This document shows positions 1 through 43,974 of a stretch of DNA of 43,974 nt, piece by piece. A model generated the notes under the pieces. It did not search any database. It saw only the letters and a list, made by a program, of their open reading frames with translations, and had not been told where the DNA came from. The DNA is from Nemertoderma westbladi. Its lineage: Eukaryota; Animalia; Xenacoelomorpha. The stretch spans positions 1-43,974 of the forward strand of contig JAUCBJ010000993.1 of the NCBI GenBank assembly GCA_032718475.1. Reading direction: 5' to 3'. The translations under genes were made by a program, and so were the position numbers. Within the stretch, counting starts at the first letter, position 1, and each line of letters starts with the position of its first letter.

Positions 1-32
1 AGGAATGCATACGAAGTGAGTTGCGTCTAACA

Positions 33-2830
33 CTAATTTTTGTTTGAGGCAGGAGACAAATTATAATCTCCTGTCTCGATGCGTGTCTCTTCTAATAACA
101 CAATATCTTGGACCGGTCGGTCCAAGGTGTGTAAACCATTAGTTTTACACTTCTTTGGGTGCGGACACTTGCACCTAATTTTCACAGTGACTGTGCGCAC
201 TATATTTTGCGCGTCTGGGTGTATGTGCAAGATAACTCCCGTCTCCCAGTACTTTCTCTTGACAATTGGTTCGGTTATCAATACATAGTCTCCTCTTTGG
301 AGGCTCCGAACCGTTTTGTACCACTTTGTTCTGGTAGATATGGTGGGAAGATAGTATTCCCGCCAATATTCCCAGAATGTGTACGCCACAAATTGAGTCA
401 CTTTCCAGCTCTTACGACTATATAGGTCGGCACTAATGGGTTCTGATGCCGGCACAAGAAATGCTGGACTCTGCATTAGCAAATGATTCGGTGTTAATGC
501 AACACCGTCTGGCAACATAGCTATCGGCCTCGAGTTCAGTGTATGCTCGATTTCGATGAAAGCTGTGACCAGTTCGTCGTCGGTAAGTTGTTTGTTTACA
601 GGCAATGTCTTAGCAATAGCCTGCTTTATGGAACGAACCAAACGCTCCCAACTTCCTCCTCTCCAAGGACTTTCTGGAGTATTGAATCTCCACTCTACTC
701 TTTGCGGCAAAAGTGCTGCAGAAATTTCTTTATTCTGCGCTGCTCTGTGAGCCGCGTTCAACTCGCTATTCCCTCCGACAAAGTTTGTACCCTTATCAGA
801 GTAGAACACCTTTACTAGTCCTCTCCTGGCCATAAATCTCTTTAAGGCCAGGAGCAGAGATTTGGTCGACATGTCTGCCACACGCTCGATATGTATGGCT
901 CTACTAGCCATGCATGTCAGTAGCAGGCCCCATCGCTTGTGGGTCAGCCGTCCACTCTTTGCCTCAATCGGACCAAAACAATCCACCCCTGTATTCGTAA
1001 AGGGTGGGTCATATGCCTGCACTCTCGCTTCCGGGAGTTCAGCCATCTCCTGTTCCAATACTCTGGCGTTCACCCTCTTGCAAACCAGACAGGCGTCGTA
1101 CATAGTGCCTACTGCCCTGCTTGGCTGCAATAGAATGAATCGCTGTCTCGCTGCCGACAAACAGTGTAACTTTCCCGCGTGATGCAACCTCTTGTGTATA
1201 TCCCATAGAATCGCTCTTTGCAATTCTATTGGGTGACTAGGGATTATCACTGGGAACCTGAACTGTGAGTTTATGTCGACAGTCTGGATTCTCGATCTAT
1301 GACAAATTAAACCCTTATGGATTAATGGACTCCATTTTCTAAGGGGTTTATAGAGAACTGGTCGTTGAGCCGATAATAGATGAGAATTCTTTGGGAAGGC
1401 ACACATTTGATAATGTTTCAAATGCTTTAATTCCGCTTGATCAATCTCATCCTCTGTCAGAGGTTGTTTCAATTTCTGAATTCGCTCACTATTAGCGCTC
1501 ATTTGTTCTCCCAAATGTTTCGAATGTTTTAAACAAAGGTACGAAATGTATCGGCTTAACCACGCAGTTCTTTTACAAATTGTCAGCCAAGAGGCAGACG
1601 AATTTAGTAATTTGTCATAAATACTACATGGCTCTAATGCCAGCGACGGTTGTCCGCTAATTAATGGAAGTTTCGAATCCAAACCCGCAGGTTTGGAAAC
1701 CAAAGGCTCCATTGTGTCGGTCATTTTCTGTCCGTCACTTACCAACTGTGACCCTCGGGTAGTCTGTAAGGGTGGTTTTATGTCATAACTTACCCTTCCT
1801 GACCTAGTAGTCACGTAAGTCTGTTGGTCTGACAGGTCTCCGGGCCGCTCCAATGACTCTTCAGGCCGCTCCAATGACTCTTCAGGCCGCTCCAATGACT
1901 TGAGTTTGGCTTTAGACTTTGACTTAGAGACTTTCTCCACCTTGACTTCTGCATCTTCTGGCATCGGATTGGTCACTATCTTCAGTCGCTCTGGCCAATG
2001 TTCCTGTGTCCTCGTTAGAAAATCAGGTCCATGCAACCAAAACTCCTGCGACTCTTCCTGACAGAATTCCGCCGGCATTGCACCTCTCGAAGTTATGTCG
2101 GCTGGGTTTAACACTCCCGGACAATGTCTCCATTGTTCCTTCGTCGAAAAATCGACGATCTGAGCGCGTCTGTTGGCCACAAATGTCTTTAGTGCAATAT
2201 TGTCGGCCGCAATGTATACTAACACTAAGGATGCGTCCGTCCAATAAAATAAGGTCAACGTCGTGTCTAACTCCTCTATTATCTGCTTACTTACCTCAAC
2301 TGAAACTACTGCCGCCTGTAACTCTGCACGAGGGACAGTCATGTATTTGACCGGCATTGTCTTTGATCTAGAAGTCACAAAAGCCGTCTCAAACTTGTCC
2401 TGACTTACCTCTCGGCGAAGGTAGGCTACCATACCAAAGCCGGTGTCACTTGCGTCACTAAATAGGTGGAGTTCGAGATCAGCTGGAAATACCAGCTGAT
2501 TCGGAAAGTAGGAACGGGGTACATCTATGTTTTTCAATAGATGCAACTCGGCTTCCCACTCTCTCCACTGCTTTGCATGTATAGGAGATATTGGTTCGTC
2601 CCACTCTAGGTCGGACAACCAAATTTTCCTCATGCACGCTCGTGCCTGTAATATTACCGGACTGATAAAGTTCATCGGGTCAAATAGTCTACTTAATGTC
2701 GATAAGCAAATTCTCTTTGTCAAAACTTTGTCTGGACTACTGGGCTCAAATCTAACTCTTACCTGGAACTTTCTGTTGGTTCCAAGCGAGTCCCAGTACT
2801 CGCGCCATGGGGATGGGTTCTACCCCCAAT
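33..2830 (-). CDS. pol: BEL/Pao Pol C-terminal part: RT connection, RNase H, integrase (HHCC + DDE) and C-terminal domain
   Basis: ORF 33..2723: LHLFSDASDTGFG (RNase H), H..LHH...C..C zinc finger, GVDCFGP / YSDKGTNF / WERL catalytic triad. Joined to the RT ORF through two frameshifts near 2855 and 2770; the intervening frame reads ELGVEPIPMARVLGLAWNQ. Confidence 0.92.
1843..1900 (-). repeat. 21-bp tandem repeat, ~2.8 copies, in frame (LERPEES) in the RNase H-integrase linker
   Basis: ggccgctccaatgactcttca starts at 1843, 1864 and 1885. Confidence 0.9.
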
Positions 2831-4423
2831 TCAATGTCTCCGCTCCCGCGATCCTTTCACCGGGAACGATTCTAATAGGGCCTCCGAATTAGTGGTGAAC
2901 TTGGTCAGAGGAAATCCCCCTGTAGCCAAGCACTTCTGCAGGCCGTGAGCCACTTCTATGGCTTGTTCCGCTGTGTCCTTGGACACCAATCCGTCGTCCA
3001 TATAGAAGTTTCTCAATATAGACTCGATAACCTCTACTGGATACTTACCAATCTGGGCTGTTGCCGTTTTCTTTAGAACAAACAGCGTGCCGTTTAGACT
3101 ATCGCGGGCACCAAATATCCTAACGTACATTTGGTATGTAACCACTGGGCCGGATAAGTCTTCATTCTCAAACCAGAGAAATCGAAGGCTATCCTGGTCT
3201 GCCTTACAGGCTCTTACCTGGTGGAACATCGCCTCGATGTCACAAGTAAATGCGAATCGCCGCTGTCTAAAACGCAACAGTATTCCTATCAAATAATTGT
3301 TCAGGTTGGGTCCGTCCATCAACTCTGAATTCAGGGACATACCTCTGTAGACTGCTGCGCAGTCGTTGACTACTCGGACTTTGTCAGGCTTGTCAGGGTG
3401 AGTCACATAGTGGTGTGGGAGGTAATAAGTCTGGTCTGTCACTAAGTCAGGGTCCTCTACCTTCCCAGCAAATCCCTTGGCGAAATAGTTGTTGATCTGA
3501 GCGCAATACTTCTCCCTAATGTCCGGATTCTTCAACAACCGAGCCTTACTCCATTCAATCTTTTCAAGGCTAAGTGTTAGTTGTTCTCCAACTTTAGGAG
3601 GTTGTCGACGCCACAACATTCCAACTTCAAAATGTCCCGTCGGTAGCAGACGTATGGTGTCTTCCATCATCTCTAGCGACCGTTTCTCATCAGCAGACAT
3701 GGCTAGGTCATATCCACCGGGTTCCATTGCGTCCCTATCCAGCCATTCGACGGTTCTGGCTCCTGTCTCGAGGTCCTGGCGTATCAATTCCTTCTGCAAT
3801 TCCTCCTCACTGTATTGGAAAATGTCTAGGTCTCGATATTTAGCCACCTGACCCTCCACTATGTCGGTATAAGTCAAAACGTTACTCAAATAGGTAGCGT
3901 GGGCCGCTGAACCAGACCCATGGGTCTGATAACAGTAGTCCTCGGGTTCACTATCTGTCCGGTCGTTATGAAGTGGTTCTGACAACCTAACATTATCGGG
4001 AATCAACTCCTCGTCCGACTCGCTAACGTCACTATAATGGTCAATACAGGTTCTCCTAAACTCGTCTATGTCTGGTGGTTCTAGTAACGGTGGTTCAGTT
4101 ATAGGCTGTAATCCGTCGTATCTATCTATTGGCTTGTCGCCACCTGTAAACTCATAAGACATGGGTACTCGTGTATACCAACCTAATATAGTCCTATGGG
4201 CATGTGGTCCATTTACATGCGGCTCAGCTGGTCTCGTTTCCCATATCTGGTGTGCGATCAGCTGTTCTGCACCAATCAACATAGAAACATTCCTATAACC
4301 TACCTGGTGTCTCGGTACTCTGAGTTTGTCAAAATACTCCTGTGCTATGGGACTCATCGGCGGCACCTTACCTAACTGCCTGCTGAACCCCTTCATAGCT
4401 AGACACTTAAATCCGTCCAATGG
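2831..4423 (-). CDS. pol: BEL/Pao Pol: C-terminal half of the aspartic protease plus reverse transcriptase (putative 3' exon)
   Basis: VSMLIGAE and HRTILGW (second half of the BEL protease), then YYLPHH, KVRVVNDCAA, SLNSELMDGP, CDIEAMFHQ, IFGA and NFYMDD (RT). The ORF has no ATG ahead of these protease residues. Confidence 0.9.
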   Translation of the reverse strand, partial: PLDGFKCLAMKGFSRQLGKVPPMSPIAQEYFDKLRVPRHQVGYRNVSMLIGAEQLIAHQIWETRPAEPHVNGPHAHRTILGWYTRVPMSYEFTGGDKPIDRYDGLQPITEPPLLEPPDIDEFRRTCIDHYSDVSESDEELIPDNVRLSEPLHNDRTDSEPEDYCYQTHGSGSAAHATYLSNVLTYTDIVEGQVAKYRDLDIFQYSEEELQKELIRQDLETGARTVEWLDRDAMEPGGYDLAMSADEKRSLEMMEDTIRLLPTGHFEVGMLWRRQPPKVGEQLTLSLEKIEWSKARLLKNPDIREKYCAQINNYFAKGFAGKVEDPDLVTDQTYYLPHHYVTHPDKPDKVRVVNDCAAVYRGMSLNSELMDGPNLNNYLIGILLRFRQRRFAFTCDIEAMFHQVRACKADQDSLRFLWFENEDLSGPVVTYQMYVRIFGARDSLNGTLFVLKKTATAQIGKYPVEVIESILRNFYMDDGLVSKDTAEQAIEVAHGLQKCLATGGFPLTKFTTNSEALLESFPVKGSRERRH

Positions 4424-5624
4424 CAAAGCTCTCTGTTCTTGTCGAGTCGCTTGTGTCCTTCTGGGCTCCTCCCCAAGGCGCACCCACGAGGCGGACACTG
4501 TCCCACCACCCCTGGGGCCAGTCTGACTGATGTTATTATCAGACCGGGCCGGAGGGTGGCCTGATGCTTCCCGGGTTCTGTTTTCGCTCCCCCGATCACA
4601 CCGGCACAGCTCTTCAGTGTAGCCAGATGGTCGGCTACTGTCAACTTACTGTGGCCTGACTGTACATTGAGCCAACTCAGAGAGTCAACCGGCGGGTGGA
4701 CCAGTCGATAGCGATCAAGCACCAAGGTCGCCCTTGGGCCTAAGCGACGGTCTTGTCCCAAGTGGGCTTGCGCTACCCAACATGGAATATTGACACGTTT
4801 TCACCCGCTCGCCGGCAGTATTGAGGGGAAGTAAGTTCCGCAAACAATACTGACTAGCTCGAAAGCTAGGAACAAGTAACCACTTACCAGTCGCTGTACA
4901 CGTGTACTCAACAGATGTTCACAATATCAAGTACACTACGGTAAACACAAAATCTGACACATACCATGCACACACAGATGACATAATCGGGAAAGACAAA
5001 AATCGAGGTCAAAATCGGAGGGGACAAATTGTATCGACCAACAACCAAATCGAGGGTACCTTATTTTGCCGTCAGGGCAAAATAACTTTGTGTGCACAAA
5101 GCATGCTGGGGCGCAGTAAAATATGGTCCTACTAATACCAGTGGCGACTGAGCCAACTGGCAAGGTTTCCCATACTCATTCGCAGTGGCCATACATACAA
5201 TCACGTGTACTCACATACCCACAGCAACAGAAAGCTCATCTCAGACCTAAACACACTCCAAAGACCAATCAACTGAGCATGGAGACAAAACATATAGTAT
5301 CAAAAAAACGGAACAGCTGACTGTCAATGGCACACATCCAAGCCCCAAAGCTAACTGCCACTGCTCGCCGACATACAAATCATAGTTCACACCACATGAA
5401 CCACAAATCACGCCATGCCACCACCCCTACTGTGTACAGGACTGGCAGTATGGCAACAGGCCGACTAGACGGTACCACGGCACCATGGCAATTCATGGTT
5501 CGCTAGACACGAGGGCCTTCAGTATCTCCCTTGCGCTTAGAGACAATTTAACGTGCCCCCAGACCCTCACGAGTCCGCCGCCGCCTGCTATAGGCACCCC
5601 TATAGAGACCTCACCTCTTTAGGT
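4424..5624 (-). ncRNA. Putative group I self-splicing intron (subgroup ID-like core) interrupting the retrotransposon protease
   Basis: Minus strand: P3 GCGGGUG (4808-4802) / CACCCGC (4698-4692). P4 ACG(U)GUC / GACCGU. P5 UUCCA/UGGGA. P6 with a CCAAGG-GCGA-CCUUGG tip. P7 U(C)GACUG (4708-4702) / CAGUCA (4662-4657). P8 GGUUGACUC-UCU-GAGUUGGCU. J8/7 CAAUGUA. P1 exon GCAU / IGS GUGC (5597-5594) with a U-G pair. Core is well supported; the 3' splice site (G4424, alternative G4466) is less certain. Confidence 0.85.
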
Positions 5625-7538
5625 ATGCTGGTCTCTCGGAAGTAGGGAGTCTAGTTCTACCGAAATCCTGTGTCCCTTGAGGTCCCCTACCCCGTGCATA
5701 GACTTCAACTCTATTTGTATTTCCTCTGCGTCCTGGAAGCTAGAAACGGCTCTCGCCACTTCCTCGTCGATATACGATAATGTGGACGCAGTGTCCAACA
5801 TCACATATATTCGCTTAGATCCCTTATCGCCAGTAAGTTTCACCGGAATCACGCTAAATATTTCCGATGTGGCCGATGATAAATACGTCCGCGCGCTGGT
5901 CGATGAACTATCCGCGGTGAAACCTTGGCAGGTCACCTCTCTCGCGCTCGACTCGCCATCCTCGTCCGACGAACCTGGTTGATAACCATCGTCCTGAATG
6001 CCGGTATACGTATTTCTTCTTATCGATACGGGTTCTCTGCTCCCCTTCCTTTGAGGATTTCTCTGTAAGTAACGGTCCGTTGGGGTGTGGAAATCCGCAT
6101 GTAGCAACTTGTGATGTAGTCTGCCGCATTCCATGCATCCGTCCTTGCTGTCCGGGCACTGCCGCCGTACATGACCTGGCGCAAGACATGCCCAACAGGT
6201 ATCCAACGTCCGCACTTGAACTTTTCTCTGTTCCGAATTTAATTCTTTGAACCGTCTGCAACTATCTAACTTATGGTCGTCAGATCTTACCTCCTTTAGT
6301 AAGCAGAATTGGCAACCTACAAATTGATCCGGCAACTCCTGTTGCTTTAACATAGGTCTATCTAACTGCTCACCTGACCATACTCGCGAGTCTGATCTAA
6401 AGGCTGGGGTACTCGAATTATATCTGTCTACTGAGTTAAATGTCACAGTGGTCCTGTCATCGTCAAAACTTACCATAGACTTACCGGTAACAGGTTTAGA
6501 CTCCCTCATATTATCCTCTGAGAAGTTTGATTTCATCTCTGCTACTGCGTCTGTGGCTATCATGTCATGGATATGCTGAAGTGTCAACACCTTCCCTTGA
6601 CCTTCCAACTTATTCTCTAATTTGCGCCATTTCTCGCGCATGTTTAAGCGTCTAATTACGCTCTTCAAAACTTCGGCGTGATCACCATGATGAGGTAGAT
6701 TCACTGTCCTCAAGATGTCTAATGCGTTTGAAATAGCGTTCGCTAAGTTCAACAGCTCTAACGGAGTTGTAATCCTTCCGCCCTTACCCAAGTCTTCCAC
6801 TATCAACTGTGCCATCTTGGTTTTATTCCCGTAGATGTCGCTAAGCGTCTTCATTGCCAACTCGAATGCTCTTTCATTGCCAACGAAGTTGTCAGCAATG
6901 GCTCTAGGTTCTCGATGGAGCATTTGAAGCAAATAGTTGAACTTCTTGTTGGGAGTAAAGGTGCTGTTGGTTAGCTGTTCGTCGACATAGGTTTTGAAAG
7001 TCCTCCAATGCTTATGGTTGCCCATAAACTTCTGGGGTTGTTGCGTCGGCAATCCTTGCCTAGCAGCAAACTTACCTATGTCCCTAAGGGTTGCGTCGTT
7101 CCAGGTTAACAAATGGTTTAGTTCTGCAGGGTTGTTAAGTCTGGTCCTTTCCCGGGGATTAAAACTTACCTGCTCCACGTCCGTCCTTCTTTCCTTATAG
7201 TTTCGGGACTTCTGACGTCTCATGTCTTCCTCTTCATCGCTTGATTCTGTGTCTGTCCTTAGCGCTCGCTTTGGTTTGCGCGCCGAGGCCCTGACCCAAG
7301 CCTCCTGTATAAATTTTTCGGCCGAGTTTTCGAAATCGGGATTATGAATCGTAGGGACAGGCATTCTTACCTGAGATCTATGTGGTATAGTGGCCTCCGA
7401 TATGCGTACTCGTTGACTAGGTTGGACTTTATCTAACTCAGGCCTGCTAGGATTAGAATTACTTCTTACCTGGGCTGCTTCCTTTAACCGTAGGTTACTA
7501 AGCATGTCCGTTATAGGTTGGATGTGCGGCAATATCAC
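5625..7538 (-). CDS. gag: BEL/Pao Gag plus N-terminal half of the aspartic protease (putative 5' exon)
   Basis: KFMGNHKHWRTF...KFNYLLQML capsid-like region; three Cys/His knuckles (CQFC..H..C, CWAC..GH...C, CMECGRLHHKLLH); IYVMLDTASTLSYI catalytic motif. The unspliced frame stops at TAA 5621-5619. Confidence 0.92.
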
Positions 7539-9499
7539 TTACACTTACACTAGCACTTAACTCATCCCTTGTAATAAATTCCTGGCTAGGGTTCTGTTGT
7601 ATAGTCAGCTCTATCTGAGTAATCCGCTGTCTCTCATATGATCCCTATTCCGGTTTAACCCGGAAGTTCTCCATCGAACTGGGTCGGCGCTCCGTCCGCG
7701 TATTCCAAACCCGCGGGTTCGGTTCGCCCAATACTCGACCCGTCGGAGTTTCTCCTCTAAACTCTTCGTTGTCGCGTTCAGTGTGTAGTGGTGCAGTGCG
7801 ATGATGACGTGGATCTTGCGCAATGGGTGAAGCACTAATACCAACTGGTGTGCGATATGTAGAGAACGGTTTAGCGATCAGAGTACTCGTAATAGCTGGA
7901 ACGGGTATAGGAATTCTGGTCGTCTTCGACTCGCGTATGGTCGGAGTTCTCGCTTCCTGTTCGGCCTTCTGCAGTGCGAACAGTTCTCGCAACTCAGTAC
8001 CTATACTCGCCCCACATTCTTTGATCATTCGCATCCCCTTCTCGGCGATTTCATTCACCTTCCTAGTCCGTTCCTTGCTCTCTAGGTTTAATCTCGCACT
8101 TTCCAACTGCGCCAGTTTACGTTCTTCTTCTTCCACGCGCGCCTTTTCCTCATACAACGCCTGTCGCTCCTTCTCGATCTCGAGTTCGCGTTCCTTGCGT
8201 TTGCGTTCAAGCTGTAGTTCGCGTTCCTTCTGTTCGCGTTCGAGTTGGAGTTCGCGTTCCTTCTGTTCGCGTTCAAGTTGGAGTTCGCGATTCCTTGCAT
8301 TCGCGTTCAAGTTGGAGTTCGCGTTCCTTGCGTTCGCGTTCTGCTTGTTCCCGCTTACCTTTATCTTCCAACTCTCGCAACTTCGCGTCTAACTTACGTG
8401 TGCGCTCCCGTTCCCGCTCGGCTTCTTTCCGTGCTTCCGATGCATGCAAAACTTCCGCCTGTTGTTCGTCCAGTCGGCGTCTTCTCTCCTCCGCCGAGTT
8501 GTGAGAAACAAGGGATCTAGCACATATAACTTTCCCTCGCGCGTGACTAACCTGGGAATCGCCACTGTCTCTAGATGCGTCATCGGGTGGAGTTAACGTC
8601 CTCTGTTGGATGTTCTCTGTCGTCGGTAGCACCTGGCCCGGTACCACCACTCCACTCTGCATCAACCAGCCGGTAACTTCCCGGTGATACCTGCGCTCCT
8701 CCTTATCTTGCGTCTCTTCTCGCTCCACTAAGTTTCTCGACTCTGCGTCACTCACCTGAGTCGCCTGCGCTTGTGATGCCCATAGCAGCCAGTTATCCAT
8801 CCTAACTCATCGAAATCGCTCCGATAACGCGCAGTGCTCCAACAAGGCTGCTAAAACCCTGTCGTAAACCCTCGTCGCCACGTCGCTCGACTGAGACTCT
8901 ACTGCTCTCTTTGCCAGGACTGCAAGCTCCTCCGTCTGCTTGAATAACGCTGAGTTGTATCCTCTTCTAATCTCTACTAACCCTTCCCTTCCGATGTTCG
9001 CTGAGTCGGCTAGCATCTTCCTTACCTTGTCCGCCGTCCGAGTTATATGTCCAGCATGCGCGCGAAGTTTCTTCTTTATCGCGATGTCTAGTTCTCTCTC
9101 ACTTACCTGACTCACACTTGGTGGACTTGAAGGATTATTTCGGGAACTACGGATACTCCTTACAGCCGCTGGGACCATGGCACTTACCATACCCACAGGC
9201 CTGGAAACCGGGCTCCGGGCTCTCGCTTCTGCTACACTACCCTCCCTATCACTCACCTCTGGCCGGGTTGCTGTACAATCCTTCCTTACAGTAGCGGTAG
9301 GGGGTCCTAATACTATTACCTCCGGTGGTTCTTCCTCACTAGTTACTGTCTCGTCCTCCTGTTCACTTACGTCAGCGTCACTCACTGCATCGTCATAGTC
9401 GGCATTGTCGTCAACAGTAATATTAACGCTATCGTCAGTCGGCGGTCCAGCCGCCGTCTCATAGCTGGCCTCTAGTGCCTCTTTCTCTGAGACACTCAT
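7539..9499 (-). pseudogene. N-terminal acidic/coiled-coil part of the BEL/Pao polyprotein, broken by stops and frameshifts
   Basis: ATG at 9499. In-frame TGA at 8809-8807 (ORF 8800 continues in the same frame), an extra base near 8290 inside a 33-bp repeat, TAG at 7647-7645, and a further frameshift near 7540-7500 into the Gag ORF. Confidence 0.75.
8170..8345 (-). repeat. 33-bp coding tandem repeat (ERELQLEREQK), about 4-5 copies
   Basis: Repeated gagttcgcgttccttctgttcgcgttcaagttg variants; encodes a charged coiled coil. Confidence 0.85.
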
Positions 9500-9886
9500 A
9501 GTCTAAATAGTATTTGCCTTCCGGCAAAATCTCGCAAAATATTCGAGATATATATAATTTAATCGAAATACACGATTAAATTATTTGTCAAATAATCAAT
9601 TTGTCCAAAATGTCAAATAAATTCGCAATGCAATATTGTGAATTTAATAGGATCTAATTATAGCAAATACCAATACAATATTTAAACAAAATATTGTTCT
9701 ATAGCTATTATGTAGTATTTAAATACCGGTATGACACAAACAATTTTTTGAATCTAATACAAAATATTCAAAATAAACTTGCCACCCAAATATTTCTAAT
9801 TTTAGATATATAACTCTAATCAACGCAATTTTAATTTCAAATACTATATGTATCCACTAGCGCGTGGCTACATCTTCGGGTTGCGA

Positions 9887-9910
9887 CTCTCTCTCTCTCT
9901 CTCTCTCTCT
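9887..9910. repeat. (CT)n microsatellite in the BEL 5' leader
   Basis: About 12 CT units. Confidence 0.9.
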
Positions 9911-11230
9911 AACTCGAGCGATTCAAAAACCCATGGTCGGCTAAACCTAACTATCCTAACTAATAAATTGAGTTCAGCTTCGCAGTTAAACAACCGATAA
10001 TTTTTTACTGCTTCCACAAACACAATGGTGCCAACAGAACAACTAACCTTGTTTGCTGTGAGATTCCACGTCCGCGTCCAAAGTTTCAGTCTTTTCGCTG
10101 ATTGCAAACCGAACCCGCAGACCCACACGAACCCCAAAGTCAGAAGCTCCGTCTTGCCATGTATCTCCAGATGGTATAAAACAACTAAGCGGTTATCTAA
10201 CATACCGGTACAAAACTCTAGATTTTATCACTAAATAATTTTGACCAAAACTGCCGTCCGCTAATATATTTTACTAATTTCCTATGGCTCCTGCTAATTT
10301 CTTGTTCCTTTCTCTACCGATTACTCGATAGAGAGCTAACTGTTCGAATATATGAGCCACGCGGGAATAACCAAAACAATAACCCGAATCGGCTCCCTAA
10401 GCTGACTTAAGACGAGTGTGAGAGACTTTACACTCAGAGTATATTCCTACGGCCTAATTCTAATCACAAAGACTGGGGTTCCCTAACAGAATGTGTGAAT
10501 GTGAGAATATTTAAATAATCAAAAATCGGTGCAGTATTTATTTCGGGACTCAAACTTACCTGCGGCTGGCTTTAGACCAGCAATTTACTAATGCGCGCTA
10601 TATACTGTATACTACGATGTGACTTATTGTCCGCTAATTCAAATAACCGCTCAGCGTGAATAGTGTACGGTACTCTAAATTATTACCTTAACTACCCTCC
10701 GCTATGCTGCGTACAAATTCTTAATTTTACTAATTAATTACAGTCACAAATATGTAACAGCGTACTAATTACTAAGTATTCCAGAGTGCGCAATTCTAAT
10801 TTATTACGCAACGGGTTACACTAGCAACAGTCTAAAATACCGTATTATTTTCGACCTAATCAGTAATTAATTACAGTAAACTAAGAAATAGAAATCAATC
10901 AAAGGAAAAGAACACCTATCTAAGCATTCGTGATTTATTAGGCGCACTTTAGTAACACACCAATCAGCGTAACAATCTATAGTTCATACTTACCAATTTT
11001 AGTTCTTAACGCACAATTCACAATCAACAGTCACGACTCGCAATCTACAGTTAACTAGCAATTCGCAACGTAAAGCCGCAAGTCTCTCCCGGCCACATCT
11101 AGGCTTCCCAACTAACCCGATTCCTGTCCCCCTAATACTACAAAATAGAGACAAAATCTGGATCATCAGCCCCTAATTACTGCGCCGGCGCACCTAACCC
11201 GCTTTACGCCGCAAACTTTCGCACGCAATA

Positions 11231-11242
11231 GTACTCCCACCA
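11231..11242 (-). promoter_or_regulatory. Candidate primer-binding site of the BEL element
   Basis: TGGTGGGAGTAC, one base after the ...CAACA end of the candidate LTR; cognate tRNA not identified. Confidence 0.5.
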
Positions 11243-11243
11243 A

Positions 11244-12033
11244 TGTTGCTCGTCCTTGAATCCTCCGCACTCCCTTCATCGCTAACCCCCCAATGCGCCC
11301 GCCGCGCTTACCGGTAACCTAGCCCTCCATCAGAATGAATAGCTACCGTAGCGGCACATGCAAATCACAAAGTCTGACAGTCTAAGAAATCCCGTAGGAT
11401 TATTGTCGAAAGGAATCACATAGAACCATTTACTAAGGGGTAGAAATCATAGTTCCAATTTGTAATTAACAGTAATCGTTGGGATTGATTGAAAAACACA
11501 AGCAAGAATCAACAGAAATTGCAAATTAGCGAATCATTGCAAGAAAATCAAAAGGGCAGTAATTTACACAAAAACTAAGCATCGAATAATAATAGTTGAA
11601 CACTAAGGGTAACTGAAGTAAGGGGTAAGGTAATCGGGAATCAGTACAGACACACCGGCAAAACGCCAATTTATAGGTGATTTGAGAAGGGTGATGCAAT
11701 CGATCTCTCATTGGCTCTCCAATCCGAGCTATCATTAGACCAACCTGGAAGCAGTTAGGCCAATAAGAGAGCCGGATTGTGAACCTATTGCTCCTTGAAA
11801 TCGCAAATCGTTACCATAAAAGGTAATTTTCCCGATGCTTAATTTGGCGGTACTAATAATATCATGCACAAAGGTTAATTTAGCGCAATTATAGAGAAAA
11901 TTAAATCCAATAGCTAGCCTCATCAAGGCTAATAACAGCAAGCCCATATCCAGGGTCCAACAAGAACTTGCTACCCTGGAACTATCTACTTATATCCTAT
12001 TACAAAATTACATAGGTAGGGCTACATACTACA
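11244..12033 (-). repeat. Candidate 5' LTR of the BEL element (~790 bp)
   Basis: Minus strand begins TGTAG and ends CAACA, followed by a PBS-like TGG. Internal CCAAT (~11712) upstream of TATAAA (~11672). The second LTR is not in the window, so the boundaries are unverified. Confidence 0.6.
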
Positions 12034-12109
12034 AAATGGATGAGTTCAAAATATATGGGTGTTTCAATTTCCTTATCTACATGTCATTGCGCGTTATGCC
12101 TTATCTAAA

Positions 12110-12222
12110 TAATTATACTGCATCACGGACTAATATATGATACTATATAATGGACTAATATATTATACTGCATGATGGACTAATATATGTACAGTATAAC
12201 GGACTAATATATTATACTGTAT
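12110..12222. repeat. Degenerate ~27-bp minisatellite
   Basis: ggactaatatat(at)tatactg repeated about 4 times. Confidence 0.7.
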
Positions 12223-12978
12223 GTAGGTACAGCGCCATATACCGTAACAACCTAACTTCTGACAAATTCCTGGAAAGGTGCATTCTAGGTCAAAACCGCA
12301 ATGAGTCGGTTCATTCTGTGAACTGTGCAAAGAGCAGGTTTGTTTCCCTGCACCTTTCAGATTTCAAGTCGCTTACGCTGTACTTAGTCATAATAGAGGA
12401 GCCTCAGTTGATCAACTTATTCTGAAGAAGTTGGGTCTTGAAGAGGATGATGGAATTATGGCTGCCAGAGGGATAAAGAGAAATAAGGAGCGACTCAGGA
12501 TGTCCCTAATGGAGTCTGCCAAGAAAAAGAAAAGGAAGATTGCACATAAAGACTATACACCCGGTGGTTTTTGAATATTGTTATAGTTATAGATATACTG
12601 TATATCTAGTGAAAACTTCGAAATAATATATATATATAATATACAATATATATTAATTGGTTTTATATATCCAATTTTTTTTTTAAATAAACTATAAATA
12701 TGCCTGAGAGAATGTCAAAATTTCAAACTACCAATGATAATAGATTTTAAGAAAAATACAATTAAATATATTGTCTCAAAATTGTAACGTTCCCCTTAAA
12801 TTATAAATTAACAACAACACCAGAAAAATTCAGTGCATAACAAAGTTTATTGTACACTGTAGGACTGTCAAAGATATATCAGTAGTTTTCCGCACATGCA
12901 GTACATAAAATTACAAACTTTTGTGCTAATTTTAATTTTAATAATATAATTTTTTTTAAATATTGCTTTTATATTTAG

Positions 12979-13142
12979 GTCCCCGGGCCACCTGGATCAT
13001 GTTCTGCTCCACTAATTGAATTATACACTGAAGAGAACTACGGCGGAGAGATGTACAAGACAAGTGGGAGTATCGTAGCAAGTCAGTTACTTAACAACGA
13101 TCAACAAAATGATATATCCTCAATGAAAGTCATTTGTGGGCA
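12979..13142 (+). CDS. Beta/gamma-crystallin-domain gene, first visible coding exon (Greek key 1); start-codon exon not found
   Basis: tttag|GTC...GGGCA|gtaagt; translates VPGPPGSCSAPLIELYTEENYGGEMYKTSGSIVASQLLNNDQQNDISSMKVICG(Q). Confidence 0.88.
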
Positions 13143-13401
13143 GTAAGTACACGAGTAGGGCCTTTGTGCAGAAAAAGCTGCAACGACAACATGACTACCT
13201 GTTGTTGTATGGCCTTTTTTAGGATCAGATGGCATCGATGATGCTGGAATAATGTTTAGATAGTCCTTCCAGCTATTTATGATGTTCACAAGGTATGATT
13301 TGTGCAACATAGATATATAACATTGGGCACTCTTACAGTTTGCCGTGCCACATTCAATATAATTCAAAAAAATATAATTGTTATAATTATATAATATATA
13401 T

Positions 13402-13593
13402 TGTCATATCCATATAAAAGCATAATAATCTATAGATATGATGTATATTGCTCTATACATTGTGCAGTCGTACCAGTGTACACAAGTACTGCAGTGTACT
13501 GCCGTACTGATATAGTACTGTAGTATATATGTGCATACCGGTAATCCTCATCCTATATCATAGGCCATGGCCTAAGTAATACTGGACACGACA
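13402..13593 (-). repeat. Gypsy 3' LTR (192 bp)
   Basis: Matches 18777-18968 except tgtcat vs tgttat; purine tract at 13604-13594 on the minus strand. Confidence 0.96.
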
Positions 13594-13819
13594 TCACTTC
13601 CTCCAACAAGTAATTAAAACAAACAAGAGAAATAATAGGTATTGATGTACTTATGACTTACTGGTTAATTTCACATACGGCTTAATATCACATTATCACA
13701 TACCACCAAACAAATTAGTTAGTAATAGATTGTCCTAGTTAAGCGTTTGTCAGGCTGTAATCAATGTTATAAATGTTACTATGAATGTTCTATATTACTG
13801 TTTCAAAATTGTTTCAATC

Positions 13820-16800
13820 TTAATAACGAATATATGGTCCCAAGTCTCTAGGTTTTCGTTGTCGTGATGGTCTAGAGTTTTCTACTTGTCCCTGCAGTAA
13901 TTCATGTTCATCATTGCAGTTACCGTCTGGTTCGGCTTGGGGCATACTACTACTACTGCTACTACCACTACTGGATACTACTACTACTAGTAGTAGTAGT
14001 AGTATCGGTCTGGAATCAACATCATCGTCTAAATCTTCCCCTATGTCTTTATTGTACAAATCCTCAGAGGACGCATCACTTTTCTCATTGGTCTTGCTGG
14101 AGTGGTAGTGTTTCATATGGGTTGGATTTCGTCGCAGTGTAGACCCATGTTTTCCTTGTAGTATCATGGATTCTCCCTTCCGGCCAATTATTGTATATGG
14201 TGAGGGGAGCCACGTAGTTGAATATCCCTTTTCTACTCGGTTAAATCTGCGAATAAGGACAATATCCCCAACTTCAAAATCTCTTTCCTTAGCATGGCGT
14301 CGATTATCTGTATATTCTTTCATTCTCCTCTTATATTTCTGATCACGTTGTTGAACTGCTACATTGATATGTGGATTTGGTGTTAAAGCTTGGTTTGATA
14401 GCAATGCAGGGAGTTTTGTTTTTAATGTTCGATGGAACATTAATTCAGCGGGTGAGAATCCAGTGGCAGGATGAGGTGTAGATCTATAGTTGAGTTGGAA
14501 TGTCTGGAGATTGGTTTGCCAACTCTTATCTTCAACGTGGCAACTCTCTATGAATTTTCCCAGTGGCTGGTTAAGCCGTTCAATTTCCCCATTGGCGGAA
14601 GGGAATCGTGGGCTGATCAAATGTACTTTTATGTCTCTTTGTTTACAATACCGTCCGAATTCCTGTGAGCGAAAAGCAGGCCCATTATCAGTTATGATAT
14701 CTTTTGGAAACCCAAATATACTGAAAGTTCTTTCACACGCCTCTATCACATGTTTCGCATTTTCTGAATTCATAGGGATAACAATAGGATAACGAGATCT
14801 GTAGCAAATCATAGTTAATATATGTTTATGATCAACAGGGCCTAGAAAATCCATTCCTATCTTTGACCATGTTTCATTGGGAATGACTGTAGGTTTCAGT
14901 GGTGAGGGTTTTGCAGGTTTGCCTGTAGCTTGGCATGGTAAACACCTTGTTATATAATTTTCTGTATCCTTGTTTAAATTGGGCCACCATACCGTTTCCC
15001 GTAGGAGTTGTTTGGTACGTGTCATGCCTTGATGACCTTCATGGGCTATCTCAATACAGAGGTCACGCAATAGCTGGGGTATAACGATTCTCTTCCCCCG
15101 TAATATTATATTATCGTGGGTGATGCTGAACTCATGTCGATCTGAGTAATATGGCTTCAACACATCTTTGTCTTTGTCCCATGCATCATTCATAATAGCG
15201 GAATGCAGAATAATCAAAGAAGTGTCCTTCATAGTATGTTCAATTATTGTTTCAAGGTTCAGATTAAATGGTAAATTGCTTTGGATTATTGCTCTGACAT
15301 ACTGTTCTGTATGTTTTCCTTTCTGTGGGCATGAACCTTTTGGTGTTTGGCGCGATAATATGTCTGCATAGTTGTCCTTACCTTGGATATAAGATAACTT
15401 ATAATTATATTCCCCTTGTATTTTCAGCAACATGCGTTCTATGCGAGGTGTTGGGTTACCGTTGGGTGCGAAAATTCGCAATAGTGGTTTATGGTCTGTT
15501 TGTATGTTAACTGGTTGTGGTGCTCCACGAAGATAGATGTTATATCGCTGCAATGCCGAAGTTATTCCCAGTGCCTCTCTTTCTGTTTGGCTATATCGAC
15601 TTTCAGTTTCTGAAAGAGACCGATGGGCAAAAGCAACTGGCTGATCAAGTCCTGATGGTTGGGTCTGGCTCAGAATTGCACTAATTGCTGTGGGTGATGC
15701 ATCAGTGGTGAGTGTTGTAGGAAGATCACGTTTGAAATATGCCAATGTTCTAGGATTTGATATTTCTTCAATCAGCTTCTTCCAAGCTATGAGGGCTTCA
15801 TCCGACATTTCGAACACTTTGTTCTTTGCAAGTAGACTCTGAAGAGGTGCTTTAAGAATGGCATAATTTGGGATGAAAGGTGACAACCACCCAAGCAATC
15901 CAAGACTGGACTTCAGTTCAGTCTTGGTAGTTGGAATTTTTAGGTTTTTTACTGCCTCAATTTTCTTCTCACAGGGTGTCAGCCCCGTGTTTGTAAGTAG
16001 ATGCCCCAGGAATTCAACGCTTGTCTACAAAAATACACACTTTGATCGTTTTAATTTTATGTTTCGTTCTTTGCATCTTGCTAACACTTGCTGCAGACGC
16101 TTTAAATGTTGCTGCTTCCCATAAACCCACACAATTATGTCATCACTGGCATTTCTTGTTCCATCAATCCCTTGTATGGAACGTTCCAACTCACGATGGA
16201 AAATTTCTCCACTGGTTGATACACCCATAACCAGAGTAGTATAACGTTTCATTCCTTTGTGAGTGGCAAATGTTGTAAGTGGTCGTGAATCAGGATGTAA
16301 ACCAATTTGATGGTACCCACGATCACAATCTAAATGTGAGTAATATAAAGTCAAGTCATCAGTCATATTGGATGGATTAGGAGGTTCTTCCAAGGCAATT
16401 TGATCAACAATTTCTTCGAGTGTCGGTATCGGATGCCGTTCGCGTACTAGATGTTTATTAAGCTCCCGGGCATCAAGCGTAATCCGAACTACGGGAAGGT
16501 TTTCATCATCTGTGCGGTTGGGTTTAATTTGAAGTACCATTCTTGAAACCCATGGGGTAGGACCAGTGGCAGTTTCAATCATATTAGCCTCCTCCTGGAT
16601 GGAAAGTTCTTTTTCACACGGGCGGCGGAGATGAAATGGAATACGTGATGCACGTACTGCGACAGGGTCTGCATCTTCTCTGAGGTGTAATTTCACTTGT
16701 ATTGGGGTGCCATTTTCGTCACACATGAGACCTGTGGCTGAGAAAACATCGGAATATTTTGATATAATATAGTCCAGATGTGATGTGTCCAATGTTTTGT

Positions 16801-18217
16801 GAGTTTTGCATTCTAATAATTGTCGCACTCCTATCTTCATTCCTCTTTCTTTCACACTAGGTGGGCCAACCCGTAGCAAATCCAAAGCCGTGGCAGATTT
16901 GTATCCTAATAGAGATAAGTCTTGTGTACTAACAACAATAAACTTTACCTTAGCTGCTTGCCCACAGGCTTCCACTGTTGCTCGCACTTTTCCAACGATT
17001 TTTAGCGGAGTTTTTGAATTGTATGGATATATGATACTTTTAGTGGGTGTTAGATTCATGTATTCACCATGTTGTTGTAGTGTTTTGTATGCAGAATATG
17101 TGAGGATATTACATTCTGCTCCAGAATCAATCGGGATAGGGATGCTTGTATTGTTGATATTTACATTGTAACAAGGACCCGCAGTAGAAATCTTATGAAT
17201 TTTGTGTTCCTTAAATAGAGCATTGATGCATAAATCACCATACTCATCAGATGATGTGCTTTCTTCGCTATAAATCGTTTCAGTTTCTTCATTGTCGTCG
17301 ACTAATTGTCGTAAGTTTCGTTTAGTTTTCATACCTACTACTTTCATGTGTCCTATTCCACCACATGCATTACAGATGATTTTTGCTGATATTCGACTAT
17401 CAGGAACTTTGTGATCTGTATTCCCACATCGGTAACAATGTGTATATTGGGGTGTGCTGACAGAATTTGCAGTTGGCGGCTTGTTCTGGTATTTGTAATT
17501 TACCATTTTTCGCTGCCATTGCTGTTCAGCGTTTGCTTTTGGCCTTGAATATCGGTTTTTAAATTTAGCTATTTTATTAACTTCAAGGTCATCAATGTCG
17601 TCACTTTGTCCCACTAGTTTTGTAGATCGTGCGAACTCTTCAATATCTAGTGCTTGTTTAGATGTCTGTTCTAGCGTTTGAGCAATTTGAATACATCGTG
17701 TTAGTGTACAAGCTGCAGCGTCTTCCTCTGCCACTCGAAGAAATCGTTGTAATAATTTCTTGGATCGACATCCTGCTACAGCGCGGTCACGTATATTTCG
17801 CTCTAAAGCATTGCCAAAATTACAATACTTGGCCTGTTTCCAAAGTCGTGCTATATATGAGCTGAATAACTCATTTGGCTCTCGTGTTAGTGAGTTAAAC
17901 CTGAATGTTGAAAATACTTCATTTTCTCTTTTGCCGAATTCATTATTTAGTGATGTACGTGCTACTGTGTAAACATTTTCATTAGTGTCAGGCACAGGTT
18001 GTGGAATAGTCAATGTAACAAAGCGGTCCTGTACCTCTTCACCAGATATATGTAGAAGAATGCTTTTCATTTGTTCAGGGTCTTTGACACCCAGTGCAGA
18101 CAAATATATGTCGAAAGTGTTTAGCCACTTTTCCCAGCGAGGGGTTACGGAACTGACATCATATGAAATTTTAAATGGTTCTGGTGCACGTAGGGAGATA
18201 TGTCTGGCTTCGGCCAT
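13820..18217 (-). CDS. gag-pol: Gypsy single-frame Gag-Pol polyprotein with one premature stop (TAG 16027-16025)
   Basis: ORFs 18217..16025 and 15898..13820 share a frame. Zn knuckles CYRCG/CNACG, protease IDSGA, RT LDCDRGYHQ..NASDDII, RNase H TTDAS..EREAL..TDHKPL, integrase AHEGHQG..CLPC, GMDFLGP, TDNGP, EIER. Confidence 0.94.
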
Positions 18218-18776
18218 CCCTTAAAACTGTAACGTGTACCGTTACTGTGATTTTGTAATAACTTATATCTCAGTATTTATCTTAACTACGAACTGTCAGA
18301 AGCGGCCTACAGTATTGCTATTACTGTATTGGCTTTGGCTCCTATTTTATGTCGAGAACAATTCCTGTAATCATGGAACTGCTATAATATAATATGCATG
18401 CTAGGTTAGGCTGCTAGGCCTAGGTTGTTAATATGAAAATTTTACAACTGTACTGTTGTATATTGTAAGCGCTGTAAGCTGTAAGCGATTGTAGGTTAAT
18501 AAATACCGGTAGTCTGGTAGTTGTGGGTTAATAATACCGGCAGCTGTACAACTGTAATGTTGTACCAAATAGGTAGGCCTATACTTGTAAGCAAATGGCC
18601 TGAGTTTTCTCTGTACCGGTGCCAGAATCTTTTATCACTAAATCCAGAGTCACCAGATCAGTTTCTCCTTTCGCAGTACTGGTAAGCCTAAATCTGTAAA
18701 TGGCGTAAGCCAGTAAGAAGCTTAAGTCTGTAGGTAGAAATGTCACCACCACGTGGATCGACCGACTCTTCGCCAA

Positions 18777-18968
18777 TGTTATATCCATATAAAAGCATAA
18801 TAATCTATAGATATGATGTATATTGCTCTATACATTGTGCAGTCGTACCAGTGTACACAAGTACTGCAGTGTACTGCCGTACTGATATAGTACTGTAGTA
18901 TATATGTGCATACCGGTAATCCTCATCCTATATCATAGGCCATGGCCTAAGTAATACTGGACACGACA
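18777..18968 (-). repeat. Gypsy 5' LTR (192 bp), followed by the PBS at 18775-18766
   Basis: Direct repeat of 13402-13593. PBS TGGCGAAGAG is one mismatch from TGGCGACGAG, the complement of the tRNA-Ser(GCU) 3' end. Confidence 0.96.
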
Positions 18969-19149
18969 TATATTTACGCAAGTGATACCGTAATTTACTT
19001 TACGTACAATTACATTTTGTTACGTTTTGTGTAGCTAATGTTTTTATTGTTTGTTACTAAACCGGGTACACTTCCTTCTAGTTTCCCTATTTTTGATATG
19101 ATAGATTAAAAACTATCATTTTAATTTATCAAAAAATTGCAAAATGGCA

Positions 19150-19442
19150 AGCTAGCTAGTTTTTGTTTCTTGTTTTTTACATGTTCTAGAACATTTTCAA
19201 TCCATTTCATATAAAAATGTTGTTCTAGATAAAATATTTTTTGTTCTAGAACAAAAAATACAAAGCACTAGCTAATTTGTTAATTTTTTATTATATGTTA
19301 TCTTTGTATGAATTTTATATACTAGCTATTTTTTGTTGATTTTTTTTTTAATGTTCTAGAACATATTATCTATACATTTAATATAAAAATTTTGTTCTAG
19401 AACAAATATTTTTTGTTCTAGAACAAATATTTTTTGTTCTGT
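19150..19442. repeat. AT-rich repeat cluster built on the palindrome TGTTCTAGAACA, with a ~170-bp duplication
   Basis: About 6 copies of tgttctagaaca/tgttctaga; gctagcta..ttttt..atgttctagaaca block repeated. Confidence 0.7.
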
Positions 19443-19959
19443 TAATATGGCTATAATGGCACGGTAAAGTTTAAGAGTCCCTAAGATTGTAGTACTATAG
19501 TGTAATCTAATGCAACCGGACTCAGGTACTGGTATTATTAAAATGCTGAAACTGGCTACATGTTCTACTACTCACATTATTATTTTTATATTATTTTATT
19601 TTTTATAGTTATGTTTTTAATCAAGTTGTCTCAAACCACTGTAAGATTTAAGAATAACAACAGAGCTAATAGTGCAATATCGACAGAGGCACCTGTTCCA
19701 AATTTCACACAATATTGTAGTTGCAGATTCTAGGAGATGGTTTATCAAGCAACATTCATACTGTACTTATAATATAGTAGGTAATTTTAGAACCTGAATT
19801 GTAATAGGATAATAACAGTCATAATAAAATTATATTGCTTAATGATAACTAATAAGATTATATTGTTTAACTTTTTTTATAAAATTATATTGTTTAAGGA
19901 TAACTAATAAGATTATATTGTTTAACTTTTTTTATAAAATTATATTGCCTAACTTTAAG

Positions 19960-20079
19960 GTGGTTAATCTATGATGGTGATTCCTACACTGATGCCCAAT
20001 TGAGGATATCTACTCCAGAAAATTTTCCGAATGCGAATAGTTGGGGAGATTCGATACTACCTGACAACTCAATATCAAG
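19960..20079 (+). CDS. Beta/gamma-crystallin gene exon (Greek key 2)
   Basis: ttaag|G TGG...TCA AG|gtaata; WLIYDGDSYTDAQLRISTPENFPNANSWGDSILPDNSIS(S). Phase 2-2, compatible with both neighbouring exons. Confidence 0.88.
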
Positions 20080-20137
20080 GTAATATAATATCAATTAATA
20101 TCAATATAATAATATCAATTAATATAATATCAATACG

Positions 20138-20410
20138 CAGCGCTACTTTACAAGGCGTCTGTTTTTTCGTTGTCATCTGGACCCAGATATCCCATATACA
20201 GTATTGAGAGATTGACATATCTAGGCCTACAGCCACTAGAACTACGTAGGATACACGCTGACTTGGTATACACTTTTAAGATAATGCACGGTCTAGTTAA
20301 TCTTAGGTGCAATGACTATTTTACCGTATTAAGAAATTGCATTACCAGAGGACATCGTTTCAAAATTCGTGGGTCAAAGTGCAATACAAACTGTGTTGAG
20401 AACGTTTTTA
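20138..20410 (+). mobile_element. 3'-terminal fragment of a CR1/L2-type LINE reverse transcriptase ORF
   Basis: QRYFTRRL...ERLTYLGLQPLELRRIHADLVYTFKIMHG...TRGHRFKI, the typical C-terminal signature of CR1-group RTs. Confidence 0.8.
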
Positions 20411-20491
20411 CCTATAACAATTTAAACACCATTAATGCTTTAATGGTAGACAAGTCACTATACAAGTCTACATGTCTATTTCTCCCCTTAG

Positions 20492-20665
20492 TGCCCGTGC
20501 GATCACACGAGATGGAAACAGTCCAACTATCGCTTTGTTCGACTTCAAGCTCTTTGAAGGAACCATGTTGGTTCTTGATGATTCATATCCGGATCTCGCT
20601 AAAGCTGGGTTTAACAACGTCGTCTCATCAGCAATAGTGACCAATGGTACTTGGATACTTTATGA
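20492..20665 (+). CDS. Beta/gamma-crystallin gene exon (Greek key 3)
   Basis: ccttag|T GCC...TAT GA|gtaagt; ARAITRDGNSPTIALFDFKLFEGTMLVLDDSYPDLAKAGFNNVVSSAIVTNGTWILY(D). Confidence 0.9.
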
Positions 20666-21109
20666 GTAAGTATATAATTAGCAAGTCGTTAGACTTCATT
20701 ACTGTAAGAAAAAAAAGCTTCTGACTACTGACTACTGAATACTGACTACTGACTACTGGCTACTGGCTACTGACCTTGAGCAAAAACGGCTCTAACGATT
20801 TTGATGAAATTTTGCATGGACCATGAAAATAGATTTCTAAGGGTACTTGTGAAATCGCGGTTTAAATTGAAACATCTCAACTTGTTTTATTTCGAAAAAT
20901 AGCCCCAAAACACGAAAATTGCCATAGGCGCAATGATAAAACACCAGCTGGCACTCTTGAAAAATGTATAGAGATGGCCTGGTAATGCATTCAATAGGAA
21001 GGGCAACTAACAAAGAAGTACTTTCTCTGCCAAGTATTATCACTCTACTCTACAACCCAGACAGTAATCAAACAAAACACGTTCGTAGGGACTTCGCGCA
21101 GCACGAGAA

Positions 21110-21470
21110 TGCATACGTACAAATTTTGGTTTAATTTAATCAACATTAATTTAATTTAAACTTATTTCGGTTTTTATAAAAAGTCTGAACTGCAATTGCC
21201 CGACTTATTTCGGTTTTTATAAAAAGTCTGAAACCACCGGTACCGACTGACCTATTTTTGACCAAACTTCAGATACTTTCCAAACTTTTAATGGACTGCA
21301 TACGTACAAGTTTGGTTTAATTCATCATTTGATTGAACGACTTATTTCAGTTTTTATCAAAAGTCTGAAACTACCGGTACCAAGTGTCCGACAGTCTTAT
21401 TTTGATAAAAACTCAGATTATTTCTAAATTTCTAATAGACTGCATGATGTAATAAAAGTTGGTTTAATTC
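21110..21470. repeat. Degenerate ~185-bp tandem duplication
   Basis: gcatacgtacaa..tttggtttaatt..cttatttcrgtttttat..aaaagtctgaaac..ccggtacc occurs twice, with a partial third start. Confidence 0.7.
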
Positions 21471-21525
21471 TAGTAATTGTTGTTGGCTTTAAAGAATTTC
21501 ATATAAAAAACGTGCAAAATAAGTT

Positions 21526-21607
21526 TGCCAGAGATATGATTCGAACGAGCGCGAGAAGATCCCATTGGATGGCTAGTCCAACGCCTTATCCACTCAGCCA
21601 ACACCGC
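21526..21607 (-). pseudogene. tRNA-Ser-derived pseudogene (or SINE head)
   Basis: GCGGTGTTGGCTGAGTGGATAAGGCGTTGGACTAGCCATCCAATGGGATCTTCTCGCGCTCGTTCGAATC...: A box, intact TTGGA/TCCAA anticodon stem, long variable arm, B box; acceptor and T stems are broken. Confidence 0.8.
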
Positions 21608-21875
21608 TCGAGGTAACGAGATGGCCAATGAAGGTATTAAAGTTTTATACTGCAATTTCGTAATCACTACTGATAAGTACAGCAGTAGGCCTACCGTACC
21701 GGTAGGCCTATGTCATTACTTCGGAGTCTCTAGCGGATCCCCAATTAAATGTCTTAACTTTTCAATTTCGTAAAAGATAGACTTCATGATTCTCTACAAG
21801 CAACCAAAATTTCAGCTAAGGAAAATGAGGCGTTCCCGAGAAATTTAACATTTTCTAAAAACCACATAATCTGTT

Positions 21876-23657
<1,782 letters not shown>

Positions 23658-25853
23658 TGCCCCATTTGCCCTATATGAACCGTATGCAAAGGCTCGCCGA
23701 CTACGTGTCTCGCCCCACATTAACTGGTTTAGCTGGCTATTACAGTCTCGGTTGAATAACTCTTCCCAATGCATCCTTGCTATGTTAATTAATTGGCGTG
23801 CAAGCTAAATGACTGTTAGTTACACAGTGTGTTGGCTACACAGTGTATTGTACTATGCTCTCCTCCCATTATTGTTTTATTTTGAAATTTTTGTGCCAAC
23901 ATTAATACTGTGGAGGCTATATGCTTATAAGGCTGAATATTTACTCAGCCTCAAAATGATTCTCCATAAGGCTAACATTATAGTTTGAAATATAAAAATC
24001 TGTTATAATAATAATATAATTGTTATATTTAATTAATATCGTGGTTTACATTGAACAGTGTAAATTGTTAATCGCGGTTTACATTGAAACGTCTCAACTT
24101 GTTTTATTTATTACAAAAATAAGAACGAATTTGTCTTATCACTTCTTGTGCGCGATTGTATTGAATTCATGACAACTGCTGTTATTATTATTAATCAATT
24201 GACACCTCGACTCCACTCTGAGACTCCGACTACTCTATCCGATAGAATAAAATAATCATTTCGCTAACTGCTCTCTATCTTCTATAATCACAACAGCTTT
24301 TATAATTCATTAGATGATTACAACATAATAATTATAGTTTGAAGTTGTCTAGAAAATTTCTCGTACACCACCGGGACTACCCTCACACTAATTGATTATC
24401 AGACAGAACAAAAAGCTTTTACTTGACTCGTACTGTCTCCTACGACTTGCTTCACGGGCCGCTAGGCCCGTCTCTAGTAATATACTACAGAACTGATCGG
24501 ATTTGCTGGACACTGCTGCATCAGAAGCGATCAAGCTTGTAAAACATCTTGCAACTTTTAAATCGATAGTATACAGTAGGCCAACATAAACATTTAATTT
24601 AAAATAAAGGTTTTACACTGTAATAAATGATTTAAAATTATATTTATATATTTATCATTCAATAAAATTATTAATATTCAACATTCAATCAATATATCAC
24701 CAGTATCAGTAAACACATCCAAGTTGTGGTCATTATAGATGTAGCTAAATTGAATAGCCGAAATATTATCAAATTAGTTACAATAGAATTTATACAGCAC
24801 ATAATTGACAGGAACGTGTTAATTAAGGTTGAGGCCTGAGAACAACTATCCAACCAAAACCAATACAGTAATACATCTAATTGTTACATCTAATTTGTTA
24901 AGAATTTGGTAAGTGCATTGCATGATAAGTTCCCACCCAAATATTTCTTAAAATCTATACTGCACTTGGCAAGTATTACTTAATTCCTTAACAAATAATG
25001 CAAAATGTGGTAATTGTAAAATTTTAGTAAAATTATCATGCCAGTAATTTGCCATTAGGCAGTACTTTACTAATATGATAAGATTCTCAACCCGGGCTGT
25101 TAGCGTTAGGGCCTAGCAATTTGGTCAGTAAGTCCAGTCTGCCTCCATCACCAAGCAGGTTATTAAAGGAGCAGGTTATAGAAGCGAGTTGAAAGGAACC
25201 AAAACAATAAACAAGAGTTAGGAATAATTTAATTGAGAATTAGCTGTCAGATGTATGCTACAGGAACATGGTCTAATGCTGTAATGCGCCAGGACCTAAA
25301 GCTACAAGACCAAATGCTGTAATGCTACAGGACCTACAGTATTGCGCCAGGACCTAAAGCTATGATGGGGTTAAACGCTAGTAGTACTGGAGTAGGGTAC
25401 CACCTAAAGCGCTGTATATTTCTCATTACAATAAAATTCAATTCAATATGTTTTACAGGATCTAAAGTATACCGATTTAGACCTAACGCTACATTACCAC
25501 CAGACCACTGACTAGGCCTAATTAGAAGACGTTCCATACAGGAAATATGGTTCATGGACAATACCAGGTTTCCATATTACACACACACACACGCACCGAC
25601 ATGCAAACAGACATACTGTACAAACAGACAAATTGACTTTTCAATGTTGATTAAGCATCGCCCTGGCTTGGAAAATTGATGTGTTTGCAGAATTCGACTT
25701 TGCAAAACTGTTATTATGAGTAAAACTATAATGGGTCATTTGGACCCCAACTTACCTTGGAGTTGCCTAAATAATAAAAGCAAATTTAAAAAAAGTGTTA
25801 AAAGTAAAAGTTGTGACCCGGTTACATTTGGATAGAGTATAAAAAAGTAGAAG

Positions 25854-26450
25854 TGTTAGCGGATCCAATTCGCTGCACCACCCAGGGGAAAATGGGGAAA
25901 GTCATGATTTACGAATCATGATTAGCCATCCAATATTGTTAACACAATATTGGATAGGAGGGAGAATGAGGATATATTGTCAGCAACAGAGAGATGCCAG
26001 TTCATCAGCTCATCTCTCGGAGAGGCCAATACAGGGCCAGGGAAAATTAGGGATTGGTTAATGGATATAGATCGACCAATGGAGGGACAGCATGTGTCCA
26101 ATTATAGCGCATCCACTGGTTAGCCAAACCTAGGTAGTAATGTGTCCCATGTAATATATAACCTTTACTCTGTCAATTGTGCTTTAGTTGGTAATATTGG
26201 GTGAGCAGAAGTCGAACGGTTTTCAACCATCATCATTGTCACCATCACTGCTGTTATTGTGTTACTGATTGTGCTATACTACCGGTACTTGTATACTTAT
26301 CAGAGATTAACAACATTAACACCAAACTCTTTTATTATAACTAGCCTTCGGCCTTCAGTCATCCAGCCACAGCAAGCGGACGCGGCGACGCGTATTGAAC
26401 CACGACAAACCCGTTCGGGATTCCCTCGCCAACTCGGGGATCCCGTCACA
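25854..26450 (+). mobile_element. Probable solo LTR (~597 bp)
   Basis: Starts TGTTAGCGGATCC and ends GGATCCCGTCACA (imperfect inverted termini); CCAAT boxes and TATATAA (~26155). Flanks AGAAG/AGGAT are not an exact TSD. A related 5' end occurs at 29813. Confidence 0.65.
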
Positions 26451-26751
26451 AGGATAATTCATGAAATATTGTGACCCAATCATTATATTGAATTTGTACA
26501 GTACATGTAAACTTCATTTTGGGTAAATTTGACCCAAAGGGTCCTCGGCGGGTTAACTCTATTTTTGGACTTCAGAAACTAGTACAAATTGCAGTAGAAT
26601 TTGCGAACATTTAATCAATAATTTTTAATGTAAAAAGACCAAGTGTCAATATTTCATACCAAAATCATTTTCGCTTACTAGTTGTGCAAAAATTGAACTT
26701 TATGGTGCTCTTATTCCTATAGTAGAATCGTTTACATACTTAGGTCATATC

Positions 26752-28010
26752 TTAACCCTATTACCACTGGGGTGTTTAGACCATTAGCAGCACTGGCGGG
26801 GGGTTGATTCGGCCGCCCCGCTGTATTTTTGTAATCATCCAATAAAATCCTACGAAATTTGGGCTGTAGGTGAAAAAATTATAGAAGAACATTTTCAAAT
26901 CCAAAAAAAATGTAAATTTTATAAGGTGGGTATAATAATTTTCATGAAAAATAGAAGTCCCAGGACAAAATATTATTTTTTTTGATATTCTAAAAACTGA
27001 TAGTGTGGCATTGTAGTCTAGCAGTAGTAGGTTTTTCACTACGCTGAATCGAATGTGATTATATTCCATTTCCGAAAATTGAACTGTATGGTATTTTTCG
27101 TGCACATAAGAAGTGGGCGTGGCACTTCAAATTTTGAAAAATACGATATTCGGAAAATAAACCAAAGTTGAGATTTCAACGCACATTTATAGGTTTTATG
27201 GACCGCTGAATCAATTGGAAGTATTATAGAAGCTTGAAGACTGAAGACTTAGTGCTTCGAAATTTTTGGTGCTCCAAAATTAGGGAGTGGCACTTATTCA
27301 AATTTTGAAAAAGTACCACGCCCTAATTGTGGTGTACCAATAATGACGTACTACTAAGACTTGAAGCTTCAATATTACTTTCAATCGATTCAGAGGTCCA
27401 GATAACCTATAAAAATGGGTTGAAATGGAAACCTTGTGGTATTTTCTGAATATCGTAATTATGAAAATTTGAAGTAAGCCTACTTGCCACGCCCTAATTT
27501 TGTTGCACCAAAAATGATGTACCACTAAGAATTGAGTCTTCTATATTACTTTCAATCGATTAAGCGGGCCAGAAAACCCATAAAAATGCATTGAAATCAA
27601 AACTTCGGAGTATTTAACGAATATTGCAAATTTGAAATTTTGAAGTGCCACGCCCTAATTTTAGTGCACCAGAAATGAACCTTCCCTTACATACTTATAT
27701 AGAATAGTAGAGTGCTCCATACGAATCAGAATCTATGAAAGAAGCCCCAACATAAAGATTTACTAACTCACAAATGTCCGAAAATTCGAAAATTTCAAAA
27801 AATCTCTGGGGACCAAATTTTGAGGTGGCACCCACATCGAAAAGTTGAAATCTAATTGCAACGCCGTTTTTTGCAAAAGATGCGCCATTAAATTTGACTA
27901 ATTCTCATAAAAAATTGGGCTGGTACATAATGTGGTTGCATAGATACAGCAATTAAAATCTAGGAAGGGGCCGATTCGCCACCACCCCCCCCCCCCCCCC
28001 CCCCCCCCTA
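26752..28010. mobile_element. Non-autonomous DNA transposon relic (piggyBac-like TTAA-CCC end) with internal ~170-bp units in inverted arrangement
   Basis: TTAACCCT at 26752. gggttgattcggccgcccc (~26800) mirrors ggggccgattcgccc (~27967). gggcgtggcacttcaaattttgaa unit forward at 27115-27310 and reversed twice at 27315-27670. Confidence 0.5.
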
Positions 28011-28251
28011 ATAATAATAAATACTAATAATAATAAAATTATTATTATTAGTAAATATAAAATAAGTAAGAAATTTACTTTAACTTTAATTTACTTATTT
28101 GATATGAACATGAATGCTAACTCTATCATGTGCAGGATTTTTAAATAAATTTTTTGATTTTTTATATAAATTTGACAAATTTACATTTAAATTTTTATGA
28201 ATTTTTATGCAATAATTGTAAATCTTGACTTCGTGTTTTCATATTTTCCAG

Positions 28252-28396
28252 TTTGGCTGACTACCAGGGCGCCTCTGTTACTCTAACATGGAAGGTGGAA
28301 GATGAACCAAACGAATACAAGTATCCTTCTACCCTTGGAGCTCTGAATGATAATAAAGTTTCATCTGTACGATTTATAGCCCATAAACCAAAATGA
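28252..28396 (+). CDS. Beta/gamma-crystallin gene terminal exon (Greek key 4)
   Basis: ttttccag|T TTG GCT GAC...AAA TGA; LADYQGASVTLTWKVEDEPNEYKYPSTLGALNDNKVSSVRFIAHKPK*. AATAAA at 28405-28410. Confidence 0.9.
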
Positions 28397-28724
28397 TAAA
28401 CCAAAATAAAGGCTAAGCTTAGGCTAGGCTAAAATAAGGCTTAAGCTACGAAACTATAAACAAACGTTGAAACTTATTGTATAAATTTCTTTGGTGACTA
28501 ATATAGTATATTATATTACACGAAGTCACACGACACGTTAAATACACGAAGTTTAAAGTAGGTTGTACTTTATTTTGGTTTATTTTATCAGTATTTCATT
28601 CCTGAATTAACAATATGCCTTGTTTTTAAAAGTTTTTGTCAGATATTGAAAGTTGACAGTGAAAAAGTACACTACACGAAACTGGACTGAACTGAAATGA
28701 ACTGGATTGGAAGCCCACTGGCGC

Positions 28725-29157
28725 ACTGGACCGAACCGGCAATGCAGACAAGAGAAAATAAATTTTGAATTTCATTTCACCATTTTAAATTTAGTTGCGT
28801 ATAAGATGTCGCGAAATTAAGATTACTTTCTTCACATTAAAATCTTGTGTAATACTTTTACTAGTAGGCCTAACTGTAGCAGGTTTCTGGGTTTATAGTT
28901 TGCAGTAATTTGTAATATTGTAAATTTGTATTTAGTATTACTGCAATCTATACACCGACGTGCGACTGACTGGTAGACTGGTAAAATTAGTCCACCAGCA
29001 GTGTTAGAAGAAAGTAATCTTAATTTAGCGATATTTTACACGCAACTAAATTTACGATGTATGATATGACCATATAATTTTCAATAGATATTTTACTTGT
29101 CTGCATGGACAGTTGTTTTTAGATTATCTTTCATTTGGCGGTCCAGTTCGGTCCAGA
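28725..29157. mobile_element. MITE/foldback element with long imperfect inverted repeats
   Basis: ctggaccgaac / gttcggtccag; atgcagacaagagaaaata / tattttacttgtctgcat; a 48-bp arm at 28786-28833 pairs with 29007-29054. Confidence 0.75.
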
Positions 29158-29812
29158 TTCGAAAAGAGTAATATCCTGTTGAATGGCACTGCCATTTAGC
29201 ATATGGTAATTCGACCAAAATCCTTATTTAGCTACATATTTTTTATTTCCTAACTTAGCTAAATTTAATAAAAACCTAATTAAGTAAATTATTTACAGTA
29301 TTTCAAGCTGAACTCGTGGGTGGTTATTTTTATATATTTATCAAAAAACGTATAATTAAACAAGCCATATTATCCGCTTATTCTAATATTTACATTATTA
29401 AAATATTCATTATAATATCGAACTATATTATTTGGTTATTTCTTTGAGTATTTATCTTTAAAACATATAATGGTGCACATTTGTCATCCACGCGGATTCC
29501 CATCCCCATAGAACTTATTAGAATTCATCAGTTGTAGACAAATTGAGATACAACATGTTTTCAAACATATTATTATATTTATAACATAATATATAATAAT
29601 ATTAATAATAATATATAATAATAATAATAATAATAATATACATAATATATACCTATATATTCCTATATACAGCATATACAACTATATAATCTTATTTATC
29701 TTATTATCTCAATATTTATCAAATATAATATTTATCCAAAACTGCGTAATCTTATTATCATGATATTTATCAAATATAATATTTATTCACAACTGTATAA
29801 TCTTAATATTTT

Positions 29813-29880
29813 TGTTAGCGGATCCATTCCGCTATGCATTCCAACCACAAAATGGGGGAAGCCAATTTATCACATTGCCA
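29813..29880 (+). mobile_element. Truncated LTR-like 5' end related to 25854
   Basis: tgttagcggatccattccgct...aaaatgggggaag resembles tgttagcggatccaattcgct...aaaatggggaaag. Confidence 0.5.
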
Positions 29881-29999
29881 ACTATCCTATAGGGCATACC
29901 AGTAGAAGGATGATGCAATAGAACCAGCTGGAGTTGGCAGAGGAAAGTATTATGTTATATACTGTATGCAGATATTATTATGTTATAAAGATGTATGAT

Positions 30000-30070
30000 G
30001 GATGTAATGTAATGTATGTAATGGATGTAATGGATGTAATGGATGTAATGGATGTAATGGATGTAATGAT
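30000..30070. repeat. 9-bp minisatellite (GGATGTAAT)n
   Basis: About 5 perfect copies plus degenerate flanks. Confidence 0.9.
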
Positions 30071-30448
30071 AGATGTATGTAAGATGGAGTCCTTCCAGGA
30101 CGACAGTACTGGCACTAAGCATTGGTACAACACCATTATTTTTATCATTTTCAGGGCTCCCCGACGACTATGCCATCTTGACTTCTGGAGAGAACGGCTG
30201 AAGGGTTTGGGCTGAAATTTGGCATGGAGGGTCCATAGGCATTTATAATAGCCAAGAGTTTTTTTGGGCGCGAACCGATCATGAGATCCTGGAAAAGTGC
30301 TATTTTATGTACTACATTTTGTCAATATGCATCACATTTTGACAATATTCATCCGCGGGATCATTCTACATAGTTTGTTTTTTAACAGTATCCTTGACTA
30401 CATCTAAAACAATGGCCAATCTGCATACAGTATATAACATAATACTTT

Positions 30449-32148
30449 ATTAAATAAGGGAGACAACAACGTAGCCAGTTGTGAGTGAGTTAATGAAATA
30501 TAATTAAATAAGGGAGACAACAACGTAGCCAGTTGTGAGTGAGTTAATGAAATATAATTAAATAAGGGAGACAACAACGTAGCCAGTTGTGAGTGAGTTA
30601 ATGAAATATAATTAAGGGAGACAACAACGTAGCCAGTTGTGAGTGAGTTAATGAAATATAATTAAATAAGGAGAACAACAACGTAGCCAGTTGTGAGTGA
30701 GTTAATGAAATATAATTAAATAAGGGAGACAACAACGTAGCCAGTTGTGAGTGAGTTAATGAAATATAATTAAATAAGGGAGACAACAACGTAGCCAGTT
30801 GTGAGTGAGTTAATGAAATATAATTAAATAGGGAGACAACAACGTAGCCAGTTGTGAGTGAGTTAATGAAATATAATTAAATAAGGAGGAGACAACAACG
30901 TAGCCAGTTGTGAGTGAGTTAATGAAATATAATTAAGGGAGACAACAACGTAGCCAGTTGTGAGTGAGTTAATGAAATATAATTAAATAAGGGAGACAAC
31001 AACGTAGCCAGTTGTGAGTGAGTTAATGAAATATAATTAAATAAGGAGAACAACAACGTAGCCAGTTGTGAGTGAGTTAATGAAATATAATTAAATAAGG
31101 AGACAACAACGTAGCCAGTTGTGAGTGAGTTAATGAAATATAATTAAATAAGGGAGACAACAACGTAGCCAGTTGTGAGTGAGTTAATGAAATATAATTA
31201 AATAAGGGAGACAACAACGTAGCCAGTTGTGAGTGAGTTAATGAAATATAATTAAATAAGGGAGACAACAACGTAGCCAGTTGTGAGTGAGTTAATGAAA
31301 TATAATTAAATAAGGAGAACAACAACGTAGCCAGTTGTGAGTGAGTTAATGAAATATAATTAAATAAGGGAGACAACAACGTAGCCAGTTGTGAGTGAGT
31401 TAATGAAATATAATTAAATAAGGGAGACAACAACGTAGCCAGTTGTGAGTGAGTTAATGAAATATAATTAAATAAGGGAGACAACAACGTAGCCAGTTGT
31501 GAGTGAGTTAATGAAATATAATTAAATAAGGGAGACAACAACGTAGCCAGTTGTGAGTGAGTTAATGAAATATAATTAAATAAGGGAGACAACAACGTAG
31601 CCAGTTGTGAGTGAGTTAATGAAATATAATTAAATAAGGGAGACAACAACGTAGCCAGTTGTGAGTGAGTTAATGAAATATAATTAAATAAGGGAGACAA
31701 CAACGTAGCCAGTTGTGAGTGAGTTAATGAAATATAATTAAATAAGGAGAACAACAACGTAGCCAGTTGTGAGTGAGTTAATGAAATATAATTAAATAAG
31801 GGAGACAACAACGTAGCCAGTTGTGAGTGAGTTAATGAAATATAATTAAATAAGGGAGACAACAACGTAGCCAGTTGTGAGTGAGTTAATGAAATATAAT
31901 TAAATAAGGAGAACAACAACGTAGCCAGTTGTGAGTGAGTTAATGAAATATAATTAAATAAGGAGAACAACAACGTAGCCAGTTGTGAGTGAGTTAATGA
32001 AATATAATTAAATAAGGGAGACAACAACGTAGCCAGTTGTGAGTGAGTTAATGAAATATAATTAAATAAGGAGAACAACAACGTAGCCAGTTGTGAGTGA
32101 GTTAATGAAATATAATTAAATAAGGAGAACAACAACGTAGCCAGTTGT
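30449..32148. repeat. 54-bp tandem satellite, ~31 copies
   Basis: aaataagggagacaacaacgtagccagttgtgagtgagttaatgaaatataatt, with an interspersed variant ggagaac in place of gggagac. Confidence 0.97.
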
Positions 32149-33258
32149 CTGTGAACTCTCTATGAACTCTGTGGTTGTATTAAAGAACGTTGTGTCAATG
32201 TAATAATAATGGATGGCTATGGCTAGCAAGGTAACAATGCAATGCGCCTGTACGCAGTGACTATGGTAAAGAACTCATTAGCATAATTAGATTGGATATT
32301 GCCTTGAATGGACGCCATCTTGAATGGATATGTAGAGTGAAAACACAGGAACATGACGTTGGATTGGGCTTATTTAAGTATCTCTTGAAAAAGTAAATAT
32401 ACCACGAGACTCGTCATGTTGCATTCCATAAGATGTATATATTTTGAATATAATTTTTGATAGTATAATAGGAGTTTTTGCATAAAAACTAGCTTAAAAG
32501 GCGATATTTTTTTGTAAAAAGCCGGGTTTAGCAAGATGAGTTGGTTGGGATGTCAACAAAGCTTCTGATTCGCTGTTTCTGTGGAGACAAAGGGAAAATA
32601 GCTTCAACCATTATAGATTTAACATTAAGTGAAGGGGAATAATGGTTTGTCTTTTTCACAGAATTTTCGCCTGTACATTATTTCGAAAAGTTTTGGGTTT
32701 GATCGCGCGAAAGTGACAGATTCGGAAACTAGATTGAATTTTGCATACAACTTTTTTTTTTTAGCTACTCTTGAGGATCAAGTTTTCTATGTTTATTTTG
32801 CATTTTAAATACTAACTTTCTCCCCACCATTGAACTAATGGTAGTGTTTGAACGAATGAGAGTTCTTCGTTACTAAAATGACATGATGATTACTGACTGA
32901 GCGTGGCTTAGAAACCAGTAGTGTACTCTGAAAATAATGAAAACTTTGGCGGCCTGTAACTTTGGTTGACGTGGATGAAATAGGCTGATTTTAAGTTCAT
33001 TAGAATGTGCGTAATTTTCTCTTTCTGTTCATACTAAGTACTAATTAAAACGATGAAGAATAACCTTATTTGAATTTATAGTTATAATAACATAGTTGAT
33101 ACAATGGATCAAAGGGGGCAGGGGTGTGTATGGTAAGTATTTGTTATAGGCCTATGCATTGCGGCTAAATGCCATGGTATCATTATGTAAATGCTTGTGA
33201 AATGATACTGGTATCGGTATCGGTAAATTGATATCGACATTGATTAGTGATATTGGCA

Positions 33259-35229
33259 TCGATATTGGTTATTGTAATTGGTTATTGATATTGGTTAGTG
33301 GTTATTGATATTGGTTATTGGTATCGATATTGGTTATTGATATTGGTTATTAATATTGGTTATTGGTTATTGATATTGGTTATTTATATTGGTTATTGAT
33401 ATTGATTATTGGTATCGATATTGGTTATTTATATTGGTTATTGGTATCGATATTGGTTATTTATATTGGTTATTGATATTGATTATTGGTTATTTATATT
33501 GGTTATTGGTATTGATTATTGGTTAGTGGTTATTGGTATTGGTTATTGGTATTGATTATTGGTTATTTATATTGGTTATTGGTATCGATATTGGTTATTG
33601 ATATTGGTTATTGGTTATTGATATTGATTATTGGTATCGATATTGGTTATTTATATTGGTTATTGATATTGATTATTGGTTATTTATATTGGTTATTGGT
33701 ATCGATATTGGTTATTGATATTGGTTATTGATATTGGTTATTGATATTGGTTATGGGTTATTGATATTGGTTATTGGTTATTGGTATCGATATTGGTTAT
33801 TGATATTGGTTATTGATATTGGTTATTGGTATCGATATTGGTTATTGGTATCGATATTGGTTATAGAGATTGGTTATTGATATTGATTATTGGTTATTGA
33901 TATTGGTTATTGGTATCGATATTGGTTATTGATATTGGTTATTGATATTGATTATTGGTTAGTGGTTATTGGTATTGGTTATTGGTATCGATATTGGTTA
34001 TTGATATTGGTTATTGATATTGGTTATTGATATTGGTTATTGGTTATTGATATTGGTTATTGGAATCGATATTGGTTATAGAGATGGGTTATTGATATTG
34101 ATTATTGGTTATTGATATTAGTTATTGGTATCGATATTGGTTATTGATATTGGTTATTGATATTGATTATTGGTTAGTGGTTATAGATATTGGTTATTGG
34201 TATCGATATTGGTTATTGATATTGGTTATTGATATTGGTTATTGGTTATCGATATTGGTAATTGATATTGATTATTGGTTAGTGGTTATTGATATTGGTT
34301 ATTGGTATCGATATTGGTTATTGATATTGGTTATTGATATTGGTTATTGGTTATCTATATTGGTAATTGATATTGATTATTGGTTAGTGGTTATTGATAT
34401 TGATTATTGGTATCGATATTGGTTATAGAGATTGGTTATTGATATTGGTTATTGATATTGGTTATTGGTTATTGATATTGGTTATTGGTTATTGGTATCG
34501 ATATTGGTTATTGATATTGGTTATTGATATTGGTTATTGGTATCGATATTGGTTATTGGTATCGATATTGGTTATAGAGATTGGTTATTGATATTGATTA
34601 TTGGTTATTGATATTGGTTATTGGTATCGATATTAGTTATTGATATTGGTTATTGATATTGATTATTGGTTAGTGGTTATTGGTATTGGTTATTGGTATC
34701 GATATTGGTTATTGATATTGGTTATTGATATTGGTTATTGATATTGGTTATTGGTTATTGATATTGGTTATTGGTATCGATATTGGTTATAGAGATTGGT
34801 TATTGATATTGATTATTGGTTATTGATATTAGTTATTGGCATTGATATTGGTTATTGATATTGGTTATTGATATTGTTTATTGATATTGATTATTGGTTA
34901 GTGGTTATTGATATTGGTTATTGGTATTGGTATCGATATTGGTTATTGATATTGGTTATTGATATTGATTATTGGTTATTGATATTAGTTATTGGCATTG
35001 ATATTGGTTATTGATATTGGTTATTGATATTGTTTATTGATATTGATTATTGGTTAGTGGTTATTGATATTGGTTATTGGTATTGGTATCTATATTGGTT
35101 ATTGATATTGGTTATTGATATTGGTTATTGGTTATCGATATTGGTTATTGGTATTGGTTATTGATATTGGTTATTGGTTATCGATATTGGTTATTGGTAT
35201 TGGTTATTGATATTGGTTATTGGTTATTG
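33259..35229. repeat. Complex satellite of GATATT / GGTTATT / GGTATC units (13-mer GATATTGGTTATT core)
   Basis: About 2 kb, almost C-free on the plus strand, with higher-order sub-blocks. Confidence 0.95.
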
Positions 35230-37224
35230 ACATTTTGACATGTCATTTTACCAAAATGTCACTATCAAATTGACATTTTGACCTGACATGTCATTTTGAC
35301 AAAATGTCAGTTTCAAATTGACATTTTGACATGTCATTTTGCCAAAATGTCACTTTCGAATTGATATTTTGACATGTCATTTTGCCAAAATGTCAATGTG
35401 TCAATATGTCACTTTCAAATTGATATTTTGACATGTCATTTTGCCAAAATGTCAATGTGTCAATATGTCACTTTCAAATTGACATTTTGACATGTCATTT
35501 TGCCAAAATGTCATTTTCAAGTTGACATTTTGACATGTCATTTTGCCAAAATGTCACTTTTGAATTGACATTTTGACATGTCATTTTGCCAAAATGTCAC
35601 TTTCGAATGACATTTTGACATGTCATTTTGCCAAACCGTCACTTTTGAATTGACATTTTAACATGTCATTTTGCCAAAATGTCACTTTCGAATAGACATT
35701 TTGACATGTCATTTTGCCAAAATGTCAATGTGTCAATATGTCATTTTCAAGTTGACATTTGACATTTGACATGTCATTTTGTCAAAATGTCACTTTCAAG
35801 TTGACATTTTGACATGTCATTTTGCCAAAATGTCATTTTCAAGTTGACATTTGAAATGTCATTTTGCCAAAATGTCACTTTCAAGTTGACATTTGACATG
35901 TCATTTTGCCAAAATGTCACTTTCGAATTGACATTTTGACATGTCATTTTGCCAATATGTCATTTTGTCAAAATGTCACTTTCAAATTGACATTTTGGCA
36001 TGTCATTTTGCCAAAATGTCACTTTCGAATTGACATTTTGACATGTCATTTTGCCAAAATGTCACTTTCAAATTGACATTTTGACATGTGATTTTGCCAA
36101 AATGTCACTTTCGAATTGGCATTTTGACATGTCATTTTGCCAAAATGTCACTTTCGAATTGGCATTTTGACATGTCATTTTGCCAAAATGTCACTTTCGA
36201 ATTGGCATTTTGACATGTCATTTTGCCAAAATGTCACTTTCGAATTGGCATTTTGACATGTCATTTTGCCAAAATGTCACTTTCAATTGACATTTTCATG
36301 TCATTTTGACAAAATGTCACTTTCAAATTGACATTTTGACATGTCATTTTGCCAAAATGTCACTTTCGAATTGACATTTTGACATGTCATTTTGCCAAAA
36401 TGTCAATGTGTCAATATGTCACTTTCAAATTGACATTTTGACATGTTATTTTGCCAAAATGTCACTTTCAAATTGACATTTTGACATGTCATTTTGCCAA
36501 AATGTCACTCTCAAATTGACATTTTGACATGTCATTTTGGCAAAATGTCATTTTCGAATTGACATTTTGACATGTCATTTTGCCAAAATGTCACTTTCAA
36601 ATTGACATTTGACATGTCACTTTGCCAAAATGTCACTTTCGAATTTACATTTTGACATGTCATTTTGCCAATATGTCATTTTCAAGTCGACATTTGACAT
36701 GTCAATTTGTCAAAATGTCACTTCAAATTGACATTTTGACATGTCATTTTGCCAAAATGTCACTTCAAATTGACATTTTGACATGTCATTTTGCCAAAAT
36801 GTCACTTTCAAATTGACATTTTGACATGTCATTTTGCCAAAATGTCGCTTTCGAATTGACATTTTGACATGTCATTTTGCCAAAATGTAATTTTGCCAAA
36901 ATGTCAATGTGTCAATATGTAACTTTCAAATTGACACTTTGACATGTCATTTTGCCAAAATTCCACTTCAAATTGACATTTTGACATGTCATTTTGCCAA
37001 AATGTCAATGTGTCAATATGTCACTTTCAAATTGACATTTTGACATGTCATTTTGCCAAAATGTCACTTTCGAATTGACATTTTGACATGTGATTTTGCC
37101 AAAATGTCACTTTCAAATTGACATTTTGACATGTCATTTTGCCAAAATGTCACTTTCGAATTGACATTTTGACATGTCATTTTGCCAAAAAGTCACTTTC
37201 AAATTAACATTTTGACATGTCATT
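35227..37224. repeat. 43-bp palindrome-rich satellite
   Basis: tgacattttgacatgtcattttgccaaaatgtcactttcaaat, about 45 copies, some carrying a tgtcaatgtgtcaata insertion. Confidence 0.96.
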
Positions 37225-37552
37225 TAGTGTTAAATTAACCGCAGATTCCAAATACAGTTACCGTTTTTACATATGATTGGTAGTTCTCGCGATATTGGCG
37301 TTCAAACACAACGTTTTTTGATATTTTACGAAATTTAAGGTATTTTTTATTGAAAAAGCAGACATAACTATTCCCAGTCCGTTTCTGTAACATTAAGAGA
37401 AAAGTTAACTTGTGATACTTCTTTTAGTGTTAAATTAACAGCAGATTCCAAATACAGTAACCGTTTTTACATAAGATTTGTAGTTCTCGCGATATTTGGG
37501 TTCAAAAACAACGTTTTTTGATATTTTACGAGATTTAAGGTATTTTTTATTT
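37223..37552. repeat. ~130-bp direct repeat at ~200-bp spacing
   Basis: ttagtgttaaattaac.gcagattccaaatacagt...aaggtattttttatt at ~37224 and ~37424; also present in copy 2 (43427-43756). Confidence 0.85.
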
Positions 37553-38165
37553 TAGTTTAGTAGTTGCGTTTTCCAGCCAGCAGTTCCTTGGCAGTGTGTG
37601 TGTGGCAGTAGCTGCATTGTGTAAGATTCTCAAATGTAGTCTCACCTATAAATATAAACAATAGATATAAGTTTACATATAGATCAATAATTATTAGTGC
37701 AAACAATTACAATAGGAAGCGAATTAGAATGTGTTGAATTTCGCCAATACAACTTAATGTTGATATTATTAATGAGATTAATTCTCGGCTTTAGCTGCCC
37801 TCCTATACTCCATGTGTTGAAGGAGCTGTCGTCCCATAGAGATCCTTTGTAAAGGGAATCCTAGGCCTCTCATTGGTTGAAGTTACATTCCAGGCCAATT
37901 GAATTATTTATTTAATTGCAAAAATAATGAATTGAAGAACAATATTCTTACTGTTGGGTTTTAAACCGTTTGTAAGTCGCGTTATAATGAACAGAAATTA
38001 ATGATTAACACTTCATTTGAAAGCCTCGTTATTCAGGATTATTGATATGTAAAAAAATCTTTATAATACTTATGAGAAGATATTATTTAAAGTGATTGTG
38101 TATAAAATGGCCACGTAATGGGATCGCGGTGGCAGTTTACGGGACCCCCCCCCCCCCCCCGAACC

Positions 38166-41100
38166 GTTAATGAAATATAATTAAATAAGGGAGACAACAA
38201 CGTAGCCAGTTGTGAGTGAGTTAATGAAATATAATTAAATAAGGAGAACAACAACGTAGCCAGTTGTGAGTGAGTTAATGAAATATAATTAAATAAGGGA
38301 GACAACAACGTAGCCAGTTGTGAGTGAGTTAATGAAATATAATTAAATAAGGAGAACAACAACTATGAACTCTGTGGTTGTATTAAAGAACGTTGTGTCA
38401 ATGTAATAATAATGGATGGCTATGGCTAGCAAGGTAACAATGCAATGTGCCTGTACGCAGTGACTATGGTAAAGAACTCATTAGCATAATTAGATTGGAT
38501 ATTGCCTTGAATGGACGCCATCTTGATGGATATGTAGAGTGAAAACACAGGAACATGACGTTGGATTGGGCTTATTTAAGTATCTCTTGAAAAAGTAAAT
38601 ATACCACGAGACTCGTCATGTTGCATTCCATAAGATGTATATATTTTGAATATAATTTTTGATAGTATAATAGGAGTTTTTTGCATAAAAACTAGCTTAA
38701 AAGGCGATATTTTTTTGTAAAAAGCCGGGTTTAGCAAGATGAGTTGGTTGGGATGTCAACAAAGCTTCTGATTCGCTGTTTCTGTGGAGACAAAGGGAAA
38801 ATAGCTTCAACCATTATAGATTTAACATTAAGTGAAGGGGAATAATGGTTTGTCTTTTTCACAGAATTTTCGCCTGTACATTATTTCGAAAAGTTTTGGG
38901 TTTGATCGCGCGAAAGTGACAGATTCGGAAACTAGATTGAATTTTGCATACAACTTTTTTTTTTTAGCTACTCTTGAGGATCAAGTTTTCTATGTTTATT
39001 TTGCATTTTAAATACTAACTTTCTCCCCACCATTGAACTAATGGTAGTGTTTGAACGAATGAGAGTTCTTCGTTACTAAAATGACATGATGATTACTGAC
39101 TGAGCGTGGCTTAGAAACCAGTAGTGTACTCTGAAAATAATGAAAACTTTGGCGGCCTGTAACTTTGGTTGACGTGGATGAAATAGGCTGATTTTAAGTT
39201 CATTAGAATGTGCGTAATTTTCTCTTTCTGTTCATACTAAGTACTAATTAAAACGATGAAGAATAACCTTATTTGAATTTATAGTTATAATAACATAGTT
39301 GATACAATGGATCAAAGGGGGCAGGGGTGTGTATGGTAAGTATTTGTTATAGGCCTATGCATTGCGGCTAAATGCCATGGTATCATTATGTAAATGCTTG
39401 TGAAATGATACTGGTATCGGTATCGGTAAATTGATATCGACATTGATTAGTGATATTGGCATCGATATTGGTTATTGTAATTGGTTATTGATATTGGTTA
39501 GTGGTTATTGATATTGGTTATTGGTATCGATATTGGTTATTGATATTGGTTATTAATATTGGTTATTGGTTATTGATATTGGTTATTTATATTGGTTATT
39601 GATATTGATTATTGGTATCGATATTGGTTATTTATATTGGTTATTGGTATCGATATTGGTTATTTATATTGGTTATTGATATTGATTATTGGTTATTTAT
39701 ATTGGTTATTGGTATTGATTATTGGTTAGTGGTTATTGGTATTGGTTATTGGTATTGATTATTGGTTATTTATATTGGTTATTGGTATCGATATTGGTTA
39801 TTGATATTGGTTATTGGTTATTGATATTGATTATTGGTATCGATATTGGTTATTTATATTGGTTATTGATATTGATTATTGGTTATTTATATTGGTTATT
39901 GGTATCGATATTGGTTATTGATATTGGTTATTGATATTGGTTATTGATATTGGTTATGGGTTATTGATATTGGTTATTGGTTATTGGTATCGATATTGGT
40001 TATTGATATTGGTTATTGATATTGGTTATTGGTATCGATATTGGTTATTGGTATCGATATTGGTTATAGAGATTGGTTATTGATATTGATTATTGGTTAT
40101 TGATATTGGTTATTGGTATCGATATTGGTTATTGATATTGGTTATTGATATTGATTATTGGTTAGTGGTTATTGGTATTGGTTATTGGTATCGATATTGG
40201 TTATTGATATTGGTTATTGATATTGGTTATTGATATTGGTTATTGGTTATTGATATTGGTTATTGGAATCGATATTGGTTATAGAGATGGGTTATTGATA
40301 TTGATTATTGGTTATTGATATTAGTTATTGGTATCGATATTGGTTATTGATATTGGTTATTGATATTGATTATTGGTTAGTGGTTATAGATATTGGTTAT
40401 TGGTATCGATATTGGTTATTGATATTGGTTATTGATATTGGTTATTGGTTATCGATATTGGTAATTGATATTGATTATTGGTTAGTGGTTATTGATATTG
40501 GTTATTGGTATCGATATTGGTTATTGATATTGGTTATTGATATTGGTTATTGGTTATCTATATTGGTAATTGATATTGATTATTGGTTAGTGGTTATTGA
40601 TATTGATTATTGGTATCGATATTGGTTATAGAGATTGGTTATTGATATTGGTTATTGATATTGGTTATTGGTTATTGATATTGGTTATTGGTTATTGGTA
40701 TCGATATTGGTTATTGATATTGGTTATTGATATTGGTTATTGGTATCGATATTGGTTATTGGTATCGATATTGGTTATAGAGATTGGTTATTGATATTGA
40801 TTATTGGTTATTGATATTGGTTATTGGTATCGATATTAGTTATTGATATTGGTTATTGATATTGATTATTGGTTAGTGGTTATTGGTATTGGTTATTGGT
40901 ATCGATATTGGTTATTGATATTGGTTATTGATATTGGTTATTGATATTGGTTATTGGTTATTGATATTGGTTATTGGTATCGATATTGGTTATAGAGATT
41001 GGTTATTGATATTGATTATTGGTTATTGATATTAGTTATTGGCATTGATATTGGTTATTGATATTGGTTATTGATATTGTTTATTGATATTGATTATTGG

Positions 41101-43974
41101 TTAGTGGTTATTGATATTGGTTATTGGTATTGGTATCGATATTGGTTATTGATATTGGTTATTGATATTGATTATTGGTTATTGATATTAGTTATTGGCA
41201 TTGATATTGGTTATTGATATTGGTTATTGATATTGTTTATTGATATTGATTATTGGTTAGTGGTTATTGATATTGGTTATTGGTATTGGTATCTATATTG
41301 GTTATTGATATTGGTTATTGATATTGGTTATTGGTTATCGATATTGGTTATTGGTATTGGTTATTGATATTGGTTATTGGTTATCGATATTGGTTATTGG
41401 TATTGGTTATTGATATTGGTTATTGGTTATTGACATTTTGACATGTCATTTTACCAAAATGTCACTATCAAATTGACATTTTGACCTGACATGTCATTTT
41501 GACAAAATGTCAGTTTCAAATTGACATTTTGACATGTCATTTTGCCAAAATGTCACTTTCGAATTGATATTTTGACATGTCATTTTGCCAAAATGTCAAT
41601 GTGTCAATATGTCACTTTCAAATTGATATTTTGACATGTCATTTTGCCAAAATGTCAATGTGTCAATATGTCACTTTCAAATTGACATTTTGACATGTCA
41701 TTTTGCCAAAATGTCATTTTCAAGTTGACATTTTGACATGTCATTTTGCCAAAATGTCACTTTTGAATTGACATTTTGACATGTCATTTTGCCAAAATGT
41801 CACTTTCGAATGACATTTTGACATGTCATTTTGCCAAACCGTCACTTTTGAATTGACATTTTAACATGTCATTTTGCCAAAATGTCACTTTCGAATAGAC
41901 ATTTTGACATGTCATTTTGCCAAAATGTCAATGTGTCAATATGTCATTTTCAAGTTGACATTTGACATTTGACATGTCATTTTGTCAAAATGTCACTTTC
42001 AAGTTGACATTTTGACATGTCATTTTGCCAAAATGTCATTTTCAAGTTGACATTTGAAATGTCATTTTGCCAAAATGTCACTTTCAAGTTGACATTTGAC
42101 ATGTCATTTTGCCAAAATGTCACTTTCGAATTGACATTTTGACATGTCATTTTGCCAATATGTCATTTTGTCAAAATGTCACTTTCAAATTGACATTTTG
42201 GCATGTCATTTTGCCAAAATGTCACTTTCGAATTGACATTTTGACATGTCATTTTGCCAAAATGTCACTTTCAAATTGACATTTTGACATGTGATTTTGC
42301 CAAAATGTCACTTTCGAATTGGCATTTTGACATGTCATTTTGCCAAAATGTCACTTTCGAATTGGCATTTTGACATGTCATTTTGCCAAAATGTCACTTT
42401 CGAATTGGCATTTTGACATGTCATTTTGCCAAAATGTCACTTTCGAATTGGCATTTTGACATGTCATTTTGCCAAAATGTCACTTTCAATTGACATTTTC
42501 ATGTCATTTTGACAAAATGTCACTTTCAAATTGACATTTTGACATGTCATTTTGCCAAAATGTCACTTTCGAATTGACATTTTGACATGTCATTTTGCCA
42601 AAATGTCAATGTGTCAATATGTCACTTTCAAATTGACATTTTGACATGTTATTTTGCCAAAATGTCACTTTCAAATTGACATTTTGACATGTCATTTTGC
42701 CAAAATGTCACTCTCAAATTGACATTTTGACATGTCATTTTGGCAAAATGTCATTTTCGAATTGACATTTTGACATGTCATTTTGCCAAAATGTCACTTT
42801 CAAATTGACATTTGACATGTCACTTTGCCAAAATGTCACTTTCGAATTTACATTTTGACATGTCATTTTGCCAATATGTCATTTTCAAGTCGACATTTGA
42901 CATGTCAATTTGTCAAAATGTCACTTCAAATTGACATTTTGACATGTCATTTTGCCAAAATGTCACTTCAAATTGACATTTTGACATGTCATTTTGCCAA
43001 AATGTCACTTTCAAATTGACATTTTGACATGTCATTTTGCCAAAATGTCGCTTTCGAATTGACATTTTGACATGTCATTTTGCCAAAATGTAATTTTGCC
43101 AAAATGTCAATGTGTCAATATGTAACTTTCAAATTGACACTTTGACATGTCATTTTGCCAAAATTCCACTTCAAATTGACATTTTGACATGTCATTTTGC
43201 CAAAATGTCAATGTGTCAATATGTCACTTTCAAATTGACATTTTGACATGTCATTTTGCCAAAATGTCACTTTCGAATTGACATTTTGACATGTGATTTT
43301 GCCAAAATGTCACTTTCAAATTGACATTTTGACATGTCATTTTGCCAAAATGTCACTTTCGAATTGACATTTTGACATGTCATTTTGCCAAAAAGTCACT
43401 TTCAAATTAACATTTTGACATGTCATTTAGTGTTAAATTAACCGCAGATTCCAAATACAGTTACCGTTTTTACATATGATTGGTAGTTCTCGCGATATTG
43501 GCGTTCAAACACAACGTTTTTTGATATTTTACGAAATTTAAGGTATTTTTTATTGAAAAAGCAGACATAACTATTCCCAGTCCGTTTCTGTAACATTAAG
43601 AGAAAAGTGAACTTGTGATACTTCTTTTAGTGTTAAATTAACAGCAGATTCCAAATACAGTAACCGTTTTTACATAAGATTTGTAGTTCTCGCGATATTT
43701 GGGTTCAAAAACAACGTTTTTTTGATATTTTACGAGATTTAAGGTATTTTTTATTTTAGTTTAGTAGTTGCGTTTTCCAGCCAGCAGTTCCTTGGCAGTG
43801 TGTGTGTGGCAGTAGCTGCATTGTGTAAGATTCTCAAATGTAGTCTCACCTATAAATATAAACAATAGATATAAGTTTACATATAGATCAATAATTATTA
43901 GTGCAAACAATTACAATAGGAAGCGAATTAGAATGTGTTGAATTTCGCCAATACAACTTAATGTTGATATTATT
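38166..43974. repeat. Copy 2 of the 6.2-kb duplication: ~3.6 units of the 54-bp satellite, unique spacer, GATATTGGTTATT satellite (39462-41432), 43-bp satellite (41430-43427); runs off the window
   Basis: Direct comparison with 32160-37770; identical spurious ORFs at offset 6203. Confidence 0.95.

Follow-up and report, generated by a model that had tools for sequence, protein, structure and literature searches.

A putative group I intron with relatives in large DNA viruses and LTR retrotransposons interrupts a BEL/Pao protease gene in Nemertoderma westbladi

In a 43,974-nt contig of Nemertoderma westbladi (JAUCBJ010000993.1; hereafter, the window), the aspartic protease gene of a BEL/Pao retrotransposon is interrupted, in frame and immediately after U5625, by a 1,177-nt insert (5624-4448, minus strand) which, judging from its sequence and predicted fold, is a member of a group I intron family common to large DNA viruses and retrotransposons (Table 1). 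We consider it probable that this intron splices itself out of part of the transcripts so that Pol is made, with the unspliced RNA serving both as the Gag message and as the genome to be copied. The sequence-only reading of this DNA holds up well in its central point, that taking out a group I intron with a U-G 5' splice site at U5625 leaves the BEL protease in frame, splicing itself being a prediction.

Table 1. Features of the retrotransposon, the predicted intron and its joints in the window
Feature	Position	Strand	Comment
BEL/Pao gag (DUF1759, zinc knuckles) and first half of aspartic protease with catalytic D	5625..7538	-	last base U5625
Second half of protease and reverse transcriptase	2831..4447	-	phase equal to upstream part
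Remaining pol: Peptidase_A17, integrase zinc finger, DUF5641	33..2819	-	
Predicted group I intron, 1,177 nt, without long ORF	4448..5624	-	starts after U5625, ends in G4448
P1 with U5625-G5597 wobble	5594..5628	-	4 exon pairs; most retroelement-hosted homologues have a stronger P1
Perfect 7-bp hairpin competing with P1 for the guide sequence	5588..5605	-	pair probability 0.95, isolated fragment
Conserved 5' domain of the intron family, including extra hairpin	5461..5587	-	family comparison
Variable non-coding stretch, 5' domain to P3	4816..5460	-	Pfam search of 12 frames without a match
Catalytic core P3-P8	4651..4815	-	descriptor, homologue alignment, covariance model
P3	4808-4802/4698-4692	-	
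P4	4798-4792/4752-4747	-	
P5, P6, P6b with GCGA loop, then J6/7	within 4651..4815	-	
P7 with G4706-C4658 guanosine-site pair and bulged C4707	4708-4702/4662-4657	-	
P8	4690-4670	-	
J8/7	4669-4663	-	
P9 domain, conserved peripheral motif, P9.0 (G4655-C4449, C4654-G4450), terminal G4448	4448..4650	-	
Joint types of readable size	4441>5626, 4444>5622, 4445>5623, 4447>5629, 4447>5632		insert-free contigs

The host element displays the BEL/Pao domain order (DUF1759 gag, protease, RT, Peptidase_A17, integrase, DUF5641). The frame upstream of the insert, in which U5625 completes a codon, reaches a stop two codons inside the insert, and the downstream frame stays open for more than 480 codons, with a further break near 2820-2860 in the window copy. 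No pair of LTRs was found in the window, and the 3' end of the element runs beyond it. All named relatives of the element come from animals, and BEL/Pao elements are described as restricted to metazoans (PMC3118150); the host DNA is likely that of an animal nucleus. A search with the gag half for other split BEL proteins yielded one protein of the unsplit type, and a search among representative proteins recovered distant BEL proteins only.

The borders of the insert follow from insert-free sister copies in public sequencing runs, which are exactly 1,177 nt shorter; among the joints listed, all 5 joint types of readable size give this net difference, and 2 others are unsizeable. The 3'-end motif of the intron family, AAG-C/T-G (52 homologue ends called), stops at the same base, G4448. 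Under a pattern that permitted only C or U before the terminal G, one of these occupies that position in 52/52 called ends, and either can pair with the P9.0 G. Intron-like contigs with loose ends diverge from the flank at 4447/4448, and the stretch 4425-4447 is present in the insert-free contigs. One run, X4, taken as RNA by guess only, contributed 8 contigs without any joint, a result that has no bearing on expression. At these ends, there is neither a terminal inverted repeat nor a target-site duplication, as the sequence-only reading had stated for the surroundings of the insert, and the joint is ambiguous by just 2 nt (AC).

The hallmarks of group I introns include the U-G wobble in P1, the P3-P7 pseudoknot, P4-P6, the bulge and G-C pair in P7, a 7-nt J8/7, P9.0 and a terminal G. 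The window intron resembles the group I introns of Rfam RF00028 in all these features, with the P3/P7 pseudoknot, G-C guanosine site, bulged base, P4-P6, P8 and J8/7 in canonical order, and falls below the RF00028 gathering threshold; at both the gathering and the E-value level, Rfam reports no group I match in the window, and its snoRNA and miRNA matches there were dismissed as chance-level. A core descriptor defined post hoc identifies a single core across both window strands (11/3000 insert shuffles also match), and the folding z-scores are modest (-1.5 and -1.8). An R-like plus-strand motif near 5460, considered as a second, antisense core, was rejected: it is the reverse of the family 5' domain, and the descriptor finds no antisense core. 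With a J7/3 of 2-3 nt and a P5 consisting of a single short hairpin, the intron is devoid of the P7.1-P7.2 extension of subgroup IA and of the P5abc extension of subgroups IC1/IC2. ORF and Pfam searches inside the insert detected no endonuclease, transposase or TnpB. The variable stretch includes two direct copies of a 12-nt sequence, at 4899 and at 5202. Additionally, a 16-bp long-range helix joins 4995-4980 with 4602-4587; it may be a chance pairing because its 3' arm overlaps a motif that is conserved in the homologues.

Pattern searches revealed about 100 distinct homologues, which are located in core genes of large DNA viruses (capsid, DNA polymerase B, helicase, RNA polymerase) and in the RT, RNase H and integrase regions of Gypsy elements, the latter at many unrelated sites in retroelement genes. 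The extra 5' hairpin occurs only in family members without flanking virus genes and is missing from the viral members. There was no homologue in 185,579 prokaryote genomes, no blastn match of the core to phage records, no second BEL host among 134 loci and no TFIIS-like motif beside 66 distinct viral matches. Rfam RF00028 failed to match the cores of 20 homologous loci and did match a neighbouring intron in one locus (L013).

Because the search patterns were taken from the window, the invariance of the homologues at the pattern letters is forced. In 28/28 viral matches to a P7/J8-7 pattern, P4, P6, J6/7 and P3, which lie outside that pattern, are also present. Across 83 homologues, 557/581 P3 cells are paired, compared with 420 +/- 7 when the partners are shuffled, and both sides change in 7 of the 9 P3 pairs (32 sequences). 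P3 and P8 covary, P3 strongly; P4, P6 and P7 give no covariation signal because they are almost invariant. A model built from 32 homologues, with the window left out, scores the window at 103.9 bits (E ~2e-25), the next best score being 10.9. The guides of the homologues match their own exons, and P1 with the U-G pair is the dominant fold in 23/39 homologues, each folded against its own exon sequence. Also in favour of the splicing reading, the last exon base is C rather than U in all 4 insert-free types of the window element with letters given. Automatic calling of 5' sites is crude and mis-picked several loci, so that we rely only on calls supported by folds or proteins; the automatic calls give the same phase in 4/5 assessable homologues, the fifth having a doubtful 5' call. 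For three Gypsy-hosted introns, borders were compared with 120 uninterrupted relatives, counted only where they reach the break: nothing but the split codon separates the two sides in 110/110 (L072), 107/107 (L062) and 73/77 (L071).

The window intron has a weak P1. The pairs drawn in the sequence-only reading exist (G5628-C5594, C5627-G5595, A5626-U5596 and U5625-G5597), followed by an A-G mismatch and four further pairs, so that this P1 is possible, but the isolated fragment prefers another fold (-18.8 kcal/mol, against -13.6 for P1 as drawn; P1 pair probability 0.001). Retroelement-hosted homologues have 5-11 exon pairs in P1, compared with the 4 here. P10, an optional element of group I introns, amounts to at most 2 pairs at G4448 as read from the sequence. 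The core also shows departures: an extra U in P4, missing only in a minority of close-family contigs; loss of the P6 G-U pair that is kept in 83/83 homologues; and a J7/3 variant found in 1/83 and 2/48 other homologues.

Given the weak P1 and these departures, the intron of the window copy may have decayed and its family may be non-autonomous, which leads to the main alternative: a true group I intron by descent that has lost splicing in this family, so that the intron-bearing elements make only truncated Gag and are amplified by the Pol of insert-free sister families. We regard this as possible but distinctly less probable than partial self-splicing. It would account for the 4-pair P1, the competing hairpin and the core departures, which are common to most family contigs, as well as for the low rank of the window, outscored by 40/54 held-out homologues, and its long end branch (0.4) in a tree of 27 introns, which has 12/24 inner branches open and gives no direction of transfer. 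All of these, together with the longer protease discussed below and the RF00028 non-match, count against splicing. Insert-free sister families do coexist with the intron-bearing copies in the same genome and sequencing runs and could supply Pol in trans, and an intron that does not splice would be inherited without loss. Against loss of splicing, the guanosine site, P7, J8/7, P8, P9.0 and the terminal G are intact and invariant in the family contigs (0/24 listed variant sites fall in P7, J8/7, P8, P6 or P9.0), pairing is mostly preserved by the changes in P3, P5, P6b and P9, including an apparent double change in P6b whose linkage is deduced from shares, and the long downstream frame is still open. 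Within pol, 14/32 coding differences are synonymous (7/16, vs 0.28 expected) in a biased subset of 40/280 rows.

A further alternative concerns only the 3' end, which the sequence-only reading placed at G4424 or G4466. Both are in frame (1,201 and 1,159 nt), and G4424 would give a protease of the compact spacing expected from distant relatives, in 83 of which the catalytic D and the conserved G are 100-107 residues apart (107 with G4424; 115, or 8 residues beyond the longest, with G4448). This expectation, although true for the distant relatives, is overruled by the insert-free close copies and the family end motif: neither length is produced by any of the joints listed, and the contigs and the motif converge on G4448, a third in-frame G that had been overlooked. 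An intron ending at either predicted site is accordingly very improbable, although one of them could act as a minor cryptic 3' site. With the end at G4448, the P10 and P9.0 pairings proposed for the two sites fall away, and both suggested junction probes miss by 24 or 18 nt; alignment to intron-less relatives upholds the U5625 border and the frame but not the predicted 3' breakpoints. Finally, a nested transposon, a spliceosomal intron or a chance structure is largely refuted and barely credible: the Rfam non-match, the modest z-scores and the GT..AG ends seen at one joint in plus-strand reading would fit, but such ends are antisense to the gene and therefore cannot restore it, terminal repeats, target duplication and an ORF are lacking, and the covarying group I core recurs in about 100 homologues with matching guides.

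Under the self-splicing scenario, guanosine would attack at U5625 and the exons would be ligated at G4448, perhaps with the aid of helper proteins in the cell. Splicing would have to be incomplete because the intron must be inherited through reverse transcription: the spliced pool would yield Pol, and the unspliced pool would provide the Gag message and the RNA genome for copying. Spread could occur by reverse splicing into retroelement RNA, a reaction described as proceeding via 4-6 nt (PMC10964413), followed by copying by the element's own reverse transcriptase, so that no homing endonuclease would be needed. The broader proposition, that an undescribed group I ribozyme clade travels by this endonuclease-free route between large DNA viruses and the LTR retrotransposons of animals and acts as an RNA-catalysed Gag:Pol switch, we hold to be somewhat better than an even bet.

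Several known systems come close to this scenario. Chlorovirus group IB introns (PBCV-1 a125l, the TFIIS gene), likened to the present family by description and host class rather than by an established sequence relationship, likewise interrupt protein-coding genes in large DNA viruses of eukaryotes and are described as efficiently processed in vivo (PMC7019647, PMC3946568). In IStrons, bacterial group IA2 introns fused to IS200/IS605 or IS607, the intron is described as travelling with the transposon and concealing its insertion at the RNA level (PMC13565253); there, the transposon sits inside the intron, which moves as DNA, whereas the window intron lies inside a retrotransposon, encodes nothing, is without the P7 extension of IA introns and has no prokaryote match. 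Self-cleaving ribozymes of retroelements (hammerhead in Penelope and retrozymes, twister, HDV-like in R2) also place catalytic RNA on a retroelement but, as described, are small and cut transcript ends without exon ligation, in contrast to an intron that interrupts coding sequence. The spliced gag RNA of copia and the spliced pol RNA of foamy viruses control the Gag/Pol balance through two RNA pools (Gag or genome versus Pol), as proposed here, but through the spliceosome rather than a ribozyme.

To our knowledge, group I introns of animals are generally thought to be present only in some mitochondria. For the nucleus, rRNA genes are given as the sole location of group I introns (PMC10964413). 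The nuclear cases described come from fungi and protists, and our literature search found no report of such introns in LTR retrotransposons. Their occurrence in BEL and Gypsy elements, across regions for protease, RT, RNase H and integrase, would overturn the rRNA-only picture: a likely self-splicing RNA has probably settled in protein-coding DNA, in what is likely the nucleus of an animal. If so, no active group I intron would have been known before from the protein-coding DNA of an animal nucleus. Since the family is invisible to Rfam, annotations have probably mistaken its host elements for broken ones. Among the homologues, those whose P1 helix is long and perfect are candidates for new ribozymes that work in animal cells. 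Furthermore, the family makes testable the long-standing question of whether reverse splicing and reverse transcription carry group I introns to new sites, given that one particle would carry the intron, its RNA target and the reverse transcriptase, that the guides fit each new exon, and that intron-plus and intron-minus sister copies coexist.

The insert that divides the protease gene of the BEL/Pao retrotransposon (5624-4448, minus strand) is almost certainly a group I intron by descent. The host element, identified by its domain content, spans 33-7538 of the minus strand, and its two protease halves lie in different frames, with about 1.2 kb of non-coding DNA between them (profile from 83 of 120 relatives). 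The named relatives of this element are from animals throughout, and PMC3118150 describes BEL/Pao elements from metazoans only; together, these observations point to an animal nuclear genome as the source of the window DNA. The BEL copy itself is decayed, with further frame breaks.

Features of the BEL/Pao element, its intron and the remainder of the window
Feature	Position	Strand	Basis or remark
DUF1759 gag and catalytic half of protease	5619-7538	minus	domain matches
Remaining protease and RT	2831-4645	minus	domain matches
Peptidase_A17, integrase, DUF5641	33-2819	minus	domain matches
Upstream coiled-coil and acidic frames of BEL element	7645-9502	minus	broken in this copy; Pfam scan of these frames without match
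33-nt repeats within the upstream BEL frames	8158-8341		
Intron 5' domain	5587-5461		also present in homologues
Complete group I core	4815-4651	minus	by hand
P3, J3/4 AAA, P4, short P5, P6, in this order	within 4815-4651	minus	by hand
P6b with GNRA cap, then 3-nt J6/7	within 4815-4651	minus	by hand
P7 with bulged C and G4706-C4658 pair		minus	by hand
P8, then 7-nt J8/7	within 4815-4651	minus	by hand
P9.0 adjoining G4448		minus	by hand
Gypsy-type LTR element (RT, RNase H, integrase)	13402-18969	minus	terminal repeats of 193 nt, 99% alike; single stop near 16023 between two long same-phase frames, possibly a mutation or a read-through site
8-nt satellite	21800-23800		
54-nt tandem repeat	30297-32200		Pfam PMT_C3 cut-off (27) exceeded by the frame as a whole (43.1 bits) but by no stretch taken singly; most probably an artefact of repetition
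13-nt and 43-nt satellites in 6.2-kb tandem duplication	32324-43974		copies near-identical

The full stretch, insert included, is covered by contigs of three sequencing runs, taken as DNA, from one organism (summed depth from thousands to over 100,000, which is not a copy number). A minority of contigs, at depth 10-336, run through the site but lack the insert. Among the insert-free joints listed, the net size difference is 1,177 nt in all five types that can be sized, two further types not being sizeable. The near-exact joint connects 4447 to 5625, so that the insert comprises 4448-5624; read on the minus strand, it starts after U5625 and ends with G4448, in frame. The 3' ends proposed in the sequence-only reading, G4424 and G4466, would require 1,201 and 1,159 nt, respectively, sizes seen in none of the joints listed. 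G4424 does yield the compact spacing expected of a BEL protease, with a D-to-G distance of 107, within the range of 100-107 in 83 distant relatives, whereas G4448 gives 115; we nevertheless prefer G4448 because the extra codons it implies are present in the close insert-free copies, which is direct evidence. The last exon base is C in all four insert-free types with letters given and U in the intron-bearing form. Contigs of two runs, X3 and X6, that match the intron at its 3' end depart from the window at exactly 4447/4448 and continue into other flanks; related introns are likely to reside at other sites of the same genome.

Rfam yields no match for the insert at either the gathering or the E-value level. 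A core descriptor, composed after the sequence had been seen, matches once over both window strands and in 11 of 3000 shuffles. None of the 24 variant sites listed among family contigs falls in P7, J8/7, P8, P6 or P9.0, and pairing is kept across the listed variants in most stems; P3 has one pair more in most of these contigs than in the window, in P6b, C-G apparently becomes U-A (linkage judged from matching shares), and, among the variants listed, one shortens a stem near 4497. By structure, the window intron is neither IA nor IC1/IC2, and its core departs from the family in that P4 has an additional U, P6 has lost a G-U pair and J7/3 is of a rare form.

Homologues are numerous. A 20-letter P7 and J8/7 pattern has 28 matches among viral contigs, all 28 with P4, P6, J6/7, P3 and a peripheral motif, none of them part of the pattern; a P4/P6/P7 pattern matches 106 times in contigs from metagenomes but in none of 185,579 prokaryote genomes, exact patterns being prone to miss variants. 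Combined, these 134 loci represent 100 distinct homologous cores, and a third pattern detects 94 stretches of viral sequence; of these, 66 are distinct, and 48 have the downstream core within reach. Where all anchors are present (83 cores), 557 of 581 P3 cells are paired, compared to 420 +/- 7 (maximum 444) in 2000 partner shuffles, which leave relatedness among the sequences in place. In a 32-sequence alignment, both partners vary in 7 of 9 P3 pairs and 2 of 4 P8 pairs, a signal that collapses in slid controls; P4, P6 and P7 are nearly invariant, in part because the search patterns force those letters. A covariance model built without the window gives it 103.9 bits, with the next match at 10.9; the 54 held-out homologues range over 60-156, and 40 of them outscore the window. 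Homologues end in AAG-C/T-G, a motif whose last base in the window is G4448. Five GC-rich members (L034, L035, L065, L078, L089; 62-66% GC) combine a long P6 with a long P8; none has a recognised host gene.

A Pfam scan of 44 flanking frames, the remainder of which had no informative match, places the introns in genes of large DNA viruses (capsid at 7 loci, DNA polymerase B at 2, RNA polymerase at 2, a helicase-associated domain at 1) and beside RT, RNase H or integrase domains at 8 loci (L060, L062, L068, L071, L072, L093, L106 and, below the cut-off, L104). The latter insertion sites vary, from RT, the RT/RNase H interval and RNase H to the integrase zinc finger and the surroundings of the integrase core, unlike the protease site of the window element. 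The L072 host has uninterrupted relatives of up to 77% identity, SCAN-bearing Gypsy elements of which the named ones are from animals. With the two sides aligned separately, the family splice rule leaves nothing but the split codon in 110 of 110 uninterrupted relatives for L072, 107 of 107 for L062 and 73 of 77 for L071. Flanking frames at L053, L069, L077 and L084, without Pfam match, look envelope-like by eye, and those at L038, L044, L047 and L052 gag-like. An extra 5' hairpin marks one branch of the family. It occurs in 28 of 101 cores, among them the window and 14 of the 18 loci that are retroelement-like or envelope-like (of the four others, two have little DNA upstream), and in none of the viral ones (0 of 17 and, in a second set, 0 of 66). 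The intron tree gave no direction of transfer between viruses and retroelements.

At five loci (L002, L003, L004, L008, L024), the intron lies a few codons ahead of the major capsid gene end (about 1160-1700), and the capsid proteins are nearest to PDB 6OJN/8HIF (E 7e-81 for L002), which we take to be an iridovirus capsid. Tandem pairs of family introns occur at L008 and L019. At L013 (1290-2407), a family intron sits in a viral RNA polymerase gene, downstream of a LAGLIDADG domain; a group I intron of the ordinary, RF00028-positive kind lies about 500 nt away. PMC4149023, on invertebrate iridoviruses, reports that four genomes were found to have no group I introns.

The guide differs between homologous loci and pairs with its own exon over 5-11 pairs, and such locus-matched guides are the strongest indication, within the family, of selection for splicing. 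The P1 U-G pair has a probability above 0.5 in 23 of 39 homologues, folded as fixed-length fragments that miss many short viral P1s. The window is an outlier: the P1 proposed at U5625 is a possible register, with 4 exon pairs (-13.6 kcal/mol), but the isolated fragment prefers a fold of -18.8 kcal/mol that puts a perfect hairpin over the guide, and a second register, at the same U, preserves the wobble alone. The main alternative, which we hold less likely, is that the intron has decayed and that its family is non-autonomous and depends on insert-free sisters. We consider it somewhat more probable than otherwise that the intron still spliced while the BEL family amplified. By phase, a continuous frame into RT arises only with 5624-4448 removed, and unspliced RNA, with a stop two codons inside the intron, encodes Gag and half a protease.

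Group I introns at large, chlorovirus IB introns (PMC7019647 and PMC3946568) and the bacterial IStrons (PMC13565253) come closest among known systems, and IB is a candidate subgroup for the window intron. Searches of literature listings and abstract openings turned up no description of such introns in LTR retrotransposons, nor in protein-coding DNA of animal nuclei; an earlier one may exist, for instance in the subscription journals, repeat databases and supplements that these searches mostly did not reach. PMC9587614 and PMC12768974 deal with endonucleases and spliceosomal introns.

By established group I chemistry, guanosine would attack at U5625, followed by ligation at G4448. Given that an LTR element copies its own RNA, packaging of unspliced RNA would be required for the intron to persist. 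Splicing that is slow or partial would leave one RNA pool for the genome and Gag and a smaller one for Pol, and the weak P1 of the window could reflect tuning to this end. No endonuclease was found inside the window intron, and the family occupies many unrelated sites, so that the simplest route of spread would be reverse splicing, for which PMC10964413 gives a 4-6 nt rule, into retroelement RNA, followed by copying by the element's own RT.

Follow-up and report, generated by a model that had tools for sequence, protein, structure and literature searches.

Nuclear group I introns, of the IC1 and IE types, are confined to the rRNA genes of microbial eukaryotes according to two reviews from 2013 and 2024 (PMC3679873, PMC10964413). 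The intron at cob-i393 of fungal mitochondria is reported to belong to group ID (PMC7285627), group I introns are reported from Polinton-like viruses of protists (PMC12220804), and IStrons combine a bacterial group I intron with an IS200/605 or IS607 transposon (PMC13565253). BEL/Pao retrotransposons are discussed for metazoans only in the accessible part of another paper (PMC6238403). The literature searched (mostly open literature, supplements aside) contained no group I intron reported from a retrotransposon, in agreement with the original prediction, which did not know such a case to be described. In contrast to the rRNA genes of those reviews, the intron described here interrupts a protein-coding gene of a retrotransposon present in many copies, and the genome is likely that of an animal.

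The window, by which we mean the whole stretch of 43,974 nucleotides that was analyzed, carries on the minus strand of positions 1-9500 a BEL/Pao element with the Pfam domains DUF1759 (Gag), protease, RT, Peptidase_A17/RNase H, integrase and DUF5641 in this order. The proposed assignment of the host to the BEL/Pao LTR retrotransposons is borne out by its DUF1759, Peptidase_A17 and DUF5641 domains. The Gag frame passes the catalytic DTAS and ends at the TAA 5621-5619; the remainder of the protease and the RT are encoded in a frame that is open from 4645 to 2831. The parts of the element are the following:

7539..9502, minus: upstream Gag-frame region, broken in the window copy by stops and frameshifts
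5625..7538, minus: 5′ exon, encoding BEL/Pao Gag (DUF1759, zinc knuckles) and the N-terminal half of the protease with DTAS; last base U5625
4448..5624, minus: group I intron, 1177 nt, with no homing-endonuclease ORF seen
2831..4447, minus: 3′ exon, encoding the C-terminal half of the protease (IG and LGW motifs) and RT, in the phase of the 5′ exon; the frame breaks near 2820-2831
33..2819, minus: RNase H/integrase part of the same BEL/Pao element

The 3′ end of the element lies beyond the window. Positions 9500-12250 are its long 5′ non-coding part, with high depth at least to 10500. All named protein matches of the window's two retroelements come from animals, mostly marine invertebrates, with an identity of at most 45%, and it is from these matches that we judge an animal host to be likely. 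No close relative of the BEL/Pao element was found among the proteins (best 45%) or the metagenome contigs searched. The window also contains a young Gypsy element (13402-18969), the long frame of which has a single stop and the 193-nt LTRs of which are 99% identical, a (GACG)n array of about 445 copies (21878-23656) and satellite blocks with units of 54, 13 and 43 nt, duplicated at a spacing of 6203 nt (30449-43974). A Pfam PMT_C3 score on the frame of the 54-nt repeat was discarded as a repeat artefact.

Every string and helix of the group I intron that had originally been read within the protease gene was located on the minus strand where it had been placed. The intron is made up as follows:

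5588..5624, minus: P1 region, with the P1 extension (ACC), a conserved hairpin and the guide G at 5595
5450..5589, minus: conserved 5′ (P2-type) domain, common to viral and retroelement relatives (nhmmer E 4e-33)
4876..5449, minus: U/G-rich structured expansion in a peripheral element whose length varies among relatives
4869-4854 and 4852-4816, minus: upstream hairpins
4657..4808, minus: catalytic core P3-P8, with the P3/P7 pseudoknot and a G-C guanosine site
4808-4802/4698-4692, minus: P3
4798-4792/4752-4747, minus: P4
4787-4756, minus: P5
4737-4722, minus: P6a, with a GCGA loop
4711-4702, minus: J6/7 and P7
4708-4702/4662-4657, minus: P7, with a bulged base and the G-C guanosine-binding pair
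4690-4670, minus: P8
4669-4663, minus: J8/7
4662-4657, minus: P7′
4448..4656, minus: P9 domain and further 3′ parts, with the conserved block GUGAUC..GAAAA..GGGAAGC (4600-4566), the terminal motif (4472-4448) and omega-G 4448

A viral collection was scanned with two P7 motifs, which yielded 68 loci with 48 distinct cores, and 32 of the 48 were aligned without the window. The covariance model R1, built from these 32 cores, matches the window with 89.4 bits (E 4.4e-22), the next match in the 44 kb reaching 11.8 bits; the score is partly circular, since the training cores were collected through P7 motifs taken from the window. With profiles lying outside the search motif, the 5′ domain is matched at E 4e-33 and P3-P6 at E 5e-11. 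The match of the P9 profile (E 3e-4) begins at 4668, so that it shares some positions with the end of the motif, and the 3′-end profile alone is not significant on the window (E 7). Because of the profiles outside the motif and the match to the covariance model, the insert is, by sequence comparison, homologous to group I introns in three parts, the start, the core and the end, and contains a structured expansion of about 570 nt between them; the latter (4876-5449) has no similarity to any locus fetched.

In the alignment of the 32 homologous cores, 93.6% of the cells pair (78.9% when shuffled), six of the eight pairs of P3 change on both sides, and the P7 pair left free by the search pattern is CG in 16, UA in 8, AU in 6 and GC in 2 homologs, being UA in the window. 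Unconstrained folding of 4900-4424 recovered P3, P5, P6a and the two upstream hairpins. The predicted strand specificity of the structure was confirmed by folding z scores, which are lower on the minus than on the plus strand both for the core (-2.0 vs. -1.2) and for the middle insert of about 570 nt (-4.6 on this sense strand vs. -1.5). No stop-to-stop frame of more than 93 codons lies wholly inside the intron, and the frame 4402-4800 has no match in Pfam. The insert combines a P3-P8 core that contains the pseudoknot, a bulged P7, the G-C site, U/G ends and restoration of the frame on removal, and its core is common to the cob intron of locus L006 and to other mitochondrial loci, in keeping with subgroup ID. 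A group I intron of the ID type in the BEL/Pao protease is supported by its homologs, by covariation, by the U/G splice rule, by the restored frame and by alleles that lack it.

A search with the Rfam model RF00028, which the original prediction had put forward as a check, gave no match in the window. The same model also missed the motif-matched cores in 20 of 20 loci, cob and viral members included, and in 10 of 10 loci of another set; in 2 of those 20 loci it found other group I introns near the cores that it failed to detect. As the model misses matched cores in all loci tried, the negative result is uninformative: it is a gap in the model and not a defining feature of the intron.

With respect to its boundaries, the insert had been drawn at 4424-5624. 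The 5′ end at 5624 stands, and the 3′ splice site is G4448, 24 nt away from G4424. The latter was rejected because nucleotides 4447-4424 (TRQEQRAL) are exon according both to intron-less DNA copies and to the conserved ..AAGYG with which 23 homologous introns terminate; at the 3′ site, the P9.0 pattern is the same as in most of 28 other introns. The 5′ exon ends with U5625, the guide G is nucleotide 5595 (intron position 30) and the intron ends with G4448. The 30 nt from the splice site to the guide G compare with 27-33 in relatives. A profile built from 61 distant proteases speaks slightly for the G4424 junction, which it matches as one domain (31.0 bits) with a spacing of 103, most proteases having 99-100; the 4448 junction is split by it and has a spacing of 111. 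Intron-less alleles from the same genome were given more weight for the 3′ site than the spacing of distant proteases. The frames flanking the intron are open over 458 and 482 codons in one phase, and removal of the intron keeps the frame. An in-frame TAA (5619..5621, minus) is the second intron codon.

Intron-less copies were found as joints in DNA. The joints 4445>5623, in which a 2-base ambiguity makes it equal to exact removal, and 4444>5622 both delete 1177 nt in X1 and X2, which are one sample; they are among the 15 of 61 joints listed. Exact joints amount to well under 1% of the depth and, among the joints listed, occur in one sample only. Two further joints, in X2 and X3, correspond, among those listed, to diverged intron-less alleles with a C at position -1, and because of this C these alleles are not direct splice products. 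The X4 contigs, which are RNA only by guess, bear another organism label, have a depth of about 5 and leave 4201-4550 uncovered, show no joint at the intron.

Intron-less DNA might also be produced without a ribozyme. The joint 4445>5623 ends GT..AG on the plus strand, with a pyrimidine-rich stretch before the AG, and together with the 2-base ambiguity this would be compatible with a spliceosome acting on the antisense strand or with deletion between 2-base AC repeats. We regard either route as highly improbable: both ends coincide with those predicted independently from the homologs, LTR elements do not use an antisense RNA as template, pairing of both P1 extension and P10 with one guide should lead to an AC repeat, and locus L112 has no such repeat at its ends.

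In three DNA runs from two studies, summed depth is 32,000-93,000 over the insert and roughly 21,000-103,000 elsewhere in the element. We infer from this summed depth, which is not a copy number, a family of roughly a thousand copies, most of them carrying the intron. The depth also bears on a possible chimera or contaminant, which the original prediction had taken into account. An assembly chimera, or contamination with mitochondrial or viral DNA, might be suspected inasmuch as the closest known sequences of the intron class are organellar and viral; it is scarcely credible when the insert is covered about like the rest of the element in all three runs, the insertion is in frame and codon-exact, and the same intron class occurs in other retroelements.

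The condition of the window copy is a different matter. Its usual guide pairs with one of five exon bases, vs. at least four of five in 21 of 27 relatives, and folds with the adjoining linker into a perfect 7-bp hairpin (5605-5588). At 5588-5605, the guide position and the adjacent linker are exact reverse complements of each other, as would result from fold-back copying or be seen in a splicing attenuator. P4 of the core has a bulge that none of the 31 homologs aligned at this place shows, the copy differs at the P3 edge by a one-base indel from about 80% of the sibling depth, and both gag and pol are broken. The window copy is probably decayed.

These data raise the question of whether the intron is dead or nearly so throughout the family, intron-bearing copies being non-autonomous producers of Gag only that are amplified in trans by rare intron-less masters. 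Non-autonomous LTR elements can outnumber their masters, and the mismatched usual guide, the P4 bulge and the broken ORFs of the window copy, together with intron-less lineages with C at -1 in the same genome, fit this scenario. On the other hand, the joints delete exactly the intron predicted by homology and keep U at -1, long open frames flank the intron in one phase on both sides, the core, the 5′ domain and the 3′ end are retained and the peripheral insert still folds. Furthermore, other P1 registers keep U5625 opposite a G at the same site, one with a two-base shift (4 bp, -14.0 kcal/mol) and one upstream (-18.8). Such a dead intron is therefore rather unlikely, though it is the most serious of the alternatives. 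Our preferred reading, to which we attach a fair probability, is that a group I intron of the subgroup ID type (4448-5624, minus) interrupts the protease of a BEL/Pao retrotransposon with many copies, and that this intron likely self-splices from the element's RNA. The unspliced form would give Gag only and usually be packaged, and the spliced form would give the full polyprotein and occasionally be reverse-transcribed.

Relatives of the intron were found in several contexts. Among the motif loci listed, some lie in the mitochondrial genes cox1 and cob and others in large DNA viruses, in genes for capsid, PolB and RNA polymerase. In L006, the motif lies in cob between TAFLG and YVLPYGQ, a site which, by our own count, we take to be cob-i393. 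The suggested likeness to ID introns of fungal mitochondria holds for the core, which is shared; the nearest relatives found belong to a subfamily in giant-virus genes and other retroelements. Chloroviruses also carry group I introns. Introns lie at the 3′ end of large-DNA-virus capsid genes in L023, L015 and L059, L023 having two in tandem with a very short exon between them; some capsid genes are presumably of the iridovirus type, as judged by sequence recognition. A search of viral contigs with the pattern of the 5′ domain gave nothing, and prokaryote genomes gave one match, L174, on a 1.3-kb MAG contig.

With a narrower motif, 105 metagenome loci were obtained, and the two best ORFs of each of the 80 with long flanks were scanned (134 ORFs). 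Retroelement domains were found in the flanks of 13 of the 80, giant-virus capsid or PolB in 11 and histone H3 in one, most of the others matching no family. None of the 105 loci has BEL/Pao flanks, in a search with a positive control. All 20 metagenome loci tried match R1. In L077 (1-331, minus), the terminal intron G adjoins a histone H3 frame beginning RTKQTARK; the 5′ domain was not found on this contig. The subfamily interrupts Gypsy-type elements at differing sites, in RT (L085, L091, L106, L101), in integrase (L078, L084, L112 and L129 at one site; L140) and in gag (L081, L087), and is present in LINE-like or RT-RNase H contexts (L071, L083, L090, L124, L142).

The guides of most of these introns match their sites. 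In 27 distinct introns whose 5′ end is readable, an average of 7.52 of the nine guide bases pair with the intron's own junction, compared with 5.71 +/- 0.18 (maximum of 6.59 in 2000 trials) when guides were swapped among introns under the same register search. The 27 introns have 22 different guides, and U-G is found at the splice site in 18; in L081 and L085, G-C replaces it. The host frame is continuous across the intron in Gypsy integrase (L078/084/112/129), in RT (L085, and L091 by eye) and in L126. Both ends are available for 16 relatives; in 11 of these the longest frames stay in phase (four represent a single site and three are weak), and in 5 they do not. The flanks of L087 and L101 do not look contiguous. 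An Atlas result for L085 is a lead only. In a tree of 33 introns (349 columns, midpoint root), the window intron groups with L126 (bootstrap of 87), which interrupts in phase a long ORF that is weakly envelope-like (Atlas, low recognition). As the tree mixes viral and retroelement members and its deeper nodes have values of 50-84, no donor can be named.

Taking these observations into account, catalysis, a switch between Gag and Gag-Pol, a packaging bias and spread by reverse splicing can be put forward as parts of one mechanism. The intron would likely splice itself out of the BEL/Pao RNA. Because of the TAA at the second intron codon, unspliced RNA would yield Gag plus half a protease; being the majority form, or favoured in cis, it would be packaged, and the intron would so be retained. 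Spliced RNA would yield full Gag-protease-RT-integrase and, when packaged, precise intron-less copies. An intron in an element that replicates through RNA would need some mechanism of retention to persist, and packaging bias is the one that we propose. As the window intron encodes no endonuclease, a likely route of spread is that it inserts itself into retroelement RNA by reverse splicing and is then copied by the RT of that element. At new sites, guides might be rewritten from the template, as hinted by the G-C at -1 of L081 and L085 and by the fold-back hairpin of the window copy. In its widest form the proposal is tentative, and we rate it somewhat below an even chance: an ORF-less family of group I ribozymes would move between giant viruses and eukaryotic retroelements (BEL/Pao, Gypsy, LINE-like), live in animal nuclear genomes outside rDNA, spread by the RT of its host element and gain a new guide at each site, possibly by fold-back copying, acting here as a Gag/Gag-Pol switch.

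These results have several implications. A whole subfamily missed by Rfam occupies other retroelements. Spread by reverse splicing and reverse transcription, unproven according to an earlier review (PMC3679873), becomes testable, and so does the question of whether group I introns can work in animal cells within messages made by RNA polymerase II. Ribozyme splicing and RNA circularisation would also profit from guides that have been retargeted in nature.

When compared with known systems, the window intron has the same P4, J6/7-P7 and J8/7-P7′ sequences as the ID introns of fungal mitochondria, but it is nuclear, lies in a retrotransposon, has no homing-endonuclease ORF that we could see and has longer 5′ and P9 domains. 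The introns of large DNA viruses (capsid, PolB, RNA polymerase) belong to the same subfamily, with the same guide geometry, U/G ends and 60-65% identity over the conserved parts; by contrast, the window intron resides in an LTR element that replicates through RNA, and the subfamily is found at many unrelated sites. It shares the nuclear location with rDNA introns, for the spread of which reverse splicing plus RT has been proposed, and differs from them in occupying a protein-coding retroelement gene. As the retroelement introns do, IStrons make an insertion into coding sequences removable at the RNA level at many unrelated sites, and IStron group B shares a G-C at the 5′ junction with L081 and L085. 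Nevertheless, IStrons are bacterial IA2 introns with their own transposase and a fixed target motif, whereas the retroelement introns are ID-type, ORF-less and eukaryotic, with a guide that varies by site. The possibility that the insert is itself an IStron (IA2 intron plus IS transposase/TnpB) was rejected on account of its ID-type core and of the lack of a long ORF inside the intron.

The BEL/Pao relatives recovered as protein matches have a single continuous ORF, unlike the window element with its intron-split protease. In other elements, the production of Gag or Pol is set by splicing or recoding, as in the spliced gag of copia, the spliced pol of foamy virus and frameshifting. In all these cases, as proposed for the window intron, the ratio of Gag to Gag-Pol would be set; known control relies on the spliceosome or the ribosome, whereas here a ribozyme would act.

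Follow-up and report, generated by a model that had tools for sequence, protein, structure and literature searches.

The protease gene of a BEL/Pao retrotransposon in Nemertoderma westbladi was found to be divided by an insert that is, by its sequence, a group I intron. We regard it as probably an endonuclease-free, selfish mobile intron, likely self-splicing, whose early in-frame stop codon is an ordinary part of the 5′ helix. A sequence-only reading of the window (the whole stretch of DNA analysed, 43,974 nt) had proposed self-splicing as a switch between Gag and Gag-Pol; what carries the finding is the intron and its spread, rather than the switch.

The BEL/Pao host element and the boundaries of the intron

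Profile matches and reading frames placed a BEL/Pao retrotransposon on the minus strand across 33-9502 of the window, which begins within the 3′ end of pol (Table 1). The expected domain order was found, namely Gag DUF1759, protease, RT, Peptidase_A17, integrase, and DUF5641. The upstream frame (5619-7538) matched DUF1759 (E = 4.7e-08), carried Cys/His zinc knuckles at aa 409-480 and the protease Asp at codon 582, matched positions 5-76 of the protease profile, and ended 57 residues past this Asp. The RT piece had 226 BEL/Pao homologues with an identity of up to 47%; those named came from corals, sea urchins, molluscs, a tunicate, a ribbon worm, and fishes. The copy is broken, with six frame pieces in three frames. 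Elsewhere in the window, a Gypsy-type LTR element lies on the minus strand at 13402-18969, with two 193-nt repeats that are 99% alike and a gag-pol frame with a single interrupting stop near 16025, and 32324-43974 holds a near-exact tandem duplication of 6.2 kb as well as satellites of 13, 43, and 200 nt.

Table 1 Predicted features of the intron and its host element in the window, and retroelement sites of relatives
Feature	Position or loci	Strand	Basis or remark
Group I intron, 1,177 nt	4448-5624	minus	intron-less DNA contigs; core helices; frames
5′ splice site after U5625	5624-5625	minus	intron-less joint; X6 contig starting at 5624
Likely upstream gag pieces	7645-9502	minus	interrupted by one stop and frame changes; no Pfam match
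3′ gag portion and first half of protease	5619-7538	minus	639 codons; frame stops at intron UAA
Second half of protease and reverse transcriptase	2831-4447	minus	protease profile positions 115-163 matched from 4447
RNase H and integrase region	33-2819	minus	Peptidase_A17, Integrase_H2C2, DUF5641; frame differs from RT piece
In-frame UAA, second intron codon	5619-5621	minus	its U pairs in the P1 extension
P1 extension	5596-5624	minus	5624-5621 with 5599-5596; inner helix 5618-5614 with 5608-5604
Internal guide	5590-5595	minus	invariant G5595 and five variable bases; position fixed by 41 of 50 relatives
P10	5599-5596 with first four 3′ exon bases (4444-4448 = these and G4448)	minus	four contiguous pairs next to G5595
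P3	4808-4802 with 4698-4692	minus	7 of 8 pairs changed on both sides
P4	4798-4792 with 4752-4747, one bulge	minus	core alignment
P6	4746-4745 with 4713-4712	minus	core alignment
P7, guanosine-binding helix	4708-4702 with 4662-4657	minus	invariant, but served as search pattern: no weight
P8	4690-4682 with 4678-4670	minus	7 of 9 pairs changed on both sides
Exon-intron helix of the sequence-only reading	5636-5630 with 5610-5604	minus	7 bp; possible folding trap at this single site
Second hairpin of the sequence-only reading	5605-5599 with 5594-5588	minus	present here, broken in most sibling depth
Relatives before protease	L066		flanking frames
Relatives in protease-RT linker	L072, L090		flanking frames
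Relatives in RT	L062, L099		flanking frames
Relatives in RNase H or behind it	L038, L040		flanking frames
Relatives in integrase	L048, L051, L060		flanking frames

DNA contigs lacking exactly 1,177 nt were recovered from runs X1 and X2, which are DNA of one sample, with a joint at 4445/5623 that, given two letters of play, equals 4447/5625. The depth at these joints was 35 and 46 in X1 (one contig each) and, in X2, 336 in two contigs and 79 in one. Precisely intron-less DNA copies therefore exist, and they independently back the 5′ splice site after U5625 that the sequence-only reading had claimed. With this placement, a U precedes the 5′ site and G4448 is the last intron base; the two-letter play permits other readings. 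Further intron-less contigs (X1, X2, X3) carry differences near the junction, so that the copies without the insert may descend from an older lineage in which it was always absent. The summed depth of the insert was of about the same order as that of the exons, depth sums over contigs being no copy number.

The longest open frame in 4448-5624 had 117 codons, no frame of 100 aa with a start lay wholly inside, and no transposase or endonuclease frame was found within the 1,177-nt intron. The distance from the 5′ anchor to the core was 876 here vs a median of 360 (range 197-817) in relatives, and the intron holds about 500 nt beyond the median relative.

A 53-nt contig from run X6 (depth 260.5 of 509 in its bin) began at 5624, preceded by 23 foreign letters, and X6 had no exon cover past 5631. 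The sequence of a template-switch oligo is printed in a passage of PMC9546769. By eye, 17 of the foreign letters correspond to the 3′ part of this oligo; two letters and then four G come after them. The 3′ end of the Smart-seq2 oligo consists of the same two letters and three G, leaving one extra G in X6. The contig is probably a cDNA, from a run annotated as DNA, with its RNA end exactly at the splice site plus one extra G. Such a G is what the first splicing step would add; a cap or untemplated addition would look alike, and the observation is a single contig in one run. In run X4, which carries a second organism label, low-depth pieces of the element and the intron were observed within 3886-6809 at about 92-98% identity, through contamination or a shared family.

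A conserved group I core overlooked by Rfam

The intron shares with group I introns (RF00028; subgroups IA-IE) the P3-P7 pseudoknot with P4, P6, and P8, a U preceding the 5′ splice site, a G as its last base, P10, and, in its relatives, the P1 guide, but differs from them in having no Rfam match. Family members were searched with a pattern built from both P7 strands, which matched 30 viral, at least 119 metagenome, and 1 prokaryotic locus, the last on a 1.3-kb contig of a metagenome-assembled genome; three of the 30 viral matches (L006, L019, and L026) were dropped because a longer motif was absent. Aligning the window with 45 of the 74 usable cores (46 sequences) revealed that 98.0% of 1,515 cells were paired and that 16 of the 33 core pairs had changed on both sides. 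None of 500 shuffles reached the observed pairing, a control inflated by relatedness, and slid controls paired at 24-49%. Rfam, including RF00028, returned only chance matches for the intron and matched 0 of the 16 viral loci submitted; since RF00028 misses the viral relatives too, the Rfam model overlooks this intron family. The invariant 5′ 30-mer of the intron had no match among viral contigs. One-base indels at 4795 (P4) and 4807 (P3), observed relative to part of the sibling contigs, suggest that the core is slightly decayed in this copy.

Guide and exon vary together in the relatives

The guide test was applied to the 50 distinct loci, of at least 147, in which the 5′ anchor was located. 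In 41 of these, the hexamer before the conserved anchor pairs with the locus's own 5′ exon through five Watson-Crick pairs and the splice-site pair, vs 106 of 2,432 pairs when guides and exons were crossed. The splice-site pair was G.U in 33 of the 41; the other eight (L002, L013, L023, L034, L044, L048, L062, L087) have a Watson-Crick pair at the inferred 5′ site. Pairing extended beyond six bases in 12 of the 41, where chance expects about a quarter. An origin of the guides from the exon through template switching was rejected as a general rule. That the fold of the sequence-only reading might be P1 itself, with U5625 paired to G5612, was considered and dropped, as the relatives place the guide at 5595-5590.

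About 24 relatives, with a loop of 26-34 nt, have a P1 extension of this layout built from different letters. L090 has the same first nine intron bases as the window, stop included, and the same last five; its P1 is perfect, and its inner helix shows a compensatory change relative to that of the window. The relative in a Gypsy element, L066, has a guide that fits neither flank and may be a recombinant joining two introns from different sites.

In the window, the homologous guide pairs with its own exon at only 2 of 6 positions, which rules out the usual P1 in the homologous register; with a shift of two bases, a 4-bp helix could form. The loop of the intron itself is perfectly complementary to this guide, which may have been brought in from another site or may be a local inverted copy. 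Among siblings, the guide bases 5594-5590 differ from the window in 19-66% of the depth per position, and 5595-5666 shows no alternative letter at 1% of depth (four runs, three studies). Given a broken copy and a guide unfit for its exon, this copy probably splices poorly or not at all.

These features of the copy would also suit a relic, or an insertion at the DNA level, without splicing in this organism, the intron-less form being the ancestral state, and so would the roughly 500 nt of extra sequence and the finding of no spliced RNA junction among the contigs of the runs examined. We consider this reading very improbable: the first 30 nt of the intron are invariant while the guide varies, the X6 contig begins exactly at the splice site, and the core retains all its pairs.

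The early stop codon and the proposed hairpin switch

The sequence-only reading had pointed out a stop codon just inside the intron, and the minus strand indeed reads CAT (5627-5625), ACC (5624-5622), TAA (5621-5619). An unspliced transcript would yield Gag and half a protease, the frame ending at the intron UAA, and full Pol from an intron-carrying copy would need splicing, as had been argued. The stop is also conserved among siblings, with no variant at 1% depth in four runs. It does not follow that it is a special design, as the stop sits in the paired P1 extension, and such stops are general in group I introns of protein genes. In the 22 relatives with a clear frame (L032 was left out of the count as misassigned), the first in-frame stop lay 1-135 nt inside the intron; it fell at codon 2 in three of them, including L005, which lies in the DNA polymerase gene of a virus. 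By chance, 9% of cases would have a stop in the first two codons. The five retroelement hosts with a clear frame had their first stop at 1, 27, 76, 88, and 90 nt. Among siblings and relatives, no conserved signal at the gag-pol boundary was found; only the stop was invariant, and this in siblings.

According to section 9 of PMC2504315, early in-frame stops are a general trait of group I introns that interrupt protein genes of prokaryotes, and the T4 td, nrdE/F, and recA introns likewise carry a stop in their first codons. Translation is coupled to transcription for the phage and Bacillus introns, unlike in the eukaryotic retroelement host considered here, and the stops of the present relatives reach to 135 nt.

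The sequence-only reading had further described an alternative fold of an exon-intron helix and a second hairpin, which would hide the guide until a ribosome stopping at the UAA unwound it and triggered splicing. The copy does contain both helices, and their fold has the minimum energy for 5645-5585, at -18.8 kcal/mol (-14.0 and -7.4 for the other two registers). The exon-intron helix has 7 bp, with no variants at 1% in either arm, and ribosome-aided folding has a precedent in T4 td, where, according to a passage of PMC3017892, the ribosome may prevent exon-intron mispairing. However, the second hairpin is not conserved: its 3′ arm contains the variable guide bases 5594-5590, and 5588 in this arm differs from the window in 67-86% of the depth, while the 5′ arm is invariant, so that it is broken, uncompensated, in most siblings, and a guide-to-loop hairpin of at least 5 bp occurs in 0 of the 41 relatives. 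A conserved two-state switch is thereby unsupported, and for the second hairpin the proposal is largely refuted. As for the first helix, relatives show exon-to-loop helices of 0-6 bp (27 relatives) vs the 7 bp of this copy, and the usual partner of its intron arm, GGUCUCU, lies within the intron (5618-5614 with 5608-5604), where L090 has its compensatory change. The adjacent exon bases are equally invariant, so the invariance of the exon-intron helix says little. We therefore hold a ribosome-triggered hairpin to be highly unlikely.

Other sites and hosts of the intron family

In all four runs, the first bases of the intron join unrelated upstream flanks (20 of the 44 loose ends listed). Most of these flanks keep the U before the 5′ site; the guides could not be phased to the flanks across the invariant 31-mer. 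A host-gene scan covering 77 metagenome loci (L111-L149 left out) placed RT, RNase H, or integrase in or beside 10 of them (9 distinct) among the matches listed. Other hosts were giant-virus capsid, PolB, D5, and Rpb1 genes and nad5, and most loci had no Pfam match. The unrelated flanks, together with the scattered retroelement sites, point to re-invasion. They also speak against the claim that serving as unspliced genome is the only way in which the intron survives, as its end joins several unrelated flanks and its relatives occupy scattered retroelement sites.

Several loci showed further neighbours. The family core adjoins a histone frame in L050, where a nuclear or viral host gene is possible; cores lie near nad5 or LAGLIDADG frames in L055, L061, L086, and L097 and near His-Me endonuclease frames in L079 and L080. 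In L009, L011, and L020 and in L002, L013, and L023, the end of a capsid gene of giant viruses holds two family introns in tandem, or else one with traces of another.

Discussion

In a mobile, self-splicing intron of this kind, group I chemistry suggests that free guanosine would open the 5′ site and that the terminal G would then lead to exon joining; the spliced RNA would restore the host frame and be read through to Pol. The freed intron could reverse-splice into RNAs of retroelements matching its guide and P10 strand, to be fixed in DNA by the host reverse transcriptase. During reverse transcription, an unspliced RNA would retain the intron and a spliced RNA would drop it. Reverse splicing followed by reverse transcription has long been proposed for introns lacking an endonuclease, as a passage of PMC2504315 relates.

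Under this preferred reading, the dependence of Pol on splicing is likely a necessity such as any host gene would face, with no sign of regulation, and an excess of Gag could be a by-product of that need. We considered as well that the parasite may now be used by the BEL/Pao family, slow or partial splicing setting Gag to Gag-Pol, with the unspliced RNA serving as Gag message and genome; no alternative hairpin is required for this. The site falls within the protease, past the zinc knuckles, and cleanly parts Gag from Pol, the stop is without variants at 1% depth, and the intron has a depth of the same order as the exons. Yet the sites of relatives are spread over RT, RNase H, integrase, and the protease-RT linker rather than confined to one boundary, and the stop is fixed because it pairs in the P1 extension common to all sites. 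In addition, intron-less copies exist, the protease region is unbroken in 60 of 120 listed homologues (a biased set of proteins of at least 936 aa only), and no split Gag-protease homologue was found among 765 candidates, a weak test. An adopted intron is thus an unlikely explanation, less so than the hairpin or the relic.

Retroelements that tie protein supply to splicing are known. Foamy viruses make Pol from a spliced RNA. The Ty1/copia element BARE, a single-frame LTR element as here, sets its Gag excess by splicing (PMC3735527), but there the spliced RNA makes Gag only, whereas here the unspliced RNA would make Gag and the ribozyme-spliced RNA Gag-Pol. IStrons, composites of a group I intron and an IS transposon, resemble the present family in that one ribozyme occupies many unrelated genome sites (PMC4227781); the intron described here differs in having no transposase or nuclease frame, and its mobility would be borrowed. 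Polinton-like viruses, which are elements integrated in the genomes of eukaryotes, likewise have group I introns in protein genes, but passages of PMC12220804 place these introns in protist DNA viruses, not retroelements, and they match RF00028.

We found no report of group I introns in LTR retrotransposons in a literature search that was thin on subscription journals and excluded supplements, and passages of PMC9587614, PMC12220804, and PMC8557442 do not describe them. A wider scenario, in which protein-free group I ribozymes of animal nuclear genomes ride retrotransposons, switch their six-base guides, pass between retroelements and giant viruses, and have become a Gag/Gag-Pol gate at the protease site of this element, is doubtful as a whole; for the riding of retrotransposons alone, we see roughly even chances.

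A Gag:Pol ratio set by a ribozyme, for which the evidence is weak, would if true be a new expression strategy. According to a passage of PMC10964413, group I introns described from nuclear genomes are confined to rRNA genes and nearly absent from animals. A family missed by Rfam and residing in protein genes of retrotransposons would change this rRNA-only, animal-poor picture, and reverse splicing coupled to reverse transcription could then be tested in nature, as guide and target covary over a large number of copies.
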